Below, piece after piece: positions 1 to 64,000 of a DNA stretch of 64,000 nucleotides. The DNA is from an uncultured Verrucomicrobiae bacterium (GTDB lineage Bacteria; Verrucomicrobiota; Verrucomicrobiia; Chthoniobacterales; UBA10450): assembly GCA_963815455.1 (NCBI GenBank), contig CAWFGO010000003.1:384001-448000 (forward strand), in the 5' to 3' direction. The translations under genes and the position numbers were made by a program. Below the pieces are notes generated by a model. It did not search any database and was not told the DNA's origin. It saw only the letters and a program-made list of their open reading frames with translations. Position 1 is the stretch's first letter; the number at the start of each line of letters is the position of its first letter.

Positions 1-450
1 GATCGGAAAAAGCAAAACGCGCGCGACCGACCTCCCCCACACGTAAAGAACCATTCCAAAAAGCAGGAACGGCAGGGCCGGCAACGCAAGCCGCGCCTGC
101 AGCGTGCGAGCGCCGGCGAAAAACAGAAAGAGACCGAGCGCAATGAACAACCAGCCCCAGCGGGACGAACCCGATGGCGCGTTTTTCAATTTGTCCCAGT
201 CCCACCAAACCAGGAACGCAACGATGAATGGGATCAGCCACGCGTGCTCGTAGTTCGTCTCGGAATTCCACGATCGCGCCGCCCACACCATGGTGGAATC
301 GCTACCGTTGTTGAAGAGACGGACGAACCCGAAAAAATAGGCGAGCGTGGCGACAATCGTTAGAAGCAGAGCCACCGCAAACGGATTGCGCTTCATCCAG
401 TCCGACATCGTTTGAAACCAAGTCACCTGCGCTTTTGAATCTGCAGTCAT
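1..450 (-). CDS. Exosortase (EpsH-like) membrane protein, N-terminal part; runs off the window start
   Basis: Manual translation MTADSKAQ...AVALLLTIVATLAYFFG...SWNSETNYEHAWLIPFIVAFLVWW. The W...Y.H..LIP motif plus TM helices is typical of exosortases; follows EPS genes. Confidence 0.75.
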   Translation of the reverse strand, partial: MTADSKAQVTWFQTMSDWMKRNPFAVALLLTIVATLAYFFGFVRLFNNGSDSTMVWAARSWNSETNYEHAWLIPFIVAFLVWWDWDKLKNAPSGSSRWGWLFIALGLFLFFAGARTLQARLALPALPFLLFGMVLYVWGRSVARVLLFPI

Positions 451-462
451 TAAAGAAACGAA

Positions 463-1476
463 TCAGCGACTGGCCGTAGCCGCGGCGCCCGATTGAACCC
501 GCCCCGCGTTAGGCGCCATTTGATCGTAGATCCAGCGATAGGTTTGCTCGAGCCCGTCGCGCAAACGGGTGGACGGTTCCCAGCCAAAGATTTTACGGAT
601 CAAAGTGTTATCGCTATTGCGGCCATTCACGCCTTTCGGAGCCGAAAGATTGTAACTCCGTTTCAATTTCACGCCGGCGATCTCCTCCACGATATCGACC
701 AGCTGATTGATCGAGACCAGCTCGCTGCTCCCGAGATTAAGAGGATTGACATGGTCGCCTCCGAGAATCGTTTGTGTGCCCTTCACGCAGTCGTGGATCC
801 ACATGAAGCTGCGGGTCTGTTTCCCATCGCCCCAGATTTCGATCTCATGGTTACCCGAAAGTTTCGCCTCAATGACTTTGCGACAAATGGCGGCCGGCGC
901 TTTCTCGCGGCCACCGTCGTAGGTTCCGTTTGGACCGTAAACGTTGTGATAACGCGCGACCCGCGTCGCCACTCCGAAATCTTCGCGGTAATGCCGGCAC
1001 ATTCGTTCGCTGAACAATTTTTCCCAGCCGTAACCATCCTCCGGCATGGCCGGATAAGCGTCTTCCTCCTTGAGCGCGGTCACATTTGGATCGGTCTGTT
1101 TATCGGCGGCGTAAACGCAGGCTGAAGATGCATAAAAGTAACGTTGCACACCGGCATCTTTCGCCGCCATCAACAGATGCGTGTTGATGAGCACGCTCAA
1201 CATGCAAAGCGCTTTGTTGTTCTCGATGAAACCCATGCCGCCCATGTCGGCTGCGAGATTGTAAACAATCGCCGCGTCGCGAACGGCTTGTTCGCAGGCC
1301 GATTTTTCGCACAGATCGAGCTGCCGGTTTTCCGCATCGGCAAAGACCTGGAACCATTCGTCGATCGGTTTGATATCGATCGCTCGAACGTCCTTCCCTT
1401 GACGCAAAAGGTCGGCCACGAGATGTCCGCCGATAAACCCCCCCGCGCCGCCAACAACGATTTTCCCCGAAGCCAT
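463..1476 (-). CDS. NAD-dependent epimerase/dehydratase (GDP-mannose 3,5-epimerase-like)
   Basis: GAGGFIG Rossmann motif, LAADMGGMGFI, YASSACVY, YGWEK catalytic motif, GREKAPAAICRK. Confidence 0.9.
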   Translation of the reverse strand: MASGKIVVGGAGGFIGGHLVADLLRQGKDVRAIDIKPIDEWFQVFADAENRQLDLCEKSACEQAVRDAAIVYNLAADMGGMGFIENNKALCMLSVLINTHLLMAAKDAGVQRYFYASSACVYAADKQTDPNVTALKEEDAYPAMPEDGYGWEKLFSERMCRHYREDFGVATRVARYHNVYGPNGTYDGGREKAPAAICRKVIEAKLSGNHEIEIWGDGKQTRSFMWIHDCVKGTQTILGGDHVNPLNLGSSELVSINQLVDIVEEIAGVKLKRSYNLSAPKGVNGRNSDNTLIRKIFGWEPSTRLRDGLEQTYRWIYDQMAPNAGRVQSGAAATASR

Positions 1477-1546
1477 GCGCAATGAGCCACTATTGTGGCC
1501 GACTGACGCGATTCTGGCAACAGGTAGTTTCCTTGGATTCCCCGCT

Positions 1547-1624
1547 GTAGCCGCTTCCCTGTGGGAAGCGCAACCAATGCTAGCCACACATCGTCCCCTG
1601 CGTCGCCCACAGGGCGACGGCTAC
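1547..1624. repeat. GTAG REP doublet (left flank of RAYT)
   Basis: GTAGCCGCTTCCCTGTGGGAAGCG ... CGTCGCCCACAGGGCGACGGCTAC: two inward-facing GTAG hairpins. Confidence 0.9.
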
Positions 1625-1629
1625 ATTAT

Positions 1630-2095
1630 TCAGAAACGATCGATAACAATAATCTCGCCCGCATAAGGCCAGTCTCCGGACTTGTTTACCAACCCCGCTC
1701 GAGTTGGATTTTCCCGAACATCACTCCCATTTCCGAGCATAACTTTCCTGATTGCGCAGCAAATGATCAAAAAAACCTCGTTGCCATATTGGCTGCAGGT
1801 TCTTGGACTGAGCGATTTCCTTGGCAAGATGCTGTTTCAACAAGCCGATCCAGCGCCCCAAGTCAAAATCGTCCGGTCCGCAGACAAAAAGATGCAAATG
1901 ATCAGGCATGATCACGTACCGGCCGACGGCGATGTTGTAATCTGAGTAGGCCCGAAGACTGAATGCTTCGAACGCAGTATGAACCGCGTGTAGTGCCAGC
2001 AGTCTTCTGCGTTGGTGCGTACAGAATGTGACAAAGAAAACGGGATTATCCGAAAAGATACGCGGAAGCCGCGGTGGAAGCTTCGGGTAATCCAT
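1630..2095 (-). mobile_element. REP-associated tyrosine transposase (RAYT, Y1/HUH), frameshift near 1722
   Basis: FFVTFCT, YVIMPDHLHLF (HUH), IWQRGFFDHLLR, then VRENPTRAGLV..DWPY in another frame; flanked by REP doublets. Confidence 0.9.
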
Positions 2096-2110
2096 AATCG
2101 AATGTCCGCT

Positions 2111-2189
2111 GTAGCCGCTTCCCTGTGGGAAGCGCAACGAAATTCACTACACACCGTGCGTCCCGCGTCGCCCACAGGGCGACGGCTAC
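2111..2189. repeat. GTAG REP doublet (right flank of RAYT)
   Basis: Hairpins identical to those at 1547-1624, same orientation. Confidence 0.9.
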
Positions 2190-2954
2190 AGGTCGTATTT
2201 TCGCATCCCGAGCAGTTGGGCCGCAGCTCGGACTACGAACAATGGATTATTCACCAGATAGCGCTTCGCCAGGCGTTGCGGTTCCTGGGTCAGTCGAAAC
2301 AGCCATTCCAATCCCGATCGTTGCATCCACGCGGCGCCTGGCGGATGCGTCCCGTCAACAAATCGAAGGCCGCTCCCACTCCGATGAAAATTTTCACTTC
2401 CGGCAGGATCGACATGTATTGGGCCATAAACCGCTCCTGCTTCGGCGTGCTCAGGCCGACCCAGAAAAAATCCGGACGCGTCTCGCGCACGCGCCGTTGC
2501 AGTTCGCTCACTTCAATCACATTCAGTTGACGAAATGGCGGACTGAAAGTGCCGGCGATGTTTAATCCGCGAAAGCGCTGTTGGAGATTATCGGCAAGGG
2601 CGTCGGCCATGCCAGGCACGCCACCATAAAGAAAATGCGAGAATTTTTCCGACCCGCGAATGCTCGCACAAGATTCAGCATGAGATCCGGCCCATACACC
2701 CGCTGGATGGACGGCTTGCCCTGAAAGCGCCCCATCCAGACCATCGGCATTCCATCAGGCGTGCAAAGCAACGCCCGATTCAAAATATCGCGAAGAACCG
2801 GATCGTTTTGCGCTTCGCTGACACCGTGAACGCCGGTCACGGCCACGTAACCGCGTCGCCCCTGACGCACAGCATCAAAAAGAAATTCGCGGGCCCGATC
2901 CTGATCGATCACGCTGATGCCGACCCCAAGCACGTTTACTTTTTCGATTTCCAT
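2186..2954 (-). CDS. WecB/TagA/CpsF family glycosyltransferase (frameshifted near 2640 and 2330)
   Basis: LCTPDGMPMVW, RVYGPDLM, WVGLSTPKQERF, GVGAAFD, RQAPRWMQRSGLEW motifs spread over three frames. Confidence 0.85.
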
Positions 2955-2964
2955 TTGGGAGCTG

Positions 2965-3032
2965 AGTCGAGGAATCCCGCTCCGATGGCCCTGGCTCAGT
3001 CCACGGGATCCTTCGACCGCGCTCAGGATGAC
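2965..3032. repeat. GTCAT/ATGAC palindromic element, left end truncated
   Basis: AGTCGAGGAATCCCG...CGGGATCCTTCGACCGCGCTCAGGATGAC; same family as 59596-60045. Confidence 0.8.
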
Positions 3033-3109
3033 AGTGGTAAAGAACGAAGTCGAGAAATCCGAGAAATCCGCCATCACACTTTCCGCTCTCCCACCACCAA
3101 CCGGCACAA

Positions 3110-3317
3110 GGACAGTTTAATGGCGCATATGCAACATAAAACTGTCCACCGGGGGCCGGCCCTGGCCCGCCCGGAAGGAGCCGAAAGAGGCTCTTTACTG
3201 CGGGCCATGTCGCCCGCATAGGACGAAGACTTCGCGCAATGTGTTGCCTAAAACCTGTTCCCGCACCCAGGGCCTACAAGGACAGTTTCATGACGCATAT
3301 GCGACGCGAAAGTGTCC
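3110..3317. repeat. Two direct copies of a 38-bp palindrome (3110-3147, 3280-3317)
   Basis: GGACAGTTTAATGGCGCATATGCAACATAAAACTGTCC and GGACAGTTTCATGACGCATATGCGACGCGAAAGTGTCC. Confidence 0.8.
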
Positions 3318-3341
3318 AACGTCCCCAGGAAGTAATGGGAA

Positions 3342-5163
3342 TCATGATACCTTCCGGCCGAATTTTTTCTCCAGCTCGGCGTTTGAGATCTGGATCATGG
3401 TGGGTCGGCCATGGGGACAGCAATAGGGCAGGTCGCAGGCCAGCAGATCGCGGATCAGTTTTTCCACTTCCGGATAACGCAACGGATCGTTCGCTTTCAC
3501 CGCGTGGCGGCAGACCGTGCTGGCGATCATGTCCTCGCCCAGACGCAACGCCGAGCTGCGATCGCTGGCGCTCTTGAGATCGTCGATCACGCGCTGCATG
3601 AAGCTGACCGGGTCGGATGTCTTAAGGAATGCCGGCAGACTGTCGATCTTAAATGTGTTAGGCCCGAAGCTTTCGATGCCGATCCCCATTTTTTGCAGGA
3701 TCGACATGTTTCGCTCGATCCATTCGGCGTCGCGCGGCGGCAGATCGAATGTCTGCGGGATGAGCAATTTCTGCGATGGCACCCCCTGCTCTTCCATTCG
3801 GCGGCGCAATTCCTCGAACAAAATGCGCTCGTGCGCGGCATGTTGATCGACCAGGACCAGTCCGTCCGCGTTCTCCATTAACACGTAAAGCTTGTTCAGG
3901 ACGCCGATGATTTGGAATTGCTGCGGGCTCGCGTCGCGGACGTTCGACTGCCGGCGATTCTTGAGGGCATCGCGCCGGGCGAAACGAACACGCGACCGGG
4001 GTCGGCGCCCCCGGCTACAGATTCGAGTTGGGGCAATTCGCGATGCGATGGTTCCGTCGAGATTATCTCGGGACGCAATGTTAGATCGACAACCGCAGTT
4101 TCCCGGGACGACACGGGGTCGTCCCTCCAGGAAGCGCAACCGGCGCACTGAATTTTTCCTGCCAATCGGTTCGTCCGCCCTCCAGGGTGCGCTGAATTGC
4201 GGCGACGACTGCTTCGCGGACGCCGTTGGGATCGCGAAACCGGACTTCGCGCTTGGCCGGATGAACGTTCACATCGACGAACGCCGGATCGAGACGCACA
4301 AAAAGAAACGTGACCGGGAATTGTCCTTTCATGAGCGCAGTGTGATAACCCTCGCGCAACGCCGAAGTGACAACCGGGCTCTCGATCGCGCGGCCATTGA
4401 CGAATACCAGCTGCTGGGCCCGGGTTTGCCGGCTCAATCCCGCCTGCCCAATCAACCCGCCGATGTCGATGTTGCCCGAGCCGGCGGCATTCAACGGAAG
4501 CAAGCGTTCGAGCAACTCGCTCCCGTACAAATCGCGGATGCGATCGTTGAGATCGGCCGCGGGCGGGAGCTGAAACACGACGCGATCTTCGCGCACAAAC
4601 GTGAATGCGATCTCCGGATGACCGATCGCCTGGAGATGCAGTTGATGCTCGATGTTCCGGCTCTCGGTATTTTCCGAGCGCAGAAATTTCCGGCGGGCGG
4701 GCATGTTGTAAAAAAGCGAGCGCACTTCCACTTGCGTGCCCGGCGCTTCCCCGCCGTCGCGGACGACGTCGATCTTGCCCGCGTTGACCACGATATCGGT
4801 CCCGGCGAGCGCGTCTCGTTCCCGAGTGGTCAGGCGAAATCGCGAAACGCTGGCGATGCTCGGCAACGCTTCGCCCCGAAATCCGAGCGTGGCGACGGCC
4901 TGGAGATCTTCCGCCGACCGAATTTTACTGGTGGCGTGACGTTCGAGACAAAGCAGCGCGTCGTCCCGGTCCATTCCCGAGCCGTCGTCGATCACCCGAA
5001 TGAGCGCGATGCCGCCGCGCCGGATGAGGATGTCGATCTTGCGCGCGCCGGCGTCGATGCTGTTCTCGACCAGTTCCTTCACCACCGATGCCGGCCGCTC
5101 GACCACTTCGCCGGCCGCGACCTGGCTGGCCACAGTTTCGGAAAGCAATCGAATTCGGCTCAT
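3342..5163 (-). CDS. mutL: DNA mismatch repair endonuclease MutL (frameshifts in the linker region, ~3950-4140)
   Basis: AAGEVVERPASVVKELVENSIDAG, GFRGEAL, DVNVHPAKREVRF; C-terminal DQHAAHERILFE and CPHGRP. Confidence 0.95.
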
Positions 5164-5368
5164 GCGATGTTTGATGTTCGATGTTTGATGTTCGATTTCC
5201 AGAGCAAACATCGCTCGCCGCGGAGGAGGCGGAAAACGCTCGACGCCCAATGCCCAACGCCCAACGCCCAATGGGAAGAGGGAAATATCGAGGCCTGGCT
5301 TCTTCGACGACTTCGCGCTGTGGCTACATGATTGACTTGAAACGCTCCGAACGTAACTTGCGGACGCT

Positions 5369-5737
5369 ATGTTGAATGTCACCGAAAACGCGGCGCGGCA
5401 GCTTCGTTCGCTGCTGCAAAAGGAGGCGGCTGATAGCGGCCACAAGGGTCTTCGCGTCCAAATCTCAAAGGGCGGCTGCTCGGGGCTGCATTACGAGATG
5501 GCGCTCGATGAAAAGAAATCGGGCGACGCGGTGGTCGAGCGCGATGGCGTGCAGTTTCTGGTCGATGACGAAAGTGCCGCTTATCTGCGCGACGCCACGC
5601 TCGATTTTCGCGATGGCCTGACCGGCGTCGGTTTTCACATTGTGAACCCAAACGCGTCGCGGACTTGTGGGTGCGGTTCGTCGTTCGAAGCGGCCAAGCT
5701 CGCCCCGGCGAGCCCGTCCGGCGGCGGATCCGCATGA
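5369..5737 (+). CDS. HesB/IscA family Fe-S cluster assembly accessory protein
   Basis: GGCSGLHY and NPNASRTCGCGSSF motifs. Confidence 0.92.
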   Translation: MLNVTENAARQLRSLLQKEAADSGHKGLRVQISKGGCSGLHYEMALDEKKSGDAVVERDGVQFLVDDESAAYLRDATLDFRDGLTGVGFHIVNPNASRTCGCGSSFEAAKLAPASPSGGGSA

Positions 5738-5765
5738 AAATGCTCAAACTCTTCGTTTCCCCCTA

Positions 5766-7443
5766 ATGGATTACGGCAGCTATCGGTACGAGGATCCTTA
5801 CTCGGGTCCGCCGCGGCGTTCGCGCGTCAATTATTTCGCCTGGACGGTGGCGATCCTTCTTCTGACCGGCTTCGCCCTGGCCGCGTGGCTCGGCAGTTTT
5901 TACATTTTCGATCAACCGGAACGCCCGGACAGTTACCGCATATTGCAGCGGCTTCACAAGGTCGAACAGCCGAAGCGTTTCGAATTGACCGCCGCGCCGA
6001 AGGGCGAGTTCCTGAGCGCGAAACAATTTTACGATCGATATGCGTCGATGGGCGCGGCCGAGATGGCCAAGTCCAACGCCGAGCTCACCCGCAATTACAT
6101 TCGCAACTACGGCCACGTGCGCGGCCTGGTGCCGTACGTCGTCGGCCGGTTCACCATCATGGAAGCGCGCGAGCTTGGGCCGAACGACATTTTCACATCG
6201 GGCATGGTCGCCCTGACCGCTTCGACCGATCATCGGTGGAGTCCTGATGGAGCATCTCTATCCGGCCGACGCCAACGTCGTGCCGTTGATGAAACAAACG
6301 CTCAATCCCGGTTTGGAGATAAAGTTCGATCGCACCCATGATCTTTCGGCAGTGATCCATGTCGAGCGGCTCGATGACGGCCGGCTCATGCTTACCGCCA
6401 TCCCGCTGCTTTACGGCACTTATACCATGACCCGCGGCCCGGGAACGTTCAGCCTCGATCCGCCGTTGATGCTCAATCTCGAAGCCGGGTGGCCGTTGTT
6501 TAAGCAGCAATCCCGTCTCCGGGCCGAGATGCATTACAGGAATTACCGTCAGGAAATGGGCGTCGCGCAGGGACAGGTCTCCGGCCAGGTGCCGATTCCC
6601 GGGTTTTCGCCCGCCGGGACGCCGCCACCCGCCGCGAACGCGTTAGTCCGAGTCGAGCCGGCCAAGCCAGTCGAAACGCCCGCCATTGTTCACGTGCCGC
6701 CCAAGGAGGAGAAAGTGGCCAAGGCGACGCCGACACCAAAGGGGAAATTGGCCAAGAAAAAAACCGCCTCGCCCGCGCCGACCGCAACCGCGGAACCGAT
6801 CGTCGCGGAGAAAGCCCTTCCGGTAACGGCGAAGCCTGTGACGGTGGCAATGACCAAAGCGACTCCGTCACCGCCGCCGGCTCCATCCGAAGCTCCGGTT
6901 CAGAAAGCAGCACCCGTGGCCGCAACGCCGCCTGTTGTTGAACCGAAGATCGCCGATGCCGCCTCACCGGCTGCTTCTAATGTTGCCAGCCCGACGCCTC
7001 CGCCCGCCGCTACCGAGGTGCCGGTCTTGCCCGCGCAACCCGCGCCGGCAGCCGGAACCCTCGCCTCGACCGCAGGCGGCGGCACTTGGAAAACTTTTTC
7101 CCCGGGAAGAATGCCGCTGGGCCGGTTGATCAACACCGGCGATCTTCACGATATCGCCGATCATGGCCTGGCCGGCGAACGCGTTTATTTGCGCGGTCAG
7201 TTCGTGGTGAATTTCTCCGATGCCAACCGCGCCGTGCTGCGTCCGCGAAAAGGTTTGGCCGATACTGTCCTGCATTTTGGATCGACAACGCGCATCATTG
7301 TCGAGTTCCCGGCCGGTTACAGGCCGCCGCGGCAGGGCGCAATTGTCAGCCGCGACGAAGCGCGTCCCTACGAAATCACCGAGGTTCGCAAACAGGACGA
7401 CGGCCAGCTCAACGTCTTCGTCCGCGAAATCATGGAGCCGTGA
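5766..7443 (+). CDS. Hypothetical membrane-anchored protein with Pro/Ala-rich linker (frameshift ~6240)
   Basis: Single N-terminal TM helix; ORFs 5667-6341 and 6247-7443 join into one protein. Confidence 0.7.
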
Positions 7444-7621
7444 AAACGCGACAAGACGGATGTTTTTTTAACAGAAGATAACGAAAGTAACAAAGGGATC
7501 GTACATTCTTGGATCGCCGCCAAATAGAACTTCAGACACGGCGACCCATCCGACTGCCGCTCAGGGCAGGCTCCGCTGCCGTGGCTACATCTCGTCACTC
7601 GTCACACGTCACTCGTCACTG

Positions 7622-8293
7622 TTAGTCCGTCCCGGATTTCAGAATCAATTTCCCGTCCCGGATCTCGAACGAGCCTTTACGATACACGTCGGTATAATCG
7701 GAGAGATATTCCCGAAACCGGCGGGACCGGAATCTCCATTCCAGCAAATCGTGCGGCAACGGCTGCTTGTTCACTTCCACCCGGTTCAATTGCATGTGCT
7801 CGAACGATTGCGGCCCGTCCGATTCCACCACGACGTCGGCGTTGAAATAATGACCGGCCCGGCCCAGGAGTCTGGCCAGCGGAATGCTCACCTGCAGCCG
7901 CAGACGATTGCCCTCGATCGAGGCAAACATTTTTCCGGCCAGGTCCGGGTTGGCTGCGATGCGAGTATTAATATCTCGACCGCTCAGCTCGATCGTGGCC
8001 GGTTGACCTTCGTGCGCCGCTTCCTCAAATTTTTGCCAGCGCATCTGCACCTCTTCCATCTCGGCATCCGACGGCTTGAATTCCGGGAACGTCGCCCGGT
8101 TTTCGGACAGCGCGTGGATTTTGGTCGCCCAAAAGACGACCCGGGCCAGGGCCGAATGGGTGTGCATTCCCCAATAAATTCCCGCAAAACCGGCAATGAT
8201 CAGCAGCGCCAAAAACACCGCCAGAATCAGGCAACCCTTGCCGAAACAACCGATCCCCTGCCTCGGGGGCGGCTCAATCCAGCTGCTGTTCAT
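7622..8293 (-). CDS. Hypothetical protein with N-terminal GCFGKGC TM anchor
   Basis: 223-aa ORF with an N-terminal TM helix. Confidence 0.7.
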   Translation of the reverse strand: MNSSWIEPPPRQGIGCFGKGCLILAVFLALLIIAGFAGIYWGMHTHSALARVVFWATKIHALSENRATFPEFKPSDAEMEEVQMRWQKFEEAAHEGQPATIELSGRDINTRIAANPDLAGKMFASIEGNRLRLQVSIPLARLLGRAGHYFNADVVVESDGPQSFEHMQLNRVEVNKQPLPHDLLEWRFRSRRFREYLSDYTDVYRKGSFEIRDGKLILKSGTD

Positions 8294-8407
8294 TTTCGAT
8301 TTTCAATTTTCGATTTTCGATTTGGCTCCGCGTCATTCGCTGTAGCCGCCTCGTCCGCCACCCGGACGGACTCGCCGTGGCGAGCTCTGTCGAGGCGCCC
8401 CTCCTGA

Positions 8408-8929
8408 TCACTGGTCACTGGCCACTATCTTGTTCTGCTCCTCGATCAATTTTTCATACAAGCCGCGCAATCCCTCCGACAGCGTTCTTGTCCCGCTGAT
8501 CATCGGCATAAAATTCGTATCGCCATTCCAGCGCGGCACGATGTGAATGTGCAAATGGTCCGGCACACCCGCTCCCGCGCACTCGCCCAGATTCAACCCG
8601 ACATTGAACCCTTGCGCTTTCACCGTCGCCCGCAACAATTTTTGCGCGTGCGTCACCAGATTCCAGAGCTCGACAATTTCATTTTCGCCCAAGGCATCGA
8701 GATCGGCCGTTTTGCGATAGGGCACCGCCATCAGATGTCCCACCGCGTAGGGATAACGATTCATCATCAGGAAGGCCGTCTTCCGACGCGCGATGACGAG
8801 ATGGGCTGCGTCATCGCTGGCCCGGGCCGCTTCCGATAAAAACTCCGAGTTCGGTTTTTTCTGGAAATATTCCACCCGCCACGGCGCCCAGATCGTTTCC
8901 AGCTCTCGTTTCGGAAATTCCATCGACAT
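8408..8929 (-). CDS. HIT family hydrolase (Ap4A phosphorylase-like)
   Basis: IWAPWR, NRYPYAVGHLM, HLHIHIVPRW motifs. Confidence 0.9.
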   Translation of the reverse strand: MSMEFPKRELETIWAPWRVEYFQKKPNSEFLSEAARASDDAAHLVIARRKTAFLMMNRYPYAVGHLMAVPYRKTADLDALGENEIVELWNLVTHAQKLLRATVKAQGFNVGLNLGECAGAGVPDHLHIHIVPRWNGDTNFMPMISGTRTLSEGLRGLYEKLIEEQNKIVASDQ

Positions 8930-9077
8930 GATTTAACAGAAGATAACAAAGTAAACGAAGGTATTTTCTCTATTCGGCCTCTGAAATCTCTGACTTCGGG
9001 TCTCCGAAATCTGGCCGGATCTTCGGTTTCCTTCTGTAAAACTCCCCGTGATCTCCGTGGTGAAAATCGACCGGCGA

Positions 9078-10316
9078 TCACATCGCCACAGTCACCCGGA
9101 CACGCAAAAATAATTTCGTGGCCGCGCCGATCGCGACCGTCGCTTTCACGGTTTGCAGGTCGCCGTGTTGTTCCAGAATTTCATTCTGCGGCATCGCGGT
9201 GGTCCAGGTCGTCAGGTTACTGGACGATTCGACTGCGTAGGTGTAACCGGCCACGATTATCTTCTGATACGTCACGCTCAGGTTGGTGCCGCTTCGGCTC
9301 ACTCCATACAAGGCGGGCGGAGGCGTCGGCCCGCCGACTTGCAGGATCGACAACACCGGCAGATGGTCCGACGCCGTGGCCGAATCGGCGGCAACGAAAT
9401 TGGTTCCGTTAGCCGCGTTCAACGCGGCCAGTTGCACGGCGGTGTATTGCTTGGTATCGAACACCTGGCCGCCGAGAAAGCTGGCCCTGATAAACATCGC
9501 GTAATCGAATCGCGCGTCCGGCGTCGTGGAATCGATAGTGTCGTAGTTCATGGCGATGCTGCCGGGCGACGGATCGATCAAACCGGCCGAATGCATCGTC
9601 GTGATCGGCGCGTAAGGCTGGCCCGAAACGGGCAGGATATCGCCAATTTGATGTCCGCTCCAATTGCACGATTCGCCCGGATCTTCGGTTTCGTTCCAAT
9701 CGCCCGTGACGCCGATCGCATCCGTTGGGTGCGACGCGATCCAACTGGCAATGGTGGCGCTGTCCGCATTCGCTCCGGCCTGGCGTTGTCTGGCATCGTT
9801 GGTCGTGCTCAACGCTTTCAAATGAGCCGTGAACAGGTCGAGCCTGGTTACACCGGGCACATTCACCGAAGCGTTGGTTAGTCCGCGCAGTGAACCGAAC
9901 CCGCCCCCGGCATCGGAGTAAGTATGAGTTGAGGCGAACGAATACCGCGACACGATCGCCTGGGTCGTGAACCCGTCGTTGATCGTGCTGATGTAAATGA
10001 AGAAATCCAGGTTCTCCTGCGGGCTCGGGCCGAAGATGGTGAGCCGGGTTTGAATGAAACTGACGAGATAGTTGTGCGCGTTCGTCGTGTTGAAACTGAC
10101 GCTGTTTCCGCCCAGCTCGTTGATCGTCCAGATATCGGGGTTGAGATAATTAACGATCTTGGCCAGGGCGGGCTGGGCCGAGAGGTTGGAATCGCTCCCT
10201 CCGATGTCGCGATTAATATTGTGATCGAGCAGCCGGACAGTGGTCTGCGCATCGAGTGAACTGAGCGGGCCGATGATAAAGGCCAGCGCCCCGCAAACGA
10301 GCCGGATTCGTTTCAT
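9078..10316 (-). CDS. Secreted endonuclease/exonuclease/phosphatase family protein with C-terminal beta-rich tail
   Basis: Signal peptide, DHNI, TINE, TAHLKA, GDWNE, RFDY, ASDHLPV motifs. Confidence 0.8.
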   Translation of the reverse strand: MKRIRLVCGALAFIIGPLSSLDAQTTVRLLDHNINRDIGGSDSNLSAQPALAKIVNYLNPDIWTINELGGNSVSFNTTNAHNYLVSFIQTRLTIFGPSPQENLDFFIYISTINDGFTTQAIVSRYSFASTHTYSDAGGGFGSLRGLTNASVNVPGVTRLDLFTAHLKALSTTNDARQRQAGANADSATIASWIASHPTDAIGVTGDWNETEDPGESCNWSGHQIGDILPVSGQPYAPITTMHSAGLIDPSPGSIAMNYDTIDSTTPDARFDYAMFIRASFLGGQVFDTKQYTAVQLAALNAANGTNFVAADSATASDHLPVLSILQVGGPTPPPALYGVSRSGTNLSVTYQKIIVAGYTYAVESSSNLTTWTTAMPQNEILEQHGDLQTVKATVAIGAATKLFLRVRVTVAM

Positions 10317-10398
10317 GAACCGCCGCGATTATCTCAGGCTGCCGCCCGTCGCGCGAGTAAAAACCGAACCGATCACCACGAAATCGGAGAGTTTTTTT

Positions 10399-10545
10399 AC
10401 AGAAGGCAACGAAGGAAACAAAGAATCCACAAGCGTCGGATCGGGACCCACAAACCTGCGTTCCCGCAGTCTGCTCTTCCTGTTTTCCTGCTTTCCTGAT
10501 TATTTCCGTCTCCCTCCTTCTTCGTTCCCTTCGTTTCCTTCTGTG
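10399..10545. repeat. Composite ACAGAAGG..CCTTCTGT repeat, copy 1
   Basis: 10399-10474 is identical to 11786-11861; ends are inverted nonamer-like arrays. Confidence 0.85.
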
Positions 10546-10638
10546 AAATAAATCCGAGTCATCCGCGTAATCCGCGGTTGGATTTGAGCGTTGGGCGTTT
10601 TCCCCAACTTCCCGCCACTGTCTCTTCGTTTCTTTCGG

Positions 10639-10884
10639 TTACGCGCCCGTTTCTGCCCCATTGCCCGCTTGATGGAGCCCGGTCATCGTCAGCAATGGCA
10701 GAACATCGAACGCCTCATCCGGATCATTTTTGTCAAACACGACAACATAAGCCGCCCGGGGCGGAAGCGCGATGTAATCCCGATGCGGCACCTCATATTG
10801 GTTCCCATCGGCCATCTTCAACACGAAGGGGAGATTGCGCTCGATGGCTTTCTCGATCTGGGAGCGTGTCACAGCAACGAACAT
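10639..10884 (-). CDS. Small hypothetical protein
   Basis: 81-aa ORF (PFVLKMADGNQYEVPHRD) between repeats. Confidence 0.6.
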   Translation of the reverse strand: MFVAVTRSQIEKAIERNLPFVLKMADGNQYEVPHRDYIALPPRAAYVVVFDKNDPDEAFDVLPLLTMTGLHQAGNGAETGA

Positions 10885-11062
10885 CGCAGAGCGCTTTTTT
10901 CATGTCAATTTTACCGTCGCTTGCATCGTAGTCTCGTAGTCCTGTGGTCAGTCGTCAGTCGTCAGTCGTCAGTAGTCCCTTCCTTCCTTGCCCCTTTGCT
11001 CTTCCCACTTCCCTTCCTTCGTTCCCTTAGTTTCCTTCTGTAAAAATCCCAATTCGCCTCGG

Positions 11063-11205
11063 TGTAGAGGCGGCCGTGCCGGCCGCTTCCGAAGAACGAA
11101 ACGGCGTCTGACACAGACGCCCTACAACAATGCAGCTCTTCTGCCTCTGATTTCTGCACGGCGATCCGTTCGACTGCTGCTCAGGGTAGGCTCCGCTGGC
11201 GCGGC
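11063..11205. repeat. Composite REP mosaic, near-duplicate of 14952-15098
   Basis: GTAGAGGCGGCCGTGCCGGCCGC..GGCGTCTGACACAGACGCCCTAC..TTCGACTGCTGCTCAGGGTAGGCT. Confidence 0.85.
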
Positions 11206-11370
11206 TTTTCGTTCCCGCAGCCTGCCGGCCGTGGCGGGTTTCCTTCTGTAAAAATCCCGCTTTTCTTCTGTAACAGGAGTTCGTCCAGTATAGGACGAAC
11301 TTGGCGCTAGAGAGGATATTGAGATTTCGCACTTTGCCTCTCTCACTGAATCAGCTAATATTCCTGGGTA

Positions 11371-11664
11371 ATGGTCAGCACGCTCAAGATCTACGACATC
11401 CTGGAGCAGGCGCAGATCGACGAGAAACACGCTCGCGCCATCACCGCCGCCATCGAGCGCGCACTGGACGAGAACAATCTCGATCAGGCGCGTGTCCTCG
11501 CGACGAAAGAGGATATCGCCAAATTGCGCGAGGAGTCGGCCAAATTGCGCGGCGAACTGATCGAGAAAATCGCCGATGCCAAGGTCGAGATCATTCGTTG
11601 GATGTTTATCTTCTGGATCGGCCTTATCCCCATCATCGCCGCGTTGATCAAGTTCATCCGCTGA
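11371..11664 (+). CDS. DUF1640/CCDC90-like coiled-coil protein with C-terminal TM
   Basis: TLKIYDILE...LATKEDI...KVEIIRWMFIFWIG pattern. Confidence 0.75.
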   Translation: MVSTLKIYDILEQAQIDEKHARAITAAIERALDENNLDQARVLATKEDIAKLREESAKLRGELIEKIADAKVEIIRWMFIFWIGLIPIIAALIKFIR

Positions 11665-11672
11665 CCCGAGCA

Positions 11673-11768
11673 TCACTGCTCAAGGAGAGAAACCAAATCG
11701 TTGAAACTAATGTTGTAGTCGGACCGGCCGGACAGTATCTGCTGCCACACTTTTTCGTGCTTCGACAC
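11673..11768 (-). pseudogene. Truncated HicA-like toxin fragment
   Basis: VSKHEKVWQQILSGRSDYNISFNDLVSLLEQ* resembles the N-terminus of HicA-family toxins; stops after 31 aa. Confidence 0.55.
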
Positions 11769-11785
11769 ACGGCAAAATCTTTTTA

Positions 11786-12035
11786 ACAGAAGGCAACGAA
11801 GGAAACAAAGAATCCACAAGCGTCGGATCGGGACCCACAAACCTGCGTTCCCGCAGTCTGCCCGGTCTGGTCGCCGCGCCTGTAGCCGCCTCGTCCGCCA
11901 CCGGACGGACTCGCCGTGGCGAGCTGTGTCGAGGCGTCCCCGGCCTCGCCTCAATCCTCTCCCCTCTTCCTGTTTTCCTGCTTTCCTGATTATTCCCGTC
12001 TCCCTCCTTCGTTCCTTAGTTTCCTTCTGTAAAAA
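11786..12035. repeat. Composite repeat copy 2, with a 103-bp REP-containing insertion
   Basis: Matches 10399-10545 except for the insert at 11862-11964. Confidence 0.85.
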
Positions 12036-12347
12036 TCCCTGCCTTTCTCCTGTAAAGCCCTTCGGTTCGCCCCCTGGCCACAAGCCGCAGGGCCCTGAGG
12101 CCCGGGGGGTTATTCACAACCCCACCGCTGGACGAGTTTACCCTGCATTCGATTACGAAGAATTGTGGGATTTTGATTGACTCTAAGGCCAAAAATTGGT
12201 GTGATATGCCCTGATTTTGTCGCCAAAAGGGTTAGGCACAAACGGACACCGATTTTACTTCATTTTTTGACCACGGATTACGCCGATTTACACGGAAACC
12301 ATTCGCCTGCCTTCACTGTGACCTCTGATCTGCCATCTGCCAAAGGA

Positions 12348-12545
12348 ATGATTCGCCACGCCGGGCCTCCGGGCGCGAAGCCCGACCCTTACGCGGCCGG
12401 CGCGCATCGGACTTTTGACGTGGTGCTCGTGGTCCTGACCGCGGTGTTGATGTTCATCGTGTTCCGCACCGGCGGAAAAACGCACGCTAACCAAAACGCC
12501 ACCGACACCGCTCGCCCGGCTCAATCTCAGCAAGTCTCCAAATAA
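12348..12545 (+). CDS. Small single-TM protein
   Basis: MIRHAG...VVLVVLTAVLMFIVFR; immediately upstream of the next gene. Confidence 0.5.
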   Translation: MIRHAGPPGAKPDPYAAGAHRTFDVVLVVLTAVLMFIVFRTGGKTHANQNATDTARPAQSQQVSK

Positions 12546-12548
12546 GCG

Positions 12549-14912
12549 ATGTCGTCCTCTACGAAACAATTTAGAAAACGAATCGCACTTTGCTGTGCGA
12601 TTGCGGCTTCGTTTTTGCCGGTAGCGAGTAATGCACAACCGGAGGATTCTCACCTGATTCAACTTGCCGTGCCCGCACCCGACGCCACTTTGGCGCTCAA
12701 TTTTGGAGAACCGATGGCAGGCCGCGGGGACGTGGACCGGGGCCAATTGGGGTGCTTCCTCTCCCAACTCGGGCGGCACGAGTTACACCGCCAATAATGA
12801 CGCGAGCTTCACGGCTAACTGGCGACTGTAACATTTGCGACGGTAATCCATCGGAAATGTGACATTGTCTAGCGGCATCACCGTCACGGTTTCTCAAGCA
12901 GGCACGATGAGCACCAATAACGTCAGTCCTGGACCTTCGACATTGGCACCGGTTCGTTGCTCACATGGACGACTCAAGGCGTTTCGAACAACAGCTCCTC
13001 GGGCTTCATCAAGAACGGCTTAGGAACATGGAATATCGGGGCACAACCCAACGCTTACACTGGTGGTTTTACGCTCAATGCTGGGACTGTGCATTGTCGA
13101 TCCGGAAACAATTCCTTCGAACGGCGGCCCAATCCTGCGAATCGACGGAGGAACCATCCAAACATGGTGGTGGACCCGGTGATTACATGCCAACTGCGTT
13201 ACGCTCGGCGGGAATTCGAAATTACAGGTACACGGAAACTCCACATTGGGCGGCGACAGTTGCCTTGGGGGCAGCTGTGCGCACGATAACAATCAGCCAA
13301 AGTCCGGTACCTATATTTTGGCGGAGTTATTTCGATGGCGGAGCGGGCGATTGGCGGCACTTGCTTTCGGCGACTGGGCACATGACGTTCTGACAGGCGC
13401 AAATACTTACACCGGCGGGACCACGGTAAACAGTGGAACGCTTGCGCTCGGCTCCAGCAGCACTGCAAGCGGCGGAGCGATTATAAACGGTCCGGTCGGT
13501 ACCGGCCTCTTGACTCTCAATGATGGTGCGGCGATACGCTCGAACGGCGCGACCGATCGAACCATCCTCAACAATGTAAGTTTGAGCGGAAACGTGACCT
13601 TGGGCAGTGCGACAAATGCCGGCGTGCTCAGATTCAACTCGGCTGGCCTGAGCGTGGCGTCTACCGTTACGCTGGCAGCCGATACCGTGCTGACGCTGAA
13701 TAGCGACGTGCGGATTGGCAACAAGATTACCGGCGTTGGGCAGGAGCCTCACCAAGATGGGTTCGGGTATGTTGGACCTCGACATCGCAAATGATTTTTC
13801 CGGAACGTTCACGGCAAGCGGAGGCGCAACGAATCTGAACGTCAATAACGCCCTGGGCTCGGTGACTTCCGTTGTGGTTAACAGTGGCGCGAACCTTTTT
13901 AGCATTGGGGACGGCTCGACGACGAATGTGATCAATGACGCCGCCGCCGTAACTATTAACGGAACTGGCAATATGGATCTGAGTGGCGGGAGCGAAACGG
14001 TCGGTTCGCTGGCCAGCTCGAGCTCCGACCGCGACGGTTGTCATCGGAGCGTTTGGCAGCAGTGCCGGCAGTTTCACCGTTGGCGACAGCTCCAATACCA
14101 CTTTTGCCGGAGTTATCAGCGGCGACCCGCTGGTAGCGGGAACCACCGTTTTCACCAAGCAAGGCGCCGGAACGCTCACCCTGTCCGGCGCGAATACTTA
14201 CACCGGCGCGACGGTGATCAACAACGGCACGCTTGCGCTTGACAATAACAACACCGCCACGCCGAGATTAGCGGGGACGACCAAGATTACGGTCAACAGC
14301 GGCGGCACGTTGCTGCTGGCCCAAAGCGGCGGCACATCCAGCAACGACCGGATTAACGACAGCGCGACCATAACGCTGAACGGCGGCAAGTTTAGCACCG
14401 GCGGGTTGAGCGAGTATTCGGGCAGCCTCGGGCCGTTACCCGGCAAGGGAAAAGGCCCGACCCCGACAAATGGACCCGTTCCTAAACCGATCGTCACCAA
14501 CGTTACCGCCGGGATTGGTGCGCTCACGCTTCAAGCGAGCTCGGTCATCGATCTGGGAAGCGGCAAAAGTATTCTGGCCTTTGCCAATAGCAGCAGCGCA
14601 ACCTGGACCTCGGGACAAGTCCTGAGCATCTGGAATTGGACGGGCAATCTCGCGGGAGGCGGTGCCGATCAGATCTATTTCGGAACGGATACGAGCGGTC
14701 TTAGCTCCGGGCAGCTGGCGCAGATCGAGTTCTTTAGCGGCGCCGGCACCGGCTCGTACGGTCTCGGTGTCGCAGCGCTTCTGGCCAACGGCGAGCTCGT
14801 GCCCATTCCCGAGCCGGGCACATGGATCGGCGGCGCGCTGGCTCTGGCCGCGGTTGGGTTCAGCCAACGGCGAAGATTCAAGCGCGCGGGCATTCGCGCT
14901 TCTGATTGCTGA
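12549..14912 (+). CDS. Autotransporter-associated beta-strand repeat protein with PEP-CTERM sorting signal (multiple frameshifts)
   Basis: Signal peptide; repeated LTGANTYTGGTTVNSGTL and KQGAGTLTLSGANTYTGATVIN; C-terminal VPIPEPGTWIGGALALAAVGFSQRRRFKR. Confidence 0.85.
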
Positions 14913-14951
14913 TTGCTGATTTCTGAATCAAATCCTTGTCAGTTTCATCCA

Positions 14952-15130
14952 GTGTAGAGGCGGCCGTGCCGGCCGCTTCCGAAGACGAGTTGGCGTCTGA
15001 CACAGACGCCCTACAAGTCATGTAGCGCCGCTGCCCTCTGATTTCTGCGCCGCGACCGATTCGACTGCCGCTCAGGGCAGGCTCGCTGCCCTGGCTACAA
15101 CTTGTCACTGGTCACTCGTCACTGGTCACT
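14952..15130. repeat. Composite REP mosaic plus GTCACT heptamer array
   Basis: Near-duplicate of 11063-11205; its tail also resembles 7535-7620. Confidence 0.85.
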
Positions 15131-15179
15131 TCTTCCATTCTCCCTTGTCACTTCGCCAGCCCGGCCTAGTTTCATTGAT

Positions 15180-15593
15180 ATGAAAATCGCAAAACTGCTT
15201 TTGATATTGCCCGCGGCCATTCTGGTGTCGGCGCCGGCATTCGCTCAGGACGACAAACCGATGGGTGGAGACAAGGGAATGAAAATGAAAGCCATGCATG
15301 AAGAGATGCAGGCCGAGATGAAAGCGATGGACGAACGGCTCGACAAATTAGTCGTCGACATGAACACCGCGGCCACGCCCGAGAAAAAACTTAATGCGGT
15401 GGTTGCCGTCGTGAACGAGATCGCGGCCCAGCACAAGAAAATGCACGGAAAAATGATGCACCGCTGGGAAGGCGGCCGTCGCCATCACGGTCCCGGCGCC
15501 GGAAAAGACGAAGACGAAAAGGCCGGGAACCGGACTACAGACTACGGGACCACTGACCACGGACAACTGACCATGGGCCCGGCGGGAAATTGA
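15180..15593 (+). CDS. Secreted Met/His-rich helical protein (possible metal binding)
   Basis: Signal peptide; GMKMKAMHEEM and HKKMHGKMMH. Confidence 0.65.
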   Translation: MKIAKLLLILPAAILVSAPAFAQDDKPMGGDKGMKMKAMHEEMQAEMKAMDERLDKLVVDMNTAATPEKKLNAVVAVVNEIAAQHKKMHGKMMHRWEGGRRHHGPGAGKDEDEKAGNRTTDYGTTDHGQLTMGPAGN

Positions 15594-15671
15594 CCGCGGA
15601 TTACGCGGATTTTCTTGATGCGGTCTGATGTAATAGCTGATAACAGATCACCGATCTGCGATTTCCGATCG

Positions 15672-16740
15672 TCGAACTGCACGGAAATTCCGCCGCGCAG
15701 ACGGTAATCGGGCACCGCTTGCAACGCGGTGTTGTCGATCGACACCGGAAGATCGACAGCGACCTCCGCGCTCCAGCGTCCCGCGCGAGGCCACGATCCG
15801 GGGCCCGACAAAAACGGAATCGATCCCGGTATCCTCGGCTTTCATCCCGCGAAACCGATCGACATCCTTGTGCTCGCCTGAAACCACGAATTGCAGACCG
15901 GCCACGGTGCCGCGATCGCGGACAAAATAATAACCCGGCCCGGCGCTCCAGGTGAGATCGTTGGCGAAATGATATTGGTGCGCCCCATCGCCGCGCAGGG
16001 TGAATTGCACGTTCGTCTCAAAAAACAGATTCCGATATCGCAGCGAGTTTTGCTCGCCGAACACGCCGTCGTAGGAACCGGTGCCGAGGGTGAGATCGTG
16101 CCCATGAATTCCGCTCTCGGGCGCGTTTATCGCGCCGAAGCCAGGCGAAGGCGGACCCGGAAGTTCCACTTCATGAAATTCTTCCTTAATTCGGCTGGAA
16201 TCGCCGGTTGGGAATTTCAATCCGGTCAGCAGCACTGACGACATCGTGAAGTCCGGCTCGTGCTCGATGGTCACGGGGTTCTTGCCTTCGAACTGCAACG
16301 ATTGCCGGGCCGAGCGACGAGTAGTGAAACAGAACGGTCTTGAGCAGGATCGACAGGTCGCCCAAACCCGCCACCGTGCCGCGATCAATGGCGAAGCCTT
16401 CCGGTCTTTTGAACTCGCGATAGATAATCGGGATATTGATCTGGAGCGCGAACCGGCTGGTCAGAGCGTAACCGGCCACGACCTGGGTGATCGAACTGTT
16501 CAAATATTGTCCGGTCGGATTGCCGACCTCGGCGCCGTCCAGTTGCAGGGTTCCGAATCGAGTGAACTGCTCGGCCACCGCGCCGTATAATCCCGGCGCC
16601 CACGGGATCAAATGCGCAGCCTCTAATTGCGACATGGCATTCAATTGCGGCGCGTAACAGCCGCACAGATCACAAGCCCGGGTGGTGACCGCGGCGCCCG
16701 CAAACAAACATAAAAGTAAAAGCAAACGTAAAATTTTCAT
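15672..16740 (-). CDS. Putative outer-membrane beta-barrel transporter with N-terminal CxxCxC (frameshifted; 3' end approximate)
   Basis: Signal peptide, CDLCGC, GLGDL, GLKFPTG, LGTGSYD, ending RGGISVQF; three ORFs join. Confidence 0.7.
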
Positions 16741-16848
16741 TGGTTCTCTGAAGATTGAGATTTAGAGGTCGGTGTGTCGCCCGCATTCAAAGAATGGGCC
16801 TTTGCAGTCGCCGCGGCGACCGCCGCTGGACTTCGGCAGCGAGCGATT

Positions 16849-16935
16849 GGTGGATCGAGCAGTCCCTTGGCCGATGTTAATTCAGGCGGCAAAGCCGCAT
16901 TATCTTACCATCGCCCGCGGAGCGGCCGATCCACC
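16849..16935. repeat. GGTGGATCG..CGATCCACC palindromic element (copies at 22939-23026 and 35037-35125)
   Basis: Three ~88-bp copies with shared inverted ends and internal hairpins. Confidence 0.8.
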
Positions 16936-16949
16936 TACAGAGCTGCAAG

Positions 16950-17327
16950 TTAGCTCATCAACCGTGGCGGAGGAACCGGCGGCGAATGCCCGGCGTGGGA
17001 AAACGAAAAATCGCGTGTCGCGTATTTGAAATCAACGAAAGAGGGCCTGAGCGAAACCGGGCGTGTCACACAAATGATATCGATTTTCGGAGTCGATGGC
17101 TGCAGATCCGATTTCTTCTCGGAATTCCTCCCCTTATTCACAATATGACAAATCGAGCAGGGATGATTGCCGTCAAAAGTCTGCGCGATCGCTTCCCGCA
17201 ACGGAGCGCGCTGGGCGTTTTGGATGAGCATGCTCGTCCAGGCGAGCGATTGCAGCGCGACCCAATGCAACCCAATCGCACAACAAAGTGCGACGATCGT
17301 GATGGCGCGGCCAATGCAGCGAAGCAC
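16950..17327 (-). CDS. DUF2946-like small protein (CxxC, C-terminal PPVPPPR)
   Basis: N-terminal hydrophobic segment, HPCSIC, Pro-rich C-terminus; upstream of the transporter. Confidence 0.7.
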   Translation of the reverse strand: MLRCIGRAITIVALCCAIGLHWVALQSLAWTSMLIQNAQRAPLREAIAQTFDGNHPCSICHIVNKGRNSEKKSDLQPSTPKIDIICVTRPVSLRPSFVDFKYATRDFSFSHAGHSPPVPPPRLMS

Positions 17328-17424
17328 GAGCCAAGGCTATTGAGGGACTGTCCGGTACGTCAAACCACCGAGGCCGGATCCAATCCAACCTCGGTGGTCA
17401 AAAATCTTCTGCGGCGTCGTCCGT

Positions 17425-18237
17425 TTAGAAGTGAAAGTTCAACCCCGCCCGAACAATGTGGCCGGTGGTCTCGCCGTCCAATCCGTATTTGACGGGGAAG
17501 ATTTTGCCACCCGGGATGCTTGGTCTGGCACGAGCGGCGTTACCAGCGGCGTTGTTAAATATATTGGCGTCGATCTCCGTGGATTGGTCCTCAAGCGAGA
17601 AATAGAGATACTCGAGCTTGATCGACCAGTGGCAGCCGAGCCTGCGCTCGATCCCGCCACCAACGGTATAGCCCCAATTAAAATCCTGCTTGTGAACGTC
17701 GAACACCTCGGGATCGGGTTCAAAGGTCGCACTGGTCTCGTAATTCACCCCGATGGCGCCACCCGTGGCGTAGAACAACCAGTTACAACCAGCCGCAACA
17801 CCAAGGCGTCCGCGAAAAGTCGCATAGAAATCGCTATCGCTTTCGGCCGGGAACCCGGAGTCATGGAACAAATGGCCGCTGCCATCCAGGTTCATGTAGC
17901 CGACATCGGATTCCGCTCCCAGAACCAGCCATCGCCACTGCCAGTTGTAACCGATTTGCCCGCCACCAACGAAGCCCGATTCCGAGTATCCAAAGGCATG
18001 AGAAAACTCGTCGCCGTTATTGGCAGTGGCTGTAAAATTGTCCTCGCTGTGACCAAACTGACCGCCAGCATGTAGTCCGAGGTAAAATCCGGTCCAATCG
18101 CAGCATGGCGGCGGCGGTGGCGGAATGACTTCTTTCATTTCCTTGCCACTCGCCATCGGTTCGGGACCGGCAAAAATAGTTAAGGCAAGCGCATTGCATG
18201 CGCAAACAGCGACGAACAGACGGGCTATGGATTTCAT
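17425..18237 (-). CDS. Outer-membrane beta-barrel (Omp25/RopB-like porin family)
   Basis: DWTGFYLGLHAG, GGGQIGYNWQ, WSIKLEYLY, terminal Phe. Confidence 0.85.
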   Translation of the reverse strand: MKSIARLFVAVCACNALALTIFAGPEPMASGKEMKEVIPPPPPPCCDWTGFYLGLHAGGQFGHSEDNFTATANNGDEFSHAFGYSESGFVGGGQIGYNWQWRWLVLGAESDVGYMNLDGSGHLFHDSGFPAESDSDFYATFRGRLGVAAGCNWLFYATGGAIGVNYETSATFEPDPEVFDVHKQDFNWGYTVGGGIERRLGCHWSIKLEYLYFSLEDQSTEIDANIFNNAAGNAARARPSIPGGKIFPVKYGLDGETTGHIVRAGLNFHF

Positions 18238-18564
18238 AAGGGCTATTTCTCAACAATACAGGCCAACCCGTCAAGCCCTAACATTTCCCGCGGGCGCTAT
18301 AATTTCCAGACAAGCAAGAGGCTCGCTTCCGTCGTCCCAAGCTGCCTCGGAGGGAAAATTTTTTACAGAAGATAACCCGCCACGGCCGGTAAACTGCGGG
18401 AACGAAGATCAGATTTCAGAGTTCAGGGGAATCGGCGTCTGACCCCGCCTTCGCCTTTGCTATGGCGGGCACGCAGACGCCTTAGAACTTTGATACATCC
18501 GCGTGATCAGCGGTCGATCACAGCGCTTCGTTTCCTTCTCCTTCTGTAAGAAATCGAGATTCGG

Positions 18565-19362
18565 CTAAAACCGGAAATTCAATCCACCGCGGATGATGTG
18601 CCCCTGGGTTTCGCCTTGGAATCGGAACCTGTCCGTGAGCCGCCCCTGCGGTGACCTTTGGTCAGGCCCCAGATTCATTCTCTCATTGTCGAGACCGCTG
18701 AAGGACTGTTCGTCGAGAGTGAACCAGAGGTATTCCAGTTTGATCGACCAATGCCGGCCGAGCTGGCGCTCGATCCCGCCACCCACGGTGGGGCCCCAGT
18801 TGAAATCCTGCCTGGAAGCCTCGACGCCGCCGCCGATCTCCTCCTGGGCGACAAACCGGGTGTCGTAATTCACACCAATGACCCCGGCGGTGGCATAGAG
18901 CAACCAGCACCCATGCCAATCCAGCGCGTAACCGATTCGTCCCCGCAGAGTCAGATAGAAATCGCTGTCGGTTTCACCATGGGCCACACCCGGGGGACCA
19001 AGAGACTGGGGCTCTTCCCCGCGGCCATCCAGATTCATATAACCGAGATCCAGTTCGGGCCCGAGCACGATCCGGCCGAATTGAAAATTGTAGCCCACCT
19101 GGCCCCCGCCGACGAAACCCGACTCGCTGTAACCGAAATGATGGTGGGCAAAGAAATAATACTCATCGAGATCGTTCGTCTGGCTGTGGCCAAACTGGCC
19201 CCCGGCATGCAGACCGATGTAAATCCCCGACCAGTCGCAAGCCGGAGGCGGTGGCGGCGGCGCAACTTCCTTGGACGGGATCGGCTGGGGACCGGCGGTG
19301 ACGATCGCTACCAGTCCAGTGCACGCGAACAAAGTGATGAGAAAACGGCTCAGGGCGTTCAT
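18565..19362 (-). CDS. Outer-membrane beta-barrel paralog
   Basis: DWSGIYIGLHAG, GGGQVGYNFQ, WSIKLEYLW, terminal Phe. Confidence 0.85.
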   Translation of the reverse strand: MNALSRFLITLFACTGLVAIVTAGPQPIPSKEVAPPPPPPACDWSGIYIGLHAGGQFGHSQTNDLDEYYFFAHHHFGYSESGFVGGGQVGYNFQFGRIVLGPELDLGYMNLDGRGEEPQSLGPPGVAHGETDSDFYLTLRGRIGYALDWHGCWLLYATAGVIGVNYDTRFVAQEEIGGGVEASRQDFNWGPTVGGGIERQLGRHWSIKLEYLWFTLDEQSFSGLDNERMNLGPDQRSPQGRLTDRFRFQGETQGHIIRGGLNFRF

Positions 19363-19533
19363 GCCGCCATGTTCTTCAAAACGTCCCCTGGGCGCAAGCT
19401 CTTTGTTAACGGCCGTCCCACTGTAGAGTCCGCTGTCCTCAGCGGACTGTTGTCGTGGCATCGGCTTCCAGCCGATGTCGATGGGCTCGCCAGGGCGAGT
19501 CTGTCCGTTGGCGGACAAGATGCCAATGGCACT

Positions 19534-21087
19534 TTAATGCGGCACGAAGCTGCCGCTTCCTTCGTCCAGATACGTTGTCGATCCCACGCGTGAGATCTTG
19601 AGCGTTTGCCGCCACTTCCCCGAAGGAAATTCCCGCCCGGCGTCGATCGTCGTCGTTTCCGCTTTCAATTGCCCGAGGCTGCTTCCACTCATTGCTTCGG
19701 ACAAAATCCGGCCATCCAATTGCCTGGGCAGGGCAATCCCGAGTATGCGCAGAATCGTCGGGGCAAGATCGACATTGCCACTTGGTAAATCGTCCGCCTG
19801 CCCGCGCTGAAAATCCGGGCCGGCGGCGATGAGTGTGTTGTGCATGTCGAACCGGCCAAGCGTGGCGTGTGTCCCCTTCCCCGCTCTGCGCTGCCAATCG
19901 GCATCGATCATTCCGGGCACTCCGAATTGATTCTTCCTTTCGTTCCAACGAAAACTCATCACCACGTCCGGCACCTGTTCGCCAGCGATCCCGGCCTGCT
20001 CGCAACCGAACGTGCCGTCCATCGGTGTTTTTGTAAAAATGACTCCGGCGAAATCCGATTGCTGCAAAGTTTCGACCAGCCGGCTCGTAATCGCCGGGTC
20101 GTGTTTCATTACATAGAACAAAACTGTGCCGCCGTTTCCAACGAGCATGATCTGGCCGGGCTTGGGCTCCGCCGCAAATTCGGTCACGGCATCAAATCCG
20201 GCGTCTTTCAAAATTTTCCGAAGATCGACTGACCGCTCGATCGTGGAAAAACCGTGATCGGAGACAACGAAAATGTCGGTGGTCGATGTTGCCTGATGCC
20301 GATCGAGCGCAGCCAGGACGCGACCGAGGTTTGTGTCGCTCGCTTTCATCGCCGCGATGGCCTCTTTGGAACCGGGAGCCGTCTTGTGTTCGGTGTCATC
20401 CGGCTCGCTCAACCACAACAGCGAAAATGCCGGCACTTGATCGCGCCAGAGAAAATCGGTCAACGCTTTCGTGGTCCATGCGTCGCGATCGGCCGCTGCT
20501 CTGGCCGACGGAAACGGGCCAAGCCCAGCCACCATCGGCGCCAGCGCGGTGGACGAAAAAGATTGACCGCCGAAAAGGGTCAGGCCGTTTTGATCGACAT
20601 GTCGATCCTGCAACAGCCCAATGCCCTTGGCCGCCGCGATCGCGGTGTGACGGCCGGCCTTTCGCACAAGTTCGGTGATCGTCGGCACCGCCACGTAATT
20701 GCCGCCAGAAAGTTCGTCGCCCTTCTGAATAACTCGCGAATTTTCGGTGTCGATCGCTTTCCGGCTGTCAATCTCCGGCCGGTATTCGTGATTGGCGATG
20801 ATGCCGTTGCGTCCCGGATAAACGCCAGTGGCCATCGCGACACCATTAACCTCGGTCGAGGATGGATAGGTCGCGTGATGATTGCGAAACACCACGCCCG
20901 CTTTCGCCAGTTTCCAAAGCGCCGGGGTGTTTTCCTCGGTCACGAAATCGGGACGCATGCCGTCCCACACGATCAACACGACATGCCGATCCGGTTTGGC
21001 TGCATCCGCAGCGACTGCGACCGTCTGCGCACAAGAAACCAGCGCCGCCACCAGACAGAATGTGCGATATTGGCGAACCATTTTCAT
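19534..21087 (-). CDS. Alkaline phosphatase superfamily (nucleotide pyrophosphatase/phosphodiesterase)
   Basis: WDGMRPD, YPSSTEVN, EPDDTEH, VSDHGF, NVDLAPT. Confidence 0.85.
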   Translation of the reverse strand: MKMVRQYRTFCLVAALVSCAQTVAVAADAAKPDRHVVLIVWDGMRPDFVTEENTPALWKLAKAGVVFRNHHATYPSSTEVNGVAMATGVYPGRNGIIANHEYRPEIDSRKAIDTENSRVIQKGDELSGGNYVAVPTITELVRKAGRHTAIAAAKGIGLLQDRHVDQNGLTLFGGQSFSSTALAPMVAGLGPFPSARAAADRDAWTTKALTDFLWRDQVPAFSLLWLSEPDDTEHKTAPGSKEAIAAMKASDTNLGRVLAALDRHQATSTTDIFVVSDHGFSTIERSVDLRKILKDAGFDAVTEFAAEPKPGQIMLVGNGGTVLFYVMKHDPAITSRLVETLQQSDFAGVIFTKTPMDGTFGCEQAGIAGEQVPDVVMSFRWNERKNQFGVPGMIDADWQRRAGKGTHATLGRFDMHNTLIAAGPDFQRGQADDLPSGNVDLAPTILRILGIALPRQLDGRILSEAMSGSSLGQLKAETTTIDAGREFPSGKWRQTLKISRVGSTTYLDEGSGSFVPH

Positions 21088-22141
21088 GAGCGTCCGCAGA
21101 TTACGCAGATTTTCGCAGATTGGTAGGAACCTCATTCCAAACGTCTTGCTTGCCTTTCTATTGGGCGTCGCGTCCATCGCCGCCGGCGCGCTCATTCCCA
21201 TCCGGGAGGGCACGACCTGGCAATACAACATGACCCAGGAAGTGGGCGAAGGAATCAAGGTGCCCAACGCCAAGCCTGATGCCGACGGGAAAATCCGGGT
21301 ACCGGTCACTTATCACATTGCCGGCACGCAGAAAGTTGACGGGAAAAATCTCATCGAGTTCGAGATGCATCGTGACGGCGTGGTGACCAACACCGATCTC
21401 GTGACTGTGGACGGTCACGGAATTATTTGCTGGGGAAAAATTAATCTCGAAGGCGAGCTGATCGAGATCGATCCGCCCCAGACGATGATCGCGGCGCCGC
21501 TCAAGCCGGGCGCGACCTGGAATTTCGAGAGCCAGGTGGCCAATCTGAAAGTTAATCAGCGTTACGATGTGGCCGGGCTGGAAGATGTCGATGTTCCCGC
21601 GGGAAAATTTCACGCTTTCCGGATTCATTGCGAGCAGACATCGCCCAGCGCGACGACAATCGATCGCTGGTTTGTTCCCGGAATTGGAATCGTCAAAGAC
21701 GTCACCACGATGCGATCGAAAGAGGGCGATATTCTTCAACGCATCTCGCTTGAATTGAAGGAACGGCCCAGGATCGACAAGCGACCGGAGGTCAAGCCAA
21801 CCGAGCCGCCAAAAAAACTTTCAGCCACGCTGGCGACCGAGCCCGCGGGCGAACCCGCCGTCGAATTCTCAACCGATGCGCCGATGATTTATGCGCGCTG
21901 GGAAGGACGGCGTTTGCGCGAACACGCCAGGATCCGCGTGGTCTGGATCGCCGAGAAGGTGGAAGATATCCCGGCTAATTACAAAGTGGACGAAGCATCG
22001 GCCGTGGCCGACGGCAAATATTCGCATGGGCATTTTGTTCTTTCCCGGCCCGGCGATGGCTGGGAACCGGGCGATTATCGGGCCGAGTTTTATGTCGATG
22101 ATGAATTGCAGGAAACGGTAAAGTTGAGGATCACAAAATAG
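21086..22141 (+). CDS. Secreted hypothetical protein (start uncertain)
   Basis: Signal-like segment; VDVPAGKF and WFVPGIGIVK motifs of exported beta-rich proteins. Confidence 0.65.
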   Translation: MSVRRLRRFSQIGRNLIPNVLLAFLLGVASIAAGALIPIREGTTWQYNMTQEVGEGIKVPNAKPDADGKIRVPVTYHIAGTQKVDGKNLIEFEMHRDGVVTNTDLVTVDGHGIICWGKINLEGELIEIDPPQTMIAAPLKPGATWNFESQVANLKVNQRYDVAGLEDVDVPAGKFHAFRIHCEQTSPSATTIDRWFVPGIGIVKDVTTMRSKEGDILQRISLELKERPRIDKRPEVKPTEPPKKLSATLATEPAGEPAVEFSTDAPMIYARWEGRRLREHARIRVVWIAEKVEDIPANYKVDEASAVADGKYSHGHFVLSRPGDGWEPGDYRAEFYVDDELQETVKLRITK

Positions 22142-22270
22142 ACACGGTGTAGTGGCGGGCGTGTCGCCCGCAGTGGTGCGGCCGACACGGCCGCCTCTAC
22201 AACAGCACGATTTTCTTGAATCCAAACCGGCCATCAGCAGCATCCTATTAACAAAGGCGACATTTTCCCC

Positions 22271-22921
22271 ATGAAAAAGACCAATCTCCTTACGCTCGCG
22301 CTCACCGTTATTTTGCTCACCGGCTGCAACTGGCCATTTGGCATCCGGGGCAACGGCAATATCACAACCGATCAGAAAAACATTACGGACTTTTCCGAGC
22401 TGCAAGCCGGCGGGCAGTTCAATGTTGAATGGCGGAGCGGCCCGCCCTCTGTAAGCATCACCACCGATGCCAATCTGCTGCAATACATCGAGAGTGAAAT
22501 CACGGATAACCAACTCCGGTTGCACACTCGCGAGCATCTTTGGCCGACCCACGGGATCAAGGTCCTGGCCTCGAGTCCCACTCGCATGGGTGCGAGACTT
22601 TCCGGAGCGGTCGACCTAAAGGTGCCGCAGATCGCCGGGCCGAAATTTTATTTCAAATCCACCGGCGCGTCGGACGTGAAACTGGACGGGAACGTCGATG
22701 AACTTTTGGCCGACATGACCGGGGCAAGCGATTTGAATGCGAAAAATCTGCAGGCCAGGACGGTCGAGATTTCGACGACCGGCGCAGCCGACGCAGATAT
22801 CAGTGTCAGCGAGACGCTAAGAGTTTCGATTACCGGCGCCGGCACGGTGAATTATTACGGCAACCCGCCGACGATCGAAAAACACGTCACTGGCGCGGGC
22901 TCGATCCGGCACAGGGATTGA
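22271..22921 (+). CDS. DUF2807 / head GIN domain lipoprotein
   Basis: Lipobox LTGC, IRGNGNI, repeated TGAS/TGAG beta-helix motifs. Confidence 0.85.
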   Translation: MKKTNLLTLALTVILLTGCNWPFGIRGNGNITTDQKNITDFSELQAGGQFNVEWRSGPPSVSITTDANLLQYIESEITDNQLRLHTREHLWPTHGIKVLASSPTRMGARLSGAVDLKVPQIAGPKFYFKSTGASDVKLDGNVDELLADMTGASDLNAKNLQARTVEISTTGAADADISVSETLRVSITGAGTVNYYGNPPTIEKHVTGAGSIRHRD

Positions 22922-23025
22922 ACCATCGATTCCGCCTCAGGTGGATCGGCCGCTCCGCGGGCGATGCTAGATTGCAGGCGGCTTCGCCGCTCAATTAACA
23001 TCGAGCTCGGAGATCTCGATCCACC

Positions 23026-23454
23026 TTGAAACAGCCTGCCGCCATCAAAATTCTGGTTTGGTTCGCCGCGCTCGCTTGCGCCGGCATGTTCTTGTCGATC
23101 CCGCTGGTTTACTTCGGGATCGCGCCGGCGATGATGGGCGGCGAACCGGTAACGCGCAGTGAGTGGCTGCACATCGCCGCGCCGCTTGTTGCCGTGATCG
23201 GCATTTTGATGGCGCTCAGTTCTTACGGACTGGCAACGCGTAAACCGTGGGCCCGTCGGGCAGTGATGGCGATCCCGATCTTGATCGTCAGTTACGCCGT
23301 TGCCATTGGCGCGCCCGGCTGGATCAAGCCGGTCATCATGTGGCGGGCCGTGATCAATGGATCCATTCTCGGCTGCCTTTCCGTTTGGTATTTCTATTTC
23401 AAACCAAACGTGGCGAAATACTTTCGCGAACTGCAAGATCGACATCGACCGTGA
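23026..23454 (+). CDS. Membrane protein
   Basis: Four hydrophobic helices. Confidence 0.6.
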   Translation: MKQPAAIKILVWFAALACAGMFLSIPLVYFGIAPAMMGGEPVTRSEWLHIAAPLVAVIGILMALSSYGLATRKPWARRAVMAIPILIVSYAVAIGAPGWIKPVIMWRAVINGSILGCLSVWYFYFKPNVAKYFRELQDRHRP

Positions 23455-23954
23455 AAAATTCCGAGCGACCAACATTTCTCTTCCGTTATCGACTGGCTCT
23501 GGGCTTTTTCATCTTCGGCCTGGTGACCAGTGGCCTGACCGCTTTTCCACTCGAAATGGAATCCGCGCTCTTGAACCGCTGGCTCGGGCTAAATCCGCCG
23601 ATCGATCCGAATGGCAGTCTGTTTCAGCTGCATGCGTTCATCTCCCGGGTTCATTACGGAGTTCAGCTGACCTATCAGCAGTTTCCGTTCTTCGGTTACG
23701 GGACCGATTGGCTCGGGTTCGGTCATTTTGTCATCGCGGCTTTTTTCGTTTTGCCGTTTGTCGATCCAATTCGTTACCGCGCGATTGTGCAGATTGGCTT
23801 GTTCGCCTGCGGCGGAGTCATCGTTTTCGCATTAATCGCCGGGCCGATCCGGCATATCCCAATCTATTGGACGATGATCGACTGCAGCTTCGGAATCGCC
23901 GGCGCTATTCCGCTTCTTTATTGCCTGCGTTTGACCCGGCGGCCCGGCAACTAA
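23451..23954 (+). CDS. Membrane protein
   Basis: SGLTAFPL, YGTDWLGFGHFVIA, IDCSFG; GTGA overlap with the preceding gene. Confidence 0.7.
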   Translation: MKNSERPTFLFRYRLALGFFIFGLVTSGLTAFPLEMESALLNRWLGLNPPIDPNGSLFQLHAFISRVHYGVQLTYQQFPFFGYGTDWLGFGHFVIAAFFVLPFVDPIRYRAIVQIGLFACGGVIVFALIAGPIRHIPIYWTMIDCSFGIAGAIPLLYCLRLTRRPGN

Positions 23955-24679
23955 CTGCGACAAAGCTCCTCGACGATCCGCGGCAGCGCGATGGCCGCCG
24001 GTTCCCGCACCGATTTCGTCGCGAATTCCGATAATGAAGTCTCCTCGGGATTCACTTCGATGAGCCGTCCGTGGTCGCCAATCGCGCGCACGGCCCAATC
24101 GACGATGTAGCCAAATGTCGCGGTTGTGCCGATGACGAGCGCAACATCGCAAACTTTTTGGCGCAGGTAATTTTCCACTCGTTGAATCTCGAGAAGGTCC
24201 AACTGTTCCCCAAACCAAACCACGCCGGGCCGCATGAGCGCGCCGCACTCGGGGCATTTCGGAACCAGTCCACGACCCTGGTCGTGATCGTGCTCGCCAT
24301 ACGCAGAACTGCAACGCGAGCAGCGGGTGACGAAAATGTCTCCATGAATCTGCACCATTTTCTCAGCCCCCAAGCCGGCCCGGGCGTGAAGATCGTCCAC
24401 GTTCTGGGTTACCAGCAAAAACTCGCCGGCCAGCTTCGACAATCGCGCGATCGCGTCATGCGCCGGGTTCGGTCGAGCCTTGCGAATCCGTTCCCGTCGT
24501 TCCCGATACCATTCCCAAACCAATTGTGGATTTTCCGCAAACGCTTCCGGGGTGGCCAGCTTCATCGGATCGAGGTCCGAGCCGGACTGGCGGCTTCGCC
24601 AGTAACCGTCCTTGCCACGAAACGTCGGGATGCCGCTCTCGGCCGAAACGCCGGCGCCGGTGAGAACAAGGACGCGCAT
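23951..24679 (-). CDS. cobB: NAD-dependent protein deacylase (Sir2/CobB)
   Basis: TGAGVSAESGIPTFRG, TQNVDDLH, IHG, Zn CxxC pairs, RPGVVWFGE. Confidence 0.92.
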   Translation of the reverse strand: MRVLVLTGAGVSAESGIPTFRGKDGYWRSRQSGSDLDPMKLATPEAFAENPQLVWEWYRERRERIRKARPNPAHDAIARLSKLAGEFLLVTQNVDDLHARAGLGAEKMVQIHGDIFVTRCSRCSSAYGEHDHDQGRGLVPKCPECGALMRPGVVWFGEQLDLLEIQRVENYLRQKVCDVALVIGTTATFGYIVDWAVRAIGDHGRLIEVNPEETSLSEFATKSVREPAAIALPRIVEELCRS

Positions 24680-25032
24680 AATCGCTATTCGACACGCGGG
24701 ACGCCCGCCGGCCCCACAGGCTTGCCGCAGCGAGTCCGTCCGGTGGCGGACAAGATGCCTGTGCTAGGAATTATTCCCAGCCGATCTGGCGGCCTTTGTT
24801 TTGTTCTTCCAGCCACTTCATTAACGGTTTGAAATATTCCATCATCGCGTAAACCCGGCGTTGGCCAGAGCAAGAAAACGGTCGGCCCGATCCTGAACCG
24901 GAGATTTCGGGGCAGCCAAGGTAACGAAGGGAAAGAGCGATGCCAAAACGAGCGAAGGAAGAACGGAGCGATGCATACCGGCAGAGTACTCAATACATAT
25001 GTCGCGAGGCAAGCGAAGGACGACACCCGGTG

Positions 25033-26904
25033 CTATTTCTCCCTTTGCAGTTTTGCCTGGGCCCGGCGCAGGTTGTCGCCGGCAACGTGCAACGCCGGCT
25101 TGAGTTGCAATGCCTTCTCGAACTCCGGGATGCTCTCGCGGGTCTTGCCGGAGACGAGCAAGGCCAGACCCAAATTGTTATGCGCTTCGGCGTTGTCTGG
25201 GTCTAATCGCAGTGCCTGGTGAAGTTGATCGATTCCTTCGGGAAATTTCCCCAGACGCACCAGCACGAGTCCGAGGTTCGTTCGCATGTCGGCATCATCC
25301 GGAGCGACGTGCGCGGCCAGTTGCAGTTGCTCCGAAGCGGCGTCGTTCCGGTTTTCCCTGGCCAGGGCCAGACCCAGCTCCATGTGCGCTTTGGCCGACC
25401 CCGGCTGAGCGCGAAGCGCGCGCTCATAGTAGTCAATTGCTTCGCCCATCCGGTTTTGCTTCGATCGGGTGATTCCGATGTTCAACAAAGCGTCAAAGAA
25501 ATCCGGTTTGATCTGCAGCGCTTTTTCAAAATGCGCGCCGGCTTCGTCGTAATTGCCCTTCTGGCCCAAAACCAGACCGAGATTGTGTTCGATAATGAGG
25601 CTCGGCGGAGTCACTCCCAATGTGTGCCGAAACAGGGTGATGCTATCGCGCCAGTAATTGACCTGCACCATGGTAAGAGCAGCGAGGGCGATCAACGGCG
25701 CACCGGCCAGAATCGCTACAACCGTGGATGGAAAATTTCGCGCGCGGATCACGTCCGCCAGTCCGAACACGATCGCGACGAACAAACCGATCGAAGGCAG
25801 ATAGTGGTAGCGATCGGCCATGGTTTGCCCGCCGACCTGAACAATTCCTATCACCGGAACCAGCGTTCCCACAAACCAAAGCCAGCCGACGATCAGGTAG
25901 GGCCGGCTTTTCGCCTGCAAAAAACAGAAGACCGTGATCCCGGCCAGAGCGATTACCGCTCCAATGATCTGCCACGCCGGTATCCCCTCAGGTGGGAACG
26001 GATAGTAGACCGCAAGATTGGCAGGCCAAAAAGTGACAAACAAGTACTTCGCGTAGGAGACGAGAGCGTTCGACAAACGCAGGGAGACAGGAGCATCGAC
26101 AAAGGTGCGCACTGCTCCGCCGTGCGTTTGGGCGATATAAGTGATGACTGCGGAAGCCGCGACGATGCCAAAGAGCAACAATTTTTCCCTAACAAGCGGG
26201 ACGAGCGATCCAAAAAAGTTTCGGCCGGACGCCGGCGTCGGCAGGCGGCGCAGCGGCCAATAATCGAGCAGCAACATCACCAACGGCCAGGTCATGAGCA
26301 TCGGCTTGGCCAGGAGCCCAAGCGCCAGCGTCAACGCAGTCCACGCGTAGCGACTCCGCGATGGCGCCTCGGCGTAACGCGAATAAGCAATCAGCGATAA
26401 CAGACCGAACAACGTCGCGAGTGTGTCCTTGCGTTCAGCCGCCCAGGCGACGGATTCCACGTGCACGGGATGAAAGGCAAACAACGCTGCCACGAGAGCG
26501 CTGCACCAGCGGTCCCGGGTCGTGCGCAAAAAAAACCAGAATAGAAGCAAGGTGGTTGCGATGTGGATCGACACGTTAACGAGCAGGTGACGGCCCGCAT
26601 TGAGCCCGAATAACTGGATATCGATCATGTGGGCGATCCAGGTGAGCGGATGCCAGTTCGCGGCGTGAAACGTGGTGAAGGCCCAGATGATTCCGGCGAA
26701 ACTAAGGCCGCGGTTCACCATCGGGTTGTCGCGGATGTAGAGATCGTCATCCAGACCGATGAACTGGTGTCCGACGACGCGCGCGTAGATTGCGAACGTG
26801 ACAATCGCCAAGCCAACTGCGATGAAGACGTCGGCTTGGCCGAATTTCGTCAGCGGACGCGCCGGGACAGCGGATCGTGATCTTCTTGCTGCAGACTTCG
26901 GCAT
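25033..26904 (-). CDS. Polytopic membrane TPR protein (TMTC-like GT-C fold)
   Basis: LDDDLYI, NWHPLT, HPVHVESVAWAAERKD, ADRYHYLP, C-terminal TPRs. Confidence 0.85.
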   Translation of the reverse strand: MPKSAARRSRSAVPARPLTKFGQADVFIAVGLAIVTFAIYARVVGHQFIGLDDDLYIRDNPMVNRGLSFAGIIWAFTTFHAANWHPLTWIAHMIDIQLFGLNAGRHLLVNVSIHIATTLLLFWFFLRTTRDRWCSALVAALFAFHPVHVESVAWAAERKDTLATLFGLLSLIAYSRYAEAPSRSRYAWTALTLALGLLAKPMLMTWPLVMLLLDYWPLRRLPTPASGRNFFGSLVPLVREKLLLFGIVAASAVITYIAQTHGGAVRTFVDAPVSLRLSNALVSYAKYLFVTFWPANLAVYYPFPPEGIPAWQIIGAVIALAGITVFCFLQAKSRPYLIVGWLWFVGTLVPVIGIVQVGGQTMADRYHYLPSIGLFVAIVFGLADVIRARNFPSTVVAILAGAPLIALAALTMVQVNYWRDSITLFRHTLGVTPPSLIIEHNLGLVLGQKGNYDEAGAHFEKALQIKPDFFDALLNIGITRSKQNRMGEAIDYYERALRAQPGSAKAHMELGLALARENRNDAASEQLQLAAHVAPDDADMRTNLGLVLVRLGKFPEGIDQLHQALRLDPDNAEAHNNLGLALLVSGKTRESIPEFEKALQLKPALHVAGDNLRRAQAKLQREK

Positions 26905-27018
26905 GCGGTTGCTCAATTGTAACGCCGAATAAATGTGGAAGAAACGCTGTTTTCCAGAAGAATGACTGCTATCGGCCTTTGCTCCGCTGTGCTAAAGAGG
27001 TTCTTTCCGATCTCCATC

Positions 27019-27444
27019 ATGAGCCAAGCCTTTGAAAGTTCGCGCGCGCCCGAGCCGGTCGGCGCGTTTCCGCACGCCAAACGGGCCGGCGATCTTCTTT
27101 TTCTTTCCGGAATTGGCCCGCGAACGCGGGGAAGCAAAGAGATTCCGGGAGTCACGCTCGATACCACTGGCAACATTGTAAGTTACGACATCGAGAAACA
27201 ATGCCGGGCCGTGTTTGAAAACGTCCGGCTCGTGCTGGAAGACGCCGGTGCGACCTGGAACGACATTGTCGATGTCACGGTCTTCCTCACGCACATGAAG
27301 AAAGACTTCCCGATCTATAACAAACTCTACGCCGAATATTTCGCCGGCCCGGGGAAACCGAACCCCACCCGTACTACTCTAGAGGTGGGAGCACTGCCCA
27401 CTCCCATTGCCATCGAGCTCAAGGTGATCGCGGCGGCACATTAG
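27019..27444 (+). CDS. RidA family protein, probable 2-aminomuconate deaminase
   Basis: PEPVGAFPHAKR, LFLSGIGPR, PTRTT, IELK; upstream of kynureninase. Confidence 0.8.
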   Translation: MSQAFESSRAPEPVGAFPHAKRAGDLLFLSGIGPRTRGSKEIPGVTLDTTGNIVSYDIEKQCRAVFENVRLVLEDAGATWNDIVDVTVFLTHMKKDFPIYNKLYAEYFAGPGKPNPTRTTLEVGALPTPIAIELKVIAAAH

Positions 27445-27447
27445 TAT

Positions 27448-27569
27448 GTCATCCTGAACCGCGGAGACGGTGAAGGATCTCCTGTCGCCGAAAAGCACGG
27501 AAGTTGCCTAGTAACGGGACCGACAGAACAATCGCGAGATCCCTCGTCGTCTCCGCGACTCGGGATGAC
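27448..27569. repeat. GTCAT/ATGAC palindromic element (gene-less)
   Basis: GTCATCCTGAACC..GAAGGATCTC ... GAGATCCCTCGTC..CTCGGGATGAC. Confidence 0.85.
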
Positions 27570-27624
27570 ACGCTTTGTTAATTTGAGCGTTTAGTTCTCG
27601 CCGATTACGATTACGAGCACGAGC

Positions 27625-28089
27625 ATGAACCGGAAATTCAAGATTATCGCGGCCGATCACACTGGCATTACGGTGTCGAACCTCGAGCGCGCGCTCGCCT
27701 TCTGGCGCGATGTGCTCGGCTTCGAGCTTTCTCATCGGCCGCATCAGACTGGCGATCTGGCCAGCGAAATCACCGGAGTTCAAGGGGCGGAAATTTCGAT
27801 CGCCGTTCTCAAGGGTTACGGGCACAAGATAGAGTTACTCGAGTATCTCGCCCCGGCCGACCGGAAACATATCGATCTTCGGCCGTGCGATGTCGGCTTT
27901 GTTCACGTCGCATTCACTGTCGATGATCTGGACGCGGTTTTGAACGCGATTGCTGCCTCCGGTTGGAAAGCAGCAGGCAAACCACAGACTCTTCAAACCG
28001 GTCCGAACGCCGGCAAGCGCGTTGTTTACGTCCGCGACCCGGATGGCACAACCATCGAGTTCATGCAGCCGCCCGCTGATAAAGATTGA
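27625..28089 (+). CDS. VOC/glyoxalase family protein
   Basis: DHTGITVSNLE, IELLEY, HVAFTVDD, RDPDGTTIEF. Confidence 0.88.
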   Translation: MNRKFKIIAADHTGITVSNLERALAFWRDVLGFELSHRPHQTGDLASEITGVQGAEISIAVLKGYGHKIELLEYLAPADRKHIDLRPCDVGFVHVAFTVDDLDAVLNAIAASGWKAAGKPQTLQTGPNAGKRVVYVRDPDGTTIEFMQPPADKD

Positions 28090-28198
28090 TCATCCGCAGA
28101 TTTCGCGGATTAACGCAGATTTTGGCGACAGAACGATTCGCACCTGCGGTGAAGTTGTCGTTCTTTTGAATCTGCGAAATCTGCGTAATCTGCGGTTA

Positions 28199-29467
28199 AT
28201 GCATTTCTCCTCTGCTGAAGAATTCGCCCTGGAACTGGACCGCGAAGATCCGCTGCGCGACTTCCGCGACAAGTTTCATCTTCCGCTCGGCAAAGATGGC
28301 AAGCCGGTGATTTATTTCGCGGGCAATTCGCTCGGACTGATGCCGAAAACGGCGAGAAGGATCGTTGAAGGGGAGTTGGACAATTGGGCCAGACTCGGTG
28401 TCGCCGCTCATCACGCCACCGACACGCCGTGGTATGCGTATCACGAGACGTTGCGCGAGCCGATGGCGCAGCTTGTCGGCGCGAAGCCGGTCGAGGTCGT
28501 CTGCATGAACAGCCTCACGGTGAACATTCACCTGATGATGGCGACGTTTTATCGCCCGACCAAGTCGCGTTTCAAGATCCTGATGGACGATCCGGCTTTT
28601 CCTTCCGACACCTACGCGATCAAGACCCAGATCGTCCATCACGGGCTCGACCCAAAAGATGCGCTCGTCCTGGCGCGGCCGCGCAAAGGCGAATTCACGG
28701 TCCGCACGGAAGACATTGTCGATCTTATCGAAAAGCACCACGGCGAACTCGCTGTGCTCCTAATCGGCGCCGTAAATTTTTTCAGCGGTCAACTGTTCGA
28801 CATTCCGGCGATTACCGCAGCAGCCCAGAAACGCGGGATCATCGTCGGCATCGACCTGGCCCATGCCATCGGCAACGTCCCGCTCTCATTGCACGATTGG
28901 AACGTCGATTTCGCCGTCTGGTGCTCATATAAGTACCTCAATGCCGGCCCGGGCGCAGTGGCGGGCGCGTTTGTCCACGAACAACATGCCACCAATACAA
29001 AGCTGCCGCGGTTCGCGGGCTGGTTTGGGAACGATCCGAATACGCGCTTCCAATTGCATCTCGAGCCGGAATTCATTCCAGTTCCATCCGCCGATGCCTG
29101 GCAAATCAGCAACCCGCCAATCTTCTCCATGGCGCCGTTGCGCGCTTCCCTGGCCATCTTCGATGAAGCCGGCGGGATGGAACCGCTCCGCGCGAAATCG
29201 ATCAAGCTAACCGGTTATCTTCAGTTTCTGCTGGAGGGCTCGGGCGCGAAACGCTTCACTGTGATCACGCCGCGTGAGACGAACGCGCGCGGCTGTCAGT
29301 TGTCGATCTTCGCGCACGAAAATCCAAAGGAGTTGTTCCAAGAACTCCAGTCGGCCGGCGTAAAATGCGATTTCCGCGAGCCAAATGTCATCCGCGCCGC
29401 CCCTACCCCGCTTTACAACACATTTCACGAGGTCTGGCGATTCGCCGAAATTTTGGCCGGACGTTGA
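28199..29467 (+). CDS. kynU: Kynureninase
   Basis: YFAGNSLGLMP, DLAHAIGN, WCSYKYLNAGPG, GWFG, SNPPI. Confidence 0.95.
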   Translation: MHFSSAEEFALELDREDPLRDFRDKFHLPLGKDGKPVIYFAGNSLGLMPKTARRIVEGELDNWARLGVAAHHATDTPWYAYHETLREPMAQLVGAKPVEVVCMNSLTVNIHLMMATFYRPTKSRFKILMDDPAFPSDTYAIKTQIVHHGLDPKDALVLARPRKGEFTVRTEDIVDLIEKHHGELAVLLIGAVNFFSGQLFDIPAITAAAQKRGIIVGIDLAHAIGNVPLSLHDWNVDFAVWCSYKYLNAGPGAVAGAFVHEQHATNTKLPRFAGWFGNDPNTRFQLHLEPEFIPVPSADAWQISNPPIFSMAPLRASLAIFDEAGGMEPLRAKSIKLTGYLQFLLEGSGAKRFTVITPRETNARGCQLSIFAHENPKELFQELQSAGVKCDFREPNVIRAAPTPLYNTFHEVWRFAEILAGR

Positions 29468-29529
29468 AAAATAGCTTTTGCCAAACCACACAATCTCCGG
29501 GCACTGTAAATGCGAAACAACCGACCGAG

Positions 29530-29754
29530 ATGAAAATGAAAATTGCAATACTGGCAGTGGCCCTGCTTTGCCTCACCGGCCTTACATCGACAACGAAAGC
29601 CATTTCGTTGACCATCGAAATCGGCGACCGGCCCTATTACACACACGGCCCAGGATATTGGTATCGCCATCACTATTATGTATGGGTTCCCGGACACTGG
29701 GCCTGGCGGCATCATCACCACGTTTGGATTCACGGGCATTACCGCTTGCGCTAG
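29530..29754 (+). CDS. Small secreted His/Trp-rich protein (WXXGXW-like repeats)
   Basis: Signal peptide; VWVPGHW and VWIHGHY. Confidence 0.75.
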   Translation: MKMKIAILAVALLCLTGLTSTTKAISLTIEIGDRPYYTHGPGYWYRHHYYVWVPGHWAWRHHHHVWIHGHYRLR

Positions 29755-29813
29755 CGGAACAGACCGGGATCCGTGGCGCGTTCATCCTGCCTTGATTGCA
29801 GGAGCTGTCGTCC

Positions 29814-30230
29814 TTACCAGAGCAATTGCTTCACGCAATTGATAAGACCCGAGATGGCAAACGGCTTCACCAGATACTTCACATCGTGCTTGTTGAAAAA
29901 CAGCGCGATATTCGCGTCGGTGGCGAAACCGGTGATGAAAATGAAACGATCGGCCAGTGATGGACGTATCTCCTTCACTTTCAAGTAAAACTCGTCCCCC
30001 CGCAGCCGCGGCATTTTCAAATCGCAAATCACGGCGTCGTATTCGTGCGCTTTCACCTTTAGAATGGCGTCCTCGCCATCGAAGGCCACGTCGACCAGGA
30101 AATTTTCATCCGCCAGGATCCACTGCAGAGCGGAAGCCAGCTGCTTGTCGTCATCAACGACCAGAATGGCCTTCAGTTCCAAGGTCTTGATCGGAGCCTT
30201 AATTTCGTCCGGTTGCGGCGTAAAATGCAT
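29814..30230 (-). CDS. Single-domain response regulator
   Basis: ILVVDDD, DLKMP, ITG, KPF. Confidence 0.9.
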   Translation of the reverse strand: MHFTPQPDEIKAPIKTLELKAILVVDDDKQLASALQWILADENFLVDVAFDGEDAILKVKAHEYDAVICDLKMPRLRGDEFYLKVKEIRPSLADRFIFITGFATDANIALFFNKHDVKYLVKPFAISGLINCVKQLLW

Positions 30231-30385
30231 CTTGAATAGCCTCTCTTGAGCAGTCGCAGTGCCAACATCGGAGGTCGGAGATCAGAGGTCAGCGGTCAGA
30301 AGTCCCAGGCGGGCCCCTGTCCGGTAGCGGCGGTCTCCGACCGTCGCACTGATCGAGAATTGCGTCCGAGCCTCGCTGATCCGGC

Positions 30386-32434
30386 TTATTTCTTAGAAAC
30401 CAGGGACGCCAGGAGCTGTTGGTAACGCGGCTTTCTTCTCAAAGGTTCCCACGCCGGATCGGTTTTCAGGTAACCATAGGAAATGTAGCCCGGAATACCG
30501 AGCAAAGTCTGCAGTTCGTCGAATGCGCGGTCATGATCGCCGGTCCAGGTGTAAACTTGGGCCAATCCCTGTAAAACCAGCGGGCCATCGTAGGCGTCCT
30601 TCGAGACCGGCATAAGATCGACCGCCTTCTGTGCTTCCTGCAGCGCCAGTTTCTTATTGCCGAGATTGGCATCCACCTGGGCCAGGACAGCAAGAGTGCG
30701 CGGATCGTCCGGTTTGTTTTTCAAGCGCGATTCCAGAATCGCACGCGCCGAAGTAAACGCCGCAGTCGTTTTCGCTTTGTCGCCTTCGGCCCGCGCAATC
30801 AATGCTTCGTACCAGGCCCGGGGAAAGTAGAAGCTAAAATCGACGTCCTGAAAATCTTTGCGAGGCGATGCGGCCAGGACCCGGCGCGCTTCGCCGTAAT
30901 TGCGATCGATCATCGCCAGCAAAATTCGCCACGAACTTTCACCTCCGCCCACATCGACATCGGGAGCCGCGGCCAGAGCAGTCCGCAATGTGGCGGGATC
31001 GCCCGTTTCGCCAAAATCGAGCGCCGCTCGTCGAATCAACGCGATCGGTTCCCGCATGCCCGCGGCAATCGCGCGGTCGTAGGCGAGCTTTGCCTCCGGA
31101 AACCGGCGCTCCAGCACGAAAGTGTCGACCAGAAGATTGACCGCATTCGGATTACGCGGGTCGAGCTTCACGGCGGTGGCGAAATCGCGTTCTCCATCGG
31201 CCCAGTGACCTTGTCGCCGGTTGATGTAACCCGACAAAACGAAGAAGGGCACGCTGTTCGGCAGGCCTGGGCGCGCTATCGCCAGCTCCGCCTGGGCTTG
31301 CTCGTAGTTGCGATGGCAGCGAAACAAATGATCGGCCAAAGCCAAATGAGCTTCGGCCGAATTGGGACGCAGCCGGAGCGCGTTAGCCACGGCGGCTTCG
31401 CCGAGCAGGTTGCGTTCGGGCGTGGGATCCAAATCGAGGAAATAGAGAAGATTGTGAGCCCGGGACGCATAACAATAAGCCAACACAAAATTCGGATCGC
31501 GACCGGTCGCCTCATCGAGCAACTGCACCGCTTTTCGCAACGACGCGTTAGGATCGGAAAGCTCCAGGTAGGTATCGACAATTTCCTTCGCTTGAAGATA
31601 AAGATCGAACGCCGCCAAGTCGCGCGTTGGCGTTTCTTCAATCTCGGCCTTCTGCTCGGGCGAAAGCTTGGCCTGGAGCTGCTTGACGATGGCCTGGGCC
31701 AGATCGCTTTGCAGGCCAAACAAGTCGGCCACGTCGCGATCGTAGCTTTCCGCCCAGACTTGTGAATCCGAGCGGGCATCGATCAATTTCGCATTCACCC
31801 GCACGCGCCCTGGCCCGCGTTGCACGGTCCCTTCAAGAACATAAGCCACGCCGAGCTGCCGGCCGATCTCACGCATGTTGCGCGCCGATTCATTGCGATA
31901 TTGCTCAATACTGGTGTGACTGATCACTTTCAAATCGGATACCTTGGCCAGGTTCGTCAGAATCTGGTCCTGCACCCCATCGGCAAAAAAAGTGCCGGCG
32001 TTATCCGGGCTGAGATTTTGAAACGGCAGCACCGCGATGCTCTTTGTCGGAATCGCGTTATTGGAATCCGACTCTTCCAGCGTTGCGTTCTGCCAGGGGT
32101 GCCACCACCAATAGCTCGCGAGCGGAACCGCCGCGATAAATGTTCCGGCCAGAGCGACCAGCCACAATTGCCGCCGTCTATAAACGCGCAGTCCCCTGGC
32201 GTTGGGGGTGCGTCGAATCCCTTCCGCCGTGATGTCGTAAATCCATCCCAGGATCAGCGACAACGGAAAGCCCGCCGCAATGAGCACAATAAATACCTGC
32301 TGAATCCATTGCCGCGCATGAAAAATTGGCAGGATCGTCCCGCCAATCTGAATCATGGCCGACGCGAAAATCCCATACGCGAATGCCACCCGATAAACCC
32401 GGCGTCTCTTCAGTTCTCCCAGGAGCGATTTCAT
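30386..32434 (-). CDS. Membrane-anchored TolB-like/TPR protein (SIAVLPF family)
   Basis: ELKRRRVYRV, KSIAVLPFQNLS, VLEGTV, TPRs. Confidence 0.85.
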   Translation of the reverse strand: MKSLLGELKRRRVYRVAFAYGIFASAMIQIGGTILPIFHARQWIQQVFIVLIAAGFPLSLILGWIYDITAEGIRRTPNARGLRVYRRRQLWLVALAGTFIAAVPLASYWWWHPWQNATLEESDSNNAIPTKSIAVLPFQNLSPDNAGTFFADGVQDQILTNLAKVSDLKVISHTSIEQYRNESARNMREIGRQLGVAYVLEGTVQRGPGRVRVNAKLIDARSDSQVWAESYDRDVADLFGLQSDLAQAIVKQLQAKLSPEQKAEIEETPTRDLAAFDLYLQAKEIVDTYLELSDPNASLRKAVQLLDEATGRDPNFVLAYCYASRAHNLLYFLDLDPTPERNLLGEAAVANALRLRPNSAEAHLALADHLFRCHRNYEQAQAELAIARPGLPNSVPFFVLSGYINRRQGHWADGERDFATAVKLDPRNPNAVNLLVDTFVLERRFPEAKLAYDRAIAAGMREPIALIRRAALDFGETGDPATLRTALAAAPDVDVGGGESSWRILLAMIDRNYGEARRVLAASPRKDFQDVDFSFYFPRAWYEALIARAEGDKAKTTAAFTSARAILESRLKNKPDDPRTLAVLAQVDANLGNKKLALQEAQKAVDLMPVSKDAYDGPLVLQGLAQVYTWTGDHDRAFDELQTLLGIPGYISYGYLKTDPAWEPLRRKPRYQQLLASLVSKK

Positions 32435-32516
32435 GCGCGCCGCACCATAGTGCGAACCTATCCGTTTTCGCCAGTGATCCCGAAAATTTTATCCAGGATT
32501 TTAGCTGACGAAGGAA

Positions 32517-33164
32517 CTAAGGCGCCTGCTTCTCGAGCTGATGCCGGAAATAGCCCTTCCAACTTTCGGGCAACGCCTCGACTGCGATCGCCCGGCGCAA
32601 TGTTCCGACATCGTCTTTCTCAAAGGCGTAGAGCCGAGTAATGTCCGCAACCCTAATCTCTGCCTGTTCGCGCCCGATCAATTTTATCTCGTCGCCGGCG
32701 TCCACCTTACCCTCGCGAGACACTGCAAAATAAAAACCGGTGCGACGGCTGGCCAGAAATCGCTTGATGATATCCGCCCGTCCAAACTTAATGCCCAGCT
32801 TGTAGCAGGGCATCCGTGGTTCTGTGATCATGACTTCCGCCTCACCGATTCGAAACCTGTCCCCGATACAGACAGAATCCTCGGCCAATCCCTCGGTAGT
32901 AAGATTCTCTCCAAACATTCCCGGCGGCAGATTCATTTCCGGCAACTCTGTCCGCCAAAAATCGTAATGCTCCGACGGATATGCATAAACCGCTTTGGTT
33001 GCGCCGCCGTGAACCGTCAGATCCGCTTGTCGATCTCCATCCAGATTCAACGTCCGCATCATCACGGGCCCTTTGACCGGCTCCTTGAAAATTCCCGTCG
33101 AGACAAGCCTGCCCTGCCAAGTCACCTCCCTCGGCAATCCAACATTCAGCGACACAATCTTCAT
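32517..33164 (-). CDS. MOSC domain protein (YiiM-like)
   Basis: TGIFKEP, HGG..KAVYAY, FGENLT, PRMPCYKL. Confidence 0.9.
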   Translation of the reverse strand: MKIVSLNVGLPREVTWQGRLVSTGIFKEPVKGPVMMRTLNLDGDRQADLTVHGGATKAVYAYPSEHYDFWRTELPEMNLPPGMFGENLTTEGLAEDSVCIGDRFRIGEAEVMITEPRMPCYKLGIKFGRADIIKRFLASRRTGFYFAVSREGKVDAGDEIKLIGREQAEIRVADITRLYAFEKDDVGTLRRAIAVEALPESWKGYFRHQLEKQAP

Positions 33165-33260
33165 GAGCCTCCGATCATTTCAGCAATCTAATCTTCCAAC
33201 CTCATGTCGGCACTGAAAATCCGTGATATCCGCGTAATCCGCGGTTAAGCATTCTGTTGG

Positions 33261-34589
33261 ATGCCAACAAAGTTCGTCCTTATCGGAAGCGGCCTGGCCG
33301 GCGGACTGCTCGCCGCCTACCTCGGACGGCGCGAATACGATGTCGATCTTTACGAGCGTCGGGCCGATCCGCGCGAAGGCAACATTGTCGGCGGGCGCTC
33401 GATCAATCTCGCGCTCTCGACCCGCGGGATCCACGCGCTCGAACAAATCGGCATTGCCGATGAAGTCCTCAAACATGCCATCCCGATGCCGGGGCGAATG
33501 ATCCACGATAAATCCGGCGCGCTCCATTTCTCTCCGTACGATGTCGATCCAAAGAAGTGCATCAACTCGATCGGGCGCGCCGCGCTCAACACCACGGTAA
33601 TCGAAGCGGCCCAGCGTTATCCGAACGTGCGCGTGCACTTCAATCATCAGTGCACCGATGTCGATCTTGATTCGGCTACCGCCCAACTCCTCAACACCTC
33701 AACCAATCAACCTCTCAACTCTTCCGGGGACGCGATCATCGGCGTGGACGGCGCGTTCTCCGCTGTGCGTCAATCGATGCAGCGCAAGATCGACAAGTTC
33801 CATTACGACGAGAGCTATCTCGCTCACGGTTACAAGGAGCTTACCATCCCACCCGCGCCCGATGGCGGATGGCGTATGGAAAAGAATGCGCTCCACATCT
33901 GGCCGCGCAAAAGTTTCATGATGATCGCGCTGCCGAATCCCGATGGCTCGTTCACCTGTACGCTCTTTTGGGAATTCAAAGGCCCACGCAGCTTTGAAAC
34001 CACCACGTCTGATCCCGATGTTCGCCAATTCTTCGAGGAGGAATTCCCCGACGCCGTGCCGCTCATGCCAACGTTGCTGGAGGATTTTCGCGAAAATCCG
34101 ACTGGGTCGCTGGTAACGATCCGGTGCGCGCCCTGGTACTATGAAGATAAGGTCGCGCTGGTCGGAGATGCCGCTCATGCGGTCGTGCCGTTCTACGGCC
34201 AGGGAATGAACGCCGCCTTCGAAGATTGCGTCGTGCTCGACGAATGCCTGGCCGAATTTCCGCAAGATCGACAACGCGCCTTCGCCGAGTATTTCTCGCG
34301 GCGGAAAGAAAACGCCGACGCCCTGGCCGATCTGGCCGTCCAAAACTTCATCGAGATGCGCGACAAAACCGCCTCGCGCGTTTTTCGCGCGAAAAAGAAA
34401 CTCGATCACGCGCTGGAGAGTTGGTTGCCGGGCATTTATTTGCCGCTCTACACGATGGTCACATTCACAAGAATTCCCTACGCCGCAGCCGCAAAACGCG
34501 CCCGCTTCCAGGATGCGATCCTTTACGGGAGTCTTGTTCTCCTGGCAGCATTGATCGTAGGATCAACAATCGCAATCTTTACAAGATGA
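33261..34589 (+). CDS. kmo: Kynurenine 3-monooxygenase
   Basis: GSGLAG, GRSINLALS, GYKELTIP, LHIWPR, GDAAHAVVPFYGQGMN. Confidence 0.93.
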   Translation: MPTKFVLIGSGLAGGLLAAYLGRREYDVDLYERRADPREGNIVGGRSINLALSTRGIHALEQIGIADEVLKHAIPMPGRMIHDKSGALHFSPYDVDPKKCINSIGRAALNTTVIEAAQRYPNVRVHFNHQCTDVDLDSATAQLLNTSTNQPLNSSGDAIIGVDGAFSAVRQSMQRKIDKFHYDESYLAHGYKELTIPPAPDGGWRMEKNALHIWPRKSFMMIALPNPDGSFTCTLFWEFKGPRSFETTTSDPDVRQFFEEEFPDAVPLMPTLLEDFRENPTGSLVTIRCAPWYYEDKVALVGDAAHAVVPFYGQGMNAAFEDCVVLDECLAEFPQDRQRAFAEYFSRRKENADALADLAVQNFIEMRDKTASRVFRAKKKLDHALESWLPGIYLPLYTMVTFTRIPYAAAAKRARFQDAILYGSLVLLAALIVGSTIAIFTR

Positions 34590-35020
34590 GCACCAATTTT
34601 CTCGGGCGGCTCACGGCGGGTCTTTCTCTTTTCCTGCTCGTGACCGGATGTCAGAAGACCGGCAAGATTTCGCCAGAACTCCAGGCGCGGTTCGACAAGG
34701 AAGGCCTCCTCCATCGCGCCGATGATCTCACTTTTCGCCGGACTCGCCCGGCGGGTCAGCGCGATTCGGGATGGGACGAGAAGCGAGCCTCCATTATTGT
34801 TACCCGCGAAAGCGTGTTTCTTCATGTGAACGGAAAGCCGCAGGTCGAAATCACGCCGCGCTCGACCGGCTTCTACGAAGTCCGCCGCGATCACGACCGG
34901 ATCAGTCTGCGCGCCGGCAGCGGCAAATCCGCCCTCAGCTGGTCCTTTCGACCGCCCGACGATGCCGATGCGTGGGCAATGGACATCCGCGCGGTGATCA
35001 AGAACGCGAAGTCTCGTTAG
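34586..35020 (+). CDS. Hypothetical lipoprotein
   Basis: Lipobox-like VTGC; ATGA overlap with kmo. Confidence 0.6.
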   Translation: MSTNFLGRLTAGLSLFLLVTGCQKTGKISPELQARFDKEGLLHRADDLTFRRTRPAGQRDSGWDEKRASIIVTRESVFLHVNGKPQVEITPRSTGFYEVRRDHDRISLRAGSGKSALSWSFRPPDDADAWAMDIRAVIKNAKSR

Positions 35021-35182
35021 GAATCTGCTTCCGCTCGGGGGATCGAGCAGTCCCGTGCTCGATGTTAGTTTGGCGGCGCAGCCGCATTTTGGTCGGCATC
35101 GCCCGACGGAGCGGCCGATCCACCTTTTCGCCATCGTCTGATTTCTTTACCATTGGGAGGTTCCGCGGCTAAACTGCAGCGC

Positions 35183-35701
35183 ATGGAAAACGATCTAGCC
35201 CAACTGGCCCACGACCGGTATGAGATCGCGGACGCATTGCATCGCTACTCTTTCAGTCTCGATCACGGCGATGCCGATTCGCTGGCGTCGGCATTGACCG
35301 AAGATTGCGTTTTCGATTTCCGACCCGCGAGCAAGAAGCTCGGGCTGGACTTCGGTTTGTTAACTGGGCGCGACGCCATCCTCAAAGCCGTTCTACCGTT
35401 GATCGGCCCTCTCGACACCAGTCACACCGCCAGCAATCTCCAGATCGAGATCAGTGGCGACTCAGCCACCCTGACGGCCTATGTGATGTCGCAACATTTC
35501 ATGCCCCGCGAAGGTTCGCGCCGCGGATCGGAGAACGCGCTCTTGATGAACCGTTACGATTGTGAGTTGGTCCGCGACGGCGAGAAATGGCGCTTTAAAC
35601 GCATGACCATCGACAACGCCTGGGCCCAAGGTGACCCGGAGATATTGAACGCATTAGCAACCCACCGAGCGCTAACGTCGAAACCAAGGGCACCAAAATA
35701 G
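35183..35701 (+). CDS. SnoaL-like/NTF2 family protein
   Basis: DRYEIADALHRY..LD, TSHTASN, WRFKR. Confidence 0.8.
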   Translation: MENDLAQLAHDRYEIADALHRYSFSLDHGDADSLASALTEDCVFDFRPASKKLGLDFGLLTGRDAILKAVLPLIGPLDTSHTASNLQIEISGDSATLTAYVMSQHFMPREGSRRGSENALLMNRYDCELVRDGEKWRFKRMTIDNAWAQGDPEILNALATHRALTSKPRAPK

Positions 35702-35898
35702 GTTCCCTCTTGAACTGCGAATGGAGCGAATGGGATGAGCGACATAGAAGGGTCCGCGCCGGACTGGCATTGGTCGCGAGGGTAGAGATGAAAAAGCGCG
35801 GGCAGCGGCTGAGTTTCAAGCCGAGACAGTCGAAATAATCGCGCCGAATTCGAGGTTGATCCCGGAAGAGTGAGATCAACGTAGCCAGACCCGTCCTG

Positions 35899-36300
35899 TT
35901 ACTTTAGCCAGGCGATCTTGATTTCGCGCTCGATCGCCTTGAACTCGGTGTCGCCGGTCACAAGTTCGCAATTGCGTTGTTTGGCCAGCGCTGCGGCAAA
36001 AGCGTCCGCCAGGCTAATTCGATGAGACGCTTTCAACCGCGCCGCAATATCTGCCAGTTCCCTGGTAACGGCATGGAAATGGATCGGCAACGAAACCAAA
36101 CTTGCCGCAACCGATTCCCAGCCCGCGGGACCGCTTCGGCGAATAACAATGTATTGGACCTCGGCATAATTGACTTCCGTCATATGCAGCGGCTCACGCC
36201 GCGATGCCGCTTTGTGAAGCAACTCCTCGATTCGGTTCGCACCCTGTTCGTCGCCGAAATATGCAAGCAGGGCGAAACTATCGAGAACGGCGCCGGCCAT
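35899..36300 (-). CDS. PIN domain toxin (VapC)
   Basis: VLDSFALLAY, SLADAF, VTGD. Confidence 0.9.
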   Translation of the reverse strand: MAGAVLDSFALLAYFGDEQGANRIEELLHKAASRREPLHMTEVNYAEVQYIVIRRSGPAGWESVAASLVSLPIHFHAVTRELADIAARLKASHRISLADAFAAALAKQRNCELVTGDTEFKAIEREIKIAWLK

Positions 36301-36568
36301 ATTTTCGTTCTTCCAGCTTTTTCTCTTCCCGTTTGTATTTCGCCCACCATTGACGGAAAGGCTTCTGCCCGGGCTGTCGTTTCAGAATCCCACGCGCTCG
36401 TTTGATGGCCGCGCCCGTGATTGGTTTCAACAGAATTCCTTCCGCCGTCGTCTGGACAACTGCCCTTGTTCCATTCTCGATTTCAAACTCCCGGCGAATC
36501 CGCCGTGGAATGACCACCTGTCCTTTCACGGTGAAAGAGACCGTTTCTCGATCCTTCGTAGCCGACAT
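36278..36568 (-). CDS. AbrB/MazE/SpoVT family antitoxin
   Basis: TVKGQVVIPRRIRREFEI; overlaps the PIN gene. Confidence 0.88.
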   Translation of the reverse strand: MSATKDRETVSFTVKGQVVIPRRIRREFEIENGTRAVVQTTAEGILLKPITGAAIKRARGILKRQPGQKPFRQWWAKYKREEKKLEERKYGRRRSR

Positions 36569-36758
36569 GCCAATAGTAAACCACACAGAAAATGTATGTC
36601 AATCTGTAACTCGCTTACATTTTGGTTCCTTCACACCTCAGCGATCTTTAGAAGAGCGAGATCAACCAAGCGAAGCCGGCCTCGAATTGAATTGTTTTCG
36701 CGAGACAGAGACGGTAAATTTCTTTCAACTCACAACCATCAACTCTCAACTTCTTCAT

Positions 36759-37202
36759 ATGAACGATACTTACGTTCCACTGATCACCTCCGGCGTGGCC
36801 GGGCCACTCGGCGTTCTGCATCTCCCGCGGCTCTGGCAGAAAGTCTCACTCGAAGCGGCGGGTAAACTTGCCGACGGCTATCCCGGGATGGGCCGAGGCT
36901 ACGACGCGATGACTTGCGCCGCGCTCGGGCTCGACGAACAGGCGGTGCAGGATTACATCAAACAGAGCAAGCCGACCTATCCCCAATTCGAAGCGTGGGT
37001 GAAAAAGAATGCGAAATCGCTCAATCCGCAGGCGGTCGAAAAGCATAATGCCGCGGTGCGCGGTTACATTCACGATGACGATACCCGCAAGACAATTTTG
37101 GGAGCGTGCGGCATCCCCGATGATGCGTCAGCGCCCAAAGACGCGGTGAACCTGAATAACCTGGATGATTGGTACGCTTTTCATCAGCAGGTCTTGAAGT
37201 AG
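36759..37202 (+). CDS. DUF5069-like protein
   Basis: VAGPLGVLHLPRLWQK, LNNLDDW. Confidence 0.7.
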   Translation: MNDTYVPLITSGVAGPLGVLHLPRLWQKVSLEAAGKLADGYPGMGRGYDAMTCAALGLDEQAVQDYIKQSKPTYPQFEAWVKKNAKSLNPQAVEKHNAAVRGYIHDDDTRKTILGACGIPDDASAPKDAVNLNNLDDWYAFHQQVLK

Positions 37203-37406
37203 CAGAGACCGCGGATTACGCGGATGGCACGGATACAATCTCGAATTCAGAGAGCAGAGAGAATCGGCCACGGATGAACACCCGCCTCCGAATCTACGGC
37301 GCGGCGGGCGGATTTTCACGGATCCGAGAACTGGCTCCGGAAGTCAGGAAACTTGCCAAATCCATGTTTATCTGTGTCGATCCGTGGCTAAGCTTTCTGC
37401 CTCGCC

Positions 37407-38610
37407 ATGATCACGGCATTCCGCAACACAGCTGAATCGTTAGCAGCGGGCGCCAAGTCGCTGCCGCAAAAATATTTCGTTTCCCCGGAAGTTTTCGCTG
37501 AAGAACAGGCGAAGATCTTCGCCAAACAGTGGCTGTTGGTCGGGCATCAGAGCCAGATTGTGAAACCAGGCGATTACTTTCTTATTGAAGTGCCGGCTCC
37601 GCCTTCGCAGCAAGGCTACGGCGCGACAAAGGAAAGTATAATCGTAGTCAGAGATCAAAAGTCAGAGGTCAGAGGCTTTCATAATGTCTGCCGACATCGA
37701 GGCTCACGGTTGAAAGAAGACACCTGCGGTCATGCGTCCACGATTCAATGCCCTTATCATGCCTGGACCTACGGCCTCGACGGGCGATTAATCGGCGCGC
37801 CGCACATGGACGAGGTGCCGGGTTTTGTTAAGGCCGATTATTCTTTGAAGCCGGTGAAGCTCGATGTTTGGGAGGGATTTATTTTTGTGAACCTCAAGGG
37901 CGAGAGAACCGGGGTCAGCGACCCCGGCTACAGTTCGCTGGAACGTTGGTTCGCGCCGCTCAACGGAAAGTTTTCGCACTGGAACATGTCGATCCTGCGC
38001 TCGGCGAAACGGATCGAGTACGACGTGCGGGCGAATTGGAAGTTGATGTTCGAAAATTATTCGGAGTGCTATCACTGCCTGGGCGTGCATCCGCAGCTCC
38101 AGAAAGTTTCACCCTACGATTCGGCGGAAAACGATCTGACCGAAGGACCGTTCCTCGGTGGATTCATGTCCGTCACAAAAGGCGACAGCCTGACGATGAC
38201 CGGCAAAACCTGCGCGTTGCCGGTAGGCGATATCAACGCGGCCGACTTCCGTCGCGCTTTTTATTATTCCATTTTCCCGAACATGCTCCTGAGCCTGCAT
38301 CCGGAATACGTGATGGTGCACCAGCTTTGGCCGCAATCACCGGATCGCACCCTGATCGTGTGCGATTGGCTCTTTCATCCGGACGCTTTTAAGTCCGGCG
38401 AAGAGGCCGGGGTCACCGACCCCGGCTACAGCTTCAATCCGGAGGACGCAATCGAGTTTTGGGACATTACCAACAAACAGGATTGGCACGTGTGCGAGCT
38501 CAGCCAGCAGGGAATTGCCTCGCGCGCATACGAGCCGGGGCCGTATTCGTCTCGGGAATCCATTCCAGCGGCATGGGATGAGGTACTATCTGCGGCAGAT
38601 GAAGCTGTAG
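37407..38610 (+). CDS. Rieske aromatic ring-hydroxylating oxygenase alpha subunit (GbcA/choline monooxygenase-like); probable frameshift ~38582
   Basis: NVCRHRG, CPYHAWTY, NWK..ENYSECYHC..H; removing one G gives ...WDEYYLRQMKL*. Confidence 0.88.
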
Positions 38611-38833
38611 CGGCAGCATGCCGCCTGCAAACAAGGATTTCTCGGTGCGGCCGACACGACCGCCTGTCCACCGCCGCCCAACGTCGGCATCGGAAAATAA
38701 GCGCTTCTGATTGTGTTCATGTCTTGATCGAAATTTGACCCTCCCGGAGGGACATGCTCCAGCATGTCCAGGACGCGCAGAAGCGCGTCCCTCCGTCGTT
38801 GACTCGCGGGCGCGCGGCGTAGAGCATTGAGCG

Positions 38834-39619
38834 ATGCCGCCACTGACCTACGCGAACTATCTCGATCTGGAGAAGCTGCTCACTCTGCAGAAACCACGCT
38901 CCACGCCGGCCGAGCACGACGAGATGCTATTCATCATCATTCACCAGACCTACGAGCTCTGGTTCAAGCAGTTGTTGCATGAGTTTGAGAAAATAAAGCG
39001 CGATTTCTCGGCCGGCGATCTCTTCAGCGCGATTCATTCGTTCAAGCGCACCCGCACCATCATGAAAGTCCTCGTGGCGCAGATCGACATCCTGGAAACG
39101 ATGACGCCGTCGTCGTTTTCCAGCTTTCGCGACCGGCTCGAGACGGCGTCCGGATTTCAGTCGATCCAGTTTCGGGAATTGGAATTTGTGCTCGGATATA
39201 AACGGGGTTCGACGCTCAAATACGTTAAACCGGATTTTCCAGGGTACGATCGGCTTCAGCAGCGGCTCGTGGAACGGACCGTGATCGATCATTTCTACGA
39301 TTTCCTGGAGAAGCGCGGTGCGAAAATTCCGGCGGAGCTGAAAACGCGCGACATCACCCAGCCAAACGAACCGAACGAGCAGGTCCAGCGCGAAATTCTG
39401 CGCCTCTATAAAGAATCACCGGAAGTCTCGATCCTGTTCGAGCTGATGACCGATTTCGACGAAGGGCTCCAGGAATGGCGTTACCGGCATATCAAGTTGG
39501 TTGAACGCACCATCGGCGCGAAAAAAGGGACGGGCGGTTCGCCGGGTGTGCCGTTCTTAAAGGAATCGTTGTTCAAACCGATTTTTCACGATCTGTGGGC
39601 GATCCGGCATGAAATGTAG
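38834..39619 (+). CDS. kynA: Tryptophan 2,3-dioxygenase
   Basis: HDEMLFIIIHQTYELWFKQ, ASGFQS, WRYRH, GTGGSPG. Confidence 0.95.
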   Translation: MPPLTYANYLDLEKLLTLQKPRSTPAEHDEMLFIIIHQTYELWFKQLLHEFEKIKRDFSAGDLFSAIHSFKRTRTIMKVLVAQIDILETMTPSSFSSFRDRLETASGFQSIQFRELEFVLGYKRGSTLKYVKPDFPGYDRLQQRLVERTVIDHFYDFLEKRGAKIPAELKTRDITQPNEPNEQVQREILRLYKESPEVSILFELMTDFDEGLQEWRYRHIKLVERTIGAKKGTGGSPGVPFLKESLFKPIFHDLWAIRHEM

Positions 39620-39671
39620 CCGCGGCGCCGCGGAATGACGAAGCACGAATGTCGAAATCGACGAAACTAAA

Positions 39672-40290
39672 GTGATCTACGATATTTCGCCACGAATTGC
39701 GTCGAAACTTGCCGTTTGGCCAGGCGATACGCGCGCCGAGTCGTGAGGTCCTGATGGATCTCGCGCGCGGCGATAGCGTCACGCTTTCCACGTTGCGGGC
39801 GACGGTTCATCTCGGAGCGCACGCAGATGGGCCAAATCATTACGGGAAAGACGCGCCGGCAATCGACCAGCGCTCGCTCGACTATTATCTCGGGCCGTGT
39901 CAGGTCATCCGGATGAATGTGGAGCGGTCGACCCGCATCGCCCCGGCAAAGTTGCGGAGCGAAATTAGTCAGCCGCGAGTCCTGCTCGCGACGGGCACAT
40001 ATCCCGATCCTCAAACCTGGAACAGTGATTTCGCCGCATTGTCGGTCGAGCTGGTCGATTTTCTCCACGAACGCGGCGTGATCACGGTGGGGATCGATAC
40101 GCCAAGCGTGGACCTATTCGAATCGAAGGATTTGCCCGCGCACAAGGCGATCCTCAAGCATGACATGTCGATCCTGGAAGGGCTCGTGCTGAAAGATGTG
40201 CCCGAAGGAACTTATGAATTGATTGCGTTGCCGCTGCCACTGGTCGGGTTCGATGCCAGCCCGGTCCGGGCGATTCTAAGAACGATCTAA
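39672..40290 (+). CDS. kynB: Cyclase-family arylformamidase (frameshift ~39730)
   Basis: VIYDISP..VWPGD in one frame; HLGAHADGPNHY, GIDTPSVD, DASPVRA in the next. Confidence 0.85.
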
Positions 40291-40352
40291 CCAGGTAGGG
40301 ACGGATCTCCGAGCCGTCCGTGGAATTCGTCAGACGCCCCGGAGATGCGTCC

Positions 40353-41432
40353 CTACCTGAGGCCGAGAAATTCGCGAGCGGTTTCGGACAACAACTGCGA
40401 TTGCTCTGTCGCGGTCAATTTCATTGATTCGATGAGATCGCCAGCGCGTTCTTCGCCTAACGGAAACGGATAATCGGAGCCGAGCGCGACACGTTCCGGG
40501 CCGAATAGCTTGAGCAGGGCCCTTAGCGCATCGGCATCGTGCACGAGCGAATCGACGTAAAACCGCGCGGGCGTCTCCTTGTGAGCCAGATATTTTCGCG
40601 GCTCGGTTTTATTGTCGATCGCGACCAAATCGGGACGGACGTGAAAAGCGTGTTCGATTCGCCCGATCGTGAACGGGAATGCGCCGCCGCCGTGGGCGAA
40701 GGCCACGCGAAGTTTCGGAAACCGCTCGAACACTCCGCCAAAAATCATCGAACAAATGGCGAGGGACGTTTCCGCCGGCATGCCAACCAGCCAGGGCAGC
40801 CAATATTTCGGCATCCGTTCCTTGCCTATCATGTCCCAGGGATGAACGAAGATGGCGGCGTTGAGTTGCTCGGCTGTTTTCCAGACAACATCGAGCGAGG
40901 GATGATCGAGGTTCCGGCATTCGGGCCCGTGGCAATGATCGTTAGGATCGACATGGGTGCCAATCTCGACGCCGCGCAGACCGAGTTCGCGCACGCAGCG
41001 GTCCAGTTCGCGCGCAGCAAGATCGACATCCTGCAATGGGACCGTGCCGAGACCGGCAAACTGTTTCGGATGCGCCCGCACAATTTCCGCGATGTGATCG
41101 TTCAACATGCGGGCAAGATCGAACGCGTCGTGCGGTTTCGCCCAGTAACTGAACATCACCGGCACGGTCGAAAGCACCTGCATCGACACGCCTGCAGCGT
41201 CCATTTCCTCGATCCGGCGCTTCGGGTCCCAGACGTTATCGGTGATCTCGCGAAAAACCCGGTCGCCGATCATCATTCGCGCACAACACGGCTTGTGATG
41301 ATCCAGCCGGACGAACCCGGCGTAGCCGTATTTCGCATCAAGATCCGGCCATTCTTTCGGCAGGATGTGCGTGTGAAGATCGATCTTCAAGGAGAGTGGC
41401 AGGTGACGAGTGACATGTGATGAGAAAGACAA
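40353..41432 (-). CDS. 2-amino-3-carboxymuconate-6-semialdehyde decarboxylase (ACMSD); start uncertain
   Basis: IDLHTH, QVLSTVPVMFSYW, FVHPWDM, AHGGG, GSDYPFPLGE. Confidence 0.92.
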   Translation of the reverse strand: MSFSSHVTRHLPLSLKIDLHTHILPKEWPDLDAKYGYAGFVRLDHHKPCCARMMIGDRVFREITDNVWDPKRRIEEMDAAGVSMQVLSTVPVMFSYWAKPHDAFDLARMLNDHIAEIVRAHPKQFAGLGTVPLQDVDLAARELDRCVRELGLRGVEIGTHVDPNDHCHGPECRNLDHPSLDVVWKTAEQLNAAIFVHPWDMIGKERMPKYWLPWLVGMPAETSLAICSMIFGGVFERFPKLRVAFAHGGGAFPFTIGRIEHAFHVRPDLVAIDNKTEPRKYLAHKETPARFYVDSLVHDADALRALLKLFGPERVALGSDYPFPLGEERAGDLIESMKLTATEQSQLLSETAREFLGLR

Positions 41433-41474
41433 CGCAACGCCAGCAGAAACTCGTCACCCGTCACTTGTCACTCG

Positions 41475-42014
41475 TCACTTTCTAAATGGCTTGGTCGGCT
41501 CCGGCTTTGGGACCTTGGTTCCGCATTTCTTACAGGTTCGGCGCGCGTCATCATTCCAGAAATCCAGCATCGCCTGGCTGAAATGCTGAACGATGTCGCC
41601 GCAATCAAAATCAATGTCTTCCACGAGCGCGCCGCATTTTTCGCAGTAGAAAATTACGTGTTCGTGCTCGCCCGGCGGACGGCGGCGCTCGACCACCACG
41701 CCCAGCGTGTCGGGCGGTCGAACCGGCGCATGCGGCACATTCGGCGGGATGAAGAACGTCTCCCCTTCGCGCACCAGATGATCGACAATGCGATCGCCCT
41801 CGCGGATGCGCACTTTAATGTCCCCCTTGAGTTGGTAGAAGTATTCTTCGGAATCGACGAGGTGAAAATCGTTTCGCGCGTTCGGGCCCTTGATCACCAT
41901 CACAAAAAAATCGCGCCCGTCATATAGATAGAGATTGCTTACCGGTGGTTTGAACTTGTCTCGGTTCTCCTCAATCCAGTTTTTCAGGTCGATCGGCGGT
42001 TGCACTGTCGTCAT
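41475..42014 (-). CDS. nbaC: 3-hydroxyanthranilate 3,4-dioxygenase
   Basis: KPPVSN, GPNARNDFH, EEYFYQ, PHAPVR, CxxC...CxxC rubredoxin-like site. Confidence 0.92.
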   Translation of the reverse strand: MTTVQPPIDLKNWIEENRDKFKPPVSNLYLYDGRDFFVMVIKGPNARNDFHLVDSEEYFYQLKGDIKVRIREGDRIVDHLVREGETFFIPPNVPHAPVRPPDTLGVVVERRRPPGEHEHVIFYCEKCGALVEDIDFDCGDIVQHFSQAMLDFWNDDARRTCKKCGTKVPKPEPTKPFRK

Positions 42015-42194
42015 AACGCGCAGCGTATTTCCTCAGACGCGCAGCGTCAACCTGTAGGGGCGGTCTCTGACCGTCGCCATCTCGTACCCGCGTGCGATGG
42101 TCAGTGGTCAGAGACCGCCGCTCCAGCCAGGACAGGATCGACATCATGTTTTATGTTGAAGCGCTCTCGCGGGCACGCATTATATCCGCCGCTC

Positions 42195-42776
42195 ATGAAA
42201 TCCGGCCGCCTAATCCAGCTCATCATTGTCGCCACAGCGGCGGCGCTTGTTTGCAGTTGCGAAGAGATGCCGCCGCAAATGCAAACACCTCTGGCTTCGG
42301 TTTTACCGATGCCGACGCCACCGTCCGGGTGGTGGAACGGTGACGGCATCCCCGGCTCGCCCCGCATCGTGGTTCATATTAGCGAGCAAAAAGCTTATTT
42401 TTTCAAAGGCAAACGGTTGGTGGGCGAATCGACGGTATCGACCGGCAAGCCCGGTTTTTCTACTCCCCCCGGGCATTATTCGGTTGTTTCCAAAAGCAAG
42501 GATCACGTCTCGAGCATCTTTGGCGATTACATCGATGACGCGGGAAATATCATCAGGTTCAACATCGACGCGCGCAAGGATCGCCGGCCGCCGGGCACAC
42601 ACTTCGATGGCGCGCGGATGCCGTATGCGATGTTTTTCCGGGGCGGCTACGCGATGCACCAGGGTTACGTCCCACCGTACGCGGCGTCGCATGGTTGCAT
42701 TCGGTTGCCCAAGGGAATGGCTGAGCCGTTTTTCAATGCCGCTCCAGTGGGCACACCAGTTATCGTAAAAGAGTAA
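42195..42776 (+). CDS. L,D-transpeptidase family lipoprotein
   Basis: Lipobox, STGKPG..TP, ASHGCIRL. Confidence 0.9.
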   Translation: MKSGRLIQLIIVATAAALVCSCEEMPPQMQTPLASVLPMPTPPSGWWNGDGIPGSPRIVVHISEQKAYFFKGKRLVGESTVSTGKPGFSTPPGHYSVVSKSKDHVSSIFGDYIDDAGNIIRFNIDARKDRRPPGTHFDGARMPYAMFFRGGYAMHQGYVPPYAASHGCIRLPKGMAEPFFNAAPVGTPVIVKE

Positions 42777-42807
42777 GTCGCGGGCCGACCCGCTGCTTTC
42801 GACGCGC

Positions 42808-43506
42808 TTGAAGGCACTTCTAAAAAAGCTCCCGGGCAGCGGGTTGCTCCAGGGCGGTTGGCCAGATCAGGCCCGCACCATTATTCAGACACCCGTTTTC
42901 CGGCGTCTGCTTGAAAACCAGCCGCGCGGCGTCTGCTTGAACGCCGGATGCGGCGAGGGATCGTTCGTTTCGTTTCTCGATACATTTAGAGGATTGAAGC
43001 GAATCGTCCACATGGACCTGGAAAAGCCGTTGCTTGATCGTTTTAGGTCCGATCAAAGACATGAGGTAGCGGAAGGTTCGCTTGTCGATCTTCCATTCAG
43101 CGACGCCCAATTCGATTTCGTGTTTTGCACCGAAGTGCTGGAACACGTTGCAAATGACGTCCGCGCGTTTCAGGAGATTGGCCGCGTGCTTCGCCCCGGA
43201 GGACTGGTGCTTATTTCCACGCCCACGCCGCCCGCCCCTTTCGATCCGGCGCATGTGCGAGAGGGCTACACTTTGGATGAACTTCAGAAACGACTTGCGC
43301 CCGCGACGATGGAGCTTCTCAAATCCACCTATTGTTTACATGGCGCGATGCGAATGCTGTTGAAAATCTGGCGGTGGCAATACGAACTCGCCGGTCAACA
43401 AAAGAGTTGGATGCCGCGGGCCGCGGTGCTGGCCTTCGCCTACTTCGACTGCTGGCTTCCAATTGGGAAACCGTTCGATATCGTGGTGCTAGCCCGAAAA
43501 ATCTGA
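42808..43506 (+). CDS. Class I SAM-dependent methyltransferase
   Basis: LNAGCGEG, LPF..FD, EVLEHV, LRPGG. Confidence 0.85.
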   Translation: MKALLKKLPGSGLLQGGWPDQARTIIQTPVFRRLLENQPRGVCLNAGCGEGSFVSFLDTFRGLKRIVHMDLEKPLLDRFRSDQRHEVAEGSLVDLPFSDAQFDFVFCTEVLEHVANDVRAFQEIGRVLRPGGLVLISTPTPPAPFDPAHVREGYTLDELQKRLAPATMELLKSTYCLHGAMRMLLKIWRWQYELAGQQKSWMPRAAVLAFAYFDCWLPIGKPFDIVVLARKI

Positions 43507-43514
43507 ACTCACCG

Positions 43515-43826
43515 ATGCGCAAACGATACAAGATCTCTCTTTATGTCGTGGCGTGGATCGGCGCGTTTCTTACAACCAATCCAAATGCCAAGTATTGGGC
43601 GTTTATATGGATGTTCCCGTTAGGCCTGGCCAGCTTTTTCAAGGATAGCCTTGGTAATGTGGACGGCAAGTGGGTGCTAGGGTTTTGCATCGCGATTTAT
43701 GTTGTCCACGGTTTTTTCTACTTCCGTTGCCGGACGATGCGCTCAACACTATTGTGGCTAGGCGCGCTCGTGCTCCTGTTCGCCTTCAATGTCCCAGGAT
43801 GCCGAGCGATGATTAACACGCATTAG
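43515..43826 (+). CDS. Small membrane protein
   Basis: Hydrophobic helices. Confidence 0.55.
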   Translation: MRKRYKISLYVVAWIGAFLTTNPNAKYWAFIWMFPLGLASFFKDSLGNVDGKWVLGFCIAIYVVHGFFYFRCRTMRSTLLWLGALVLLFAFNVPGCRAMINTH

Positions 43827-43965
43827 GCCGCCGCGCCGCGGCGGAAATCTCAAGCACCATCCAAACGCCAGGGAACCTCAACAAATCTCAGGCCGGCGGC
43901 GAAGATACGCGAAGATTTGAACACTGAGGCTTCCTTGGGATTTGGAACCTGGGGTTTGAGCTTTA

Positions 43966-44304
43966 CTAACCCGGCGGCCAGGCCAGGGCCCGTTTGCCTA
44001 GCAAATGAACATGCAGATGCGGGACGCTTTCGCCCGCGTCGGGACCGCTATTGATCACGACTCGGTACCCGCTCTTTTCCACGTCGAGTTTCCTGGCCAA
44101 GTCGCGGGCGGCCAGCAAAAGCTTTCCCAGAACCTTGCTGTCAGCCTCGGTCGCGTCGGTCAGGCGTGGAATCGTTTTCTTCGGGACGATCAACACATGC
44201 ACCGGCGCCTGGGGATTGACATCGTGAAACGCGATGGCGTCGTCATCTTCCCAGATAATTTTCGCCGGAATCTCTCGGTTAATGATTTTTTCAAAAATGG
44301 TCAT
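43966..44304 (-). CDS. Histidine triad nucleotide-binding protein (HINT)
   Basis: FHDVNPQAPVH, HLHVHLLG, WPPG. Confidence 0.93.
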   Translation of the reverse strand: MTIFEKIINREIPAKIIWEDDDAIAFHDVNPQAPVHVLIVPKKTIPRLTDATEADSKVLGKLLLAARDLARKLDVEKSGYRVVINSGPDAGESVPHLHVHLLGKRALAWPPG

Positions 44305-44317
44305 GACACTTCAGGAC

Positions 44318-44878
44318 TCAACGCAAGGAACAATCAAGCCGCTCGAATTCGATTGTCGATGTTAGTTTTTCGCGCACGAAACAGACAATTTCTTCCCGCA
44401 ACGAATCGCAGGCCCGGGTCCATGTTTTGACGCCCCGCAGATGCTTCACGCACGGCTGCAGGGAACAAAGTTGCAGATTGTCCACTCCGGTATCGACCAG
44501 GCCGTTAATCCGTTTTTCGAGCAAATCAAAAAATGCCAGCTCGTACCCGGTGCCGGCTTCGTGCGCGATGTCGACGAGCGAAATGGAAATCGGCGGCGGC
44601 GCCGGCTCGAAATGCGGAATGATTTCCTTGTACCCAATCACTTTCAAAACATAACGAACAGTTTGGGAGAGCTGACTGAATGCGACGACATTCTCGTCGG
44701 TCCGGAGCCGGAGATAAAAGGCAATGCTCTCGGTTACGTGATCGCTCAGCCACCAGCTGGGATAGCCGGCCTTGTCCGCCGCGCGAGTGATCGCAGCGTG
44801 GAGCCAATCGCGATTGAACTCGAAGAGCTGCCCCGAGTCGCACCGCAAATACGGAAATTCTTCCTTAAACGCGACCAT
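44318..44878 (-). CDS. Hypothetical protein overlapping nrdR (possible degenerate ATP-cone N-terminus)
   Basis: 186-aa ORF overlapping the nrdR 3' end. Confidence 0.7.
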   Translation of the reverse strand: MVAFKEEFPYLRCDSGQLFEFNRDWLHAAITRAADKAGYPSWWLSDHVTESIAFYLRLRTDENVVAFSQLSQTVRYVLKVIGYKEIIPHFEPAPPPISISLVDIAHEAGTGYELAFFDLLEKRINGLVDTGVDNLQLCSLQPCVKHLRGVKTWTRACDSLREEIVCFVREKLTSTIEFERLDCSLR

Positions 44879-45443
44879 TTTTCTTTTTCGTTTTTCCGCC
44901 GGTCACTGTCTCGGAAGCGATTGCCGCCGGGCGCGCCTCCTCTGCTACCGTCTCGGGCGGAAACAATTCCTTTTGCAGGGCATTGGTTTTTACTCGCCGG
45001 CCCAGCTTTTGAATCGCATCGACAAATTCATCCACATCTTCGAATTGGCGATGCACGGAAGCATATCGCAGATAGGCCACTTCATCGATGTCCTTCAATT
45101 TCTCCAAAACTTTGGCGCCGATATCGGCCGAATGAACTTCGCGCCCGGTGGTTTCGAGATCATGCACAATTTCATCCACGACTTGTTCCAGGGTCAGCAG
45201 GCTGGTCGAGCGTTTCTCAAAAGCTCGGGCGATGCTGGCAGCGAGTTTGCGTCGGTCGAATGGTTCATGGGTGCGCCGGTCGCGCTTGATTACCCGCAGG
45301 GCGGAACGCTCGATTTCTTCGTAGGTGGTAAAGCGATAATCGCAGCTCAAACATTGGCGACGACGGCGGATACTGGAATTATCCCTCGACTGCCGGGAAT
45401 CGATGACCTTGTCATCACGAGACCCGCACTTGGGGCAACGCAT
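44865..45443 (-). CDS. nrdR: Transcriptional repressor NrdR
   Basis: MRCPKC, VIDSR, IRRRRQC..C..RFTTYE, ATP cone, AYLRYASV. Confidence 0.96.
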   Translation of the reverse strand: MRCPKCGSRDDKVIDSRQSRDNSSIRRRRQCLSCDYRFTTYEEIERSALRVIKRDRRTHEPFDRRKLAASIARAFEKRSTSLLTLEQVVDEIVHDLETTGREVHSADIGAKVLEKLKDIDEVAYLRYASVHRQFEDVDEFVDAIQKLGRRVKTNALQKELFPPETVAEEARPAAIASETVTGGKTKKKNGRV

Positions 45444-45480
45444 AGTGTTGGGCGAGTAGGTAGCACACTATTGGTTGTGG
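45433..45480. promoter_or_regulatory. Candidate tandem NrdR boxes (autoregulation)
   Basis: GGGCAACGCATAGTGT (45433) and ACACTATTGGTTGTGG (45465), 32 bp apart. Confidence 0.5.
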
Positions 45481-45534
45481 CGTCAACCATTTTTACAACC
45501 AACCCCGGAAGATCTCTTGTTACTGATTAACGCG

Positions 45535-45666
45535 GTCATCCCGAGCGCAGCGAGGGACCTCCCAGTCGAAGCGATAGCGGGCAAGCCATCCTGCAAGCGC
45601 GGCCGCATCGTCACCCGCGAGCGCTCCCCTTCTACTCGCGGGGTCCTTCGCTTCGCTCAGGATGAC
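45535..45666. repeat. GTCAT/ATGAC palindromic element (gene-less)
   Basis: GTCATCCCGAGCGCAGCGAGGGACCTC ... GGGGTCCTTCGCTTCGCTCAGGATGAC. Confidence 0.88.
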
Positions 45667-45729
45667 AAGCGCGTTACGCCGCTCTTGATTGCCGCGCGCG
45701 CGCGGAACTTTACCACCAAACTGTCGATC

Positions 45730-46554
45730 CTAACGGGTTTGCTCGGCCGGTTCCTCAGGCGGCTCTTCGCCTATTTCTTCTTCGATTTCGCGGCGCCATT
45801 CCCGCGACAGCCACGGCCGCAGGAATCCGTAAAGCAGATAGGCCAGGAAGAGGACCGCGGGCATCCATTGGTAATACATCGCGGTGAGAATGAGGATCAC
45901 GCTGATAAAAAGGAAACGCGGGATCGATTTCGTCGTGCGCCAGTTGATCGCCTTGAAACTCGGATAACGGAAGCGGCTGAACATCATGAAGGAAAGAAAA
46001 AGCATGAGCGGCGGCAGGACGAACTTCCAATTGCCAAGCTGCCGCTCGCTCTCGGCCCACCAAAGCATGAACAGCGTGAGCGACGCGATCAGACCGGCCG
46101 CGGCCGGAATAGGGAATCCCCTAAAATCTTTCTCTCCGCCGGTCTGAGTGGCGGCGATGCAATTGAATCGTGCCAATCTTAAGGCGCCGCAGGCGAGATA
46201 AACGAACGCCACGATCCAACCCGCGCGCGGAAATTCCTGGAGAACGATTCGATAAACCAGCAAGGCGGGTGCGACTCCGAAGGAGACAATATCCGCTAAC
46301 GAATCGAACTCGCGGCCAAAAGGGCTGTCATGGCCGCCGAGCCGCGCCAGCCGGCCATCGAGCAGATCGAAAATGCAGGCGCCGAGAATGAACCAGATCG
46401 CGGTATGAAAGAGATCGGCGGCCGAGTCCGGATCCGATCCTTGAAGCAGCGCGCCCTGAAGAATCTTCAATGTCGCGGCAAACCCGCAAAACAAGTTGCC
46501 CGCCGTCATCAAATTCGGCAGCAAATAAATCTTGGGCGGAGTTTGTTCGTTCAT
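45730..46554 (-). CDS. pssA: CDP-diacylglycerol--serine O-phosphatidyltransferase
   Basis: LPNLMT, DLLDGRLAR, EFDSLAD, RLARFN. Confidence 0.93.
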   Translation of the reverse strand: MNEQTPPKIYLLPNLMTAGNLFCGFAATLKILQGALLQGSDPDSAADLFHTAIWFILGACIFDLLDGRLARLGGHDSPFGREFDSLADIVSFGVAPALLVYRIVLQEFPRAGWIVAFVYLACGALRLARFNCIAATQTGGEKDFRGFPIPAAAGLIASLTLFMLWWAESERQLGNWKFVLPPLMLFLSFMMFSRFRYPSFKAINWRTTKSIPRFLFISVILILTAMYYQWMPAVLFLAYLLYGFLRPWLSREWRREIEEEIGEEPPEEPAEQTR

Positions 46555-47195
46555 TGACCGGGAAGCCGCGCAATGATTGTCGATCCACCAAGGACGTGAT
46601 CGCCTGCTTTCACGAGCGTTTCAGCGTTGAGCGGCAAATATACTTCCGTTCGGGAACCGAAGCGAATCATTCCAAAGCGCTCGCCCTTCTTTAGTTCGTC
46701 GCCCACGTTCGACCAGCCCACGATGCGCCGGGCGATCGCGCCGGTGATTTGGCGCACCACAATCGTGGCCCGCGGATTTTCGAAAGCCCAGGTCATGGCT
46801 TCGTTTTTCTCCGAGCAATCGGGACGGCGCGCGTCGAGACAAAGACCTTGTCGATGTTGCCGGTAAATAACGCGGCCGTCGATCGGCGCCCGGTTAGTGT
46901 GCACATCGAACACCGACAGAAAAATTCCGACGCGCCGCGTTTTGGCCTTCACCACTTCGGTTTCGTCCGTCTCAATAATTTCGGTAATGGTTCCATCGGC
47001 CGCGGCTACCACAGCACTCGGATCGGTCGGCGCGGTCCGATCCGGGTCGCGGAAAAATGCGAGCGTGCCCAGAATCAGCAGAAGAAAAAAGAGCGAGAGC
47101 CAGGCCGAAATGAGCCAACCGGCGATCATCAGGAGCGCAAGAAACCCAAGAATCCAACGAGCTTCGGCAAGTGTTTGAAAGCGCATTTTGGCCAC
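46551..47195 (-). CDS. psd: Phosphatidylserine decarboxylase proenzyme
   Basis: FFRDPDR, IFLSVFDVH.NRAP, GMIRFGSR. Confidence 0.92.
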   Translation of the reverse strand: MAKMRFQTLAEARWILGFLALLMIAGWLISAWLSLFFLLLILGTLAFFRDPDRTAPTDPSAVVAAADGTITEIIETDETEVVKAKTRRVGIFLSVFDVHTNRAPIDGRVIYRQHRQGLCLDARRPDCSEKNEAMTWAFENPRATIVVRQITGAIARRIVGWSNVGDELKKGERFGMIRFGSRTEVYLPLNAETLVKAGDHVLGGSTIIARLPGQ

Positions 47196-47274
47196 CCATT
47201 CTCGATGTCAAAGTTGGATGGTCAAGTGTCCGAAAATGGCCTCTTCAGATGGCGATCGGGATTCAGGGGATTGG

Positions 47275-49981
<2,707 letters not shown>

Positions 49982-49998
49982 TCTCTTGTCTCACCTCT

Positions 49999-50075
49999 GT
50001 CATCCCGAGCGGAGCGAGGGACCTCTCAAGCTAAGTCGGACATTCGAGAGATGTTTCGCTTCCGCTCAACATGAC
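49999..50075. repeat. GTCAT/ATGAC palindromic element (gene-less) between gyrB and gyrA
   Basis: GTCATCCCGAGCGGAGCGAGGGACCTCTC ... GAGAGATGTTTCGCTTCCGCTCAACATGAC. Confidence 0.85.
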
Positions 50076-50099
50076 ACGTTGGGAGAGCGCTAACTAAAC

Positions 50100-52694
50100 A
50101 TGTATAACGAAAACGAAAAGGTAGAGCCGATCAACGTAGCCGAGGAAGTCTCGAGGTCATTCCTCGATTACTCGATGTCGGTCATCATTTCGCGTGCGCT
50201 TCCGGACGCGCGTGACGGTCTCAAACCATCGCAGCGCCGGATTCTTTATGCGATGCATGACCTGTCGCTCTTTCCGGGACGGCAGCATCGGAAGTGCGCC
50301 AAAATTTGCGGTGACACCAGCGGTAACTATCACCCGCACGGCGAGGCGGTGATTTATCCCACGCTGGTGCACATGGCCCAGCCATGGGCCATGCGTGAGC
50401 GGTTGGTCGATGGTCAGGGCAACTTCGGATCGGTCGAAGGCGATCCACCGGCGGCGATGCGATACACCGAGGCCCGCATGACCCATCTCGGCGCCGCGCT
50501 CATGACCGACATGGAGAAGGAGACGGTCGATTTCGTCCCGAACTACGACGAGACCCGCACCGAGCCTACTGTTTTCCCATCTGCATTCCCAAATCTTCTG
50601 GTTAACGGCGGAACCGGTATCGCTGTCGGCATGGCCACGAACATGCCGCCGCACAATCTGGTCGAGATCATTGATGGAATCTGCGCCCAGATCGATGATC
50701 CGGAGATCACGCTGGACAAGCTGATGAAGCACGTGAAGGGACCGGATTTTCCGACCGGTTGCGCGATTTGCGGTGTCGCGGGCGTGAAGCAATATCTCGA
50801 GACCGGCCGCGGCAGCATGAAAGTTCGCGGCAAAGCCGGCGTGGAAGAAATCAAGGGCGGCCGTGAGCAGATCGTCATCACGGAGATCCCCTACAACGTG
50901 AATCGAGCCACGCTGGTGGAACGGATCGCCGATTTGGTTAACGAGAAAATTCTGGGAGACATCAGCGCGATCCGCGATGAATCGGACGAAAACACGCGGG
51001 TGGTGATCGAGCTGAAGCGGGACGGGAACCCGAAGGTCGTCATCAACAATCTTTACAAGCACACCGCGATGGAAAGCTCATTCGCGGTCAACATGCTGGC
51101 GATCGATCATGGCCGGCCTCGGCTGCTTTCTCTGAAGGACGCGAACCAGGCCTACATCGATCATCGCCGCGAAGTGATTCTGCGCCGGACACGTTTCGAA
51201 TTGCGCAAGGCCGAGGAACGCTCCGAAACGCTGGAGGGTTATCTCATCGCACTCTCGAATCTGGATGAATTCATTCGTATCATTCGCGGGTCGGCCAATC
51301 GCGATGAAGCGCGTGTAAAATTGCTCGCCTTCGAGTTTACCCGGAAACAAGTGGAGAAAATCGGCATTCTCATTCGCAATGAAGCCCGCCTGAACGAAGG
51401 CCGCTATGCTTTCAGCGAGCACCAAGCCAATCAAATTCTCGATCTGCGTTTGTATCAATTGACCGGGCTGGAACGCGACAAGATCGAGAAGGAATACAAG
51501 GAACTGATCGAAACGATCAAAGATTTGCGCGATATTTTGGCCAAAGAGGCGCGCGTCTTCACCATCGTCAAGAAAGAGCTACGCGAAATTCGCGATAAAT
51601 ATGGTTCGCCGCGCCTGACTGAATTCATCGCCGACGAGGGCGAGATCAACATGGAAGATCTCATCGCCAACGAGGGCTGCATCATCAGCATCACTCATGG
51701 CGGCTTCATCAAGCGCACAGCGGTAAGCGCATTTCGGGCGCAGCGTCGCGGCGGCAAAGGCGTCATTGGCATGGCCACACGCGAAGGGGCGACCGAAGAA
51801 GAGGAGGGCGATTTCGTCCAGCATCTTTTCACCGCAACCACGCACGATTACCTAATGTTCTTCACCGAATCGGGCCGCGCCTATGTCGAAAAAGTTTACG
51901 AGATTCCCGAGATGGGCCGCGCGGCTAAAGGGCGTTCCATTGCAAATATTCTCGAATTGCGCCCCGACGAGAAGATTGCTGCAACCATCCGTGTGCAGTC
52001 GAAGAAATCGGGCACCGGGCCGGCCGCGGTCGATGAAACGTGGGATGAAAATCTCCACATCGTGTTCGGCACCCAATCAGGAATCATTAAGAAGTCGAAT
52101 CTTTCCGATTATCGCAACGTGCGAAAAGGCGGCATCATCGCCATTCAGATTGAGCAAGGCGATCGCTTGATCGATGCGAAGTTGACCAACGGCAACAACG
52201 AGATCGTGCTGATTACCAAAGAAGGAATGAGTCTGCGCTTTCACGAGGAACAGTTGCGCGACCAGGGACGCAACACCGTGGGCGTTTGGGGAATTCGCCC
52301 CGACAAGAAAGATCTCGTCGTCTCCATCGCCATTGTCGATCCGGACGCGATGCTGCTGGTGGCCGGTGAAAACGGCATTGGCAAACGCACGCCGTTCGAC
52401 GACTACCGCAAGCAAAAACGCGGCGGCAAAGGCATCATCACGATGAAGACCGGCGAAAAAACCGGCGCTGTCGTGGGCGCCCTAACCGTGACCGACAAAG
52501 ACGAGCTGATGTTGATCACTACCAAAGGCCAGATGGTCCGGACACGGGTGAAAGAAATTCGCGTGGTCGGCCGCAATACGATGGGCGTAAAATTAATGGA
52601 CCTTCGAGGCGCTGAGAAATTGCAGGCGATCGCGCCGGTGGTCAGTCAAGCCGAAGAAGAAGCGCAAACCGCCGACGAACCAGCGGAGAAATAA
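50100..52694 (+). CDS. gyrA: DNA gyrase subunit A
   Basis: RALPDARDGLKP, YHPHG, AAMRYTE, GyrA box QRRGGKG. Confidence 0.97.
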   Translation: MYNENEKVEPINVAEEVSRSFLDYSMSVIISRALPDARDGLKPSQRRILYAMHDLSLFPGRQHRKCAKICGDTSGNYHPHGEAVIYPTLVHMAQPWAMRERLVDGQGNFGSVEGDPPAAMRYTEARMTHLGAALMTDMEKETVDFVPNYDETRTEPTVFPSAFPNLLVNGGTGIAVGMATNMPPHNLVEIIDGICAQIDDPEITLDKLMKHVKGPDFPTGCAICGVAGVKQYLETGRGSMKVRGKAGVEEIKGGREQIVITEIPYNVNRATLVERIADLVNEKILGDISAIRDESDENTRVVIELKRDGNPKVVINNLYKHTAMESSFAVNMLAIDHGRPRLLSLKDANQAYIDHRREVILRRTRFELRKAEERSETLEGYLIALSNLDEFIRIIRGSANRDEARVKLLAFEFTRKQVEKIGILIRNEARLNEGRYAFSEHQANQILDLRLYQLTGLERDKIEKEYKELIETIKDLRDILAKEARVFTIVKKELREIRDKYGSPRLTEFIADEGEINMEDLIANEGCIISITHGGFIKRTAVSAFRAQRRGGKGVIGMATREGATEEEEGDFVQHLFTATTHDYLMFFTESGRAYVEKVYEIPEMGRAAKGRSIANILELRPDEKIAATIRVQSKKSGTGPAAVDETWDENLHIVFGTQSGIIKKSNLSDYRNVRKGGIIAIQIEQGDRLIDAKLTNGNNEIVLITKEGMSLRFHEEQLRDQGRNTVGVWGIRPDKKDLVVSIAIVDPDAMLLVAGENGIGKRTPFDDYRKQKRGGKGIITMKTGEKTGAVVGALTVTDKDELMLITTKGQMVRTRVKEIRVVGRNTMGVKLMDLRGAEKLQAIAPVVSQAEEEAQTADEPAEK

Positions 52695-52817
52695 TTTCGG
52701 CGGACGTCTGCGCTGCCTGCCACGCCATAGTGGCACGACGGCGGGTCGGTGCCCAGATATTCTGAGCGCCCGTTCGACTTCGCTCAGGACAGACAGCGCG
52801 TCGTCCCTCCAAGAGAA

Positions 52818-52991
52818 TTAGTGGTCGGTGGTTGTCTGGTGGGTCGTTGTCGTGCTGCTTGCCGGCGGTCTGGTTACCGCCGTTTCCTGAGTGGTTGTCG
52901 TCGTCGTTGAAGTTGTTTCAGCTTTGTGGGCGCAGGACGTGAACAACACCACAGCCGAAACAACCGGCAGAAGAATAATCAGTTTTTTCAT
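52818..52991 (-). CDS. Small Thr-rich lipoprotein (57 aa, below the ORF-track cutoff)
   Basis: MKKLIILLPVVSAVVLFTSC lipobox followed by a Thr-rich tail. Confidence 0.7.
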   Translation of the reverse strand: MKKLIILLPVVSAVVLFTSCAHKAETTSTTTTTTQETAVTRPPASSTTTTHQTTTDH

Positions 52992-53071
52992 AGTTGTATT
53001 TTGTTTCCAAGATAGGTTCGTTACAAGCCCTTCTTTCAGACGTATTTAAACCCGAAGTTTTTTCGGAGCTT

Positions 53072-53139
53072 GTAGCCACGGCGCTCTGTCGCCGTGATCG
53101 CCGCGTAGGGTAAACGCCTCGGCAGAGCGAGGCGGCTAC
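53072..53139. repeat. GTAG REP doublet
   Basis: GTAGCCACGGCGCTCTGTCGCCGTG ... CGCCTCGGCAGAGCGAGGCGGCTAC. Confidence 0.85.
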
Positions 53140-53522
53140 AGCGCAACCCTGGCCCGTTGTCGCTTGATCTCGCCACGTTTGCGTTTCGATTCGAGTATCT
53201 TTCTTTTTAGAGCGCGCGGACGCGGCGATTTTCTGCGACGCGCCTTTTCACGCGCCGCAATCTCGGCCGCGCGACGCTTTTGCTGCGCTCCTTCAATGGC
53301 ATCGAGGAATCTCTCCCGGGCCAGCTTCCGGTTCTGCGCTTGCGATCGCGAATCCTGCACCGTCACGCTGATTCCGCTGGGCCCGTGCCGCAGCGTGACC
53401 GCGGTTGAAACCTTATTTACGTTCTGGCCGCCCGGCCCCCCGGATCGCGCAAACGATTCCTGCAAATCGGATTCCCTGATTCCAAGCCGCGCCATTCGCG
53501 CGCCGAATGATGCCTCAGCCAT
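53136..53522 (-). CDS. arfB: Peptidyl-tRNA hydrolase/ribosome rescue factor (ArfB-like)
   Basis: [18 protein letters not shown], basic C-terminal tail. Confidence 0.8.
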
Positions 53523-53536
53523 AACTCCATCACTCC

Positions 53537-54109
53537 CTACTCCACCTTAGCCGACGCGATTTCCTCCCGTCCGTGACGAAGCACGCGCGCCATCCAGATC
53601 AGTTCGTCCAAGAATTTGTCCACACGCCGGACATAGTTTTGATCAACCAGCTTGCCCTGCTCGTCGAAAAGCTTCCGCACACTTCCGAAATTGACGTCCT
53701 CAAAGATCGTAACAAGGCCAAGCTCGCGCATCACCGGCAAAAGATTCTCAATCACACGCGCCCCGCCGAATGGACCTGCCGAAACCCCGCATATCCCAAC
53801 CGCTTTGTGAATATATTCCTTCAAATTCATGTCTAGCGCGTGTTTCAAGAGTCCGGGATAGCCGTGATTATATTCCGGCGCCACAATGACGAGGCCGTCG
53901 CAACGCGCGATTGTCGATGCAAACTTCGCGTCTTTTATTTGTTCGCCCGCATCATCGAATCGCATCGGCAAATTACGCACGTCAATGAGTTCCGTTTCCA
54001 CGCCGGGGCGATTCGTCGTTTGCTCAAGGACAAAGTTCGCCACGTGCTCGCTTTCCCGGCCCTGACGCGCGGTGCCCAGGATTATTGGAATAAAAAACGG
54101 CCGTTCCAT
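53537..54109 (-). CDS. NADPH-dependent FMN reductase
   Basis: [26 protein letters not shown]. Confidence 0.88.
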
Positions 54110-54130
54110 TTCTTAGACAAGGCTTACACT

Positions 54131-54616
54131 TTAGGGATTCGCCCTTGCGATCTTTTTGTGAATTTCTGGTGTCGCCATTAGCGAAGCCGAGCCATACCAG
54201 GGCGTCATGTCCGCGATCAATATTCCCGCCTTTATCGCCGGATCAGTTTCTACGAGCGTTTGAGCCTCGGCCACCGTTGAGACATTAAAGATAAACAGGC
54301 CGCGAAAGCCTTTGTCATTTTTTCCGAACGGTCCGGCGACGGCGAGTTTTCCTTCGTTTGCGAGCCTTCCAATGTTCGCGAGGTGCGCAGCGAAAATATC
54401 GTCCCGTTCCTTGCCTTTATAGTTCGCGTCACTTGGGCCGGTCTTAAGGATCACAAAAACGTAATTCTTCATGCCGTAGTCGTCAGCACCGAGTTGTTTT
54501 GCCAACACGGCGTCGTATTTGGAAGCTTCTGAGATTGTGCCGGCTTTTTGGTCAGCACCCGCGCCGGTCAAGCATGGAACTACAGCCAACGTCAGCAGTA
54601 ATGATCGCATCTTCAT
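54131..54616 (-). CDS. Secreted YciI/YCII-related protein
   Basis: HLANI, AGPF, DPAI, WYGS. Confidence 0.8.
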   Translation of the reverse strand: MKMRSLLLTLAVVPCLTGAGADQKAGTISEASKYDAVLAKQLGADDYGMKNYVFVILKTGPSDANYKGKERDDIFAAHLANIGRLANEGKLAVAGPFGKNDKGFRGLFIFNVSTVAEAQTLVETDPAIKAGILIADMTPWYGSASLMATPEIHKKIARANP

Positions 54617-54708
54617 ATTTACGTTTTGGTTTCCTTTCGCCAACAGTGGATAATTAAAATCCGGCGAGTCCTCGCATTCGCCAGCTTCGGCAACCGCCTC
54701 TGCGAGGG

Positions 54709-54793
54709 TGCCGATGATGGGATTCGAACCCATACAGAGTTTTCACTCTAACGGATTTTAAGTCCGTTGCGTCTGCCATTTCGCCACATCGGC
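54709..54793 (-). tRNA. tRNA-Leu (TAA)
   Basis: GCCGATGTGGCGAAATGGCAGACGCAACGGACTTAAAATCCG...GGGTTCGAATCCCATCATCGGCA; long variable arm; no encoded CCA. Confidence 0.95.
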
Positions 54794-54961
54794 GGGTCGC
54801 CGCGCCACTCTAGCCACATTTGGCTGACCAACCAAAATGAATTCGTAAGCCGCCGGTATTTCTCCTTGAGAGACAGTCCAGCGTTTGGGGCTTGACCAAA
54901 GACCGCCATCCTGTCACAAGCAGCAGCCATAGAGACTTGGCTGATCTTACGAAATGCGCTT

Positions 54962-56458
54962 ATGAGTGGGCGTCTTGTCTTCATTCTGTTCGCGCTCGCC
55001 TTTGTCGATCTTCGACAAACCAAAGCGGCGGAACAGTCGGCTGAGGATAAGCTGAAACAGGCCCAGGCCGAACTGCAGCTTGAACAGACGAAGCTCCAGC
55101 TTGAACAGACAAAAGCGTCCATTGCCGCAAGCCATGCCGCTCAGGTCAGCGCAGCTTTTCCCACGAACAAGGTTACGCCTTTGGAAGGAAAGACAACGGT
55201 CGATCAACAGTACACATTTCCTCCTCTCGTTCTGGCTTATGCCGCCTCGGAACGGATGACCTCCAAAATAGCCGCGCAAATTGCCACCATCATTGAGGAA
55301 CGTCGGGTCAACGCGCGGGCGAGACCGCGTGTTGTGATCTATCAGGCCGGCGACTCCATCCTGGGACAACGAGCAATCTATGCCCAATTAAACAATCGGT
55401 TAGACAGCATTATCGCTAGAATTGACCAGTGCGAAAAAGATTTTGAGGCGGCCAAGTCAGAAATGGCGGCCCTTTCGGATCCAAAGAAGGCAGCTGCTGA
55501 CTATTTGGAGCGAGCAAGATCGTATCTTGCTGCCGAAGCTGCGGCGGCAACTCAAGGTTTGGGTCCGGCCATGATGGCCGGAGCTGGATTTGATGAAGGC
55601 ATAACCGCAGCCAACAGCACCGTCCAATCGATCATTCAATTAATCTCGCTGTTTCGAACCGATACGACAATTGGAGGCGTGGCCATTAACATCGACGTGG
55701 ACGCGATCGCCGCTCAGTTAGGTCATAACCTGCAAAACTCGAGTCTGGCACCGGTGATCAACTACCCATCGCTGATGATGAACGTCGATTCAGCGATCCT
55801 GAAAAAGTTTGGCGAAATGAACGATCGACAAGGATTGCTGACGACGCATACGATCGAGATCGACGCATTCAGCCGCGACCTCGCTCTTGCTGAGGGAGTA
55901 ATTGAGGACCAAATCAAAAAGCAACCGCCGCGACCGGCGCCAGATGATACGGCAAAAATCACGGCATTGGCCATTAGCCTCGCTCAAGAAGATAACCAGC
56001 GGCGGACGGCCACCTTGAACGATCTGAAACAACGAAGCACTTCTCTGGAGCAGTTGGTTAGCGGAATCGATAAAGGTTTGGAGACCGTTGATGAAAAGAC
56101 CGGGATGACGCCTCTCGCTAGCATTATGAAGACGGAAGCTTTAATGGCGGCGCTGGACCAACCAAACACTTATAGCGTTCTCCTCAAGGCGGTCGCGGGT
56201 GGCGGCGCGACCCAAATCGATCGCAATCTTTTCACCGGATCAAGGCTCCGCCAACTTGGCGGCGCGGTTTTTATCACCACTCTCACAGATAACAAGGGAA
56301 CAGTCTTATTCACGGACGTGTCCACGGGTTTTCTTGGCTATTCCAAGCTGAAAAGCATGGGCGGAGCTGTTCGAAACGATGTCACGATTGACGAAGTTGC
56401 CGCCCCGAGGCACGCAGCGACAAAGACCAAGAGTTCTTTCCCAACGGGCGGAAACTAA
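54962..56458 (+). CDS. Secreted coiled-coil hypothetical protein
   Basis: 498-aa ORF with a signal-like N-terminus and heptad segments. Confidence 0.7.
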   Translation: MSGRLVFILFALAFVDLRQTKAAEQSAEDKLKQAQAELQLEQTKLQLEQTKASIAASHAAQVSAAFPTNKVTPLEGKTTVDQQYTFPPLVLAYAASERMTSKIAAQIATIIEERRVNARARPRVVIYQAGDSILGQRAIYAQLNNRLDSIIARIDQCEKDFEAAKSEMAALSDPKKAAADYLERARSYLAAEAAAATQGLGPAMMAGAGFDEGITAANSTVQSIIQLISLFRTDTTIGGVAINIDVDAIAAQLGHNLQNSSLAPVINYPSLMMNVDSAILKKFGEMNDRQGLLTTHTIEIDAFSRDLALAEGVIEDQIKKQPPRPAPDDTAKITALAISLAQEDNQRRTATLNDLKQRSTSLEQLVSGIDKGLETVDEKTGMTPLASIMKTEALMAALDQPNTYSVLLKAVAGGGATQIDRNLFTGSRLRQLGGAVFITTLTDNKGTVLFTDVSTGFLGYSKLKSMGGAVRNDVTIDEVAAPRHAATKTKSSFPTGGN

Positions 56459-56564
56459 AAGAAGCGGGTGAGCAAAGAGGGCAATCGGCTCCGGCCGCGC
56501 ACTCCATTAACGCGGGATTGGCGTTTTACCGAAACGCCCTACAATTCCTCTGGAACTCCGCGCC

Positions 56565-57173
56565 ATGACTACCGCCAACAAGATCACCGTTATCCGGATC
56601 CTTATGATCCCGGTATTCGTGACACTGGCCATCTATTATGGGCAAAGTGTCCAGCGGGGCGAGCCAGTCGAGTGGCAGCGTTTCGCGGCGATTTTTGTTT
56701 TTCTTCTCGCGGCGGTCAGCGACGGCCTTGACGGCTACGTCGCGCGACGTTACAACCAGCGCAGCACGCTCGGACTTTATCTCGATCCAATTGCGGACAA
56801 AGGCCTTCTTCTCAGCGGGATCATCACCCTGAGCATTAGCAACTGGAACGATGTCGATCCTGCATACGGACGATTTCCGCTTTGGTTCCCGATTCTCGTC
56901 ATCACCCGCGACGTGGTCATTCTCGTCGGCTCCGTGGTTTTGCATCTGCTGATCGGTGACAAGATGCGGGTGAGGCCGCGCTGGCCGGGCAAAGTCGCCA
57001 CGGTTTGCCAAATGGTCGCGATCGGCTGGGTAATGCTGCAATTCCATTTTATCCCCTTGACCTTTGTCGTCGCAGTCGCCGGATTGTTTACATTCGTGTC
57101 CGGGGTGGTTTACGTCATGGACGGCGTCCGCCAGTTGCAAGCCGAAGGACACGCGCACGCCAAGGTCGGCTGA
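56565..57173 (+). CDS. CDP-alcohol phosphatidyltransferase (PgsA-like)
   Basis: ANKITVIR, SDGLDGYVAR, LDPIADK. Confidence 0.9.
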   Translation: MTTANKITVIRILMIPVFVTLAIYYGQSVQRGEPVEWQRFAAIFVFLLAAVSDGLDGYVARRYNQRSTLGLYLDPIADKGLLLSGIITLSISNWNDVDPAYGRFPLWFPILVITRDVVILVGSVVLHLLIGDKMRVRPRWPGKVATVCQMVAIGWVMLQFHFIPLTFVVAVAGLFTFVSGVVYVMDGVRQLQAEGHAHAKVG

Positions 57174-57188
57174 GCGGGTCCTATCAAC

Positions 57189-58568
57189 GTGATGAAGGCC
57201 ACAAACGGAGTGCCGAACGTCGTAATCGTGGGACGGCCTAACGTCGGCAAGTCGGCGTTATTCAATCGGCTGGCCGGCCGCAAGATCGCGATTGTGCACG
57301 ATCAGCCGGGAATCACTCGCGATCGCATTTCGGCCCTGTGCACCCGCGGGCCCCGGCCATTCATGATCTGGGACACCGGTGGCGTTTTGGGCGCGGGAGA
57401 ATCCGAGCTGACCGGGCAAGTCCGCCGCGGAGTCGAACGGGCAATCAGCGAGGGCGACCTTTTGTTATTCATTGTCGATGCAAAACACGGGCTCTCGCCT
57501 ATCGACAAGGAATTTTCTCGCTTGCTGCGCAAATCCGGCAAGCCGGTGGTGCTGGTCGTGAATAAGATCGACAACGACAAGCACGAGTCGCTGGCGGTTG
57601 ATTTCTACGCGCTCGGCTTCGCGCATTGTCTCCCAATCAGTGCGGAGCACAACCGCGGCATTATCGAATTGATCGACACAATCGATGAAATCTTGCCCGC
57701 TTTCGGGACACGCGACAGCCGGGCTCCGGAACCCACCATCCCGCGCCCGCTCGCACTCGCGATCGTCGGCCGGCCGAATGTCGGCAAGTCCTCTTTGATC
57801 AATGCCATCGCAAAAAGCGAACACGCAATCGTGAGTGAAATACCGGGCACCACGCGTGATGCCGTCGATATCTCCTACGAGCGCGATGGCGACCACTATA
57901 TGCTGATCGACACGGCCGGAATCCGCCGGCGCGGGAAACATTCGACCTCCGTCGAGGTCTTCAGCGTGATGCGCGCGGCCCGCAGTATTCGACGGGCCGA
58001 TCTGTGCGTGTTGATTGTCGATCCTATTAGTGGCGTCACCGCCCAGGACAAGAAGATCGCCGGGCTCATCCAGGAAGCGCGCAAGGCCGCCATCGTCGTG
58101 GTTAACAAATTCGATCTGGTCAAGCCGAAACGCGATGTTCGTAAGGCGATCGATGAAATTATCACGGCAACGCGGGAGCGGCTTTTCTTTGCCGATTACG
58201 CGCCGGTTCTGGTCGCATCCGCGCTCACCGGCGAACACGTACAAAAGTTTTTCCAGATGATCAAACACGTGCGACGGGCGGCAGACGCTCGAATCGGAAC
58301 CGGCGTTTTGAACCGTCTGCTCCGGGCCGCCTTCGCGGCAAATCCGCCGCCGATGAAGCGAGGGAAGCGGCTAAAGTTATTTTACGCAGCACAAGCGGCT
58401 GGAGATGAAGATCGACAACTGCAACCGTCCGAATTTGTTCTCTTCGTGAACAATCCGCGTTTACTCATACAGAGTTACGAACGTTATTTGGAAGGGCGCA
58501 TCCGCGAAGCGCAGCCTTATCCGGGGTTACCGATCCTTTTGACGCTGCGCCCGCGCAGCGAAAGTTAG
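57189..58568 (+). CDS. der: Ribosome biogenesis GTPase Der
   Basis: Two GRPNVGKS G-domains, DTGG/DTAG, NKID/NKFD. Confidence 0.96.
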   Translation: MMKATNGVPNVVIVGRPNVGKSALFNRLAGRKIAIVHDQPGITRDRISALCTRGPRPFMIWDTGGVLGAGESELTGQVRRGVERAISEGDLLLFIVDAKHGLSPIDKEFSRLLRKSGKPVVLVVNKIDNDKHESLAVDFYALGFAHCLPISAEHNRGIIELIDTIDEILPAFGTRDSRAPEPTIPRPLALAIVGRPNVGKSSLINAIAKSEHAIVSEIPGTTRDAVDISYERDGDHYMLIDTAGIRRRGKHSTSVEVFSVMRAARSIRRADLCVLIVDPISGVTAQDKKIAGLIQEARKAAIVVVNKFDLVKPKRDVRKAIDEIITATRERLFFADYAPVLVASALTGEHVQKFFQMIKHVRRAADARIGTGVLNRLLRAAFAANPPPMKRGKRLKLFYAAQAAGDEDRQLQPSEFVLFVNNPRLLIQSYERYLEGRIREAQPYPGLPILLTLRPRSES

Positions 58569-58607
58569 GATCGAACATTTAGCGAGAAAATTTGTCTCAA
58601 AACACAC

Positions 58608-59594
58608 ATGAAATCGACTCAGGAAATCACGCACGAAGTGCAACAACTGGGCCAATGGATCCCGGCGCTACGCGAACAGGTCGGGCACGTAGTCATCGGA
58701 CAGAAGTATCTGGTCGATCGGCTCTTGCTTGGTTTGCTGGCTAATGGCCACATCCTGCTCGAAGGCGTTCCCGGATTGGCCAAGACCCTGGCCGTCAAAA
58801 CCATGGCGGGCTGTATTCAGACCGGCTTTCAGCGACTGCAATTCACCCCCGATCTTTTGCCGGCCGATTTGATCGGCACTCTCATCTACAATCCGCGTAC
58901 CGGCGAGTTCACGACCAAGATGGGCCCGATTTTTTCGAACCTGATCCTGGCCGATGAAATCAATCGCGCACCTGCCAAAGTACAAAGCGCGCTACTGGAA
59001 GCGATGCAGGAACGGCAAATCACGATCGGCGAAAAAACGTATCCCCTCCCCGATCCGTTCCTGGTTCTCGCTACCCAGAACCCCATCGAACAGGAAGGAA
59101 CCTACCAGCTGCCGGAAGCTCAACTCGACCGTTTCATGCTGAAGCTAAATGTCGGTTATCCTGGGAAGCCGGAAGAGCGTCGCATCCTCGACTTGATGGC
59201 CACGTCCGCGCCGGACTTGCGGGTCAACCCGGTGATCGAACCGAAACAGATCATCGCCGCCCGCGACATCGTAAACCAGATCTACATCGACGACCGCGTA
59301 AAGGATTACATTGTCGATGTTGTCTGGGCGACCCGTGAGCCGGCGTCGTTCAATTTGCAACTGGAAGGTCTGATTCGTTACGGCGCGTCGCCTCGGGCAA
59401 CTATTTATCTCGCGCTCGGCGCGCGGGCCAATGCATTCGTTAACGGCCGCGGCTACGTCACGCCGCAGGACGTGAAGAGCATCGGCCCGGACGTTTTGCG
59501 GCATCGAATCATCGTCAGCTACGAAGCGGAAGCCGAAGCGGTAACGAGCGAGACGATCATTGAGAGGATTTTCGCGGGATTGCCGGTGCCCTAG
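58608..59594 (+). CDS. MoxR family AAA ATPase
   Basis: EGVPGLAKT, FTPDLLP, ADEINRAP, ATQNPIEQEGTY. Confidence 0.95.
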   Translation: MKSTQEITHEVQQLGQWIPALREQVGHVVIGQKYLVDRLLLGLLANGHILLEGVPGLAKTLAVKTMAGCIQTGFQRLQFTPDLLPADLIGTLIYNPRTGEFTTKMGPIFSNLILADEINRAPAKVQSALLEAMQERQITIGEKTYPLPDPFLVLATQNPIEQEGTYQLPEAQLDRFMLKLNVGYPGKPEERRILDLMATSAPDLRVNPVIEPKQIIAARDIVNQIYIDDRVKDYIVDVVWATREPASFNLQLEGLIRYGASPRATIYLALGARANAFVNGRGYVTPQDVKSIGPDVLRHRIIVSYEAEAEAVTSETIIERIFAGLPVP

Positions 59595-59595
59595 G

Positions 59596-60045
59596 GTCAT
59601 CCCGAGCGCTCGCCGCGCCGTAGCGCAGCGGAGGCGGGAAGTCGAGGGATCCCGTGGTGCAACCGAGAAGCTAGGAATGAAAGTCGCAAAATTACTTCGT
59701 TTATATATTAACTAATGGGGATCGCCATACCGTGCTCTACATTGGCGTTACCAACGATCTCGAACGCCGCGGCAGCGAACATTCATTAGAATTCGGGAGC
59801 GCATTTGCGAGGCAATACAACGCGCACAAGCTCATCTATTTCGAAGCTCATCCCGATCCGACGAGTGCAATTGCACGCGAGAAACAACTGAAAGGCTGGA
59901 GTCGCGTTAAGAAGGAGGCATTGATTTCACAGGCAAATCCGGCCTGGAAGGATCTGTTTGACGAGATGTACGCACTTCGGCCAATCGGAGGTTCCCGGTA
60001 ATGCTACGGGATCCCTCGACTTCGCTGCGCGCGGCTCGGGATGAC
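59596..60045. mobile_element. Inverted-repeat element carrying a GIY-YIG nuclease gene
   Basis: Left arm GTCATCCCGAGC..AAGTCGAGGGATCCCGT; right arm ACGGGATCCCTCGACTT..GCTCGGGATGAC. Confidence 0.7.
59677..60001 (+). CDS. Small GIY-YIG nuclease (one extra base near the start)
   Basis: NYFVYILTN...VLYIGVTNDLERR..EH, LIYFE, AIAREKQLKGWSR.KK..LI...NP.W.DL. Confidence 0.9.
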
Positions 60046-60939
60046 GAGCAGGCAGAAACCACCGCCGGCATCCTGAAAAAGATCAGAACGCTGGAACTCA
60101 AGACCCGCGGCCTGGTCGAAACCGCTTTCGCAGGCGATTACCACAGCGTCTTCAAAGGACGCGGGATGAATTTTGAAGATGTGCGCGAATATCAGCCGGG
60201 GGACGAGATTCGCGCGATCGATTGGAACGTGACCGCGCGCCTCGGCACGGCCTTCGTGAAGCAATTCACCGAAGAACGCGAGCTGACCGTGATGCTGATT
60301 GTCGATGTGAGCGCTTCGGGAAATTTCGGCAGCACCACGCAATCGAAGCGCGAGCTTGCCGCGGAAGTGGCCTGCCTGCTCGCTTTCAGCGCGATCCGAA
60401 ACAACGACAAGGTCGGCCTGCTCTTGTTTACCGATCGGGTCGAGCTTTTCATTCCGCCGAAAAAAGGACGGTCGCACACGTTGCGGGTGATTCGCGAGAT
60501 CTTGTTCTTCACGCCGCAAGGCCGCGGGACCGAGCCGGCGCTGGCGCTCGATTATCTAAACAAGATCGTTACACGGCGCGCGGTCGTGTTTTTTATTTCC
60601 GATTTTCAGGCGCCCGATTTTTCAAAAGCGCTGGCGGTGAGCGCGCGACGCCACGATTTCATCGCGGTCCATATTCACGACGAGCGGGAAAAGGTGCTGC
60701 CGAATATTGGGATCATCACACTGGAAGACGCAGAGACCGGCGAACAAATCGAAATTAACACGGCCGATCGCGCGACCCGGGCGCGATTTGCCCAGGAGGC
60801 CGAAGATCAAGAGGCCGAGCTTGCCCACACACTTCGCCGAAACCGTATCGACTCGATCGCGCTGCGGACCGGACAGGATTACTTGCCCGCGCTGCGCACA
60901 TTTTTCAAACAGCGCGAGCACCGCCTGGCAATTCGCTAA
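60001..60939 (+). CDS. DUF58 domain protein
   Basis: FKGRGMNFEDVREYQPGDEIRAIDWNVTAR, DVSAS, FISDF. Confidence 0.93.
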   Translation: MLRDPSTSLRAARDDEQAETTAGILKKIRTLELKTRGLVETAFAGDYHSVFKGRGMNFEDVREYQPGDEIRAIDWNVTARLGTAFVKQFTEERELTVMLIVDVSASGNFGSTTQSKRELAAEVACLLAFSAIRNNDKVGLLLFTDRVELFIPPKKGRSHTLRVIREILFFTPQGRGTEPALALDYLNKIVTRRAVVFFISDFQAPDFSKALAVSARRHDFIAVHIHDEREKVLPNIGIITLEDAETGEQIEINTADRATRARFAQEAEDQEAELAHTLRRNRIDSIALRTGQDYLPALRTFFKQREHRLAIR

Positions 60940-61456
60940 TGACAATGTCGATCCTATTAGCCGAAGAATTTCATGACATTGCGCCCCCTGTCGATTATTC
61001 GCTCATTCCGCCCTGGGTGGTCTTCGTCGGAGTTTTTATAGCGTTCACGATCATAGGGTTACTCATTTGGCTGTTCCTGCGGTCGCGGAAGACTGCGGCT
61101 GCCAATCAAATCGCCGCGGGAACGCGCCCTGGAGCAGCTCGAGCGTATGAAAAACGAGGTGGAAAAAACGCGGCCTTATCGATTCAGCATTCGGGTTTCG
61201 GACGTTCTGCGCCGGTACGTGACCGAGCAATTCAATCTGCCGGTTACGCGCCAGACGTCTGTGGAATTTCTCGATCGCGCTGGCCCAATCCGCGTCGTTT
61301 TCCGAGGACGAAAAGGAGTTGCTCGAAGATTTTCTAAACCGGTGCGACTTGATCAAGTTCGCGCGCTACGACGCGACCACATCGGACAGCCGGTTGCTTT
61401 TGGAGGAAGCGATGCGCTTCGTGAAGGGAGGTCAGCTTGCAACTGCACCTGCTTGA
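60939..61456 (+). CDS. DUF4381-like single-TM protein (frameshifted)
   Basis: HDIAPPV, TM helix, RQTSVEF, CDLIKFA across frames. Confidence 0.75.
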
Positions 61457-62498
61457 TTGGTGGCCGGCGAACAGCGCGCTGACCTTCGCTCGCCCGTGGC
61501 TGCTCTTATTGCTGCTGGCAATTCCGCTGCTGGCCTGGTTGCGCGGCAAACGCGGGCCGGCAGCGGCGCTTGACCTTTTCCTCGACCGCCACCCTTCACG
61601 CGATCGGTAAACGAAGTCAGGCCCGGGCGGGAAAAATTCTGCGGACATTGTTACTGGCAACGCTGGCGATTTTCGTCATTGCGCTGGCGCGTCCGCAGCT
61701 CGGCAAAAGTCTCACCCAGGTCGAAGCCAGCGGGATCGACATCATGCTCGTGCTCGATGTTTCGGGATCGATGCTGACGAAGGATTTCACGATCGGCGGC
61801 GAGCTGGCGACGCGAGTGGATGCGATCCGCGAAGTGACGCGCAAATTCATCGAAGGCCGGCCCAACGATCGCATCGGAATCATTGCCTTCGCCGGGCGCC
61901 CCTATGTCGTAAGCCCGATGACGCTGGATCACGATTGGCTTGTGCAAAATCTGGACCGGGTGCGCATCGGATTGGTCGAAGACGGCACCGCCATTGGTTC
62001 GGCGATGGCGGCGGCAGCGAATCGTTTGAACGACAAACAATCAAAGAGCCGCGTCATCGTGCTGCTTAACCGATGGTGAAAACAATGCCGGCAAAATCCC
62101 GCCCAACACGGCGGCGGAAGCGGTAAAGGCGTTAAAGATTCATTTTTATGCGATTGGCGCCGGGACCAACGGCCTGGCCCTGGCGCCGGTATTTACGCCG
62201 CGCGGTCCGCTGACCGATCCGTTCGGCAACCTTGTTTACGAAAGACAGCGCGGTTCAATTCAACGAGACCGGCTTGAAAGAAGTCGCGAAGATCGCCGAT
62301 GGAAAATTTTTCCGCGCGACCGATACCAAATCGCTCGAACAAATTTATGACGACATCGACAAGATGGAAAAAACGACCATCAACGTGAAGAAATATCAGG
62401 AGTATCGCGACTTGTTTCCGCTCTGTCTCATGAGCGGTCTCGGCTTACTGGTTGCGCAGATTTTGTTGTCGCAAACGATTTGGAAGAAATTGCCGTGA
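61437..62498 (+). CDS. BatA-like VWA domain protein (frameshifted)
   Basis: LTFARPWLL, ALARPQ, MIDAS DVSGSM, DGTAIG, FFRATD. Confidence 0.88.
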
Positions 62499-62509
62499 AT
62501 CGCCTCATT

Positions 62510-62601
62510 GTCATTCCGAGCGAAGCGAAGCGAAGTCGAGGAATCCCGCGACCGAACCGAAGGACTATTCTACGGGATCCCTCGACTTCGCTCGGGATGA
62601 C
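62510..62601. repeat. GTCAT/ATGAC palindromic element (gene-less); closest match to the GIY-YIG element arms
   Basis: GTCATTCCGAGCGAAG..AAGTCGAGGAATCCCG ... CTACGGGATCCCTCGACTTCGCTCGGGATGAC. Confidence 0.9.
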
Positions 62602-62613
62602 CGGAATTACATT

Positions 62614-64000
62614 ATGAGCTTTGGCGCACCACAATGGTTCTGGGGATTGCTTCTGATCCCTGTGCTGATCGCGTTGTTCGTTCGCGCGGAACATCGCGCA
62701 GCCGAGCGTTTGCGGGAATTCGTTTCCGCGCGTTTGCTTCCGCAGCTTGCCGGCACGGTGAATCGCCCGCGGCGCGTGCTGCGGTTCGCTCTGCAGCTTC
62801 TCGGTCTGGCGTTCGTCGTCTTGAGCCTGGCTCAGCCGCGATGGGGCTACACTTTTGAAGATGTAAAACGCAAAGGCCTCGACCTGCTGATCGCGGTGGA
62901 TACATCGCGCAGCATGCTGTCGAACGATGTTGCGCCAAACCGCCTCGAACGCGTCAAACTGGCCGCCCATGATTTGATCGACGAACTGCAGGGCGATCGC
63001 GTGGGGTTGATTGCTTTTGCCGGTCGCGCCTTTTTGCAAGCGCCGCTTACGATCGATTACGGTGCGGCCACGGAATCGATCAACGATCTCGATACAAAAA
63101 CGATTCCGGAAGGCGGGACAAACATTTCCGAAGCGATCACGCTGGCCACCACGACCTTCGGCAAAAGCGCGATGGGAAATCGGGCGCTGATCATTTTTAC
63201 CGATGGCGAGGAGTTGAGTGGCGATGCCGTTAAAAGCGCGAAGGCCGCCGCCGACGCCGGAGTGCGCATTTTCACCGTGGGCGTGGGCACGCCGCAAGGC
63301 TCGCTCATTCCGCTCGCCAGCGACGATGGCGGGTCCGCATTCGTAAAGGATTCCGCGGGCCAGGTCGTGAAGTCGAAGCTGGACGAAAAAGTTTTGGATG
63401 AGATCGCGAAAGCCGCCGGCGGATTTTATCTGCACCTGGAAAACGGTCCGCGCACGATGCAACAATTTACTCGGACGGGCTGGCAAAAATGACGGCGGCC
63501 GAGATCGACGCGCGTTTGTCGAGAAAACCGATCGAACGCTACGAATGGCCTCTCGGAGCGGCGCTTGCCGCTCTCGCCTTGTCGATCCTAATTGGCGAAC
63601 GCAAACGCGTGCGCGCGCCGGCTCCGATTTCCGCGCCAGTCAGAATCGCCGCAGCGGCAACCATGATCGCAGCGTTTTCCCAGTTCGCTTCCGGCGCGGC
63701 CCCGGGCCTCGACGCTTATGAGAACGGCAAGTTCAACGACGCTTACAATGCCTTTCAAGAAACGTTAAAAACGCATCCTCAATCGCATGCCAAGGATGAG
63801 TTGCAATTCGACTCCGGCGCTGCCGCTTACAAGATGAAAGATTACGGCAAGGCGCTCGAGTTGTTCAGCCAGGCGTTGCTTTCGCCCGATGCCGGTTTGC
63901 AGAGCAAGAGCCATTACAATCTCGGGAACACGCTTTACCAGCGCGGCGAAGAACAGAAAGCGGAACAGAAGAAACTGGGCGACTGGACGAACGCCCTCGC
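62614..64000 (+). CDS. BatB-like VWA + TPR protein (frameshift ~63465; runs off the window end)
   Basis: LAQPRWG, DTSRSM, APLTIDY, TDGE, then TPR HYNLGNTLY. Confidence 0.88.

Follow-up and report, generated by a model that had tools for sequence, protein, structure and literature searches.

An Ssn-family GIY-YIG nuclease gene lies in a hairpin-repeat cassette whose full, gene-less and empty alleles alternate at three gene junctions

In the 64,000-nucleotide stretch of DNA from an uncultured Verrucomicrobiae bacterium that we analysed (the window), a small GIY-YIG nuclease gene is enclosed by two inverted, GTC-tagged hairpin arms between moxR and the DUF58 gene. Judged by homology, this gene is a member of the Ssn family of single-stranded-DNA (ssDNA) nucleases. 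Comparison of loci from relatives shows full, gene-less and empty alleles of the cassette alternating at three gene junctions, and each nuclease subclade goes with an arm subtype of its own.

The Ssn family was described in 2025, and the accessible text of that paper presents SsnA as a 94-aa single-domain GIY-YIG protein that acts on ssDNA only, cuts a few nucleotides upstream of a CGTC-tagged hairpin and modulates natural transformation in Neisseria (PMC11893778). According to the same text, the enzymes tested came from Neisseria and Wolbachia, hairpin motifs lie on both sides of 42% of Ssn homologues, and the NTS-ssnA-NTS layout was likened to an insertion sequence as a hypothesis, mobility not being demonstrated (PMC11893778). 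The family, its ssDNA cleavage activity and the mobility hypothesis are already in print, and an earlier note on this DNA, which knew of no established enzyme for such repeats, was mistaken on this point, as Ssn and its sequence-specific ssDNA cleavage beside hairpins are published (PMC11893778, in its accessible part).

In pairwise comparison the window protein matches P0007 (46% identity, 87/94 aa, E 7e-26), and the catalytic Y6, Y17 and E64 of P0007 all align with it. P0007 is a 94-aa cluster member labelled N. meningitidis that we equate with SsnA by label, length and residues rather than by accession (CAX49033.1); it was reached from Neisseria genomes found through the published motif and the NTS-flanked 94-aa proteins encoded there. 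A search of a Neisseria viridiae genome gave a match at E 3e-19, and the window protein lies within the published limits for Ssn homology (E<1e-10, >75% of SsnA length). Its open frame of 106 aa holds one Pfam domain and stays below 150 aa, most relatives having 100-110 aa, and 28 of 33 clade members show all three catalytic motifs; of the five that do not, one is truncated at a contig end. GTC-tagged hairpins stand on both sides of the window ssn gene. In a tree of 102 columns with long outgroup branches and an unsure root, the window protein groups with three NTS-flanked proteins against four other GIY-YIG rows (SH-aLRT 91). The likeness to the system of the Ssn paper, as far as its accessible text goes, comprises the small single-domain GIY-YIG protein, the Y6/Y17/E64 residues, the GTC-tagged hairpins on both sides and the hundreds of dispersed copies (PMC11893778). 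An NCBIfam search with the window nuclease returned no match, and the sole match among solved structures was the UPF0213 protein 1ZG2 (E 1.5e-6). Across a phylum sample of 81 genomes, matches at E<=1e-12 came only from the window's own family, which is a loose first look and not a statement of absence.

The earlier note had placed a GIY-YIG gene between inverted arms just past the moxR stop, and both arms are indeed found there (Table 1): the unit runs from the GTCAT that begins at 59596, 1 nt past that stop, to the ATGAC that ends at 60045, the enclosed frame (59681-60001) matches the Pfam GIY-YIG domain PF01541 (E 1e-14), and the flanking genes are AAA_3/MoxR, DUF58 and VWA/BatA by Pfam. The left arm is made up of the GTC tag, a 5-bp stem (59599-59603 with 59646-59650), a GA/GA inset (59604-59605/59644-59645), a long and variable apical part and a CCCG tail; the right arm, on the plus strand and in frame within the DUF58 ORF, reads RDPSTSLRAARDD.

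Table 1. Positions in the window of the cassette, its host genes and the gene-less copies of its arms.
Feature	Position	Strand	Remarks
moxR (AAA_3 ATPase), upstream host gene	58608..59594	+	stop 59592-59594
left arm, subtype A	59596..59654	+	from sequence; stem covariation over genome copies
left inner flank	59655..59664	+	consensus in cassettes matches left half of the 23-25-nt gene-less dimer spacer
ssn gene, single-domain GIY-YIG, ~107 aa in relatives	59677..60001	+	
right inner flank with TAATG overlap	59997..60006	+	ssn stop 59999-60001, predicted DUF58 start 60001-60003
DUF58/VWA host gene	60001..60939	+	first 15 predicted codons cassette-derived
right arm, subtype A	60007..60045	-	GTCAT reads from 60045 on the minus strand
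predicted 40-codon bridging ORF over the batA-batB dimer	62495..62617	+	GTGA overlaps batA stop, ATGA overlaps batB start
gene-less subtype A dimer between batA and batB	62510..62601		11 nt past batA stop
subtype A dimer, left arm truncated	2965..3032		
subtype B dimer	27448..27569		3 nt past stop of a PF01042 ORF
subtype B dimer	45535..45666		4 nt past stop of a long frame without Pfam match
subtype B arm and divergent arm	49999..50075		17 nt past gyrB stop

Full-length relatives have an in-frame start (M-x-x-Q-N-Y/H), but the ATG at 59677 is shifted by one base relative to the open nuclease frame, so that ssn is broken in this assembly. The break is either an assembly error or real damage, and an artefact is plausible because the assembly is indel-prone, with 14 of 82 tested loci frameshifted, and because the neighbouring batA and batB are broken too; the ssn break is of the +1 type, like 15 of the 21 assembly breaks (the other 6 being -1). 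Between 60939 and 63492 of the window, frameshifts affect batA, batB and the gene that follows DUF58; the assembly averages about one break per 1,500 codons. The genome's second Ssn-like gene (C2:522229-522477) is interrupted as well.

All five gene-less copies that the earlier note described as bearing the same arms are present in the window, but only two of them (2965-3032 and 62510-62601) are of subtype A, the others being of subtype B or mixed. Those at 27448, 45535 and 49999 begin 3, 4 and 17 nt past the stop of a long upstream frame, and the one at 62510 begins 11 nt past the batA stop. Genome-wide, the 12-nt arm core occurs 341 times, against 5, 5 and 6 times in three first-order Markov genomes, and 164 of the 290 typed arms form 82 outward-facing dimers, only 3 pairs facing the opposite way. 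The proposal that 62510-62601 is the element minus its gene can be extended to the whole genome, as the arms of 54 out of 55 subtype A dimers are separated by 23-25 nt and the two halves of this spacer match the inner flanks of the cassette (match score 4.3 vs -19.9, SD 1.1). Since the inner flanks are partly palindromic, this match leaves the direction, gene lost or gained, unfixed. The 54 spacers are diverse and include a single identical pair, so that a recent burst is not favoured. Target-site duplications sought around the 82 dimers (k=4-6) numbered no more than in shuffles, leaving none to report, and extended inverted repeats around the dimers were not found. Many arms lie 4-15 nt past stop codons. 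The window also holds many other small dispersed repeat families (D1, D6, D7, D9, D12, D18 and others), some of them GTAG-like; example spans are 7465-12052, 7591-15130, 10550-37234, 11062-22201 and 3996-38435.

Arms follow a common order of GTC, 5-bp stem, GA, an apex that is either short and GNA-capped or longer, GA, the stem's other side and a tail, and the GA/GA inset presumably forms sheared pairs. Without any pairing being imposed, the most variable stem position is paired in 92 of 95 subtype A arms (41.5 on average after shuffling) and in 115 of 125 subtype B arms (63.1 after shuffling). The two arms of one dimer share a core in only 2 of 41 dimers (9.6 expected), and hence the conserved structure is each arm's own local hairpin, a perfect long palindrome being avoided. 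A long arm-to-arm cruciform was rejected as a candidate structure, the arms of dimers matching each other less than by chance and the spacers being no more self-complementary than shuffled partners. ViennaRNA, which leaves GA/GA pairs unscored, gave no useful fold of the arms. In contrast to the repeats of the Ssn paper, the window arms fail the SRM pattern as given in its accessible text (PMC11893778): the pattern has 0 matches in the window, 0 among 12 close homologues and 20 sites genome-wide against 16, 21 and 30 by chance. The arms escape it through the GA/GA inset, which takes the place of a central pair, and through the variable apex.

Across the family, the nuclease and the repeats go together. 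Among 201 family genomes, 134 have an Ssn match at E<=1e-8, with up to 6 matches per genome, and 35 carry the window's close clade. The median number of arm cores per Mb is 54.7 in clade carriers (n=35), 28.1 with other Ssn genes (n=89), 14.0 with weak matches (n=10) and 10.7 with none (n=67), and arm-core density follows nuclease presence within genera, as the earlier note had anticipated for repeat counts (within-genus permutation, 0/5000). Subtype A arms have medians of 63 in the 35 carriers, 2 in genomes with other Ssn genes only (n=90) and 1 in those with none or weak matches (n=76), one borderline genome shifting group between the arm-core and subtype A counts. By within-genus permutation, subtype A is associated with the clade (0/5000) and other Ssn genes have no effect on it (1022/5000); these other genes raise the number of non-A arms (0/5000). 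Clade carriers are richer in non-A arms too, so a general tendency to hold repeats contributes. At least 20 subtype A arms are found in 23 of 166 non-carriers, and fewer than 20 in 4 of 35 carriers. The subtype A median is 24 in genomes that keep only an arm scar at moxR and 1 in those with a short junction, as a decay of counts after loss would predict. Four genomes (G185, G174, G081 and G115) hold 55-166 subtype A arms, the 166 being in G185, and have no Ssn match at E<=1e-8; recent loss, an assembly gap or another driver may account for them. Unpublished genomes (G008, G148, G168 and G216) are rows in the 201-genome counts, and no conclusion hinges on them.

That homologues should be preferentially flanked by such arms was a further expectation of the earlier note, and it was borne out: among 63 other Ssn genes of the family (32 flank clusters, from 60 regions, the top of 150 matches listed), a left arm is present in 58 and a right arm in 35, with 32 having both, and all 12 close metagenomic homologues are arm-flanked. 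Arm type likewise follows the nuclease phylogeny, since only 4 changes among subtypes A, B and C are needed on a protein tree of 102 columns with 79 typed and 14 untyped rows. The pattern that defines the subtypes was picked once the arms had been viewed, and kin are not independent.

The window's ssn clade occupies two more junctions: in G169 it lies at gmk-coaBC, and contigs L443 and L444/L445 have it at batD-batE, the four gene names having been assigned by reading translations. At gmk-coaBC, the full cassette of G169 can be set beside nine same-genus genomes, of which five have a subtype A dimer, two other repeats and two none. At batD-batE, metagenome contigs L443 and L445 carry the full cassette, and 29 genomes divide into 9 with a subtype A dimer, 1 with a single arm, 11 with unrelated repeats and 8 with none; allele classes at both junctions were assigned by eye. 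At each of these junctions the simpler reading is a single entry of the gene into a pre-existing dimer, with repeated loss as the alternative. G169 differs from its sisters in the 10-15 bases that border the arms on the outside. Comparison of three G229 sites with five sister species revealed no clean empty/filled pairs, the differences looking like sequence replacements, and no near-identical multi-copy cassettes were seen. The relatives available to such comparisons were species with roughly 90-96% gene identity.

At moxR-DUF58 itself, where 29 of the 30 best genomic matches (moxR and/or DUF58) and 9 of 12 close metagenomic matches reside, automatic classification of 149 family junctions returned 68 short, 24 four-helix-bundle, 23 ssn, 12 dimer, 9 arm and 11 other junctions and 2 without data. 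One of the last two holds ssn, which brings intact or partial ssn to 24 of 149, and the 68 short junctions are the empty sites that the earlier note had suggested looking for in relatives. Inspection by eye identified four internal ssn deletions with both arms (L229, L234, L282 and L303) and ten loci with the right arm only. Junction states interleave among relatives, ssn (G197) standing beside four-helix (G128) at 92% moxR identity. For 31 complete loci (8 partial loci were dropped), the ssn medians are pS 0.82 and pN 0.16, and the ssn tree keeps genus g10 whole (100/97), as does the flank tree. The moxR cassette is an old, selected resident that is mostly inherited vertically and has repeatedly been lost or displaced. 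A freshly inserted, freely hopping element does not accord with the near-constant junction, the saturated synonymous sites and the missing target duplication; recent lateral transfer of the window copy was not supported either, and an apparent conflict at G000 in a FastTree tree was gone under IQ-TREE. Unpublished genomes G003 (one ssn allele) and G015 (one short allele) entered the junction tallies and trees, and no conclusion hinges on them.

The four-helix-bundle gene (TIGR02436) sits in this junction in 24 of 149 genomes (L003, L004, L009 and 21 more loci), with inverted 7-nt repeat arrays and in two sequence types, and looks like a second repeat-flanked cassette system. In L304 (G127) a truncated ssn and a right arm are nested in four-helix-type heptamer repeats, suggesting that one cassette overwrote the other.

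Arms also enter the reading frames of the operon. In 29 of 32 genomes the DUF58 frame begins at a start codon that overlaps the ssn stop and continues through the right arm, and lone-arm scars stay in frame in 10 of 10; as reading frames, these show the right arm encoding the predicted DUF58 N-terminus, coupled to the ssn stop. At batA-batB, 23 of 25 inserts longer than 10 nt yield an ORF overlapping the stop of the gene before it and the start of the gene after it (window 62495-62617, L376-L405), a count to be read against a chance of one in three for the right length and against inserts that are not all independent and belong to several unrelated repeat families. At batD-batE (L535-L563), 19 of 21 inserts have a length that preserves the frame, and repeat dimers from several families precede the predicted batE signal peptide in frame. 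Bridging mini-ORFs as a genome-wide rule were rejected, with only 6 bridges and 2 fusions in 57 dimers that have a downstream ORF (by crude ORF calls), and moxR-to-ssn bridging, at 9 of 31, is no rule either. The predicted frame fit is local to DUF58, batA-batB and batD-batE, not genome-wide.

In RAYT/REP/REPIN systems, a mostly single-copy, long-resident gene is flanked by its own repeats, gene-less dimers are many and ssDNA hairpins are recognised. The Ssn cassette has the same gene-repeat layout, but the window enzyme is a GIY-YIG protein (PF01541 only) instead of an HUH/Y1 enzyme and the tag is GTC instead of GTAG. Rickettsia palindromic elements (RPE) are palindromic repeats inserted in frame in coding sequence; palindromic repeats are likewise in frame in host ORFs here, at the DUF58 and batE N-termini, but the predicted start codon then comes from the repeat and is coupled to the stop of the nuclease or of the gene upstream, and the parental nuclease cassette has been retained. 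Classical insertion sequences and MITEs come with target-site duplications and clean empty sites, neither of which was found here in the 82 dimers and at the three G229 sites. A free-standing GIY-YIG homing endonuclease cuts the cassette-less allele of its own site; here the gene-less dimers bear the cassette's arms, so that target discrimination is not evident from the sequence.

The CGTC REP families 1-4, in the available text of Di Nocera et al. 2013 (PMC3733652), share with the window arms the (C/T)GTC tag, AT at the stem base and a short tail, and are mostly head-to-head dimers with a preference for heterodimers and a location near gene 3' ends. Compared by text, these REPs have an 8-9-bp stem and a 4-5-nt loop, whereas the window arms have a 5-bp stem, a GA/GA inset and a 2-bp GNA-capped apex; RPE-4 and RPE-6 are equated with CGTC repeats in the same text (PMC3733652). 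The Ssn paper had already likened the repeat-ssn-repeat layout to insertion sequences and REP-associated transposases, and its accessible text reports no allele-level mobility evidence, subtype-specific counts or coding arms (PMC11893778). A full-text literature search that covered few subscription papers found neither the GA-inset arm type nor the subtype-specific association, three-state alleles or coding arms, and nothing beyond PMC11893778 and PMC3733652 on Ssn mobility or REP-bridging ORFs; for the arm 12-mers, the 20 of 41 matches that were listed were all unrelated by title.

On balance we lean, by a modest measure, towards a mechanism in which the enzyme nicks ssDNA just outside its cognate hairpins, whereupon recombinational repair spreads the arms and sometimes moves the gene from one gene-less copy to another. 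The sequence itself shows the family identity, the anatomy of the arms and the covariation of their stems. By analogy with four characterised homologues, the enzyme would bind ssDNA hairpins and cleave a few nucleotides 5' of the GTC tag, and in the cassette layout the predicted cuts would fall outside the element and on opposite strands. Comparison among genomes shows a subtype to be abundant mainly where its nuclease clade is or recently was. Gene-less dimers would arise by loss of the gene from a cassette, the gene may re-enter dimers by arm-to-arm recombination, and new copies would be replacements and not clean insertions. Going by the reading frames, the cassette may be tolerated in the operon as the supplier of a DUF58 start that is coupled to its own stop. 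The earlier note's central idea, that a GIY-YIG enzyme propagates its own palindromes, is retained in part: arm flanking, subtype match and counts agree with it, fresh hopping does not, and enzymatic propagation is a step that we infer. Counting against this mechanism, unrelated repeats and the four-helix-bundle cassette occur in the same junctions, so turnover may be site- or host-driven.

The gene might instead be a domesticated host nuclease that cuts incoming or recombining ssDNA at repeats and modulates transformation, the repeats being retained targets and not made by the enzyme. Such a function was demonstrated for SsnA in Neisseria, according to the accessible text (PMC11893778), and long residence in a core operon under purifying selection (the pN and pS medians above) would fit it; the count correlation is compatible as well. 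The genome has comEC-like and dprA-like genes, but these families are present in 10-11 of 14 control genomes and are weak evidence. We regard this account as unlikely, though worth serious attention, since ssn is patchy and often decaying, with many deletion scars, and the full cassette at three junctions is left unexplained; it and the nick-and-repair mechanism can hold together. A more improbable possibility is that a RAYT/HUH transposase or host recombination spreads all repeats while ssn rides along, the arms serving as autoregulatory, RNA or translation elements. Mobilisation of CGTC repeats by RAYTs or other transposases was raised by Di Nocera et al. 2013 (PMC3733652, available text), at least 5 unrelated repeat types occur at batA-batB and several at batD-batE (classed by eye), and the position of many arms just past stop codons would suit such a role. 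What speaks against mere passage is that subtype A tracks only the window clade and not other Ssn genes, and that arm subtype changes with protein clade. Least probable, and in our view very unlikely, is a classical insertion sequence with MITE derivatives, in which Ssn would be a stand-alone transposase excising the unit and inserting it at new targets: the layout is IS-like, the gene-less units are of constant length, and the flank clusters of other-clade Ssn genes and the multiple matches per genome could be read in this way, but target duplications, clean empty sites and near-identical multi-copy cassettes were not seen in the comparisons above, and the locus is near-fixed for the clade. 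To our knowledge, moreover, GIY-YIG enzymes are hydrolases with no known strand-transfer step.

The nick-and-repair mechanism bears on how CGTC-type REPs multiply, a question that dates from 2013, and on the mobility that the accessible text of the 2025 Ssn paper puts forward as a hypothesis (PMC11893778). A broader and more tentative proposal, which we consider possible but somewhat doubtful, is that the CGTC REP superfamily owes its mobility to Ssn proteins, which would be its missing mobilising enzymes. In this non-HUH system, driven by GIY-YIG nucleases, every subclade would generate its own hairpin subtype, use nick-stimulated arm-to-arm recombination to home into gene-less dimers of its own, and survive in translationally coupled operons by giving start codons and new N-terminal peptides to host genes. 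Matched alleles at three junctions and three nuclease/arm subtype pairs provide defined substrates and specificity tests, and in-frame arms, as reading frames, would offer a route from repeat DNA to protein N-termini.

GA-inset arms also flank Planktothrix, Spirosoma and 27 other distant homologues, that is 29 of 70 against 8 of 70 with the published SRM, among the best 80 of 582 confirmed metagenome stretches and 2 plasmid loci. Because the published pattern misses such arms, the number of Ssn-repeat pairs is probably underestimated; the de novo motif logo of the Ssn paper, as far as its accessible text goes, might include this arm type (PMC11893778). Each Ssn-repeat pair is a candidate new sequence-specific ssDNA cutter. 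The Planktothrix plasmid NZ_LR882964.1 (L521) carries a GA-arm Ssn cassette that has an MmeI-type restriction-modification gene on one side and DISARM drmA on the other. In the Sphingobium genome G239 (L212-L214), inverted repeats of a different type, which have GAGC..GTCGA cores and lack the GTCAT tag, flank more distant GIY-YIG genes (35-38% identity), hinting at repeat pairing beyond the Ssn clade. In many other Ssn clades (L316-L375), the nuclease ORF enters the right arm and stops at the TGA of the ATGAC end.
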